From NCBI GenBank assembly GCA_046075565.1, contig JBJTQJ010000091.1:1-41701 (forward strand): a DNA stretch of 41,701 nucleotides, in the 5' to 3' direction. The stretch comes from Verrucomicrobiales bacterium (lineage in GTDB: Bacteria > Verrucomicrobiota > Verrucomicrobiia > Verrucomicrobiales > SLCJ01). The position numbers and the translations under genes were made by a program. The notes under the pieces are model-generated. The model was not told the origin of the DNA, did no database searches, and worked only from the letters and a program-made list of their open reading frames with translations. Shown here piece by piece: positions 1 to 41,701 of this stretch (position 1 is the stretch's first letter; each line of letters opens with the position of its first letter).

Positions 1-235
1 GCCTGATTTTGCACGGAATTCTGCAGTTTCCCCCTTTCCAGCACCGTGCAAACAACCGCAGCCCGGATTGCCCACCGAAGCACGGGAAACTTCGCTGTTT
101 CCCGCAATTTTCCCGGCTAACTGGCGTAATAATCGGACCGGAGTTGTCCCACCCCCTGGTATTTCTCGCGGTGCCGGGCAATTTCCCAGCATTCGAACCT
201 TTTTAACCAAATAGATCGTCTCCATCTCCCTCGCC

Positions 236-2641
236 ATGTCTTCTTCTTCTCCCGTTGCCCAAACCTTCTCCCTCCCCGTGCCCGAGCGAGGATTTGTCAG
301 TCTGAAACCAGCCGAAAATTGGGAACAAGGCCTCATCACGGCCAATGGCAGCCTGGCCATCAATGCCCTGAGCGACCCGCACAACGAGAGGATTATCTTC
401 AATCACGAACGGCTCTTCATGCCGATGGGCGCGCCCCACGTGCCGCCGGACCAGTCGGCACACCTTCCGGAAATCCGCCGCTTGGTCGAAGAAGGCAAAT
501 ACAAGGAAGCAGAAATCCTCCAGTTCAAACTCTCCGGGCAGCAGAGCTTCATGTATCCGGACTTCTACGTCCCGGCCTTCGATTTGGCCGTGCAAAGTCC
601 GACCGCCGGAGAAACGCTGAATTATGCGCGTTCGGTGGATTTCCAGACTGCCGAGGCGGTGGTGCATTGGGAAAATGACCACGGCACCTTCGAGCGCCGG
701 ATGTTCGTTTCGCGGGCCGATGGGGTGGCTGTGATCAAGCTCACCGCCTCCACACCGGGGAGCTTGACGGTCAGGCTGCGAATCGAGCCTCGTCAACCGA
801 GCGAAGAGTTTAACAAAGACAGTGACATTCTCAAGACGTCCGATGAAAGCTTCAGGCAACACTTCGGCGATCTCCGCAGCACTTCCGGGGAAGATTGGCT
901 CGGCTTCGAAGCCAGGTTCCTCAAAAACTACCCTGGCAGCATCGAGTCGCTGGAAGGCCGGGCGAGGGTGATTCGCCAGGGAGGAAAAGCCGAAGCGAGC
1001 GAAGATGGTTCGCTGCTCATTTCAGATGCTGACAGCGTCCTGCTTCTGGTGGACGTCCGGCTGCAGGGCGGGAAGTTCGCGACGACCAATGTCGATCTCA
1101 ATGTCATCACGCCGGACTACGCGCTTCTGCTCGCCCGACATGCCGGATTACATGGGGAATTGTTCAATCGGGTGAAACTCGATCTGGGCGGCGGCGAGGA
1201 TCACAAACGACCGACCGAGCAACTCATGGCTGAATCGACTTTCGATGAGATGAATATCGCCTGGCTGGAAAAGCAATTCGACGCCGGACGCTACAATATC
1301 ATCTGCTCGACGGGCGAATTCCCACCGAACCTGCAAGGTGTCTGGGGAGGAACCTATGTGCCCGGCTGGGCCAGCGACTATACCCACAATGGGAACGTGC
1401 CCTCGGCCATCGCCGCCAACCTCATGGGCAACCTGCCGGAGCTGATGCTACCCTACGTCAGCTACATCGAGTCGATCGTGCCCGACATCGAGTTGAACGC
1501 GCGCAACTATTATGGATGTCGGGGGGTTGTCCTCCCGTCGCGCACCTCGACGAATGGCTACAACAATGCCTTGTGCGAAAGTTTTGCCGGTGCGATGTGG
1601 ACCGCCGGAGCACCCTGGGCTGCGCATTTCTTTTACGACTACTATCTTCACACCGGTGACGAGAAGTTCCTCGCCGAGCGTGCCCTGCCCTTCATGGAAA
1701 AGGTCGGGCTATTCTTCGAGGATTTCGTTTACGAGGGTGCGGATGGAAAATACATCTTCTCCCCCGCGCAATCACCGGAGAACTGGCCGGCCGGGTCCGA
1801 CTCCCAAACCACCTTCAATGCCACGATGGACATTGCGGCGGTGAAAGAACTCCTCGCCAATCTCATCACCGCCTCGCGCAAACTCGGGAAGAATGCCGAG
1901 AAGATTTCCGTGTGGGAAAAGATGCTCGACAAAGTGCCGGATTACGCGATCGCAGAGAATGGCATCATCAAGGAATGGCTCACGCCGAAACTCGGCAACA
2001 ACGACGCCCACCGGCACTCCTCCCAGCTCTATCCGCTTTACGACGATCTGCCGGAGGAAATCGACCGGAGTCCCGAACTGCGATCTGCTTTTATCAAGAG
2101 CGTGGAAGACAAACTCGAGCGTTACTGGAAGGATAACGAACGCGGCTTCATGTCGTTCGGCATCGTGCAACTCGGTCAGGTATCCTCCAGCCTCGGCCAC
2201 GGGGAAATTGCCCACCACTGCCTCAAACATCTGGCTTACGGGTTCTGGTTGAACAACCTCGCCTCCATGCACAACCGGCGCGCGCTTTTCAACATGGACA
2301 TCAGCGGAGGACAACCCGCAGTCATCATGAAAATGCTTGCCGATTCGTTCCCCGGAAAAGTCCGGCTCTTGCCAGCATTGCCGCAAGCCTGGCCGACCGG
2401 CTCCATCGAAGGAATGTCCTGCCGGGGCAGCATCATCCTCAATCGACTCCACTGGAATAGAGACACGGTGGAGGCGGAAATGACCTCGGCCAAAGAACAA
2501 ACAATCACCGTCGTGCTGCCGCGATCCATCGCTTCGGTCGATGGTGATGTGGCGCGGGTCGCGCCAGCGGCCAATGCCAACGAACGCGCCGTCTCGCTCC
2601 CGGCTGGCGCGAGTGTGAAGTTGGTTTTCCAATTGAAGTGA
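236..2641 (+). CDS. Glycoside hydrolase family 95 (alpha-1,2-L-fucosidase-like)
   Basis: 801 aa. GH95 motifs: N-terminal NGSLA..ERIIFNHE, PPNLQGVW, SDYTHNGN, SPEN (catalytic Glu region), HRHSSQLY, FNMDISGG, LLPALP..WPTGSIEG. No obvious signal peptide. Confidence 0.88.
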   Translation: MSSSSPVAQTFSLPVPERGFVSLKPAENWEQGLITANGSLAINALSDPHNERIIFNHERLFMPMGAPHVPPDQSAHLPEIRRLVEEGKYKEAEILQFKLSGQQSFMYPDFYVPAFDLAVQSPTAGETLNYARSVDFQTAEAVVHWENDHGTFERRMFVSRADGVAVIKLTASTPGSLTVRLRIEPRQPSEEFNKDSDILKTSDESFRQHFGDLRSTSGEDWLGFEARFLKNYPGSIESLEGRARVIRQGGKAEASEDGSLLISDADSVLLLVDVRLQGGKFATTNVDLNVITPDYALLLARHAGLHGELFNRVKLDLGGGEDHKRPTEQLMAESTFDEMNIAWLEKQFDAGRYNIICSTGEFPPNLQGVWGGTYVPGWASDYTHNGNVPSAIAANLMGNLPELMLPYVSYIESIVPDIELNARNYYGCRGVVLPSRTSTNGYNNALCESFAGAMWTAGAPWAAHFFYDYYLHTGDEKFLAERALPFMEKVGLFFEDFVYEGADGKYIFSPAQSPENWPAGSDSQTTFNATMDIAAVKELLANLITASRKLGKNAEKISVWEKMLDKVPDYAIAENGIIKEWLTPKLGNNDAHRHSSQLYPLYDDLPEEIDRSPELRSAFIKSVEDKLERYWKDNERGFMSFGIVQLGQVSSSLGHGEIAHHCLKHLAYGFWLNNLASMHNRRALFNMDISGGQPAVIMKMLADSFPGKVRLLPALPQAWPTGSIEGMSCRGSIILNRLHWNRDTVEAEMTSAKEQTITVVLPRSIASVDGDVARVAPAANANERAVSLPAGASVKLVFQLK

Positions 2642-2668
2642 TTCGATAACTCCCAACCCTATTCCGTC

Positions 2669-4060
2669 ATGACTTCCACCCGTTCTTCCATGCGCCGCCG
2701 GAGATTCCTCACGGCGACCACCGCACTGGCTGCTTCCACCGTGTTTCCGCGTTTCTCCATCGGCAAGCCGGGGAAATCCGCCAATGGAAAACTGAATATC
2801 GCCTTCATTGGATCCGGCGGATGGATTGCCCGACAGCCGTATGAACAAGGCTGCAAGGATGAAAACCTCGTGGCCTTCTGCGATGTGGATCGGGAGCTTT
2901 GCGCGGAGAACATGAAAAACTGGCAGACCAACCGGCCATTTTTCGACGACTTCCGCGTCATGCTCGACAAGATGCACAAGGAAATCGATGCGGTGGTGGT
3001 TTCGACGCCCGATCATACCCACTTCGCGGCCACACTCATGGCCATGGAACGGGGAATCCATGTCTACACCCAGAAACCGCTCGCCCACAACATCTGGCAA
3101 TGCCGGACGCTGGTGAAGGCGAAAGGAAAATACAAGGTGGTCACGCAGATGGGTAACCAGGGGCACGCCGGTGATGGCATCCGCGATTCCGTCGAAGCCG
3201 TGCGCGCGGGAGTGATTGGCGATGTGAAACAAGTCTTCTGCCGCAATGATGGTCCGAATTTCCAAAGCGAACATTTCGCCAATCCGGATTCCATGCCACG
3301 CCCGGCCATGGCCATTCCCGATGGCCTGGCGTGGGATCTCTGGATCGGGCCGGCCGCGAAAAGAGATTTCCACATGGACTACATTCGCAAGAAGTGGCGG
3401 ACCTTCTATGATTTCGGTCTCGGCATGCTCGGCGACTTCGGATGCCATACCTTCGACACCCCGGTGTGGGCGCTCGACCTCGATCCACCCACTGTCGTGG
3501 AATGCCTGCAACGAGATAAATCACTCGACGGCGTGATTCCCGCCTCAAGTCACATCCGCTACCATTTCCCAGCGAAGGGTCAGCGTGGTCCCGTGACCCT
3601 CGATTGGTTCGATGGTCCGCAGGACTGGACCAAAGTCGGGCGTATCGACCAGTTCGGGGCGGAAAATGCCGCGCATCTCGGCCGCGCCTGCTGGATGGTT
3701 GGCAGCAAGGGCATGCTCGGCTGCGGCACCCATGCCGGGGCACCGCTCATCCTGCCGAATGAACTGCGCTCGAATTGGAAAGACAGTCCCCCGCCGAAGA
3801 GCATTGCCCGCGTGGCCGGTGGTCCGTTCCGCGAATGGATGCAGGCCATCAAAGGCGAAGGACCGGAACCCGGTTCCAGTTTCCCCGTCGCGGCCAATCT
3901 TACCGAGATCATTCTTCTCGGGGTGATTGCCCAGCGATTCAACACGAAGATCGAATGGGACGCCGCCAACGGCCGCATCACCAACCACCCCGAGTTGAAC
4001 GCCTATGTGAAGGAACCCACCCGCGAGGGCTGGGGCATGGGCGAGGACCTCTGGAAGTAA
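2669..4060 (+). CDS. Tat-exported Gfo/Idh/MocA family NAD-dependent oxidoreductase
   Basis: Twin-arginine signal RRRRFLTATTALAAS; Rossmann IAFIGSGG; STPDHTH; YTQKPLA; QMGNQGH; WDLWIGPA; GMLGDFGCH. Confidence 0.92.
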   Translation: MTSTRSSMRRRRFLTATTALAASTVFPRFSIGKPGKSANGKLNIAFIGSGGWIARQPYEQGCKDENLVAFCDVDRELCAENMKNWQTNRPFFDDFRVMLDKMHKEIDAVVVSTPDHTHFAATLMAMERGIHVYTQKPLAHNIWQCRTLVKAKGKYKVVTQMGNQGHAGDGIRDSVEAVRAGVIGDVKQVFCRNDGPNFQSEHFANPDSMPRPAMAIPDGLAWDLWIGPAAKRDFHMDYIRKKWRTFYDFGLGMLGDFGCHTFDTPVWALDLDPPTVVECLQRDKSLDGVIPASSHIRYHFPAKGQRGPVTLDWFDGPQDWTKVGRIDQFGAENAAHLGRACWMVGSKGMLGCGTHAGAPLILPNELRSNWKDSPPPKSIARVAGGPFREWMQAIKGEGPEPGSSFPVAANLTEIILLGVIAQRFNTKIEWDAANGRITNHPELNAYVKEPTREGWGMGEDLWK

Positions 4061-4061
4061 G

Positions 4062-4120
4062 AGTTTTCCCGCACCGCGAGGGCGATCCGCCGCCCGAAAA
4101 GCTCGGGCAAAAGGAAAACT
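4062..4120. terminator. Hairpin between the convergent oxidoreductase and tRNA-Arg, a likely terminator
   Basis: GCCCGA-AAAGC-TCGGGC stem at 4092-4108, nested in an outer inverted repeat AGTTTTCC...GGAAAACT. Confidence 0.5.
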
Positions 4121-4194
4121 GGTGCACCCACCAAGAATCGAACTTGGACCTGCGGCTCCGGAGGCCGCCGTTCTATCCGTTGAACTATGGGTGC
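4120..4194 (-). tRNA. tRNA-Arg (anticodon CCG)
   Basis: Reverse complement reads GCACCCATAGTTCAACGGATAGAACGGCGGCCTCCGGAGCCGCAGGTCCAAGTTCGATTCTTGGTGGGTGCACCA: acceptor stem GCACCCA/TGGGTGC, anticodon loop CTCCGGA, T-loop GTTCGAT, encoded CCA. Confidence 0.97.
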
Positions 4195-4210
4195 GGATGA
4201 GCGAACCGTA

Positions 4211-4239
4211 ACTATGTGCCGCTTCAGCCTTCCGCGCAA
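4211..4239 (-). promoter_or_regulatory. Sigma70-like promoter of tRNA-Arg
   Basis: TTGCGC-17 nt-CATAGT on the minus strand, 16 nt upstream of the tRNA 5' end. Confidence 0.55.
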
Positions 4240-4346
4240 CATGGAAGTGGTCGGAGGTGAACTCGTGCATCCTGACGGTTCAAACCTTGCCCGTGGGCTC
4301 GGAATTCTCGATCCGGGCACCTTGTCGATGATTCCGGAAATTATTC

Positions 4347-4455
4347 GGAGCCACGACAATCCTGTCGTGGTAGCGCTGGTGAAAACAATGGCAAAGCCGC
4401 TCGGAGCGGCGCACCGGCTTGCCCTTCGTTGCCACTACAGGATTGTGGTGGATCC
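4347..4455. repeat. REPIN-like element: two inverted palindromic REP units around a spacer
   Basis: GGAGCCACGACAATCCTGTCGTGG (4347-4370) and its inverted copy at 4432-4455 (21/24 match). The first unit is a perfect 8-bp hairpin and the second an imperfect one. Central hairpin GCCGCTC-G-GAGCGGC. Confidence 0.65.
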
Positions 4456-4565
4456 AAACCATCTAACGCTCAAACACCTGGGCAGAGACAAACAAGCATG
4501 CTATTTTTTCCCGCATTCGCCGGTTTCAGCAAGATCCGAAATCTTCCTTCCGTTTCCCCTTCCCC

Positions 4566-5399
4566 ATGCGCCCCCTGATCCTCTCACTGCTCGTTCCAGC
4601 CATACTTGTCGTATCCTGCACCCTCGCCGATCCCGGTGCCGGTGGCCCTCAAGCGCCCGCCATGGCGGCTGCCCCGGGGCTCAGCGCGCAGCAGAAAGAA
4701 AAAATCGGCCGCCGCATCTGGCAGAACGAATGCGCCGGGACCATCGATGGCCTGACCACGTGGAATGACGGGGAAAATTTCCCCTCGATGGGCATCGGAC
4801 ACACGATTTGGTATCCGGCGGGGATCAACGAACGTTTCCAGGAGACCTTCCCGCAGCTCGTGCGATACATGATGGACCACGGGGTGCGTGTCCCGCCGTG
4901 GGTGGTTCCGCCGGCGGATTGTCCGTGGCCGAACAAAAAGGCCTTCCTTGCCGATTTCCAGTCGCCGAAGATGAAAGAGCTACGGGCGTGGCTCTCCTCG
5001 ACCATTTCCGTGCAAACCGACTACCTCATCGGCCGCCAACAGGCCGCCCTTCCGAAAATGCTGGCGGCGTGTTCGCCCGCCGATCAGGCACGGGTGAGGG
5101 CCCAATTTGCCGCCCTTTCCGCAACACCGGAGGGGATGTTCTGCCTGATTGACTATGTGAATTTCAAAGGCGAGGGCATCCGGCCTGAGGAACGCTACAA
5201 CGGCCACGGCTGGGGGCTTCTGCAGGTATTGCAGGAAATGCGCGGCCAACCCCGCGGACAGGCGGCTGTGAAGGAATTCTCGCTTTCCTCCGACCGTGTG
5301 CTGGCCCGCCGCATCGCCAACTCGCCCCCCGCCCGCGGGGAAGAACGCTGGCGCGCCGGTTGGCACAACCGCTGCATGCGCTACCAGCAGGCGCTGTGA
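4566..5399 (+). CDS. Conserved hypothetical lipoprotein, possible lysozyme-superfamily muramidase
   Basis: Lipobox LVVS-C18. NEC..(x)..SMGIGH resembles the T4-lysozyme/GH24 active-site hairpin. C-terminal RWRAGWHNR resembles the GH108 PG-binding tail. CDS is confident; function is inferred. Confidence 0.8.
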   Translation: MRPLILSLLVPAILVVSCTLADPGAGGPQAPAMAAAPGLSAQQKEKIGRRIWQNECAGTIDGLTTWNDGENFPSMGIGHTIWYPAGINERFQETFPQLVRYMMDHGVRVPPWVVPPADCPWPNKKAFLADFQSPKMKELRAWLSSTISVQTDYLIGRQQAALPKMLAACSPADQARVRAQFAALSATPEGMFCLIDYVNFKGEGIRPEERYNGHGWGLLQVLQEMRGQPRGQAAVKEFSLSSDRVLARRIANSPPARGEERWRAGWHNRCMRYQQAL

Positions 5400-5445
5400 G
5401 TTTCCGCTGGATTTCCCCGGCATCGGGGGGCAGTATATTCGTCAA

Positions 5446-6357
5446 ATGAAGGGATTCTTCACATTCGCCATCGTGGTCGCGCTCGGGTTCATGGGTTACA
5501 TCGCCTATCCATCAGCGGTTGACTATTTCCGCAACCAAAACTGGATGCCACCCGCACCGGCGAAGCCCGCCGAGACCACCAAGACTACGGAAGCCGACAA
5601 ACCGTCGGTCAGCCCCGCTCCGGCGCCAATCCCGTCTCCTGCGCCCTCTCCAGCCCCAGCCCCGGCTCCTCTTTCCGCCACCGATGCCGAACTGGAACGC
5701 CTTGTGCCCATGCCCAGTATCAAGTCCCTCGAGCAAATCACCTCGAACTGGACGAGTGTCCCGCAAAACGCCTATCCGCCGCAGGTCACTCTCAAAGCCG
5801 ATGCCGTTTTCCAACTTCCGCAGGGCAATACCATGAGCCTTTCCGCGGGAAAAAACGCGGTGCCGGTTTCGCTGGGTGCCGATGGGCAACTTGCCGTTAC
5901 CCTGCGTGCCGGCAGCGAGTTGCGGGCCGCTTTGCCCGTTGACCAAACCGACTTCAAGGAACTGGTGACGAAACGTTACGAGGAAGGAGTGGCCCGGATC
6001 AAGGAAGGCGTCCAGGCACGCCGCGAAGCGGAGCGCGCGAGATTTGCCACCGCCGCGACCACCAGCGACACGGTCAAAGCCGAAGCCGGAGAAGTGCCGA
6101 AAGATGCCAGTGACGAAGAGAAATATTTGGCCATCATGAAGCAGAGCGTGGCCAACGGCGAACTCAAGGACGTGACCACCGACAAAGTGAAAAGCTGGCG
6201 ATGGATTGGCTACGAGGAAATCGGTGGAACCGGATATTGGACCGGCGCCGCCATCATTTCGAAAGAAACCTATTTTGGCGAGTTCGAAACGGAAGCCAAG
6301 GCCCTCATCCGCCAGGGCAAGGTTGAGAAGTGGACCCTGCCCGGGGTTCAGGAATGA
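5446..6357 (+). CDS. Hypothetical membrane-anchored protein with Pro-rich linker
   Basis: Start re-called at ATG 5446 (MKGFFTFAIVVALGFMGYIAYP, one N-terminal TM). PAPAPIPSPAPSPAPAPAP linker followed by a globular domain. Confidence 0.8.
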   Translation: MKGFFTFAIVVALGFMGYIAYPSAVDYFRNQNWMPPAPAKPAETTKTTEADKPSVSPAPAPIPSPAPSPAPAPAPLSATDAELERLVPMPSIKSLEQITSNWTSVPQNAYPPQVTLKADAVFQLPQGNTMSLSAGKNAVPVSLGADGQLAVTLRAGSELRAALPVDQTDFKELVTKRYEEGVARIKEGVQARREAERARFATAATTSDTVKAEAGEVPKDASDEEKYLAIMKQSVANGELKDVTTDKVKSWRWIGYEEIGGTGYWTGAAIISKETYFGEFETEAKALIRQGKVEKWTLPGVQE

Positions 6358-6366
6358 TTTGGATCG

Positions 6367-8406
6367 ATGCGCGTGATGCTCCGACTGCACCACGTCTTGA
6401 TTCTCGCGCTCGCTCTTCCGGCGGGATTTGCTTGCCGTCGTGCGCCCGAACAAAGTCCACAGCCGGATCCCCAATCCACGGTCTCCACTCCGGCGGTTCC
6501 TTCGCCATCCGCGCCGTCGGGTCCGACCGACTCGGGCCACGAAGCACCTCCCCCGCCCGAACCGGGCCTGCCTCCGCCGAATTTCAACCATTGGGGCCTG
6601 CGTTGGTCGGAAAAAGAATCCCGCTTCCGCGTGCATGCTCCCATCGTCAAATCGATGGAGGTCTGGATTTATGATGGTGCCCGTTCTCCGGATCCGACGG
6701 CGCGCCATCCAATGACCGCGACCCGTGACGGTTCGTTTGAAGTCAGCGTGGCGGGCAATCTGGCCGGGAAGTTTTACCGCTACCATGTGATCTATTCATC
6801 CGGGCATAGCACCGAAGTGGTCGATCCCTTCGCCACCCATCTCGTGGCGAGTGGCACCCGCGCCCTGATCGCGGAACCCGGCACTACTCATCCAGCCGGC
6901 TGGGTGACCAAACCCCGCGTTCAGGCCCCGACATCACCTCTTGATGCCATCATCTACGAGGCCCATCTGCGCGACCTCACCATCCATTCGTCTTCCGGGG
7001 TCAAGAACAAAGGCGGTTATCTCGGATGGACCGAAGCCTCCACCACCCTCGATGGCAAACCCGGCGCTCCGCCCACCGCGCTGGCCTACATGAAACAACT
7101 TGGTGTCACCCATGTGCACTTGCTACCGGTGATGGACTTCGAGAACGACGAGGCGAAACAGGATTACAACTGGGGATACATGACGGAGGGCTGGTTCTCA
7201 CCGGAGGGCATGTATGCCACGGATCCGGATGATGCCTCGCGGGTATTGGAGTTCAAACAACTCATCTTGGCCCTCCATCAGGAAGGCATCGGATTGATCA
7301 TGGATGTGGTCTTCAACCATGCCGCACACCGCAGCCCTCTCCAGGCTCTCGGCGGGGACAAGTTTTTCCGCACCTGGCCCGATGGTTCGTGGTGTAACGG
7401 TTCGCATTGCGGCAATGATCTCCGCACGGAAAACCCGTGGGTGCGCGAGTTCATCATCCAGTCCTGTGAGCACTGGGTGCGGGAATACGATGTGGACGGC
7501 TTCCGTTTCGATCTCATGGGCCTCATCGATGCCGAAACGATGCGGCAAGTGGCACAACGGGTTCGCTCGATCAAGCCCGGGATCATCCTCTACGGTGAAC
7601 CATGGGCGTCGGGAGCCACGGCGATGAATGGAATCGCGGCGGACAAGAACGGCCTCCGCACCATCCAAGGGATCGCCGCCTTCAATGATGACATTCGGAA
7701 TTCCCTCAAAGGAATGCCCAAGGGCAAGGAACCGGGATTCATCATGGATGGATCGCGCAAGGAGGAACTGTTCCGTGGCATTGCCGGACAAGAGAACTGG
7801 GGATTCGGCTCGCCGGACCGGATGATCAACTACATGACCGCCCATGATGATATGGTGCTCAACGATAAACTCGTGCTCTCCTTGCCCGGGATATCGATTT
7901 CCGAACGGCGCGCCCGGGTGATGCAGGGTTACCTCGTGCTCCTCACTTCCCAGGGTGTTCCCTTTCTCCATGCCGGTTGCGAATTCCTGCGCACGAAGAG
8001 AGGCAACGACAACAGCTACAATGCCGGCGATCCCATCAATGCCATCGACTGGAATCTGCTCGTGGAAAATGATCTAACCCATCGCTGGACGCGTGCACTT
8101 ATCAGCCTGAGAAAGGAGCATCCGTTGTTCCGCCTCCGCGACCACGAGAGTATTCGCTCGCGGTTGCGTTTCCATCACATGGAAAAGCCCGGCGTGCTGA
8201 TGTTCACCATCAACGGGGAAGGCCTCGAAAATGAATCATGGAAAGAAGCCATGGTGGTGGTCAACACCTCCGCCGACACCACCCTTGAACTCGACCTGCC
8301 AGCGGGTCAATGGACGGTGCGGCTCGATTCCCGACGCGAAACAACCGGAAGTATCGAAGGCCGCACCAAGGTTCCGCCGTTAGCGGCGTGGCTGGCGTTC
8401 CGTTGA
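6367..8406 (+). CDS. pulA: Type I pullulanase (GH13), predicted lipoprotein
   Basis: Lipobox AGFA-C, Pro-rich tether, CBM48-like region, IIYEAHLRDLT, LGVTHVHLLPV, YNWGY, MDVVFNH, DGFRFDLMG, YGEPW, NYMTAHDD, NSYNAGD. Confidence 0.9.
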   Translation: MRVMLRLHHVLILALALPAGFACRRAPEQSPQPDPQSTVSTPAVPSPSAPSGPTDSGHEAPPPPEPGLPPPNFNHWGLRWSEKESRFRVHAPIVKSMEVWIYDGARSPDPTARHPMTATRDGSFEVSVAGNLAGKFYRYHVIYSSGHSTEVVDPFATHLVASGTRALIAEPGTTHPAGWVTKPRVQAPTSPLDAIIYEAHLRDLTIHSSSGVKNKGGYLGWTEASTTLDGKPGAPPTALAYMKQLGVTHVHLLPVMDFENDEAKQDYNWGYMTEGWFSPEGMYATDPDDASRVLEFKQLILALHQEGIGLIMDVVFNHAAHRSPLQALGGDKFFRTWPDGSWCNGSHCGNDLRTENPWVREFIIQSCEHWVREYDVDGFRFDLMGLIDAETMRQVAQRVRSIKPGIILYGEPWASGATAMNGIAADKNGLRTIQGIAAFNDDIRNSLKGMPKGKEPGFIMDGSRKEELFRGIAGQENWGFGSPDRMINYMTAHDDMVLNDKLVLSLPGISISERRARVMQGYLVLLTSQGVPFLHAGCEFLRTKRGNDNSYNAGDPINAIDWNLLVENDLTHRWTRALISLRKEHPLFRLRDHESIRSRLRFHHMEKPGVLMFTINGEGLENESWKEAMVVVNTSADTTLELDLPAGQWTVRLDSRRETTGSIEGRTKVPPLAAWLAFR

Positions 8407-8464
8407 GTGTATCGCGGCCTCGAATCTGTTCGGAAGAATTGCCGCTGAACTCCGGAACTCCGAG

Positions 8465-9352
8465 TCAAGGATTGAACATCGGCCGCATGGTAGCCAAGGA
8501 GACGCAGTCCTTGAAGACCATCTGAACCGTCCCTGCCGCTGCCGCCTGGGGAGTTTTTTCCGCGCCACGAGGCACGCCGGTCGTCGCTGTAAGGGTGCTG
8601 GACACCATGCCCACCACTTCACCATTCGCGTTGAGGACCGGTCCACCTGAACTGCCCACGGCATAGTCGGCGGTCACGCTCATCCATATCGCTTTGGCAT
8701 TTTTCGATTTGGCTTGGCTGTGGAAACGCGAGACCACACCTTCGGAGAGACAATAGAAACGACCTTTGGGGTGACTGATGATGGAAATCTCTTCGCCAAC
8801 TTTGCCTTCGGCGGCCATGCGCAAGTAGGGCAGCTTTTTGCCCAGCGTATCGACGCGGAATACGGCAGCATCGCCGGCCTCGTTTGCCGCGAGGATTTCC
8901 TTAAGAGGAAAGACCGAGCCATCGACGGTCATCACGCCGAGGGTGTTGTTATCTTCTTTCTGGAGCACATGGTGATTGGTGACAATCAATCCATCGGAGG
9001 AGAGAATCCAGCCCGTGGCGAAAGCTCCCAAGTGCCAGTCGTTGCACTTGCCGCATTTATACACCGAACCGATGGCGACGACGGCGGGCAGGCACTTCTC
9101 GTAAACCGTGCCTTCGCTTTCCAGGGAACAAGGTTGGGCGGCTTCAGGCAGAGGAATCTTTTTGTCCACGACCGTTTTCAGCAACTCACCGGCCTTTTTG
9201 CCGCTGATCGAATGCCCTTCATCCACCATGGCACCGAGTTTGTGGGCGAAATCCTTGGAGAGAGCAGCATCATCAATGACAAAGTCGTCGGCCTGGACCG
9301 CCCCCCCGAAAAGGAAAGCGGCAGCGAGAAAGCGGGAAAAGATTGGTTTCAT
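8465..9352 (-). CDS. Secreted trypsin-like (S1) serine protease without PDZ domain
   Basis: Signal peptide ending AVQA. Catalytic triad motifs IVTNHHV, GDAAVF, GSSGGPVLNANGEVVGM. Confidence 0.88.
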   Translation of the reverse strand: MKPIFSRFLAAAFLFGGAVQADDFVIDDAALSKDFAHKLGAMVDEGHSISGKKAGELLKTVVDKKIPLPEAAQPCSLESEGTVYEKCLPAVVAIGSVYKCGKCNDWHLGAFATGWILSSDGLIVTNHHVLQKEDNNTLGVMTVDGSVFPLKEILAANEAGDAAVFRVDTLGKKLPYLRMAAEGKVGEEISIISHPKGRFYCLSEGVVSRFHSQAKSKNAKAIWMSVTADYAVGSSGGPVLNANGEVVGMVSSTLTATTGVPRGAEKTPQAAAAGTVQMVFKDCVSLATMRPMFNP

Positions 9353-9416
9353 GTTGAGAGTATAGCGTCGTCCGGGGGAAAAAGCTTGGGAAAGATTTTT
9401 TGGACCCGTGAGTATT

Positions 9417-10154
9417 TCAAGAATTCTCGGTCAGGTCCAAGATGAGCAAGCCCTCGTCGGGTGTCCATGTGAAACGGACTCCAATCCCCTGCAACTCGAA
9501 AGCGAACTCCCGATTCGCGACCTCTTCCAGATACGCGGGCCTCGGGTCGAAGGCCATGGTCTCAAGCAGTAGTGTCCGAAAACCCGGTTGTCGCGTCTCG
9601 ATGGAAGTGAGGCGGATTTCCGCCTCCGGGGATAGCACGACAGGCAGCATTGGCGGAGCTTCGGTGGCGAATCCGCCTTGGGCATCGGGTTGTGCCTCGA
9701 CGTAGGGCAGATAGGGTTTCACATCGAGAACCGGAGTGCCGTCAACGAGGTCGAGGCCGGCGACTTCGAGGGTCACGCCGCCATCATCGACGAGGATCTT
9801 CCGGAGTTCGACGAGGGACAGCCCGATAGGGTTCGGGCGGAACAAGGAGCGCGTGGCGAAGACGCCGAGGCGGGTATTGCCCCCCAAGCGAGGGGGGCGA
9901 ACCGTGAGCGAAGGCTCCTTGTCCTCCGGGATTTGGTCGGCGAGAAAAAGAATCCAGACATGGGAGAACCCCTCAAGTCCCCGGAATGCCTCAGCTTGGT
10001 TCCATGGCGGAAAAAACCGGATGAGTCCGACCGCCGAGGGCACGAGGCCAGATTGGCGCGGGACCCCGAATTTTCCGTTGAAGGGCGAAACGATACGCCC
10101 GACCGGCGAGAAACTCACCGGTCGGGCGCTTGATTCATCGGATGATCGGTTCAA
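9417..10154 (-). CDS. tsaA: tRNA (N6-threonylcarbamoyladenosine(37)-N6)-methyltransferase TrmO
   Basis: KFGVPRQ, GLEGFSHVWILF, VRPPRLGGN..GVFATRS.FRPNPIGLS, DLVDGTPVLDVKPY, DPRPAY. Start uncertain (TTG 10154 or GTG 10118); the track's 10286 start overlaps the upstream gene. Confidence 0.92.
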   Translation of the reverse strand: MNRSSDESSARPVSFSPVGRIVSPFNGKFGVPRQSGLVPSAVGLIRFFPPWNQAEAFRGLEGFSHVWILFLADQIPEDKEPSLTVRPPRLGGNTRLGVFATRSLFRPNPIGLSLVELRKILVDDGGVTLEVAGLDLVDGTPVLDVKPYLPYVEAQPDAQGGFATEAPPMLPVVLSPEAEIRLTSIETRQPGFRTLLLETMAFDPRPAYLEEVANREFAFELQGIGVRFTWTPDEGLLILDLTENS

Positions 10155-10158
10155 TTGC

Positions 10159-11451
10159 TCAGGCAAATGGGTCGAGCGGATTGTATTGGCCGGGGATGGC
10201 GGCCGGATAGAGACCGTCCGGGCCGGGTTTGGCCGGGACATCGGCACCGAAATCGTCGGCGTCCGGGACCATTTTGTCCTTGGCACCGAGGCCGCGGCTC
10301 CAGGGGATGCTGTTGCCGCTGTAACAGGCTTGGCGACCGAGAAGTGCGGTCATGGTGCTGTTGGCGGCCGCCTCGGCCATGTTGATGGGTTTGTCCTGAC
10401 GGATGTGGGCAACCAGTTCGTCCTGCTCGATCTGCTGGCCATCCGCGCGGGGGCCATCGTATTTCCAAAGCTCCTTGCCATCGCGATCCCAAATCGTACC
10501 GGGTTGGGCGCGGCCTTTCGCGGCGAGGAAAAGTTCGCCCACGCGGCCTTGGGCACCCTGATGGTGGCGCCAGAAGCTGTTGACGACCACACCCTTCGGG
10601 TAGGAGTATTCGGTGGCGAAGTGGTCGTAGATGTTTCCGAACTGGGGCCCAATCCGCACGCTGCGTCCGCCGGTGCCATAGGCGCGCTCGGGCAGGGTGC
10701 CGAGGAACCAGTTGGCGACATCGATGTTATGGATGTGCTGCTCGACGATGCCATCGCCGCCGATGTAATCGAAGTAGAACCAGTTGCGGCACTGGTATTG
10801 GAATTCGGTGTCGCCCGGTTCGCGGTCGCGGACCCACAGGTTGCCGCCCATCCAGTGGACCTGGGCACTGATGAGGTCACCGATCATGCCGTCTTGAATG
10901 CGCTTGAGGGTCTCCAGATAAACCGGGTCGAAGCGGCGTTGGAAGCCGACCACGATCTTGGTCTCGGGTTTGGCCTTCTTGGCGGCTTCGAGCACGATGC
11001 GCACGCCGTCGGCGGTCGTGGCAACCGGCTTTTCCATGAAAACGTGTTTCCCCTTTTCCACCGCGTAGGCGAAATGTTTCGGGCGGAACCCGGGGGGCGT
11101 GCAGAGCATCACGATATCGGCGAGGTCGGTCGCTTTCTTGTAAGCGTCGAGCCCGGTAAACTGATGCTCGGCAGGAACATTGACGGATGAGCCTTGGCCT
11201 TTTTTGGCATCGTTCAGCGCACCGAGGCACTTTGCGATGGAAGGAGCAAAGGCATCGGCCAGGGCAACCACTTCGATGCCGGGATTGGCGAGAATTTGTT
11301 TGGCGGCGCCCGTTCCGCGCCCGCCGCAGCCGACAAGAGCGACTTTGAGGGTGCCGGATCCGGCCGCTTGGGCCGAACCGATGATGGGAAGAGCGGTGGC
11401 TCCGGCCACGAGGGCGGAAGACTTGATGAATTTACGACGATTCGGTTCCAT
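10159..11451 (-). CDS. Tat-exported Gfo/Idh/MocA family oxidoreductase
   Basis: NRRKFIKSSALVAG Tat signal; VALVGCGGRGTGA; TPPGFRP; FMEKPVA; VGFQRR; RNWFYF..GGDGIVEQHIHNIDV. Confidence 0.92.
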   Translation of the reverse strand: MEPNRRKFIKSSALVAGATALPIIGSAQAAGSGTLKVALVGCGGRGTGAAKQILANPGIEVVALADAFAPSIAKCLGALNDAKKGQGSSVNVPAEHQFTGLDAYKKATDLADIVMLCTPPGFRPKHFAYAVEKGKHVFMEKPVATTADGVRIVLEAAKKAKPETKIVVGFQRRFDPVYLETLKRIQDGMIGDLISAQVHWMGGNLWVRDREPGDTEFQYQCRNWFYFDYIGGDGIVEQHIHNIDVANWFLGTLPERAYGTGGRSVRIGPQFGNIYDHFATEYSYPKGVVVNSFWRHHQGAQGRVGELFLAAKGRAQPGTIWDRDGKELWKYDGPRADGQQIEQDELVAHIRQDKPINMAEAAANSTMTALLGRQACYSGNSIPWSRGLGAKDKMVPDADDFGADVPAKPGPDGLYPAAIPGQYNPLDPFA

Positions 11452-11536
11452 AGGTAGTGGTATGTTTCTGTGGTTAGGGGACGTCAGGCAAACGTGTCTG
11501 GGTTCGCGGTTCTTTCATTCCTGCACGAAGGTCTCC

Positions 11537-12154
11537 TCAGGGCTGGAGAGGCACCGGAGTTTCAGACTTTTTCGCGGATTGCACGTGCAGAATGATTTCA
11601 CTGATCAGGATTTTCCCTCCCGATTCCTGGAAATGGCGAACATGCATTCCAATCACCGGGGCGAGTAAGGTCAGGGTGAAAAGCACCAGCGAGGCAAGGC
11701 ACCCGGATTGCGGCTCTGCGGGCGGAGTCGCCCGGCGAGGGCGCGGGGCAGGTTCTTCCGCATCTGGCTTGCTGGCAGACGGGGCTTTTTCCGAATCGGG
11801 AACTTCTTCGGCTGGGGGGGGAGCGGGTTCGGTGACCGTGGCGGTCTGTTCGGGTTGGTCCGGCCAATCGAAGCGGAGCAGGACAGACCCGATTTTCACC
11901 GTATCCCCGTGACGAAGTGAGTGGGTGAGCACACGGCGGCCATCCACCTCGATGCCATTGGTCGAGCCCAGGTCAACCAGTTCAAAACCGTTGTCCCGTT
12001 GGTGCAGAACGGCATGGTGGGCGCTGAGGCTGCCGTCCTCAAGCACCACGGTGTTATCGGGAGCCCGGCCGATGCGGATGCTATCCATCTGCAGGCTGTA
12101 TTTGCGGGTTTCCCCACTGGGCAAGATGACGTGGATTTTGGGCGCTTCGGACAT
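11537..12154 (-). CDS. FHA-domain membrane protein
   Basis: Start re-called at ATG 12154 (MSEAPKIHV). FHA motifs IGRAPDN, LSAHHA, DLGSTNG, LRHGDTVKIG. Pro-rich linker and a C-terminal TM segment (GCLASLVLFTLTLLAPVIG). Confidence 0.88.
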   Translation of the reverse strand: MSEAPKIHVILPSGETRKYSLQMDSIRIGRAPDNTVVLEDGSLSAHHAVLHQRDNGFELVDLGSTNGIEVDGRRVLTHSLRHGDTVKIGSVLLRFDWPDQPEQTATVTEPAPPPAEEVPDSEKAPSASKPDAEEPAPRPRRATPPAEPQSGCLASLVLFTLTLLAPVIGMHVRHFQESGGKILISEIILHVQSAKKSETPVPLQP

Positions 12155-12320
12155 GGCAGAAGTTGCGAGGTTGGGAACGGACGGAGGTGGAAATTTCCGA
12201 TTTTCAATCGAGAACACGGGAGTTTTCCCCACGGTCTTGCGGGAAGATAGCGCATTCTTCCCGAAAATTGCGAAATCTTTGCTTTCGGAAATGCCTTTTT
12301 GGGGCATCTTTCCCGCCTTC

Positions 12321-14147
12321 ATGACCGCCGACACCATCCGCAATCTCGCCATCATCGCTCACGTTGACCACGGAAAGACGACCCTCGTTGACCAACTCCT
12401 CCAAGCCGGAGGCACCTACAGGGAGAATCAGGCGGTCCAGGAACGCGCCATGGACTCCATGGACCTCGAAAAGGAAAAGGGCATCACCATCAAAGCCAAA
12501 AACACCTCGGTCCACTGGAAGGGCAATACCATCAATATCGTCGATACTCCGGGGCACGCCGACTTCGGTGGAGAGGTCGAGCGGGTGATGAAAATGGTCG
12601 ATGGAGTCTTGCTCGTGGTTGACGCCTTCGAAGGCCCGCAGGCCCAGACGCGGTTCGTGCTCCGCAAGGCGCTACAGGAAGGCCTGCGCCCGATTGTCGT
12701 CATCAACAAAATCGACCGTCCCTTCGCCGATCCCGCCGCCGTGCATGACAAGGTGCTTGAGCTTTTTATCGACCTTGACGCCAGCGATGATCAGTTCAAT
12801 GCGCCTTTCCTTTACGGTTCCGCCCGCGATGGCTACTTCATGCACTCGCCCGATGAGGCGAAGACTGACGTATCCCCGCTTCTCAAGACCATCGTCGAGA
12901 AAATCCCCCCACCCCAAGCCGACCCCGCCGCGCCCTTCTCCATGCTCGTCTCGAATATCGATTGGGATGACTACGTGGGCCGTGTCGGCATCGGCAAGGT
13001 GCTCGGTGGTTCGGTGCGCAAGGGCGACACCATCTGGCTCCTGCGCAAGGATGGCACCAAGGTCAGCTCGAAGGTCACGAAACTTTTCGAATACTCCGGT
13101 TTGGGCACCCAGGACTCGGATGCCGGAACCGCCGGAAACATCGTCGGTATCGCCGGCTTCGAGGATATCGACATCGGTGAAACGCTCGCCGCGACCAGTG
13201 AAATGGAAGCGGTGCCCTTTGTGGACATCGATCCTCCGACCGTCCAGATGCAATTCTCCATCAATGACGGCCCCTTCTCCGGCAAGGATGGAAAACACGT
13301 GACTTCGCGGGCCATCCGCGACCGCCTTTTCCGCGAAACGAAAATCAACGTCTCCATCGCCGTCGAAGACACGGACACCGCCGGCGTCTTCAATGTTTCC
13401 GCCCGCGGAGCCATGCAGATCGCCATCCTGGTGGAAACCATGCGCCGCGAGGGCTACGAGGTCTGCGTTTCGCGACCAATGGTCATCACCCGCAAGACCG
13501 AAGACGGACGCACTCTCGAACCCTACGAAACCCTCTATGTGGAAGTGCCGGAGGAACACGTGCCCGGCATCCTCAAGGCCATCACCGCTCGCCGTGGGGT
13601 GCTCGAACACATGGACCACGAGAAAAGCGGACGCGCCTTCATGCAGGCCAACATCCCGACCCGCGGTCTCATCGGTTTCGAATTCGAACTCGTGAACCTG
13701 ACCAGTGGACACGGCATCATGTCCCACCTGTTCAAGGAATACGGCGACTACGCGGGCGAAATCGCCACCCGCACCACCGGCACGCTCGTCTCCATGGAAA
13801 CAGGTGTGGCCACCGCTTATTCACTGCTCGCCCTCGAAGAACGCGGCATTCTCTTTGTCGCTCCCGGTGACGAAGTCTATACCGGCATGCTCGTCGGGGA
13901 AAACCCGCGCACCGACAACCTGCCCGTGAATCCGGTGAAGGAAAAACATCTCGACAACATGCGTTCGGCCGGCAAAGACAAAAACACCAAGCTCAGTCCC
14001 CCGATGCGTTTCTCCCTCGAGCGCGCCATTGAATACATCGCGCAGGACGAACTCGTCGAAGCGACCCCGAAGAATATCCGGCTCCGCAAACGTGTTCTTG
14101 ATCCCAACGAACGCCGTCGCATCGAAAAAGCTGCGAAGAACGCGTGA
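12321..14147 (+). CDS. typA: Translational GTPase TypA/BipA
   Basis: Start at ATG 12321. [78 protein letters not shown]. Confidence 0.98.
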
Positions 14148-14186
14148 GGTAGCCTCGGATAAAAAAAGAGAACACGGGCGTCCCCT

Positions 14187-14698
14187 ATCCCGAAGGGATT
14201 GTGTTCCAGAGCCCGGGGTTGACCCGCTTGCGGGGCTACCCCGGGAATTCCAAGCCAAATATCATCAAACCTCATCGGGAAGTCGTTTGTTTTTGCACTG
14301 CGGCGACGTGTTTCACCAGACCAACTTCCCATTAGTATTGTTCCGGTATCTACCGGTTATGGACGCTGCTTGTGAGCATTCTTCGGAGTCGTAGCCAGAC
14401 CGTTGAAGCTTTCGAAGCCTTGGCGAAGTAGGCCCGGTCTTGCCCTGGGAACTGTAGCCGGAAGGTCCAGAACGACATCAAGATATCAACCTTGCGGAAG
14501 CGGCCGGCGAAGTGACTCCGGATTAACGATTGGTTGAAAAGCGTTCGACATCCGTCCCCAAAGCGGTGTCGTCCCCGACAGGTCGGGGTTTCCACCGCAC
14601 TCCGACACACCCGCTTGGGCAGTCGCTGTGTTGGACTGCGCCGGCTGCGACGGCGCTTTCGGTTGTGGAGCACGGCGACTCGTGCGGCACCCCGCACG
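14187..14698. repeat. Cluster of REP-like palindromes in the convergent typA/subtilase intergenic region
   Basis: ATCCC-GAA-GGGAT (14187-14199); CCCGGGGT...ACCCCGGG with inner CCCGC-TT-GCGGG (14212-14245); inverted pair AAAGCGGTGTCG...CGCACTCCGA (14560-14605) / TTGGACTGCG...CGACGGCGCTTT (14631-14659); CGTGCGG-CACC-CCGCACG (14681-14698). Confidence 0.6.
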
Positions 14699-14710
14699 AA
14701 ATGGCCTCAC

Positions 14711-16297
14711 TCACTTCCCCTGAACAGTCGACGTCCGCGAGTTGTTAGAAGGTTTCGCATCACTGCCTTCGGAGACCGACACACTCGAAAGGATGGTGGC
14801 TCCGGGCTTCTGGTAATCGGCGGCGGTGCCGAGGCGGACCGTGCGTGATGCCGATTCTCCCGGCGCGAGCGCGGGAACCGGCACGACGGTTTGTTTTCCA
14901 GCGGCCGTTACGGTCAGAGATGCCGCGGGTATCGAAGCCGTGCCTCGGTTTTGCACGATGGTTTCAATGGTGCCGCCAGAGGCATTGACGCTGAGCGATT
15001 GGTTGGCGACGGCAAGATCGACGATGCCCGGAGTGCTGCTGGACATGACCCGACCCACATCGAGGATGCCGCCACCGTATCCGGTATCCGCACCGAGGGC
15101 ACCGGCTTCATTCAAATTCGCCAAAACCAAGGCGGACGCTTGGTTGGCAGAGATCCCATATTGCGACATAGCGGCGGCGATGGCACCGCTGATGATGGGA
15201 GCACTCGCGGATGTTCCCGTGAAGCCGGCAACCTGATCGCCCGGCCAGGCCACATTCAATTCCAATCCGGGCGCGGCAACATCCAGAGCCCAACCGGAAT
15301 TGGAAAAATCGAGTTTTTCGCCCCGCGCATCGACCGACCCGACGGCAAGCACACCCTCATAGGCGGCTGGATATGCGATGCTGTCCACTCCATTGTTTCC
15401 TGCGGAAGCAACAATCACCACCCCCCGTTCCCTCGCGTAAGCAACGGCATCACGGAGAGCCTGGCTGTCGCCCTGCGAGCCGAGCGAGACATTGATAACA
15501 CCAGCGCCGCCATTGACCGCTTCCATGATCCCCTGCGCCACAAGGAAGGTATCGGAAACTCCGGAAGCATCGACCACGGCAATCGACAGGAGATTGGCGG
15601 AAGGCGCGAGCCCAGGGGTTTGGGAAGAACTCCCGGCAATCAGCGATGCCACTCCCGTGCCATGGCCTGCATCCATCACCACCCCTTCGCCGAGCAAGTT
15701 GAGAGTGGTCAGATTGGCGGTAATCCCCGGATGTTTGACCACGCCGCTATCGAGAATGGCGACCGTTACCCCGGTCCCCCATTTGGAATTGTCGCTATCA
15801 ATGCCCAACCAGCCCAGCAAATCTGCGCCGAATCCAACCGCACCGTCTTGGATACTCCCTTCTGGCAAATCGGGCACATAGACCAGATAGTTGGGCGAAA
15901 ACTCACCCTTCTCTTTTTCTTGGGTGGCGGCCCAGCGCTCGGGATCCACGATGGCGAGCCGCGCCGTGCGCAACCCGTCAATCCGGCCCAGCACCTTGAG
16001 TCCGAGTTTTTCGGCGCGAGCGAGGAAATCGAGATACTCCGCGTCGTCCTTGAATCGAACGAGCACCTCTCCCTCGCGGGCCGGCGCATCATCAGAACTC
16101 AGGGCCACTTTGCGCGAACCGATGTCTTGGGAGGCCCGGTAACCTTCACCCACCGTCGACCACGGGCGGGCGGCAGAATTCTCAGCCGATTCCCCCTTTT
16201 TGCCGAATCCCCCGGGCCCAATCAGCACGTAAATGCCGACCGCGAGCAAGGCAAGCGCGGCCATGGCAAAGAGGAAACGCTGGAAAGGTTTGGTCAT
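14711..16297 (-). CDS. Membrane-anchored subtilisin-like S8 serine peptidase with C-terminal CARDB/Ig-like domain
   Basis: N-terminal TM anchor; propeptide (GEVLVRFKD); triad VAILDSG, GHGTGVASLIAG, GTSASAP; oxyanion ASAGNNG; tail DLAV...VQNRGT...LAPGES typical of CARDB. Confidence 0.9.
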   Translation of the reverse strand: MTKPFQRFLFAMAALALLAVGIYVLIGPGGFGKKGESAENSAARPWSTVGEGYRASQDIGSRKVALSSDDAPAREGEVLVRFKDDAEYLDFLARAEKLGLKVLGRIDGLRTARLAIVDPERWAATQEKEKGEFSPNYLVYVPDLPEGSIQDGAVGFGADLLGWLGIDSDNSKWGTGVTVAILDSGVVKHPGITANLTTLNLLGEGVVMDAGHGTGVASLIAGSSSQTPGLAPSANLLSIAVVDASGVSDTFLVAQGIMEAVNGGAGVINVSLGSQGDSQALRDAVAYARERGVVIVASAGNNGVDSIAYPAAYEGVLAVGSVDARGEKLDFSNSGWALDVAAPGLELNVAWPGDQVAGFTGTSASAPIISGAIAAAMSQYGISANQASALVLANLNEAGALGADTGYGGGILDVGRVMSSSTPGIVDLAVANQSLSVNASGGTIETIVQNRGTASIPAASLTVTAAGKQTVVPVPALAPGESASRTVRLGTAADYQKPGATILSSVSVSEGSDAKPSNNSRTSTVQGK

Positions 16298-16752
16298 CAG
16301 CAACCGGATGAAACATACCGGGAATAGCTACAAAACGCCAGCCAACGTTTCTTTTGGCCGGGAAATGTCCCAAAGGCCTCAAATTTTCGCATCCCCGCTG
16401 CGGGATTTTCCATCAATCCACGGCAACCATCATTTTCCCGGCAATGCCGCTCTCGGGCGCAGAGCATGCAACACAGCGAACGATTCTGCCATAAATGGCC
16501 CTTGCTCGACCTCATGTTTTTTCACTGGAGACCAATGATTCCATCCGATGAGCCACAACCAACCAAACGTGAATCGGATCCTCGTGATCGGCCGTTAGGC
16601 CAGTCTATGCTCTATCAGAAGCTTCGCCGTCCGCAGGCTCAGCCTGTGCTTCGCGTCAAGGGATGGGCCCCGACTGGACATTTGTTTGCTCGTTTTTACT
16701 TGGCAAACTGGAAAGCCTTTGTAGCATTCCGATTGTCCCACGGACAACCACA

Positions 16753-19050
16753 GTGACACCCTCCACATCCAACGTCATTCAACAGCAGACCGCTCGGCTG
16801 ATAGCATTCTATCTCCCCCAATTCCATACCATTCCGGAGAACGATGCCTGGTGGGGAGAAGGCTTCACGGAATGGACAAATGTGCGGAAGGCCCAGTCCC
16901 TCTACCCGGGGCATCTCCAGCCAAGGATACCGGGCGAACTCGGCTACTATGACCTGAATGACAGCACAATCTTGGAAAAGCAATCGGCGATGGCGAGACA
17001 ACACGGCATCGAAGGGTTTTGCTACCATTACTACTATTTTGGCAAAGGAAAGAGGTTGCTGGAAATGCCCGTGGATCGATTATTGCAAAACCAGAAGCCC
17101 GATTTCCCATTCTGCTTGTGTTGGGCCAACGAAAACTGGACCAGAACATGGGACGGCGGCGACAACATGATTCTGATGCAACAGAGCTACCTCCCGGAAG
17201 ATCTTGAGGGATTCGCGCTTTCTGTTTCGCCTTTCTTCAAGGATCCACGCTACATTCGCGTGGACGGCAAACCCTTGTTGGTGATCTACAACACAAGATC
17301 CATCCCCGAGACAAAGTCCACACTCACGCAACTCCGCACCATCTGGCGGAACGAGACCGGTCTGGATGTCCATATCAGTGCTGCCCTGACTTTCGGCGAA
17401 ACAGCGCCCATGGAATTGGGGGTCGATTCGGCCGTGGAATTTCCACCGCACAATGTAAGGAATGCAAACTTGCCGGTGGACGCGATAGGGTTTCACGAGG
17501 AGTTCCATGGCACGGTATGGGATTACCATGCCCATGTTTTGAATTCCATAGCGGAACCCGACAGGCCCTACCCATATTTCCCAACGGTCGTGACAGATTG
17601 GGACAACACCGCCCGACGCGGCCACAGGGGCTCGCTTTTTGTGAATGGCAACCCGATTGCCTACCAACAATGGCTCATCAGTTCAATCCGAAGATCCGTG
17701 CGTTGCAACAAGGAAGACAGCCGGCTCGTATTCATCAATGCATGGAATGAATGGGCCGAAGGGACGTATCTCGAGCCCGACAATGAACGCGGCTTTTCCT
17801 ACCTTCAGGCAACAAAGGCCGCCAATACAAACGGGGATCCCATGTCCCATCTTCTCGATTCCCTCACGGGCAGCGGTCCGCTGGACCCAGCCACAACGGT
17901 GATTTTCGCGACCGCCTTGCGCAACTACAGCAACTTGTTCTCCAGCGAAAGCAATCCGGCAAACTCCTGGTTCCAAGGATTCAAAGACAGATACGGGAAA
18001 ATGTCACATGTGATTTCGGATTTGGCAGGGCAAGTCAGAAATCAAAAAGCCAAACTTGAAAAACAACGGTCCAAGAATGACAAACTTCGAATCAAGGCGG
18101 AAGAAGAAAACCAGCGCAGAAAACAACTGGAAGGCTCCATGGTGTATAGAGCCCTCAGCCCATTGATCCAATTGGAAGGAAAATTCAAAGGTCAACCCTC
18201 GAAAAACCGCCACTCCAAAAAGACCTCTCCGGTTAAGACCCCTGCCTTGCCGAGCTCGCAGCATTCCCCAACCGAGGCTGCAAAATCCATCAAGTGGCTT
18301 GACGACTCTAGCATCCAAATCGAAAACGCAACCTTGCTCTTGGCCTCCGATCAGGACCTCCATCTTCTCGACTCCAGCCCCAAAGAATTCATTCTCGGCA
18401 AGACCACAAGCATGGTGCATCTGTTGCTGGGCTGGATCGACGAAATCCGCCCGAAACGTATCGTGGACATCGGAGTTTTCAAAGGCGGCAGTGTTGTCTT
18501 TCTCCATGCCTCCTGCACGCCGGAAAAGCTGGTTGCCATTGAGCGCAACACGGTAAAGTGCGAGCCATTGGAGGAATATCTCAAAACTGCGGACACCGAT
18601 AACTCGGTGAGTGTGCGCTACGGAGTTGACCAGGCTGACTTATCGGCGCTTGAAAGCATCTACTCGGAAGAGTTTGGTAATGAAAACATCGACATGGTGA
18701 TAGACGACGCATCCCATTTTCTTTACCAAACCAGGGAGTCCTTTCGTTTCTTTTTCCCACGTCTCCGTCCGGGAGGATACTACATCATCGAAGACTGGGG
18801 GTGGGCCCATTGGCCGGAGGATTGCTGGCAGAAAGAAAAAGGCGGTGAGTATTTCAAGAACAAAGACCCCCTCTCGAACCTCCTCATGGAACTGATGATT
18901 CTCTCCGCGAGTGCACCGGATGTGGTGGAAAGTCTTTGGGTGAACAAAAACCAGGTCCTGGTCAAGCGGGGTCCCCGAAAACTCGAGTCTCCGTTTTCCC
19001 CGGAAGCCTTTGTTCTGAACCGTGAAATCGCATTGCCGAAAATCCCATGA
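16753..19050 (+). CDS. WbsX/GH99-like domain fused through a coiled coil to a class I SAM-dependent methyltransferase
   Basis: LIAFYLPQFH..PENDAWWGEGFTEWTNV, LGYYDL, FCLCWANENW, AVEFPPH, WDNTARR, FINAWNEWAEGTYLEPD. C-terminal VDIGVFKGGS, VIDDASH, LRPGGYYIIEDW. Start uncertain (GTG 16753 chosen). Confidence 0.85.
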   Translation: MTPSTSNVIQQQTARLIAFYLPQFHTIPENDAWWGEGFTEWTNVRKAQSLYPGHLQPRIPGELGYYDLNDSTILEKQSAMARQHGIEGFCYHYYYFGKGKRLLEMPVDRLLQNQKPDFPFCLCWANENWTRTWDGGDNMILMQQSYLPEDLEGFALSVSPFFKDPRYIRVDGKPLLVIYNTRSIPETKSTLTQLRTIWRNETGLDVHISAALTFGETAPMELGVDSAVEFPPHNVRNANLPVDAIGFHEEFHGTVWDYHAHVLNSIAEPDRPYPYFPTVVTDWDNTARRGHRGSLFVNGNPIAYQQWLISSIRRSVRCNKEDSRLVFINAWNEWAEGTYLEPDNERGFSYLQATKAANTNGDPMSHLLDSLTGSGPLDPATTVIFATALRNYSNLFSSESNPANSWFQGFKDRYGKMSHVISDLAGQVRNQKAKLEKQRSKNDKLRIKAEEENQRRKQLEGSMVYRALSPLIQLEGKFKGQPSKNRHSKKTSPVKTPALPSSQHSPTEAAKSIKWLDDSSIQIENATLLLASDQDLHLLDSSPKEFILGKTTSMVHLLLGWIDEIRPKRIVDIGVFKGGSVVFLHASCTPEKLVAIERNTVKCEPLEEYLKTADTDNSVSVRYGVDQADLSALESIYSEEFGNENIDMVIDDASHFLYQTRESFRFFFPRLRPGGYYIIEDWGWAHWPEDCWQKEKGGEYFKNKDPLSNLLMELMILSASAPDVVESLWVNKNQVLVKRGPRKLESPFSPEAFVLNREIALPKIP

Positions 19051-19405
19051 TCGCCTTGGTGAGCATGCCCAACTTCAAACTGCAGTGCCCGTTGAGCTTC
19101 GGTGACTCGTCCCCGAAGCCCAATTGTTCCATCAATTTCGAAGCAGGAGAACCGGACCGGGAAGACGGAGCCAAGGGCTTGAATCAGGTAGCGTTCGGGA
19201 CCGGGATGGCGAAACTAGCCACTGGAAAGCAGAACCGGACACCCAGTCTCTCGGTTCGGGGCCAAAGCTGCAGGCCTGCCCCCACCGGGAAATCCCTCCA
19301 CCTCGTCACGAATCGTGCGAGAAAACCGGGTTGCGGCAAAATCCAAGCAACACTTTTGAAGAATTTCCTTGAAAGATCCGGGCCTTCAACGAAGAATTGT
19401 CTACC

Positions 19406-20803
19406 ATGTCCACTTCCAATCTCCATCCAATCACCAACATCACCGCCGCCAAGAGTCGGCGGGCATTCCTTGGCACCTCGCTCGGAGCGATGGCGGCCTT
19501 TGGCATCCTTCCATCGGGGTTCGTCTCCGGGGCGAATCGGGTCAGCCCGAATAGCAAGGTCCGCCTGGCCGTGGTCGGTTGCGGCAACCGCGGCGGCACC
19601 ATCGGGGTCTGGTTTAAGAAGACCGGTCAGGCCGATATCGTCTGCGTCTGTGATGTGGATTTGGAAGGGAAACACTGCAAAGAGCTTCTCCCACAGGTTC
19701 CCGATGCGCGCCGCTACACCGACTTCCGCAAAATGTTCGACAAGGAAGCCGGGAATATCGACGCGGTGATCGTCGGCACACCGGATCACTCCCACTTCCC
19801 GATTTGTATGCAAACCATGGCCTTGGGCAAAGCGGTGTATGTAGAAAAACCGATGGCCCACACCTTCATGGAAGTGGAACTGATGATGAAGGCCGCGGAG
19901 AAATACGGCGTCGTCACGCAGATGGGCAACCAGGGGCATTCGGAAGCGAATCACTGGCAGTTCAAAGCGTGGACCGAAGCCGGCGTGATCAAAGACGTGA
20001 CACGCATCGACGCCTACATGACCTCTTCGCGCCGTTGGCACGGCTGGGATCCGAAAGGACTGCCGGAAGGCGAGACTCCGCCCGCGGGCATGGACTGGGA
20101 GGCGTGGATTGCCACCGCCCCGATGACTCCCTTCAATGCCAAACTCCACCCGCAGACCTGGCGCGGATGGTTCAACTACGGCAGCGGTGCGTTCGGCGAC
20201 TGGGGTCCGCACATTCTCGACACCTGCCATCGTTTCCTCGAACTCGGACTACCGGAAGAAGTCACGGCGGTCAAACTCGATGGACGTAATGAATTCATTT
20301 TCCCGCAATCCACGACCATCGCGTTCAAGTTCCCGGCCCGGGGCAACAAACCGGCCTGTGTCGTGAACTGGCACGACGGACTCGGCAACATGCCGGAGCT
20401 TCCCAAAGAGATTCCCGCCGGAACCGACATCGGCAACGCCGGAAAAATCATCTACGGAAAAGACAATATTTTCCGCGGCGGCAGCCATGGCGCCACCCTG
20501 CGTATCGCTCCCGAGGAGAAGTTCCGCGAAGTCCGAGATAAATTGCCGGAATATGCGAAGAAAGCTCCGGACCATGCCATGAATTTCATCCTTGCCTGCC
20601 GTGGAGAAGCGACGCCCAATTCGCCCTTCTCCATCTCCGGCCCCCTCACCCAGATGTTCACTCTCGGGGTCCTGGCCCAGCGTTATGGCGGCACCATCAA
20701 ATTTGATCGTACCAACAAGACGATTACCAGCCACGCCAATGGCCCGGCCCTGCTCGCCGGCTCTCCCCCGCGCGCCGGTTGGGAACAGTATTACAAACTC
20801 TGA
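19406..20803 (+). CDS. Tat-exported Gfo/Idh/MocA family oxidoreductase
   Basis: SRRAFLGTSLGAMAAF Tat signal; AVVGCGNRG; GTPDHSH; YVEKPMA; QMGNQGH; GAFGDWGPHILD. Paralog of 2669..4060. Confidence 0.92.
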   Translation: MSTSNLHPITNITAAKSRRAFLGTSLGAMAAFGILPSGFVSGANRVSPNSKVRLAVVGCGNRGGTIGVWFKKTGQADIVCVCDVDLEGKHCKELLPQVPDARRYTDFRKMFDKEAGNIDAVIVGTPDHSHFPICMQTMALGKAVYVEKPMAHTFMEVELMMKAAEKYGVVTQMGNQGHSEANHWQFKAWTEAGVIKDVTRIDAYMTSSRRWHGWDPKGLPEGETPPAGMDWEAWIATAPMTPFNAKLHPQTWRGWFNYGSGAFGDWGPHILDTCHRFLELGLPEEVTAVKLDGRNEFIFPQSTTIAFKFPARGNKPACVVNWHDGLGNMPELPKEIPAGTDIGNAGKIIYGKDNIFRGGSHGATLRIAPEEKFREVRDKLPEYAKKAPDHAMNFILACRGEATPNSPFSISGPLTQMFTLGVLAQRYGGTIKFDRTNKTITSHANGPALLAGSPPRAGWEQYYKL

Positions 20804-21444
20804 GCCGAAGGACCGGCGCCTTCGGCGTCCGCTCGGATCAGTATACGTGCTCTCTCCAGCAAAATGGAAAGAGCGGAACGGTAGGCATCTTCAATGGCAT
20901 CCGCTCGCGGGTCGAGCGCGGTGCCAAAGATGACCGCGCAGGTTTTCCCGGAGCCCGGGAGCCAGTTCCTAATGTGTCCGAAGGCCGATGACCCCGCGAC
21001 CGCACAGGGGATCACTGGCACTCCGGCGAGCCGGGCGAGTTTGAAAACTCCGGATTGCAGCGATCCACCCTCGACCGCGCGGAAACCCGGTTGCGGAATC
21101 CCTCCTTCGGGAAAGCCGCCGACCACTTCTCCTCCCCCCAGCGTGGCCATGGTCATGCGGATGGCGGACAAATCCCGACCGCTTTCCGCGAGCGGAATGA
21201 CTTCAAGCGCTCGCACGAGGGCGCGCACGGGTGCGGGCAATCGACCGACCGCTGACAGCCAGCGAATCGAACGCGGGCACAGGCCTGAGAGGATCATGGC
21301 ATCGAAGTAGGATTCATGATTCGGGGCTAACAAGGCTCCTCCCTTCGATGGCAAATTCTCCACTCCTTCAACCACACAGCGCACCGACCACTTCACGATA
21401 GGGCGTCCGATGGCGCAGGCCGTGCGGTAGAATAGACGGCTCAC
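20791..21444 (-). CDS. plsC: Lysophospholipid (1-acyl-sn-glycerol-3-phosphate) acyltransferase
   Basis: PNHESYFD and GFPEGG motifs, LARLAGVPVIP. Start re-called at GTG 21444, overlapping the upstream TGA. Confidence 0.85.
   Translation of the reverse strand: MSRLFYRTACAIGRPIVKWSVRCVVEGVENLPSKGGALLAPNHESYFDAMILSGLCPRSIRWLSAVGRLPAPVRALVRALEVIPLAESGRDLSAIRMTMATLGGGEVVGGFPEGGIPQPGFRAVEGGSLQSGVFKLARLAGVPVIPCAVAGSSAFGHIRNWLPGSGKTCAVIFGTALDPRADAIEDAYRSALSILLERARILIRADAEGAGPSAQSL
20804..20826. terminator. GC hairpin at the convergent junction of the oxidoreductase and plsC
   Basis: GCCGAAGG-ACCGGCG-CCTTCGGC, an 8-bp perfect stem directly after the 20803 stop. No U-tract. Confidence 0.35.
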
Positions 21445-22169
21445 TTTCCCCTCCCCTCCGGCAACCTCCATTCGGCATCGGATTGCGCGTAAACTTGAAT
21501 GAACTTCTCCCTCAGCTGTTCGTTGGCGATCAGTCGTCCGGCTCGTCGCCTCGCCTCCGGGCCGATGGTCAATGGTTCGCCAACGCGCACCCACAGGCGT
21601 CCCCATTTCGCCGGCAACCAAGGCCAGGGACTCGACAACTTCTCCGCCCCAACCACGACCACCGGGAGAATCGGGCATCCGGTGAGGGCGGCCAGATACA
21701 CCGCGCCCGCTTTGATTGGTCCACCATGGGTCACCCGATCGTCACCGGTTTGGATTTCCCCTTCGGGAAAGATTCCCACCACATGACCGGAGCCCAGCCG
21801 CCGTGCCGCCTCGCGGACGGGCGCGACTCCAGGTCTCCGGCGATCCACTTGAAACGAGCCCATCGCTTTTAGCACGGCGCGCCACAATCGGTGCCGGTAG
21901 AATTCCACCCGCGCCATCCAGCCGACATCCCGATCAAGGAGCGTGCTCACCACCACCGGATCAAGATGACTCCGATGCGCGACGGCGAGAATCACCCCGC
22001 CACGCGCGGGCACATTTTCCATACCCCGCGTCTTGACCCGCATGGTAAACAAAAACGCGAAACGCCAGAAGGCGCGGGTCCAATGATAGAGTTTGCCCGG
22101 CAGAGAGGCATCGCTGCTGCGTGCTCCCGCGGCCGCACTCGATGTATCTGATGCCCTCGTTATCTGCAT
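21441..22169 (-). CDS. plsC: Lysophospholipid acyltransferase (PlsC family)
   Basis: AHRSHLD (HxxxxD), GSFQVDR, GIFPEGE, GAVYLAALTGCPILPV. Confidence 0.87.
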   Translation of the reverse strand: MQITRASDTSSAAAGARSSDASLPGKLYHWTRAFWRFAFLFTMRVKTRGMENVPARGGVILAVAHRSHLDPVVVSTLLDRDVGWMARVEFYRHRLWRAVLKAMGSFQVDRRRPGVAPVREAARRLGSGHVVGIFPEGEIQTGDDRVTHGGPIKAGAVYLAALTGCPILPVVVVGAEKLSSPWPWLPAKWGRLWVRVGEPLTIGPEARRRAGRLIANEQLREKFIQVYAQSDAEWRLPEGRGK

Positions 22170-22202
22170 GAGTGAAAATGAAGAAGTCGTGAGCGTGCCC
22201 GT

Positions 22203-23438
22203 TCAAATCCCCCGTGGCATGCCATGGAGCCGACGGAACAATGGAGTGGCCATGAGGGTGGTGATCACGGCCATGAAGACCATGATGGTGAAGAGTGTCG
22301 GGGTGATGACGCCGCGTTCGAGGCCGATGTTAAGGATGATCAATTCCATCAGCCCACGCGCGTTCATGAGCGTGCCGATCCCCAGCGCCTCGCGTTGCGG
22401 AACCCCGCAGGCACGGGCAGCGGCCCAGCAGGCTCCTCCTTTGCCAAGGGTAGCGAGCACAAGCGCGATCAAAGCAATGAACCACAACCATGGGGTATTG
22501 ACCAAATCAAGCCGGGTGTTCAATCCCGAATAGGTGAAGAACAAAGGCAGCAACAGACAAACCGTAAGCGGTTCCACTTGCCTGCGCACCTCCTCGCCGA
22601 ATGCACCCTTCGGCATGGCCGCACCCATGATAAAAGCGCCAAAGACCGCATAAATGCCGAGCGAATCGGTAATCCATGCCCCCATCATTACACAGGCGAG
22701 CACGCCGGTGAGCAGCCCGCCATGCAGCGAACCCGATCTTTCCATCGCGGTGGCGAAACGGGTAAATAGTTTGCGCCCGAAAGTCATCACCAGCACACCG
22801 TAAGCGACACCCCCGCCGATGGCCTTGATCGCGATCATCCAGTCGCCGCCGAAACTCGAGAGCACCACCGCCAGCACACACCAGGCGGCCGCGTCGTCCA
22901 TGGCGCCCGCCGCGAGGGCGAGCGTGCCGAGGCTTGTTCCTGTCAGGCCCTGCTCGCGGATGATACGCGCCAGCATCGGGAAAGCCGTGATGCACATGCT
23001 GGCCCCCAGGAAAAGCATGGCTTCGAGAGGGGCGACCTCTGCGGTGAAGAAACCGCCTTGCTTCAGCAACCAATACCCGAGCCCCGCTCCGAGAATGAAC
23101 GGTGCCACCATACCGGCCACCGAGACACTGATTCCCGTCTTCGCTTTGTTGCGGAAGAGGTCGGCGCGGAATTCCATGCCGACGAGGAACATATACAAGG
23201 CAAGACCGACCTGACAGGTGGCAAAGAGCAGAGGCATGGATTGTTTGGGAAACAACCAGGCCTGCGCGCCCGGAAACCACAGACCAAAAAGCGACGGCCC
23301 CAGCGCCACCCCGGCCATCATCTCCGCCACCACCTGGGGTTGCCCGAACCTTTTCGCCAAAATCCCCACCCCGCGGCAGACGAACAGAATGACCGTCAAT
23401 TGCAGGAAAAAGCGGACCGAAAGCTCGAAGGAGGACAT
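22203..23438 (-). CDS. Cation:proton antiporter (CPA2/Kef-type, membrane domain only)
   Basis: About 12 TM segments; GQPQVVAEMMAGVALGPS, TAFPMLARI, AAGAMDD, LMNARGLMELIILNIG. Start at ATG 23438. Confidence 0.9.
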   Translation of the reverse strand: MSSFELSVRFFLQLTVILFVCRGVGILAKRFGQPQVVAEMMAGVALGPSLFGLWFPGAQAWLFPKQSMPLLFATCQVGLALYMFLVGMEFRADLFRNKAKTGISVSVAGMVAPFILGAGLGYWLLKQGGFFTAEVAPLEAMLFLGASMCITAFPMLARIIREQGLTGTSLGTLALAAGAMDDAAAWCVLAVVLSSFGGDWMIAIKAIGGGVAYGVLVMTFGRKLFTRFATAMERSGSLHGGLLTGVLACVMMGAWITDSLGIYAVFGAFIMGAAMPKGAFGEEVRRQVEPLTVCLLLPLFFTYSGLNTRLDLVNTPWLWFIALIALVLATLGKGGACWAAARACGVPQREALGIGTLMNARGLMELIILNIGLERGVITPTLFTIMVFMAVITTLMATPLFRRLHGMPRGI

Positions 23439-23460
23439 GGGTAATGCTCTATAGGGCAAC

Positions 23461-23949
23461 TCAATACTCGACGCGGTCCTCTTTGGCCAGCCAATCCTGG
23501 AAGACGGCTGCGCCTTCGTTGGGCAGGGCGTTGGTAATAGGGAGATGGCGATCCTTCAGTGGGCGGGCGACTTCGGTATAGAGGGCGGAGTCGTCAAAGC
23601 CGGCGGCGGCGGCGTCATCGCGGTTGGCGGCGAAGACGATGCGGTCCACGCGTGCCCACCAGGCAGCGGCGAGGCACATCGGGCAGGGTTCGCAGGAGGT
23701 GTAAAGAGTGGCTCCGGTCAGCATCCACGAACCGGTGTTCCGGGTAGCGGCGCGGATGGCCACGACCTCGGCATGGGCGGTGGGATCCTGGCTGGTGGTG
23801 ACCTGGTTCCATCCCTCGCCGAGGATTTGACCGTCACGCGCGATAACCGCTCCGAACGGACCGCCGTGACCGGCGAGCATGTGTTCGCGCGCGAGCGCGA
23901 TGGCACGGCGGAGATGGATGGCGTCTTCGTTGTTAGGAGTCGAGTTCAT
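23461..23949 (-). CDS. guaD: Zn-dependent nucleobase deaminase, guanine deaminase type (cytidine-deaminase fold)
   Basis: GGPFGAVI, DPTAHAEV, SCEPCPMC, AGFDD, and a terminal Tyr as in Bacillus-type GuaD. Confidence 0.8.
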   Translation of the reverse strand: MNSTPNNEDAIHLRRAIALAREHMLAGHGGPFGAVIARDGQILGEGWNQVTTSQDPTAHAEVVAIRAATRNTGSWMLTGATLYTSCEPCPMCLAAAWWARVDRIVFAANRDDAAAAGFDDSALYTEVARPLKDRHLPITNALPNEGAAVFQDWLAKEDRVEY

Positions 23950-26900
23950 GAATTGGGAATTTCGACGATGGCTGCCAGTTTCGTAGAGACGAGCAGACAG
24001 CGGATGGTCTCCGGCGCGATTCCGGCGGCGGCCGAGACAGCCTGCCGGTAGGCCCGCATTTGACCGGCGTATCTTTCGACCAATTCATCCCCGCTTGCAA
24101 CCGTGTCGGTTTTGAAATCGAGGACCTCGGCACTGACGACCCGTCCTTTTTCCCGGTGAAGATGCAGGCGATCGATCACGCCACTGGTCCATACACCATC
24201 GGCGATGGTGTCGAACGGTTGTTCACGCAAAAGCACGATGTCGCGGCCGGCCCGGGTGAAAAGCCTGCGGATTTCCGACGCGGCGAAACTGGCCTCGATG
24301 AGTTTCCTCACGGATTCTTCCTTAGGCAGTTCGGGCGGGCCGTCATCGAGCCATGCGATCTTTTCAAAGGCTTCGTGGAGGGCGGTGCCAAAAGCCATGC
24401 CGCCGGAAGAATCGAGGGCAGCACCGGAGGCACCTTTCGATCCCGATGCTTTTTCGGAACTCGGGGTCTTGCGGGCCAGCCGCGGACTTGGCGGAGAAAG
24501 CACCACCGGCGGCAGCGCGGACGGGGCGGCAGATTGGATTGGAAATTCCCCGTACCATTCGGCATCGCCATGTTGCCAGAGTGTTGTCACTTCGAGGCCG
24601 GGAATCTCCATGGCCGGTTCCGCGGGGGCTTTGCCCTCAAGAGCGGCCCTCAGCCAGGAGGCATGGTTCTTTTTCGCCGTCACCGGCTCGCCTTTCTCGG
24701 TAAGCGACGGGGGCAGGATGAGGACGAGTCCGCGCGCGGCGCGGGTGAGCGCGACATACAAGGTGCAGAAACGCTCGTAGGTCATTTCCGCTTCCCACTC
24801 GTCGCGCAGTTGGGCGAGACGCTCATCAGCTTCGATGGCGGGTTTCGGAGGCGCGTCGAATAACAAATGGATGCTACCATCGGGAGCGCGTTCCTGGAGA
24901 CGGTCGAGTTTGCCGAGGTTGTCGAATCCACTGCCATCGAGGTCCGGTAGCACGACCAGATCAAATTCCAGCCCCTTGGCTTTGTGAATGGTCATGATCT
25001 GGATGGCTCCGGCTCCCGACCACTCGCGGGTCTTCCAATGGCGGAGCAGGCGCACCCAGTCGGCGAGCGGACCTCCGCGCGCGTCGAATCGCCGGGCTTC
25101 CGTTTCCCAAAGCGCGAGCCGCTCGACTTGGCTGGCATCGAGATCGTTGCGGGCGCGCAGCACGGGAAGGAGTTTGTCCAGAAGCCCGGTCGCCCCATCG
25201 GTTTGGAAAAGTCCACGTGCGGCGGACCAGATGGCATCCGGTTTCTCCGCAGCGAAGACTTCGGCGAGAGTGGCATAGAGCGGGCAATACCGCACATGCC
25301 CCCAGGCGAATTGATCGGCGGGGGTTTCCAGCCAGCGGAAAAAGTCATACAAGGCGGCCACGACCGGGCCGGCGTTCTCGATGGCGGTCTCGCTTTCCAC
25401 TTCGATCGGCCAGTCCGGGTGTTCATGGCGGAGAAAATCCGCCAGCTCCGCGGCATTTTTATTCGTTTGCACGAGGATGGCGCAGGTCAACCCGCGCTCG
25501 AGGGGTCGGGCGCGTTCGATGATCGCCGGGATGGCGAGCCATGGCAATTTGTTGGCTTTGGAGTTTCCTCCAGCCTCATCACCTGCTTCGTCCCCCGCCC
25601 CGGAGTCATCGTCGACCGGGTCGCTGGTGGCAGCGGCCACTTCAAGCACGAGGGATTCACCACGCCGGTCCGACCTCGCCGCGACATGGGGATGAAATTT
25701 CCAACGAGCGAGCGCGGCGGGTGAAAATCGTCCATTCGCAAATTCGGCCCGCAGGCCCGGACCCTCGGGATCGCAGACGAGGTTGACGAAATCCAAGACC
25801 GCCGGACTGGAGCGGAAGGAGCGATCCATGGACCATTCCGGTAGTCGCCCTTGCCAAGAGGCGGCGATTTCGTCAAAAAGCCGAGGTTCCCCGCCCCGCC
25901 AGGCGTGGATACCCTGTTTCGGGTCGCCGACGACAAAAAAGGTCCGTTGGCCACCCTCTTCCTGGGCGATTTCTTCGATCAAGCCGGCCAGCACTTTCCA
26001 TTGCAGGCGGTCGGTGTCTTGGAATTCGTCGAGCATCCAATGCTCGAACCGCTGGTCGAGACGATAGCCGATATTCTGTCCGAGCGCCGAATCGCCGATT
26101 CCGGCGTCGGCGAGCACGACGGTGAGGTCGTCGAATCCCAACCTCCCCCGACGGCGCACCTCGGAATCGTATTCCCGGTCATAACGCTGAATGACATCCC
26201 GGATGCCCCGGGTCTGGACGAGGGCAGCCTTGATTTCGGCTCCGAGCATGGCCCCGAGCAAATCGGCGGTGAGTTTGGCGGCTTCGCCGTCGAGGGAGAT
26301 GGTTTTGTTGTAGTAGGGCATTTCTGCAACCCCGGAAGCGAGGTTTTCGATCCGGGGCGAAAGACGGTCCCAGAGCGGAACTTTGAACTTCGGTTTGGCC
26401 GGCTCGTAGTCGTCCAAGAAATCCAGCAGTTTGTTCCACGATTTCGTCCAGCTCGCGTGCCCCCAATTCCGTCCTTCGGTGAGGGTCCGCAGTTTTTCCG
26501 TCCATTGCTTAAAAAGCATACTGTTGTATTCGGGCCACGGACACCCCCTTGGCCAGAGGCGTTCGTCGTTGCCCCAGGCCTCCGGGTCGCCAATTTTCAG
26601 GAACGCGCACTGGGTGGACTCGATAAACTCAATCAACTTCTCCACAAAACGATTTTCGTCCGTCCCAAAGGTCGCCCGCTTGAAGGCCTGCAGGAACTCT
26701 TCCCGCCCCGGATCATTTTCACGTAATCTACTGAAAATTTTTCCGAAGACCCGTTCACGCTCGGATTCCTTCTGCGCATCATCGAGCATCTCGAATCCAG
26801 CTAATCCCAACTCCGTGTATGCTGTGCGGGCTATTTTGCCGAAAAAAGCGTCAATGGTGCCGAGGGCGAGTCGGTCGAGGGAGCGGACGAGATTTTCCAG

Positions 26901-27224
26901 CAATTCCCGGAACCGGGCTTGGTCGAGGGGTGGGAACGTTTCGTCCGCACCGGCGAGGGCGGGCTGACCGGTCGAGGGGTCGCCGCGCAGCACGGCGAGC
27001 AGTTCCGCCGCCAGCTTTTCCGCCTTTTCCGGCGAGGAAGCTCCCTGAGCCAGACGAGCGAGGATCCGGTCGACAAACTCCCCCGCCGCCTTGCGGGTGA
27101 AAGTCAGCGCGATGATGGCGGACGGGTCCACCCCGAGAGCGAGCAAACCGAGGAAGCGGTTGGCAAGCTGGTAGGTTTTGCCCGAGCCGGCGGAGGCACG
27201 GATCATGAGGCTTTGGCGGCTCAT
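23946..27224 (-). CDS. addA: AddA/RecB-like UvrD helicase-nuclease
   Basis: Start at ATG 27224. ASAGSGKT, TFTRKAAGEF, LDEFQDT, VGDPKQGIHAWRGG, SFRSSP, MTIHKAKGLEFD, YVALTRA. C-terminal nuclease GVIDRL..LDFKT..QMRAY. Confidence 0.9.
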   Translation of the reverse strand: MSRQSLMIRASAGSGKTYQLANRFLGLLALGVDPSAIIALTFTRKAAGEFVDRILARLAQGASSPEKAEKLAAELLAVLRGDPSTGQPALAGADETFPPLDQARFRELLENLVRSLDRLALGTIDAFFGKIARTAYTELGLAGFEMLDDAQKESERERVFGKIFSRLRENDPGREEFLQAFKRATFGTDENRFVEKLIEFIESTQCAFLKIGDPEAWGNDERLWPRGCPWPEYNSMLFKQWTEKLRTLTEGRNWGHASWTKSWNKLLDFLDDYEPAKPKFKVPLWDRLSPRIENLASGVAEMPYYNKTISLDGEAAKLTADLLGAMLGAEIKAALVQTRGIRDVIQRYDREYDSEVRRRGRLGFDDLTVVLADAGIGDSALGQNIGYRLDQRFEHWMLDEFQDTDRLQWKVLAGLIEEIAQEEGGQRTFFVVGDPKQGIHAWRGGEPRLFDEIAASWQGRLPEWSMDRSFRSSPAVLDFVNLVCDPEGPGLRAEFANGRFSPAALARWKFHPHVAARSDRRGESLVLEVAAATSDPVDDDSGAGDEAGDEAGGNSKANKLPWLAIPAIIERARPLERGLTCAILVQTNKNAAELADFLRHEHPDWPIEVESETAIENAGPVVAALYDFFRWLETPADQFAWGHVRYCPLYATLAEVFAAEKPDAIWSAARGLFQTDGATGLLDKLLPVLRARNDLDASQVERLALWETEARRFDARGGPLADWVRLLRHWKTREWSGAGAIQIMTIHKAKGLEFDLVVLPDLDGSGFDNLGKLDRLQERAPDGSIHLLFDAPPKPAIEADERLAQLRDEWEAEMTYERFCTLYVALTRAARGLVLILPPSLTEKGEPVTAKKNHASWLRAALEGKAPAEPAMEIPGLEVTTLWQHGDAEWYGEFPIQSAAPSALPPVVLSPPSPRLARKTPSSEKASGSKGASGAALDSSGGMAFGTALHEAFEKIAWLDDGPPELPKEESVRKLIEASFAASEIRRLFTRAGRDIVLLREQPFDTIADGVWTSGVIDRLHLHREKGRVVSAEVLDFKTDTVASGDELVERYAGQMRAYRQAVSAAAGIAPETIRCLLVSTKLAAIVEIPNS

Positions 27225-30142
27225 GGCGACACCTCCCTTCCGGCGAACGCGGCAGGCAGCGGGTTGGCGAGGGCCATTTCCCAGCCATCGGGGGCAAGAC
27301 TTGCCCATGGTTCGGGAGGAGGCTTGCCCGGTTGGATGGTCGGGGGCCCGAAAATCCCCGCCCGCAGACGGCGCACCACTTCGGCCGACCACTCCAGGGC
27401 GCTGGCCTCGAGAGAAGCATCATAACCATCCCAGATCGAAAAACCGGTTTCCGAGGCGGCGCGGGAGAGGAGGACATAGCCGGTCTCGATGGTATCACCG
27501 GGCTCAACCCCGGGACCATTTTCCCCGGACTGGCGGAGAAAGGCGGCGTAGAGCGGGAGTTGGACATTTTTCCAACGAAGCGGCGTTCTCCCTTTTCCAC
27601 GCGGCGGCAACAATTCCCCGAGGACCGACTTCCAGTCGGCGTGGTTCTCCAGATGCTCCTTTTCCACCGACTTCACGCTCCCGGTTTTATAGTCCAGCAC
27701 CCGCCACGTCCGGCTGGCGGGATGAAAGTCGACACGGTCGAGAACCATCGAAACCTGCGCGCCACCGACCGACCACTGGGGACCTTCTTTGCCTCCAACC
27801 CGCCACTCTACCTTCTGGATTTGCCATCCCTGAGATCGATGAGCGGCTTGGGTATAGGCGAAGGCCTTCAGTCGTTCGCGCGCCGAGGCAATCTGGACAT
27901 CTACTGGAAGTGACAAACCTTTTGAATGATTGATAGTCAACCATTCATCGAGTGACCTCATGAGAAACGCGTGAATGGTTTCGCCGTGATCACAATCCCG
28001 GATCTCCTCGTCTTGGCCGAACTTGCAGAGCAACTCATGGAGAACAGAACCGAATTTTCTCGGTTCCCACTGGCGGGGATTTGCCTCGACCTCGTCCATC
28101 CCGATGATATGCCGCAGGTAGTAGCGGAATGGACACTCTAAATAGTCACGAATACGGGTCGGACTGATGCAAAACTCCTTGCCGGCGCGCGTGACTGCGG
28201 ACGCAGCTAACGAAGATCCAAAGTCCAGATGCCATGCCCCGCGGCGGATGGGTGGTCTCGGGGTCCGCGATTCATCCAGTTCGCAGAAACAATGGGCAAC
28301 TCGCTCGGGCAGCTCGATCGGCAGGCACCGGAAAAGCAGCGAGGATGGTCGGCGCGGCTCGCCGCGTCCGTCGAACTTCGGGACAAGAACCGTGACCGAG
28401 CCGTTGACTTCCCGACAACCGAGAAGGCTGCGCCAGAGGAAGGTATCGCGGGTGGCACGGCTGGCTTGGTCGCGGAGCCCGAGGCTGCGGCGGACGGAAT
28501 CCGGGAGCAGGGCATGGTCCTGGGGCGCGTCCGGTACTTTTCCCTCGACCATGCCGGCGACAACGAGGTGAGCGCCGGGCTCGTAGGGCAACTCCAACCA
28601 ACCGAGCACATCGAGCACACGCCCGGGGTCGTCGTCGGCGCGGACGATTTCAGGCAGGGTGGCGCGCCACAAAGCGGTGAGGTCGGCAGGCGAAAGTTTT
28701 GGGAAAAGCTCCTCGATTTGCCCGAGGTCGTCGACCGCCTCGGCCAGCCGCTTGAGCGCCTGACCCCCGGCTCCGTCATCATACCCTTGCCCCTTCAAGC
28801 GGTCGAAAAATTCGCCCGTCAAAGCAGCCAAACCGGCCTTTTCTACCAAATATGCTATTTCAGCGATATTCGTAAGAATATTATGCAAATCACTTTCTTC
28901 CAATAATTCGTTCTGGTAGCGATATGGGATTCCTTCCATCTTCGGCCATCTTCTGGTGGCCTCGATGGCATCGTCGAGGGTTTCGGGCAGGAACTCGACG
29001 GCGAGCAAATCCAGGGTTGTGGCGAGGCGGAAGGGATCGACGCTGAGACCGGCGGCACGGAGCCAGTCCCAAGCGGCGGGCGAGCGGAGGAATCCGGCCA
29101 CGGCGGCAAAAGGCGCGGGGCGGGAGCCGAGCAGGTCGAGCCAGTAGGACAGAGCCGGCACGAGGCCGGTCGAACCAGCACTCCGCCCCCCCGGATTGTA
29201 GAGTGGCCACCCTGCGGCGGCGAAGGCACGTTCGAGGGCGGGCAGGAGCGAATCATCCGGGCAGGCGAGGGCGATTGCTTGCGCTTCGCGTCCGGCGCAA
29301 GCCCGCAGGGCGGCGCGGGCGACATCCTCGTCGTTATTGAGGACTTGGATGGAATCGTTTCCATTCGGCAGAGGCAGGGTGGCGGCCTTCCAGCCTTCGC
29401 GTTCGGGACGTCCCCACACGTCGAAGAGTCCTTCCATGTCGGCGGGAGCATGGACAAGCACTTGCACCGGCACACCGGATTTTTCCATCCAGCGGTCGAG
29501 AGCGACGCACGCGAGCCGGACAGGATCCGGGACACCGGCCAGCACGACCCGCGCGGTATCGGCCGGAAGAGCGGTGGCGTCGAGGGCCCGGCGACGTTTG
29601 ACCAACTCGGGTGTGACCAATCCGAGTGCCGCCAAGGATTTTTCCACCCGGCGGGCGAGACGACCGATGGTCTCCCATTTCCGGGCATCGAGACTGGCGG
29701 CCGGACAACGGATCGGCACCTCCTCCGGGCGGATATCCACCTCACCGAGGGCATTCAGGGTGGGCAAGATCAGGTCGGTCCATCCGCTGCTCCATGCCCG
29801 ATCGGGGACGAAGTCATCCTGGTCCATTGGTCGCAGCGCTTCGGTTTCCGAGGCCGGGGCCGAAAGCAAAACTTGATGCCACGCGGCGCGAATAACCGCT
29901 TGCGTAGCCATGGCGTCGGATTCCTGCGGACGGAACAAAGCATCGGGGGTCAGCATGCGCGGCGAGAAGACAGCTCCCCCGCCCTGCCGGGCCAAGGCCT
30001 GGCGCAATCGGCGCGCGCTGTGGCCGGTTGGCACGACGACGAGCGTTTCGGGGAGAATTTCCCGATCCCGCAGCAACCAATCGGCAACGGCGTTGACCAA
30101 AGGGGCATCCCATCCGAGAAAATGACGCGCGGGCAATAACAT
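27221..30142 (-). CDS. addB: AddB-like inactivated helicase with PD-(D/E)xK nuclease
   Basis: VVVPTGHSARRL N-terminus; SPTRIRDYLECPFRYYL; FGSVLHELL; LDRVD..VLDYKTG; QLPLY. ATGA overlap with addA. Start at ATG 30142. Confidence 0.85.
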   Translation of the reverse strand: MLLPARHFLGWDAPLVNAVADWLLRDREILPETLVVVPTGHSARRLRQALARQGGGAVFSPRMLTPDALFRPQESDAMATQAVIRAAWHQVLLSAPASETEALRPMDQDDFVPDRAWSSGWTDLILPTLNALGEVDIRPEEVPIRCPAASLDARKWETIGRLARRVEKSLAALGLVTPELVKRRRALDATALPADTARVVLAGVPDPVRLACVALDRWMEKSGVPVQVLVHAPADMEGLFDVWGRPEREGWKAATLPLPNGNDSIQVLNNDEDVARAALRACAGREAQAIALACPDDSLLPALERAFAAAGWPLYNPGGRSAGSTGLVPALSYWLDLLGSRPAPFAAVAGFLRSPAAWDWLRAAGLSVDPFRLATTLDLLAVEFLPETLDDAIEATRRWPKMEGIPYRYQNELLEESDLHNILTNIAEIAYLVEKAGLAALTGEFFDRLKGQGYDDGAGGQALKRLAEAVDDLGQIEELFPKLSPADLTALWRATLPEIVRADDDPGRVLDVLGWLELPYEPGAHLVVAGMVEGKVPDAPQDHALLPDSVRRSLGLRDQASRATRDTFLWRSLLGCREVNGSVTVLVPKFDGRGEPRRPSSLLFRCLPIELPERVAHCFCELDESRTPRPPIRRGAWHLDFGSSLAASAVTRAGKEFCISPTRIRDYLECPFRYYLRHIIGMDEVEANPRQWEPRKFGSVLHELLCKFGQDEEIRDCDHGETIHAFLMRSLDEWLTINHSKGLSLPVDVQIASARERLKAFAYTQAAHRSQGWQIQKVEWRVGGKEGPQWSVGGAQVSMVLDRVDFHPASRTWRVLDYKTGSVKSVEKEHLENHADWKSVLGELLPPRGKGRTPLRWKNVQLPLYAAFLRQSGENGPGVEPGDTIETGYVLLSRAASETGFSIWDGYDASLEASALEWSAEVVRRLRAGIFGPPTIQPGKPPPEPWASLAPDGWEMALANPLPAAFAGREVSP

Positions 30143-30330
30143 GAGAGCAGAATGCACGGGCGGCGCGGATTGTCCATCACGGATTCAACCGATTCCGAGA
30201 ATCATTTTTGGGGTGGTCCGCGGCAAAAATTCACCACAAATGGCCTCGGAAGTTTTTTTCGCATTGCAGTCGGCCATGGTTTTTTATATGCGTTGATAGA
30301 ATCCTCGCCAAATTTTCCAAAATTTCCGTC

Positions 30331-31323
30331 ATGAGCCTCCGCGACCAACTCCGGGATATTCTGCCCAAGATCCTTCCCAACGACCCGAACGACTCGATCA
30401 AAGGCACTGAATTGATCCGGCTGGTGAAATACCAACTTCGCCAGGACTATTCCGACGCGACGTTGCGGTATCATTTCTCGATCATGTCGTGCGACCCGAG
30501 CGCGCCCATCGCGAAAGTCGCCCAAGGCCAAGGGTATTATTTGCGGCCGGATTCCCGAGGCAATCCCGGTGGGGTGCGCCATCTGATCGCGTTCCGCCAG
30601 CCGACCCTCGGGGAGCACCTGCGGAAATCGCCCTCGGAGATCAACCGCGACCTCCTCCATGCGGAAAAGTTCCGCGCCATCGTTCAGCGTTACTACGAGA
30701 GCAATCATCGTTTTCCCTTCTTTTTCGAACACGCCTTCGCGCCCGGCAGTCCTTCCGAGAATGTCTGGCGTTATCCGGATGCCGCGGTGGTCGACTGGCC
30801 GGCCGGCGAGGCGACGGAAGAAGGATTCCGTCTCGACCCACTTTTGTTAAAACGGCGGCGCACGCTCAATGCTCCGCTCTATTCGCTCACCTCGCTCAAG
30901 CTCCGGCTCAGTATCACCCACGAGTCCTACCGCGAAGAATTTTTCCAATGCCTCAGCCAGAGCGAGTGGGCGCATTCCTGCGAGTTCCTCATTGCCAATC
31001 CCATCGCCGACGCCTCGCTGGCCGACGCGCTCGCGGAGCTCGGCCAACGGCATGGGATCGGTATTCTCTCGACCGGTTTCACGAGCGAGGTGTTGGATGA
31101 TTTGCCTGAAGCCGCAGCCATTCTGGAAATGACGTCCGCGGAATTCGACGCCGTGCTGGCACGGGCGAAATTCAGCCGACTGAGCGCACCGGAAACAAGG
31201 AAGTCGCTCGATTGGCCAACGCTTGCAGCAAGCGAACGTGACAGCGAGGACTTGCAAGCACTCTTCGGATGGATTGAAAACGGCCTTGAGTCGGGTCGTC
31301 CACGTCCCTTCCTTGAAAGTTGA
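30331..31323 (+). CDS. HrgA/COG2958-like protein (winged-HTH plus degenerate restriction-endonuclease fold)
   Basis: N-terminal wHTH-like domain ending GQGYYLR; NVWRYPDAAVV; SLKLR; YREEFFQCLSQSEWAH, matching the HrgA pattern W.HPD..SFELK..RE.FFQAVSNSSWAN. Start at ATG 30331. Confidence 0.65.
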   Translation: MSLRDQLRDILPKILPNDPNDSIKGTELIRLVKYQLRQDYSDATLRYHFSIMSCDPSAPIAKVAQGQGYYLRPDSRGNPGGVRHLIAFRQPTLGEHLRKSPSEINRDLLHAEKFRAIVQRYYESNHRFPFFFEHAFAPGSPSENVWRYPDAAVVDWPAGEATEEGFRLDPLLLKRRRTLNAPLYSLTSLKLRLSITHESYREEFFQCLSQSEWAHSCEFLIANPIADASLADALAELGQRHGIGILSTGFTSEVLDDLPEAAAILEMTSAEFDAVLARAKFSRLSAPETRKSLDWPTLAASERDSEDLQALFGWIENGLESGRPRPFLES

Positions 31324-31377
31324 TTTTACGCATACAATCCGCCCCAGACCACCGGGCACCTAACATCCTCCTCGATC

Positions 31378-31845
31378 ATGAGCACCAGCCCCATCCAGTC
31401 GCACATCGAACCCGCCACCATCGAGGATTTGCCGCAGCTCATCGAACTTCTCCGCGACCTCTTTGAAGCGGAAGCCGACTTCGTGCCCGACCGCGCCGCC
31501 CAAGAACGCGGACTGCGCCTCATTCTTGAAAACCCGAGCCGGGGTCGGATTTTTGTTTTGCGCGCCGGGCACCGTATCCTTGGCATGGTGAATCTTCTTT
31601 TTACGATCTCCACGGCCCACGGCGGTCATGCCATCCAGATGGAAGATGTGATCATTCTCCCTGAATACCGCGGCCAAGGGAATGGCAGCAAGATTTTGAG
31701 TCATGTCATTGACTTCGCGCGCCGCAAGGACTTCGTGCGTATCACACTGCTCACCGATCGCATCAGCGTCGAATCACAAAAGTTCTTCGCCAAGTTCGGA
31801 TTCACCCATTCCGAAATGATCCCGATGCGCCTCATCCTGCGCTAA
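31378..31845 (+). CDS. GNAT family N-acetyltransferase
   Basis: IEPATIEDLP, EDVIILPEYRGQGNGSKIL (acetyl-CoA motif), SQKFFAKFGF. Confidence 0.9.
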   Translation: MSTSPIQSHIEPATIEDLPQLIELLRDLFEAEADFVPDRAAQERGLRLILENPSRGRIFVLRAGHRILGMVNLLFTISTAHGGHAIQMEDVIILPEYRGQGNGSKILSHVIDFARRKDFVRITLLTDRISVESQKFFAKFGFTHSEMIPMRLILR

Positions 31846-31869
31846 CCAACACCGCGTCACAACTTCCCA

Positions 31870-32226
31870 ATGTCGGCCTTCCTCCCCATGCTCGCGCAGC
31901 ACGGGCATTCGCTCCAAGCCGGGGAAGATCTGGCACCTGCCGCCCAAGGAGCAGCACTTTTCATGACAGGTATCGTGGGAGTGATGCTGCTCTCCATTGC
32001 TGTGGGCGTCTTCGTGTTAGTCCGCCGAGCGCGGCGAGGCGAATCGCCAGAGCAGGCCTTGCTGCGTGAACTGCGCGCAGAGCCCAAAAAGAGGCCAGAG
32101 GAGGAAGGGAAAGATTTGGATAAGCCAACTGCCGAGAATAAGAAACCGCCAAATGGTTGGGAAAAAGATCCCGATTGGTGGAAAGACGGTTCGGCCTCTG
32201 ACAAGTCGAAACCCGAGAAGTCCTGA
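31870..32226 (+). CDS. Small single-TM hypothetical protein
   Basis: Hydrophobic helix ALFMTGIVGVMLLSIAVGVFVLV followed by RRARR and a charged tail with GWEKDPDWWK. Confidence 0.65.
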   Translation: MSAFLPMLAQHGHSLQAGEDLAPAAQGAALFMTGIVGVMLLSIAVGVFVLVRRARRGESPEQALLRELRAEPKKRPEEEGKDLDKPTAENKKPPNGWEKDPDWWKDGSASDKSKPEKS

Positions 32227-32367
32227 GGAGTATCGCAAATCAAGCCAAAAACGAACAAACGTTGTTGGATTGAGAAAAATTCAATCTTTTCGGGTTTCCG
32301 CCGTTGGATGTTCAACAGAGGACTCCCGACGCGTCCGAACTTTTTTCCTTATTCCGAAAGATTTTTC

Positions 32368-32396
32368 TGGCAAAACGCACGTTCGGTATTTACGAT
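32368..32396 (+). promoter_or_regulatory. Putative sigma70-type promoter of cassette 1
   Basis: TGGCAA-17 nt-TACGAT in an AT-rich intergenic region, 87 nt upstream of ATG 32484. Confidence 0.45.
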
Positions 32397-32418
32397 GTAT
32401 ATAAGTTAGGTCGACTTA

Positions 32419-32451
32419 CCTCCAGAAGCCCTACAGAAGCCCTCCAGACCC
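32419..32451 (+). repeat. 11-bp tandem repeat x3 in the 5' leader of cassette 1
   Basis: CCTCCAGAAGC CCTACAGAAGC CCTCCAGACCC. Confidence 0.6.
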
Positions 32452-32483
32452 GACGCAGCCCCCGAACCCAATCACCCTCTCCG

Positions 32484-35400
32484 ATGCGTAACCCAATCCG
32501 TAGATCACGCCTCTTTCGTTTCTCCAAGCAGAAGCATGGCTTTGCCCTCATTGCCACCCTGAGCGTCACCGCTCTCATCACCCTTCTGGTGCTTGCTCTT
32601 TTGTCGCTTTCGACCCAAGCGCGGCGCACGAACTCGCAATGGAGAAACGCGACCATGGCTCAGGCGAATGCCCGGCTTTCCTTGATGCTGGCGATGGCCG
32701 AACTGCAAAAACAAATGGGGCCGGACACCCGGATCTCTGCGCCTGCGGACGCCGGCACGCTGTCAACTGGCGGACAACCGCGCTGGACAGCGATTTATGA
32801 CGCGTGGAGACGCCCGGCCACTACGGGCACAGCGGAAAACCCGGCCACCAGAAATCCCGTGTTCCGGGGCTGGTTGGCGTCCGGTGCCAATTCCTCCAGG
32901 GGCGGTCCCCCGGGAAATGGCAGCCAAACTTTGCTCGTGAGTTCCTCCAGTGTGGGCGCGGGCGCCCGTCCGGAAGATGAGGTCCGGGTGCCGGCTCTGG
33001 CCTACACCGCGGGAAGGGAGCGCGGGCAGCTTGCCTGGTGGACTTCCGACGAATCCATCAAGGCGAAAATCAACGCGGGTGCCGCCGCCGACAGTTCCAC
33101 ATCGCCAACAAGCCCAATCTCGAGGGCGCAATCACCTCCCTATACCGGAACCAAGGCGATTCCGGCGTTGAGCGCATTTGAGTGGCGCACGAACCAACGT
33201 GGCATGTCCGTTACCACGGGGGAAGTCAATCTGGCGGCAGGTCTCGGCAGTGCGGGCCTTGGCAGGGTCAGCCATAATATCACCTTGTATTCGGCGGGAG
33301 TGCTCAGCGATGTGCGCGGTGGCCACCTCAAGCGGGATCTTTCCAATCTTTTGTCCCGTCCGATTGCGGAGTTGGTAAACAAGCCACTCTACCTGCAGGA
33401 TGGTCGCATCAACTATTTCCAGATCAACTCCACCACAGGTGTGGTGACCAACAACACCTGGGTTCCAAACTTCAACCTCAGCCAAGCTCCACCACCCTGG
33501 GGCATCAACCTCGAAGAGCTTCATCTGTTCCACGAAATCCACCGCGAGGTGGACTGGAGCGGCAACAAACCACGTCTGGTGAATAAGGGCAACCCATCGG
33601 ACGTGCTCAACGATCGATTCTTCATTTACCGGAAACCGATTCTGGAGTCGGTAAGCCAGGTTCTTTCCTTCGTCGCCACGCCCGAAGCGGGAACCAATCC
33701 GGTCACCTACAAACTCGAGGGCATGCTAAACCCCATTGTCGTCCTTTCGAACCCGAACGACATCCAAGTCGTCTGGCAAAGCGGACTGCCGTTCCGCGTG
33801 GAGACCGAGGGCTTCCCCTACCGGCCCAAATGGAACATCGCGAGGCCTGGCCGAACACCTGCACTTGCAACCCTTACCCACACGGTGGATGAGATCAACA
33901 GCGCTTTCTTCCGCTCCGTGATCAACGGCGGCTTCACCCTTGAAGCAGGAGAGGCGGCCGTATTTGGCGCCTCCAGCAGTGATACACAAGCCAAACAGGT
34001 CAACCTGACGCGCGGTTTCAGGCTGGGCAGGGGGGTTCTTATCGACGACGGGGACTGGGACTCGGACAACAACGTCGGTCCCTATGACGGCCTCCGTGCA
34101 ACCCGCCTCCGGCTGACGGACAAATTGGATCTGACGATGGTGCAAAATGATGAAGGCCTCGGGGCAACACCCAGTGGATGGATCCAAAACCATGTGAAAA
34201 TCGATTCGACTGCCGTGGGATTCCATCGCTACGGGGGCGGAGGAGGCAGCCGGTTTAGCGACGGCCCCGGCAGCCTCTATATGCCCGCATCGATCCGGCC
34301 ATCGCAGACCCCGGAGATCCGGAATTTCACCGATCTCAATAACCCAAAACCCGTGCTCATGGTGACAAGCATGACCAATGTGGAGCGCAGCCGTACCGCT
34401 CTTTTGCCTCCGAACGCTCTCCCCTCGCGTCCTTACATCCTCCAAGAGCCAGGGAGTTCGAGACTGACAGCTATTTCGAATAACGCAGTAACCAACTTGC
34501 TACCGACGATGCAGAACGCACAGCTCGTCACCATCGCGGAGCCGATGGACTTCACGCCCGGAAATGACCGCACCATGCCAGCCGGAGCCGGTGGGTTGAA
34601 CATTTATCACGGTGGAGCGAGGGAAGTGGCCTTGGGCGGCAACCTCAACGTAATCAAGCGCCGCATTCCACTGTCAGCGCCCCTTTCCTTGGGCGCATTC
34701 GAGAACGCCATCGCATCTGGTTTCCACTCACCTTTCCGATCCCAGAATACCAGAACTGGGGCATACAATGTGGTTAGCCCGATGCTTCACGGCACTCCCG
34801 AGGTTCTGCCAACTTCGCCGGCCAAGAGAACACTGGGAACCGGACCGGAACCGGACGCGAGCAAAGTGACGATGTCGAGATCCATCGGCAACTCATGGAC
34901 CAATCCGTTCCTCAGTTCCGACCGCATCCAAGATGGCACCTACCACGACCAATCCTGGCTGGCCAACACCGCGCTCTGGGACAGCTGGTTCCTCTCCGGT
35001 ATCGTGCGACCGGGACCTTCCGGTGCCTGGAACAGCGACAGCCGCAGCCAGAGGCAACAGTTCCGCGAACTCGCCGAACGCACCGCCACCTTGCGCAACG
35101 CCCGCATCGTCTTCCATCCCCAGAAGTCGCTCGACCAAGCCCTAAACGAACTTTTCAATGGCGACAACCTCAAACCGGAAGCGATCGATCGGCTCACCAA
35201 ATACCTGCTGGTCGATGGGGCATTCAATGTGAATTCCACCTCCGAGGCGGCATGGAAAGCTTTCCTTACCAGCGTGAGGGATCATGAACTGATCGACGCC
35301 AACGGCTCCATCTCGAAAAAGACCCATCCTTTCGGAACACTCGGATATGCCGTGAACGCCGCGACTTCCGGCAACGAAGGCGATTGGGCCGGATTCCGTG

Positions 35401-35960
35401 ATCTTTCTGATACCGAATTGGACGCGCTTGCCAAGGCCATTGTCGTCGAGGTGAAAGCACGCGGCCCCTTCCTGAGTATGGCCGACTTCGTGAACCGCCG
35501 CCCCAATAGCACCGATCCCGTGCAGCGCGCCCTCGGTGCCTTGCAGGTCGCAATCGACAAGTCGGGCCTCAACAACCGGTTTAATTCGCCGGGCAGGTCG
35601 CTGGCCCCCGCGGACGTCCCGATGTTTGCCGGAAGAGACACGCTGAGCAGCGAACCGGTACCGGCCCGGGCCGTCGGCGCCGCCGGATATTTGAGCCAGG
35701 GTGCCCTGCTGACCGCGTTCGGCTCCCAAGTCACGGTGCGCGGCGACACCTTCGTCATCCGCACCTACGGAGATACCCGCGACCCGTCGGACAGAATCCA
35801 GGCCAGGGCATGGTGCGAGGCGGTCGTGCAACGTCTGCCCGATTTTGTCGATTCCACCAATCCTGCGGAAGCATCCGCCGGTCTCTCGGCCGCCAATAAT
35901 ACATTCGGCAGGAAGTTCAGCATCGTGTCATTCCGCTGGTTAAGCCCGGATGAAATCTGA
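32484..35960 (+). CDS. Giant PilX/GspK-type prepilin-like protein (Verru_Chthon cassette protein A-like), copy 1
   Basis: Basic leader, then class III cleavage site KHG|FALIATLSVTALITLLVLALLSLS with no Glu+5. AQANARLSLMLA..ELQ; FNVNSTSEAAWKAFL; RGPFLSMADFVNR; RGDTFVIRTYG; AWCEAVVQR; FRWLSPDEI. Start at ATG 32484. Confidence 0.8.
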   Translation: MRNPIRRSRLFRFSKQKHGFALIATLSVTALITLLVLALLSLSTQARRTNSQWRNATMAQANARLSLMLAMAELQKQMGPDTRISAPADAGTLSTGGQPRWTAIYDAWRRPATTGTAENPATRNPVFRGWLASGANSSRGGPPGNGSQTLLVSSSSVGAGARPEDEVRVPALAYTAGRERGQLAWWTSDESIKAKINAGAAADSSTSPTSPISRAQSPPYTGTKAIPALSAFEWRTNQRGMSVTTGEVNLAAGLGSAGLGRVSHNITLYSAGVLSDVRGGHLKRDLSNLLSRPIAELVNKPLYLQDGRINYFQINSTTGVVTNNTWVPNFNLSQAPPPWGINLEELHLFHEIHREVDWSGNKPRLVNKGNPSDVLNDRFFIYRKPILESVSQVLSFVATPEAGTNPVTYKLEGMLNPIVVLSNPNDIQVVWQSGLPFRVETEGFPYRPKWNIARPGRTPALATLTHTVDEINSAFFRSVINGGFTLEAGEAAVFGASSSDTQAKQVNLTRGFRLGRGVLIDDGDWDSDNNVGPYDGLRATRLRLTDKLDLTMVQNDEGLGATPSGWIQNHVKIDSTAVGFHRYGGGGGSRFSDGPGSLYMPASIRPSQTPEIRNFTDLNNPKPVLMVTSMTNVERSRTALLPPNALPSRPYILQEPGSSRLTAISNNAVTNLLPTMQNAQLVTIAEPMDFTPGNDRTMPAGAGGLNIYHGGAREVALGGNLNVIKRRIPLSAPLSLGAFENAIASGFHSPFRSQNTRTGAYNVVSPMLHGTPEVLPTSPAKRTLGTGPEPDASKVTMSRSIGNSWTNPFLSSDRIQDGTYHDQSWLANTALWDSWFLSGIVRPGPSGAWNSDSRSQRQQFRELAERTATLRNARIVFHPQKSLDQALNELFNGDNLKPEAIDRLTKYLLVDGAFNVNSTSEAAWKAFLTSVRDHELIDANGSISKKTHPFGTLGYAVNAATSGNEGDWAGFRDLSDTELDALAKAIVVEVKARGPFLSMADFVNRRPNSTDPVQRALGALQVAIDKSGLNNRFNSPGRSLAPADVPMFAGRDTLSSEPVPARAVGAAGYLSQGALLTAFGSQVTVRGDTFVIRTYGDTRDPSDRIQARAWCEAVVQRLPDFVDSTNPAEASAGLSAANNTFGRKFSIVSFRWLSPDEI

Positions 35961-35995
35961 ACGAACCGGGAATCGTTTCATCGCTTTAGAAGACC

Positions 35996-36712
35996 ATGTT
36001 CCTCCGTTACACCACATCGATTGCCGTTGCCATTCTTTCGTTGCTTTTCCTGCCGGCAAGGAGCCAGGCCCAGGAGCAACCAACTCCGGAGAAAAAGGAA
36101 CAAGGGGCGATGATTCGCATCCTTTGTGTTCAGAGCCTCAGCGGTGACAAGGACGAAACGATCACCCTCGCGCAAAAAGCCGAGGACGGTAAATGGACGG
36201 AATTCGGCGACCTCGAATTGCGCTCACCCTTCATCACCAATTGGCTCAGGGTGCCCGCTGGAGTGAATCATGTGGTCAGGAAGCAGGGCGGAGAGTTCGT
36301 CTCTCTCGCGTCTTTCACGGTCCTTCCCGAGATGAAAGGCGCCATCCTGATCCTGATTCCGAACATGAAGGAGAGGAAATACCGTTTGCAGTTGATTGAT
36401 CCCGCGAAACTTGAATTCCAGAAAGGCAAGGCCCTCGTCGTGAATTACTCGAAAATCCCCGCCCTAGTGAACATGGGCAATAAAACGACGACCGTGGCAC
36501 CCGGACAACAGTATGTCGAGACCATCAAGGCTGACAAGGACGGCATGCACCGCATGGTCATCGGTCACCTCGATAAAGACAAGAAGATCATTCCCTGCTA
36601 CGACCGGTTCGTTTCTTCCGATCCCGAAACCCGGAAATTTGTCCTCCTGTTCCCCGATCCCGATACTGGATTGCGAGCGATGACCCTTTCCGAATTCGAC
36701 ACCAATCAGTGA
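35996..36712 (+). CDS. Secreted hypothetical companion protein of cassette 1 (paralog a)
   Basis: Sec signal ending RSQA-Q; beta-rich; shares RxxC, ELRxPxxxNWL, DPxKLxF, CYDR, PDP..LR..LSE with the next gene. Confidence 0.85.
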   Translation: MFLRYTTSIAVAILSLLFLPARSQAQEQPTPEKKEQGAMIRILCVQSLSGDKDETITLAQKAEDGKWTEFGDLELRSPFITNWLRVPAGVNHVVRKQGGEFVSLASFTVLPEMKGAILILIPNMKERKYRLQLIDPAKLEFQKGKALVVNYSKIPALVNMGNKTTTVAPGQQYVETIKADKDGMHRMVIGHLDKDKKIIPCYDRFVSSDPETRKFVLLFPDPDTGLRAMTLSEFDTNQ

Positions 36713-36746
36713 AGTTCCCGTCTCCCTGACCACAATTGATAGCGCC

Positions 36747-37448
36747 ATGAATTCAAAAATAATCCATTTGTCCTGCCATGCGTTCGTGACAGCCGTCTTC
36801 ATCTGCCTCGGCAGCCAAGCCGCCCACGCCCAGACGACCGAATCCACGCCCATGGTGCGCCTCATTTGCGCTGGCGGCCTGGGTGAAGCTCAGGAAGTTG
36901 TGCTCGCCACCAAAAGCGAGAATGCGGGATGGAAAGAGGTGGCAAAGACGGAACTTCGGGATCCGATGGTTAGCAACTGGCTGCCCTCGCAGTACGGCGA
37001 GATCCACCTCCTCCGGCAAAAGAATGGCAAAGCCGAGTCCTTCGGCCATTTCACCCACGCGGAGGGGATCCGTCGCGCGGTGGTTATCCTGACCGCGAAT
37101 GAGGAAGCGAAAATCTGCCGCGCCGTCGTGCTCGACCCCGAAAAACTGGGTTTCAAAGAGGGCACTACGGTCATCATCAATGCCAGCAAGATGACCGGCA
37201 CCGCAACCCTTGGCACGGAAACCGTCACCGTCGAGGCCGGCAAAAATCTTTTGGCCAAGCCCGCACCGGACGAGACCGGGGGCTACCGGGTGATGGTGGA
37301 GTCCCCCGGCGCACAAGGCACAAAACAGGTTTGTTACGATCGTTATACAACCGGCATCCCGAACGCGCGCAACATCATCGTCCTGCTTCCCGATCCGAAT
37401 GTCACTCTCCGGGTCACCAGCCTCTCGGAATATGGTCCGTTTGAGTGA
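36747..37448 (+). CDS. Secreted hypothetical companion protein of cassette 1 (paralog b)
   Basis: Sec signal ending AHA-Q; collinear homology with 35996..36712. Confidence 0.85.
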   Translation: MNSKIIHLSCHAFVTAVFICLGSQAAHAQTTESTPMVRLICAGGLGEAQEVVLATKSENAGWKEVAKTELRDPMVSNWLPSQYGEIHLLRQKNGKAESFGHFTHAEGIRRAVVILTANEEAKICRAVVLDPEKLGFKEGTTVIINASKMTGTATLGTETVTVEAGKNLLAKPAPDETGGYRVMVESPGAQGTKQVCYDRYTTGIPNARNIIVLLPDPNVTLRVTSLSEYGPFE

Positions 37449-37632
37449 CGCCCATCTCCCGTCGTAGGCGGAGCGTTGCAGGGCTGTTCGGGAACTGATT
37501 CCATCCCCGTGCCCTTGTTTGGGGGGCAGCATCAAAGGCCATTCGGAGACCTCAAGGCCAAAAACGCCCAAGCTAGACCGGAGCTTTGACATTTTTGTCT
37601 CGTCATTTTTTCATCCGCATGAGAGAATGTGA

Positions 37633-37661
37633 TTGTAAGATCCGCTGGCGGTGTATACGAT
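37633..37661 (+). promoter_or_regulatory. Putative sigma70-type promoter of cassette 2
   Basis: TTGTAA-17 nt-TACGAT, 94 nt upstream of ATG 37756; same -10 context as cassette 1. Confidence 0.5.
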
Positions 37662-37755
37662 GCGGTTGCCGAGGACCTCTTTTTCGGAAAAGCGCCATTT
37701 TGGTATCTTCCCACCTTCCCTCCCTTCCCCATCCAGACCACTCTCCAAGCTGGCC

Positions 37756-40700
37756 ATGAAAAAGCGCAAACATCTCTCCGATCCATGCCCGGCGAAGCCT
37801 TGCAAAAATGGCTTCGCCTTGATCGCGACACTTTCCATTACCGCCCTCATTACCCTTCTGGTGCTCGGCTTGCTCTCGCTCTCGACCCAGACCGCAAGGA
37901 CCCATGCGCAGTGGAAATCAACTGCCATGGCGCAGGCCAACGCCCGGCTTTCGTTGATGCTGGCCATGGGCGAGTTGCAGCGTTTGGCAGGTGACGACCG
38001 GCGCGTGACCGCTCCCGCCGATTTGAAAATGGCCGCCGGCATCACCCATTCCAGCCGCTACTGGACCGGTGTTTACTCGAATGCCGCGGGAAACAACGCC
38101 TCCACGGAAATTTACACACGCACTCCCCAGTCCAGATTCGAGGGCTGGCTCGTCAGCGGAGCCAAACAATCCCTGACCAATCCCGACAGCACGACGGTGC
38201 CTCTTACCAATGCCATCCAATTGGTGGGACCAGGCAGCGCCGGCGACTCAACTGCCCAGTATGTCACGGCACCGACCCTTGATGTCCGGGCCGCAACAGG
38301 CGGTCAGACCTCGCGGATCAGTTGGTGGGTTGGCGACGAAGGCACCAAGGCGCGCGGCAACCTGCCCTCCGGTGATCCCCCGGGATTGGCCGCCACTGAA
38401 CTCACTCTCGGCAAACGCGGCGCCGGTTGGGAAACCGTGGCCGGGTTGGAAACATTCCCGGAAATCGGCGGAGCGAATGAGCCATTCCTGCGCAGGGCAT
38501 TGAGTGTGCCAAACCTGGCTCTCGCAGTGCCGGGAACCGAAGCCTCCCTTCGCCGTTACTTCCATGCTCTCACCAACGACTCCCGGACTCTTCTCACCAA
38601 TACCCTCACCGGTGGTTTGCGCATGGACCTGACTCCCTATGTGGAAAATGGTTTCCCCTCGACCCCTGCCAATTCCTTGCTGCCGAACCCTCCCGTAGCC
38701 GGGAGGAATATTATCCCCGCAACCGTGGCCCCGAATATTAAAGGGCCGATCTGGAGTCAATTGCGGGCGCTCCGTAGCCTGCGACCCACCAGCGGGGATA
38801 CACTGACGGTCAGTCTTGGAAACGGTGCCGACCAGCCGCTGGTCGCACCCCTGCTGCTTGACGTTCGCGTGCTCATGGGCGCGAAATTGGCGATGGTCCC
38901 CGGCAGCACCACTGAATATCGGATCCACCCGTGCGGAAAGATTGCCGTTTCGCTCGCCAATCCTTATCCCTATCGCCTCCGGTGGAGACAGAATCTCGAT
39001 GTGGAAGTCTTCCTCGTGGGCAGCGCCGGAAGGCCCTCCTGCATTTGGGAAGCGGCTGGCCAGCCGAGATACCTGCCGCAAAGTGCCGGAGACGCGTCGG
39101 TCTTCGGCAACGCCGTTTTCACCATCCCCGCAGGAGAACTGCCTCCGGGCGAAGCGCAGTCCTATACGGTGAGCGGCCGGGTTTTGCGTGCGGCCGCGAG
39201 TTCGTTGAATCCGGTGACCGTGCCGCTCGGTCCATTTCTGGCCCAAGGGCCGTCAGACTTCCGGAAATGCGTCGAACTCGAGCATACCGCGGTCAACACC
39301 GGTTCGAAGTCGCTCGATGTGCGTGAAGCACAAACCTCCTCAGTTCTCGGGATCGAAATGCGGCTCGGAGGCTCCTCCAGGGGTTCCGGAATTCTCCGCC
39401 GGGTCAACGCATTGGAATTGGACAACGCCTTCTTCTCCCAAGTTCGCCGGGGCGTTAACGCGGACATCGCATCCCGGATGACGGATCCATTCCCGCTGCA
39501 TCTCTACGCATTCCAAATCAGCCAGCCGGGCGCGGACTACGGCTCCCTGCTTCCGAACGCCAGTCAACTCGGAGTGCGCAATTCCACCCTGCGTACCTTC
39601 GCCGATTTCAATTTAAGGGCTGCGTATTTCCCCCGGCCGATTGCCGGATACCTGACCCCTCCCTATTTCATGGAAAGCTCGGATACCCTGGCGAGCCTGC
39701 CCTTTACCGAACCCGGTGGCGACACGGGGACCGCTTTCACCCGCAATCTCGCGCTGTCGCCGCTCGCCTGGGGGCATTCCCCGGTTTCCGGCCCCCGCAA
39801 AACCATTCTCTTCGATGTGCCCAATCACCTCGTATCCTTGGCTCAATTTCAGCATGCCGATCTGACCGCCAACGACGGCGTGTTATCGGTCGCCGTCCAG
39901 CCGGGCAATGCCCTTGGGAACTCCTATGCCCATCCCCTCGTGAAGCGCGGCCTTAATTCCGAAGTTCGTTACGATTACACCGTGCTGTCAACTCGTGCCG
40001 CCGCGGCCAGCGCCTTTCGCTATTACGATATTTCGTATCTGCTCAACGCCTCGCTCTGGGATTCCTATTTCCTCTCCACCGTGCCAACCACCGGGATCAC
40101 CACACCGCTCAATTCCCGCATCGTTGATCTCAAGGGAGGTTCATCGCCCGACCGTTTGCGCGATCCCCTGCGCTCCGCTTCCCAACTGGCTGCGGAAGGT
40201 GGATTGAATGTGAATTCCACCAGCAAGGAAGCATGGAAAGCTTTCCTCGCCTCCAATCGGAAGCTGAGGCACCCTGCCGACATCACCGCGGCCGAGGGCA
40301 TGATGTTCCCCCGCCATTTGTCGTTGCAAGGCAGCAGGGCTCTATTACCCAAACCGAGCGGAAATGCCGACGACTCGCTCAACGGCTTCCGGCGCATCAA
40401 TGATCAACAACTGGATGCTCTCGCCGAAGAGATCACGCGTCAGGTCCGGTTACGCGGCCCGTTCCTTTCGTTAGCCCACTTTGTGAATCGCTCTCTGGTC
40501 GATCTCACGAGCGACACGAACAACCTCGGCCGCAGCGGCGCGCTCCAGAGTGCAATCGACAATAGCGGATTGAACATGGCTCCCGGCCGCACCGACTCCG
40601 GCTTCGCCAATCTCACCCCCGCAAACAATCTTGTCCAGATGCAAGCACGGCCCGATGGCACTCCAGAGGCCGATATGGTGGGAGGTAGGGCAACCCCGCC

Positions 40701-41172
40701 GGGTCCCAACAACGACCCGGCCGATTCCGGCCCGCCTGTCTGGGCATCCGCATCAAGGGACCTCAACCCCGGCAACACCGGCAGCATGCTCGCTGATCGC
40801 GAGATGCTCACGAATCCCACCTACCGCCCCGAACAAGGCTTCCGCTCCACCGGCATTCCCGGATGGTTGACGCAAGCGGACATTCTGCAAGTCATCGGTC
40901 CGGCGATCAGCGCCCGTTCTGATACCTTCCGTCTTCGCGCCAGCAGCGAAACCTTGGATGCCAATGGAAGGGTTGTCGCCCGCTCATGGTGCGAGGCCAT
41001 CGTGCAACGTGTTCCGGAATTCCTCGATTCGACAAACCTCCCGGAAACCCCTACAATCATTTTAAGAAACGGCAGCCTGATCCAGAATCCGGATATCACG
41101 CCCGTGAACCGCCGCTATGGTCGTCGCTTCGAAGTGATCTCCTTCCGCTGGCTCCATCCCGATGAAATCTGA
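37756..41172 (+). CDS. Giant PilX/GspK-type prepilin-like protein (Verru_Chthon cassette protein A-like), copy 2
   Basis: KNG|FALIATLSITALITLLVLGLLSLS; AQANARLSLMLAMGELQ; LNVNSTSKEAWKAFL; RGPFLSLAHFVNR; RSDTFRLRA; SWCEAIVQR; FRWLHPDEI. Start at ATG 37756. Confidence 0.8.
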   Translation: MKKRKHLSDPCPAKPCKNGFALIATLSITALITLLVLGLLSLSTQTARTHAQWKSTAMAQANARLSLMLAMGELQRLAGDDRRVTAPADLKMAAGITHSSRYWTGVYSNAAGNNASTEIYTRTPQSRFEGWLVSGAKQSLTNPDSTTVPLTNAIQLVGPGSAGDSTAQYVTAPTLDVRAATGGQTSRISWWVGDEGTKARGNLPSGDPPGLAATELTLGKRGAGWETVAGLETFPEIGGANEPFLRRALSVPNLALAVPGTEASLRRYFHALTNDSRTLLTNTLTGGLRMDLTPYVENGFPSTPANSLLPNPPVAGRNIIPATVAPNIKGPIWSQLRALRSLRPTSGDTLTVSLGNGADQPLVAPLLLDVRVLMGAKLAMVPGSTTEYRIHPCGKIAVSLANPYPYRLRWRQNLDVEVFLVGSAGRPSCIWEAAGQPRYLPQSAGDASVFGNAVFTIPAGELPPGEAQSYTVSGRVLRAAASSLNPVTVPLGPFLAQGPSDFRKCVELEHTAVNTGSKSLDVREAQTSSVLGIEMRLGGSSRGSGILRRVNALELDNAFFSQVRRGVNADIASRMTDPFPLHLYAFQISQPGADYGSLLPNASQLGVRNSTLRTFADFNLRAAYFPRPIAGYLTPPYFMESSDTLASLPFTEPGGDTGTAFTRNLALSPLAWGHSPVSGPRKTILFDVPNHLVSLAQFQHADLTANDGVLSVAVQPGNALGNSYAHPLVKRGLNSEVRYDYTVLSTRAAAASAFRYYDISYLLNASLWDSYFLSTVPTTGITTPLNSRIVDLKGGSSPDRLRDPLRSASQLAAEGGLNVNSTSKEAWKAFLASNRKLRHPADITAAEGMMFPRHLSLQGSRALLPKPSGNADDSLNGFRRINDQQLDALAEEITRQVRLRGPFLSLAHFVNRSLVDLTSDTNNLGRSGALQSAIDNSGLNMAPGRTDSGFANLTPANNLVQMQARPDGTPEADMVGGRATPPGPNNDPADSGPPVWASASRDLNPGNTGSMLADREMLTNPTYRPEQGFRSTGIPGWLTQADILQVIGPAISARSDTFRLRASSETLDANGRVVARSWCEAIVQRVPEFLDSTNLPETPTIILRNGSLIQNPDITPVNRRYGRRFEVISFRWLHPDEI

Positions 41173-41701
41173 TCTCCGCGCCGTCATCCTCTTCTTCCTT
41201 GCCTGCTCTCCTCTGCCCGCCCAGAATGGCGGCGATGTGCCGCAGGTTTCACTGACCATCGATTTTGTCGCCTGGGGTGAGGATCTGCACGGACTCGAGG
41301 TGCGCTCGGAAAAAAAGTCCGATCCCGTCAGCGCCCTCGCCTTCCGCTTCTCGAAACCCTATCGTTACTCCGGCCCGCAAGTTCTGTCCCTTGGTTTCGG
41401 TCAAGTCTCCGATGAAGTGCAGGCCAATCTCGCCGAACTGCAGGCAGAGCAACGGAAAAGAGCCCGCGAAGATGGCATTGATCTCCCCGAACCGATTGCC
41501 CCGAAACCGGGGGTGCCCGATCTCAAGGGAGAAATCCCCGAATCGCTCGCATTCGCCCGGAAGAACAATCCCGGTTTGGCGGCGCTTGTCATGCTGCCCA
41601 CCAATTCCAAGAGGGTAACCATCCTTCTCTCGCCCGGACCCCAGCGCAGCCTGAACCCGCGGCTGTTTGATGATGATCCATCGCGGCACCCCGGCGGCAC
41701 G
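41162..41701 (+). CDS. Secreted hypothetical companion protein of cassette 2 (partial, runs off the window, absent from the ORF track)
   Basis: ATG 41162 overlaps the upstream gene's last 11 nt. Reads MKSDLRAVILFFLACSPLPAQNGGDVPQVSLTIDFVAWGEDLHGLEV...ALAFRFSKPYRYSGPQVL..., open to the window end, with a signal peptide. Confidence 0.8.
   Translation, partial: MKSDLRAVILFFLACSPLPAQNGGDVPQVSLTIDFVAWGEDLHGLEVRSEKKSDPVSALAFRFSKPYRYSGPQVLSLGFGQVSDEVQANLAELQAEQRKRAREDGIDLPEPIAPKPGVPDLKGEIPESLAFARKNNPGLAALVMLPTNSKRVTILLSPGPQRSLNPRLFDDDPSRHPGGT

Follow-up and report, generated by a model that had tools for sequence, protein, structure and literature searches.

Two giant-companion units at the end of a contig

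The window analysed here is a 41,701-nucleotide stretch of Verrucomicrobiales DNA that makes up the whole of contig C91. Between positions 32484 and 41701 it carries two co-oriented units on the plus strand, each with a gene for a giant prepilin-like protein followed by one or more ORFs with signal peptides. Giant 1 (32484..35960) lies within an enclosing ORF of 32304-35960, and its likely start is the ATG at 32484 (MRNPIRR...), which would yield a protein of 1158 aa. Giant 2 (37756..41172) lies within an ORF of 37651-41172 and likely begins at the ATG at 37756, for a predicted product of 1138 aa. The two proteins share the site ...G|FALIATLS(V/I)TALITLLVL..., in which Gly is residue 19. In giant 1 this residue closes the leader (residues 1-19; Gly codon at 32538-32540), and in giant 2 its codon is at 37810-37812. 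Phe is +1 and Ala +5, and about 25 hydrophobic residues come next. The small pilins of the same genome differ, reading GF(T/S)L(I/V)E with Glu at +5. The initial annotation had described a prepilin-type site without Glu+5 in both giants; the site is present as described, and Glu occupies +5 in none of 64 related giants (Val in 38, Ala in 11, Ile in 9, Thr in 3, Leu in 2 and Ser in 1).

From their sequences, giants 1 and 2 are paralogues. BLASTP aligned their N-terminal ends (35% identity over 344 aa, E 3e-27) and their C-terminal ends (31% over 456 aa, E 2e-44), and returned no alignment between their middles. Residues 1-100, 251-300, 801-850 and 901-1158 of giant 1 are conserved among paralogues, and residues ~301-800 are paralogue-specific, with conservation of 0.4-0.68 among orthologues and mostly below 0.2 among paralogues. 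Neither protein matched a Pfam family at E 0.1. Giant 1 has more than 1300 homologues, and its full-length orthologues are 42-64% identical. The giants are part of an unnamed family, widespread among Verrucomicrobia from freshwater and the gut, with sizes of 1138-1333 aa and up to 16 members per genome. Some homologues carry the label "Tfp pilus assembly protein PilX", which is JGI's own.

Giant 1 is followed after 35 nt by companion 1 (35996..36712, plus strand; 238 aa), in which a Sec-type signal peptide (...ARSQA|QEQP) and a short polar linker precede a probably all-beta body. After a further 34 nt comes companion 2 (36747..37448, plus strand; 233 aa), also with a signal peptide and a paralogue of companion 1 (31% identity, E 4e-43). 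The initial annotation had listed these genes as secreted companions; the signal peptides are there, and the similarity of companions 1 and 2 shows that they are not unrelated proteins. Such a tandem pair is also found at two loci of giant 1 orthologues (L024 and L025). In unit 2, the 5' part of companion 3 (41162..41701, plus strand; 180 codons including a signal peptide) shares 11 nt with the stop region of giant 2 and runs off the contig end. Unit 2 is therefore cut at the window end, as had been noted, and the rest of companion 3 lies on the minus strand of contig C71 (22549-23163). The last 314 nt of C91 dovetail with the end of C71 at 95.5% identity, with a strain bubble at 41513-41641, and a contig from one run extends beyond the window end. 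Companion 3 had no BLASTP link to companions 1 and 2. An independent companion-family profile, built to exclude both of its parts, matched the window part at E 3.9e-6 and the C71 part at E 4.8e-12.

Each unit had also been thought to be headed by its own promoter. The tandem arrangement of genes stands, and this part of the claim found no backing. The 5' untranslated or intergenic region ahead of giant 1 (32316..32483), which borders a minus-strand ORF without an assigned family (31857-32315), contained no scored sigma-70-like site. No promoter-like or terminator-like site was scored in the 307-nt gap between the units (37449..37755). The sigma-70 scan returned 3 sites against 2.9 expected, with none in either gap upstream of the giants, and the terminator scan returned 0 against 10.5 expected. 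The upstream regions of 70 giants had no 8-mer in common except one adjoining the start codon. Judged by the size of the gap, unit 2 may nonetheless have a separate transcript.

Family relationships of the giants and their companions

GspK and PilX are cap minor pilins without Glu5, and both giants have a site of this class, with Gly at -1, a hydrophobic helix and no Glu5. By hhalign, the giant profile matches a GspK profile over its first 55 columns (85.8%, E 5.4e-6), and no significant alignment to GspK was obtained for the C-terminal profile (E 0.38). The C-terminal 158 columns match gene four, of 994 aa, in an operon on contig C25 (96.1%, E 3.2e-9). This operon encodes minor pilins in H/I/J/K order, and the alignment thus places the giant family in the K/X position. 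The models proposed initially as checks, T2SSK and PilX_N, did not recover the giants: at E 0.1 there was no match to the whole proteins with the GspK and T2SSK models (NF037980, PF03934, PF21687) or with PilX_N (COG4726). Sub-threshold matches to PF03934 (5 of 56 giant C-terminal domains, best E 0.033) and to HHH_6 (12 of 56) all fall on a single HhH-like segment. Because PF03934 picks up the HhH of a Tex-like protein as well, such hits do not single out GspK. In sequence, kinship with GspK shows only in the N-terminal helix and the HhH-like motif, and profile searches of solved structures gave nothing significant. The N_methyl models TIGR02532 and PF07963, which were trained on GFxxxE, match small pilins (C67, C25, L121 and L122) and neither giant at E 0.1. 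The EPS_HpsA model NF038301 (1503 positions, cut-off 400 bits) matched neither the giants nor anything else in the genome, and control genomes gave no match either.

The companions are one unnamed family with 4785 cluster representatives and no Pfam family. The 84 orthologues of companion 1 are all annotated "hypothetical" and likewise have no Pfam family, nor was one found in the three window companions or in ten representatives of the family. The mature proteins begin with a polar stretch of 5-17 residues that is rich in Pro, Glu and Lys. An Atlas model of companion 1 (pTM 0.74) resembles a DUF4397 cluster (TM 0.64) and has a feature score of 0.80 to AlgF clusters. We treat this resemblance as a model-based lead and not as family membership; PF14344 (DUF4397) and PF11182 (AlgF) matched none of the same 13 proteins.

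This genome has ten giant genes, and a companion follows each of them. Leave-one-out companion profiles recovered every omitted member (E 8e-25 to 2e-5), and no ORF unlinked to a giant scored below 1e-3 with these profiles. A companion match was found at 71 of 80 related giant loci; at seven of the nine others, unrelated ORFs lie directly 3' of the giant. Among the 49 giants with a recognisable C-terminal end, the companion starts -12 to +122 nt from the giant stop in 40, with a median of 19 nt. In a sample of 151 genomes from the phylum, companions were detected (threshold E 1e-8) in 30 of 39 giant-bearing genomes, leaving 9 without a match, and in 0 of 112 others, and copy numbers of giants and companions per genome correlate with r = 0.96. 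Giant and companion distances are also correlated (Mantel r = 0.876; none of 2000 permutations attained this value). The genome-wide association that the initial annotation had anticipated is thus borne out, and the sequences indicate that a giant and its companion are passed on together.

C91 has no gene for a small Glu5 pilin, and such an ORF occurs within 6 kb at only 2 of 80 related giant loci, in agreement with the earlier observation that the giants lack neighbouring B, C and D pilin genes. Nor do assembly genes adjoin any cassette. The machine is encoded elsewhere in the genome, as had been supposed: outside the window there are a prepilin peptidase (Peptidase_A24 by family match, C119:90544-91197), three GspE/PilB-type and four PilT-like ATPases, two platform genes and three secretins. 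In addition, three genes for small Glu5 pilins, with no cap gene among them, form a single-copy trio on contig C67 (C67:638-3226). This trio is single-copy in 34 of the 151 phylum genomes and occurs in 31 of 39 giant-bearing genomes versus 3 of 112 others (both, 31; giants only, 8; trio only, 3; neither, 109). The search used one protein as query and found no match in 8 of the 39, and shared ancestry inflates the co-occurrence counts. The trio stands alone among housekeeping genes in five cases (L114, L115, L118, L121 and L122) and is never adjacent to giants, so the link between the two is statistical only. It is a concrete candidate for a shared filament core.

A proposed shared filament and the alternatives

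We propose that the giants serve as alternative Glu5-less cap pilins on a single shared type IV filament and that each has a secreted partner of its own; we give this account an even chance of being right. Each unit would be a two-gene operon. The giant would be made as a prepilin and cut after Gly19 by the prepilin peptidase of the genome, leaving a hydrophobic N-terminal helix, and would then sit as a cap at the distal end of the filament. Because it lacks Glu5, like GspK and PilX, only the distal end would be possible. Its conserved N- and C-terminal parts may form a pilin-like base that docks on core minor pilins, with the paralogue-specific middle of about 500 residues as the exposed working part. 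One core and one assembly machine could be capped by any of the ten giants; with ten giants and only one capless trio, a single shared core appears the likeliest arrangement. The companion would cross the inner membrane by Sec and join its own giant in the periplasm. From there it might travel with the tip, acting as co-adhesin or adaptor, or leave as cargo, a behaviour modelled on CofJ with CofB and TcpF with TcpB. The pair probably serves to capture particular surfaces or glycans.

A different role would make the giants membrane-anchored periplasmic proteins instead of fibre subunits, their prepilin-like N-termini serving, cut or uncut, as inner-membrane anchors. Such a role is likewise suspected for many DUF1559/H-X9-DG pilin-like proteins of PVC bacteria. 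The giant-companion complex would then stay in the periplasm and might, for instance, bind or handle imported polymers. This would agree with pilin-domain models that match nothing past the helix, with cassettes that have no adjoining assembly genes and, as a lead, with companion look-alikes (structural for DUF4397, by features for AlgF) that include a periplasmic adaptor family. However, Glu5 is missing from all 64 related giants while Gly-1 and Phe+1 are retained, a filament-cap signature for which a mere anchor would have no need. A filament is also favoured by homology to gene four of a complete minor-pilin operon and by the tendency of giants to occur together with the capless trio, which makes the anchor unlikely, though it keeps a real share of the probability. 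We consider it distinctly unlikely that the giant is a cargo-specific secretion adaptor, capping a short T2SS-like endopilus solely to expel its companion into the medium as the real effector (a binding protein, an enzyme-free adhesin or a signalling factor). The strict one-to-one pairing and co-divergence, the tight gene coupling (median 19 nt, 11-nt overlap in unit 2), the T2SS with secretins in this genome and the polar companion start, which recalls the disordered N-terminal export signal of TcpF in the available account of that protein, are what such an adaptor predicts. It fits poorly with an orthologue-conserved domain of 500 residues, more than a 215-aa cargo needs for docking, with the 9 of 80 loci where no companion was matched, and with a T2SS that already has its own GspK (C115; NF037980, E 1.6e-18, below the cut-off).

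The locus might also be a true Verru_Chthon cassette, with an A protein of the TIGR02600 type, from which the B, C and D genes have been lost. Protein A comes from the same phylum and size class (~1300 aa) and has a prepilin-like N-terminus, TIGR02600 is the top NCBIfam match of both giants, and the genome has a D/B/C-like trio at another place. Yet against a curated cut-off of 332.3 bits for this 1296-position model, giant 1 scored 30.4 bits over positions 1-59 only and giant 2 scored 24.4 bits over positions 1-62 only. The kinship suggested initially is therefore confined to the first ~60 residues and lies about 300 bits below the cut-off. All seven matches in the genome, on six contigs, are similarly weak (15.6-30.8 bits) and N-terminal; the trio proteins score below the D, B and C cut-offs, and a secreted companion takes the place of adjacent B, C and D genes. 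A search at E 1e-20 found no member in 81 sampled genomes, but it matched nowhere at all and so carries little weight. We rejected membership of the giants in this cassette and regard a degenerate version of it as very improbable. Still less probable is a recombining or phase-variable library in which silent and expressed copies swap variable middles, as in pilE/pilS. Copies that stand in tandem and combine conserved ends with a variable middle, together with similar arrays in relatives, might suggest one, but giants 1 and 2 are both full-length genes with their own starts. Their DNA shares only stretches of at most 82 nt at 74-83% identity, with no meaningful inverted repeats in the comparison. 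Each giant paralogue has orthologues elsewhere that are 55-68% identical, compared with at most 36% to paralogues at home, and the two neighbours are not each other's closest paralogue. The giant set therefore appears old and stable, its paralogues older than genera by sequence, and the "interchangeable" modules of the initial annotation, if taken to mean shuffling or recent diversification of cassettes, are not borne out.

Comparison with known tip systems

New here are the companion family, its pairing and co-variation with the giants, and the co-occurring capless trio. The nearest precedent for alternative caps is cyanobacterial. In the available part of that report, several orphan PilX paralogues (PilXCom PilX1/2/3 and PilXEPS/HpsA-like) cap one filament, and an enlarged PilX is proposed to replace PilY1 as cap and adhesin (PMC13759059, PLoS Genet 2026). 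Like the giants, these are Glu5-less terminal minor pilins with a bulky inserted domain, encoded away from the core minor pilins, and any of them caps the same filament (PMC13759059). The giants differ in their size of 1138-1333 aa, in numbers of up to 16 per genome and in their HhH-like C-terminal module, and kinship between the two was not detected with NF038301. Nearly all giants also have a dedicated secreted companion, of which the same part of the report makes no mention for PilX (PMC13759059).

For the companion, the closest parallels are CofB-CofJ of ETEC CFA/III and TcpB-TcpF of V. cholerae TCP, in which one operon encodes a large tip minor pilin and a Sec-exported non-pilin (PMC6048534, PMC10120004, PMC9565799). 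As far as the accessible portions of these papers go, the secreted proteins CofJ and TcpF use a flexible N-terminal segment to bind their tip pilins, and only in the cognate pair (PMC6048534, PMC10120004), and the disordered segment of TcpF is an export signal bound by TcpB (PMC10120004). These are type IVb systems in which a pilus operon has just one pair and the entire machine is encoded alongside. They have no sequence similarity to the giants or companions, for which binding is proposed by analogy. The modular pilin PilB of S. sanguinis, from what is available of its description, likewise grafts a functional module onto a pilin moiety, in that case a known vWA domain on a Glu5-bearing pilin in the pil locus (10.1101/2021.01.27.428410), whereas in the giants the module falls in no known family and the cap that bears it lacks Glu5.

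With GspK of the T2SS and PilX of type IVa pili, the giants share the absence of Glu5, the N-terminal helix profile, a distal HhH-like segment and a homologue encoded fourth in an operon of H/I/J/K order. They are, in contrast, three to four times larger, escape the GspK, T2SSK and PilX_N models, and are orphans with a non-pilin partner outside any minor-pilin operon. The genome that encodes them also has an ordinary GspK-like gene, a 335-aa ORF on C115.

Two giant-companion units at the contig end

The window spans contig C91 in full and belongs to a 3.9-Mb genome in 129 contigs (GCA_046075565.1, hereafter G000), whose nearest named relatives are freshwater "Akkermansiaceae bacterium", Luteolibacter and Haloferula assemblies. 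Its DNA is present in freshwater metagenome runs (four runs, contigs from a single study), and no RNA run was listed as containing it. Up to position 32315 the contig carries ordinary genes, namely GH95, oxidoreductases, a pullulanase-like gene, TrmO, BipA, an S8 peptidase, WbsX, AddAB-like nucleases and a GNAT gene. The nucleases lie on the minus strand (23946-30157) as two large helicase-nuclease genes resembling AddA/AddB (UvrD-like plus PD-(D/E)XK, 1148 aa; PD-(D/E)XK, 978 aa), and their ORFs overlap by about 170 nt when each is taken from the first upstream GTG. From 32484 there are two units in the same orientation. Unit 1 comprises giant 1 (32484-35960, 1158 aa), a very large prepilin-like protein, followed after 35 nt by the secreted companion 1 (35996-36712) and after another 34 nt by companion 2 (36747-37448). 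A gap of 307 nt leads to unit 2, made up of giant 2 (37756-41172, 1138 aa) and, overlapping its stop by 11 nt, companion 3 (41162-41701), which the contig end truncates.

Companion 3 carries on into contig C71, where the next gene is DUF5060/Collagen_bind_2 glycosidase-like. The ends of C91 and C71 dovetail over 314 nt at 95.5% identity, contigs from the metagenome runs form a two-variant bubble at 41513-41641 (two 129-nt contigs with 12 differing places), and one run contig extends beyond the window end. Together, these three observations identify the break as an assembly effect of strain variation. Because the overlap reaches only 95.5% identity and coincides with a bubble, the metagenome-assembled genome mixes at least two close strains here.

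The initial annotation had placed a promoter ahead of each giant, which we could not substantiate: a sigma-70 consensus scan returned no more sites than shuffled sequence and none in the upstream gaps. Neither upstream alignment nor 8-mer enrichment over 70 giant upstream regions revealed a common promoter or operator motif. A loose 32-nt likeness between the two giant 5' regions (32362-32393 and 37679-37710; TTTTTC.GG.AAA.CGC......GGTAT.T) turned up in the comparison of giant 1 with giant 2, as a false "protein" match ahead of the real start codons, and it is not kept in the upstream region of an orthologue that we examined.

Pairing and inheritance of giants and companions

G000 has ten giant genes, two on C91 and one each on contigs C84, C90, C108, C110, C117, C128, C55 and C88, the last cut by the contig start. 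Every one of them is directly followed by an ORF of 230-270 aa with a signal peptide. Companions 1 and 2 are 31% identical, and BLASTP found no link from either to companion 3. The giant-linked ORFs align over their full length, and leave-one-out profiles recover every omitted companion (E 8e-25 to 2e-5), while G000 ORFs not linked to a giant never fall below 1e-3 with these profiles. Companion 3 is recovered at E 3.9e-6, and its C71 part at 4.8e-12, by a broad profile from which it had been left out. By these profile comparisons, the companions belong to one family. At E 1e-3 or better, 4785 of 1.84 billion cluster representatives belong to it, and the companions match no Pfam family. An Atlas model of a companion (pTM 0.74) resembles DUF4397 (TM 0.64) and, by features, AlgF clusters (0.80). 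Mature companions have a polar stretch of 5-17 residues, rich in Pro, Glu and Lys, ahead of the first strand, and hhalign found no internal duplication.

On C108 a frameshift near 72900 splits the giant gene (71865-75604) into the overlapping frames 71865-72935 and 72617-75604, which may point to a pseudogene or to an error in the assembly. The companion behind it (75623-76396) is intact, and upstream of the giant an ECF sigma/FecR pair is encoded in divergent orientation. We also considered P0235, a signal-peptide protein of 1094 aa from another source with a companion-family domain at its C-terminal end (residues 888-1092), as a giant-companion fusion. This was rejected, as its N-terminal part is not giant-like. 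The roughly 880 residues ahead of the domain belong to no known family, and the protein shows that the companion fold also exists fused to other secreted modules.

We then examined related loci by scanning one genome per species, which gave at least 599 loci, of which the best 80 were kept. These 80 span Akkermansiaceae, Luteolibacter, Haloferula, Roseibacillus, Opitutaceae, Rariglobus, Coraliomargarita and Ruficoccus. A companion match is present in 71 of these best 80 and absent in nine, in seven of which the giant is followed by unrelated ORFs. For 40 of the 49 giants with a recognisable C-terminal end, the companion starts between -12 and +122 nt from the stop (median 19 nt). Two tandem companions occur in seven of the best 80 loci, including the giant 1 orthologue loci L024 and L025, so the layout of unit 1 is ancestral. 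Five loci have a second cassette within the fetched flanks, and one family member has two arrays of three. A different arrangement was seen at L065 (2-7003), where, unlike in the window, two giants (2-3106 and 3164-7003) adjoin each other and only the second is followed by a companion.

The initial annotation had made a genome-wide association of giants and companions a test of its reading, and this was borne out in a phylum sample of 151 genomes. Giants occur in 39 of them (1-16 matches each); companions occur in 30, all giant-bearing, and in none of the 112 giant-free genomes. Copy numbers of the two correlate at r = 0.96, and the distances among 40 giants correlate with those among their companions at r = 0.876, a value reached in 0 of 2000 permutations, although the pairing and co-occurrence counts are not phylogenetically independent. 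Together, these comparisons indicate that the pair is conserved and inherited together. Literature searches returned no publication on either family. Giant and companion form a real, widespread and unannotated two-gene module.

The tandem units had also been read as a library of interchangeable modules. In the sense of shuffling, this does not hold: the DNA common to giants 1 and 2 is only 74-83% identical, in stretches of at most 82 nt, and the closest in-genome paralogues of both lie on other contigs at no more than 36% identity. For five of the eight paralogues tested, other genomes contain orthologues at 55-68% identity; for giant 2 and the C84 and C128 paralogues there is none above 40% among the best 80 of at least 599 loci. 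Among the eight full-length paralogues of G000, residues 1-100, 251-300, 801-850 and 901-1158 (giant 1 numbering) are conserved, whereas residues 301-800 mostly show pairwise identity below 0.2, apart from short motifs (a WNPYN-like strand, PGE). Across 67 giant 1 orthologues, in contrast, the entire length is conserved at 0.4-0.68. The middle of the giant is therefore paralogue-specific and under constraint rather than hypervariable, and the repertoire is old and stable.

The proposed cap role and a candidate shared core

Glu at +5 after the prepilin cleavage site (Glu5) is absent from cap-type minor pilins of the GspK/PilX kind, and the earlier description of a G↓FALIA site without it proved sound. 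Both giants have a basic leader of 19 residues ending in Gly, followed by FALIATLS(V/I)TALITLLVL..., with Ala at +5; the small pilins of G000 have GF(T/S)L(I/V)E at the same site. In 64 giants with an intact N-terminus from the best 80 of at least 599 loci, the +5 residue is V, A, I, T, L or S and never Glu.

Existing models do not capture the family. TIGR02600, the model for protein A of the Verru_Chthon cassette, has 1296 positions, of which only the first 59-62 align, and the scores of 30 and 24 bits fall far short of the 332 required. G000 yields only such N-terminal matches (seven on six contigs). A search with this model over 81 genomes gave no match anywhere, and so supplied no true member for comparison. 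The suggested PilX_N and T2SSK/GspK models do not match the giants either, nor does any Pfam family, N_methyl/TIGR02532 or EPS_HpsA. Profile searches against solved structures (alignments A1, A2, A3 and A6) gave nothing significant, the top matches being a PilA N-terminus (E 1.4) and the HhH of DNA polymerase III alpha (E 0.73).

Could the giants simply be remote GspK proteins? The first 55 columns of the giant profile align with a verrucomicrobial GspK profile (86%, E 5e-6), and an Atlas look-up, which we treat as a lead only, returned T2SSK clusters (0.79) and one HHH_3 cluster (0.91). For the C-terminal module (FNVNSTS...RGPFLS.xDFVNRR...DTFxIRxYG...ARAWCEAxVQR...FRWL..EI), the alignment with a GspK profile is not significant. 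Sub-threshold matches to HHH_6 (12/56) and T2SSK (5/56) are due to one HhH-like segment. The GspK model PF03934 also matches the HhH of a Tex-like protein, so matches to this segment carry no weight for GspK kinship. A T2SSK search over 41 phylum genomes was likewise discarded as a GspK set, as the match inspected (L104) was a Tex-like HhH. The C-terminal module does align with the 994-aa product of the fourth gene of an operon on contig C25 (96%, E 3e-9). The first three genes of that operon encode small Glu5 pilins (GspH/D-, GspI/PilV/B- and GspJ/C-like), and the homologue is the fourth, which places the giant family in the K/X position of a minor-pilin set. The operon (128813-133827) is a complete set in H/I/J/K order whose fourth product lacks Glu5, and it may represent the ancestral context of the giants. 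An ORF further along C25 (134512-135111) was rejected as its companion, having weak leave-one-out values (E 0.0013-0.2) and being missed by the broad profile.

The module is best read as a variety of enlarged, Glu5-less cap minor pilin, with the dedicated secreted partner as the new element, and we assign the giants a putative cap or tip role exercised with this cognate partner. Sec-exported non-pilin proteins work with a large tip pilin in two published cases, CofB-CofJ (PMC6048534) and TcpB-TcpF (PMC10120004).

The assembly machine was predicted to be encoded elsewhere, and such genes are present: C119 has a peptidase gene, ATPase and platform genes are found on both C119 and C38, and C115, C90 and C52 encode secretins. 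The T2SS on C115 has a GspK-like gene of its own, of ordinary size (335-aa ORF). PilY1 (PF05567) had no match in G000, but control genomes likewise gave none, so this carries no weight. On C67 (638-3226, L108), three consecutive small Glu5 pilin genes (D-, B- and C-like) form a trio that stands alone. Its best matches are to Verru_Chthon D (41 bits against a cut-off of 70), weakly to B, and to C (41 bits against 256; also HpsC), and no large gene follows it. A single copy of the C-like pilin is present in 34 of the 151 phylum genomes; trio and giants occur together in 31, giants only in eight, the trio only in three and neither in 109. In the other genomes inspected (one with five pilin genes), the trio lies among housekeeping genes, far from giants, with no cap or assembly genes alongside. 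Judged by gene content and distribution, the trio is a likely candidate for a capless core shared by the orphan giants. The arrangement proposed is that of the cyanobacterial PilXCom paralogues, where one capless core was recently shown to serve many orphan caps (PMC13759059). The principle of one filament machine with several alternative, enlarged PilX-type caps would thereby reach a second phylum, with the dedicated partner protein as a new addition.

A possible link to glycan capture

In lakes, oceans, soil and gut, much of the degradation of complex glycans is due to Verrucomicrobiota, which to our knowledge lack SusC/SusD-type uptake systems. Giants and companions bear on the question of how these bacteria seize polymers and particles. 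Defined here are a large family of giant pilin-like proteins without Glu5 and a family of cognate secreted partners, both unannotated, and a single-copy capless pilin trio as the candidate shared core, which turn the vague idea that pili may bind glycans into a small and concrete gene set.

One speculative reading, which we consider rather improbable as it stands, is that each giant-companion pair serves as a substrate-specific capture head in a polymer-fishing system built on pili. The pairs would then be the Verrucomicrobiota counterpart to the SusC/SusD pairs of Bacteroidota. The single capless trio would prime one retractile type IV filament, and whichever sugar-responsive regulator is active would decide which of up to 16 giants tips it. 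The variable middle of that giant and its companion would bind one class of glycan or particle, which would be hauled to the cell for "selfish" uptake. In the literature, pili-like fibres bind dextran in Planctomycetes (PMC5394234), and a type IV-like pilus is proposed for glycan attachment in Akkermansiaceae; the genes of the Akkermansia MUL2 pilus locus, amuc_1099-1102, differ from giants and companions (PMC13174399).

The neighbourhoods hint at glycan use, although we attach no statistical claim to the adjacency of CAZymes or sulfatases. In G000 the C84 cassette is surrounded by two GH20 genes, a GH29 gene and a SASA esterase, two sulfatases follow the C88 cassette, and the DUF5060 glycosidase-like gene follows unit 2. 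The 3.9-Mb genome contains about 58 sulfatase genes, so such adjacency may be chance, and one sulfatase-flanked cassette in ten is unremarkable. The ECF sigma/FecR pair stands ahead of the C108 cassette and a GntR-sugar-binding regulator ahead of that on C128. About 12 of 28 related loci have LacI/GntR/AraC-type regulators or CAZymes within the nearest two ORFs on each side, and others adjoin rpoBC, rho or ligA.
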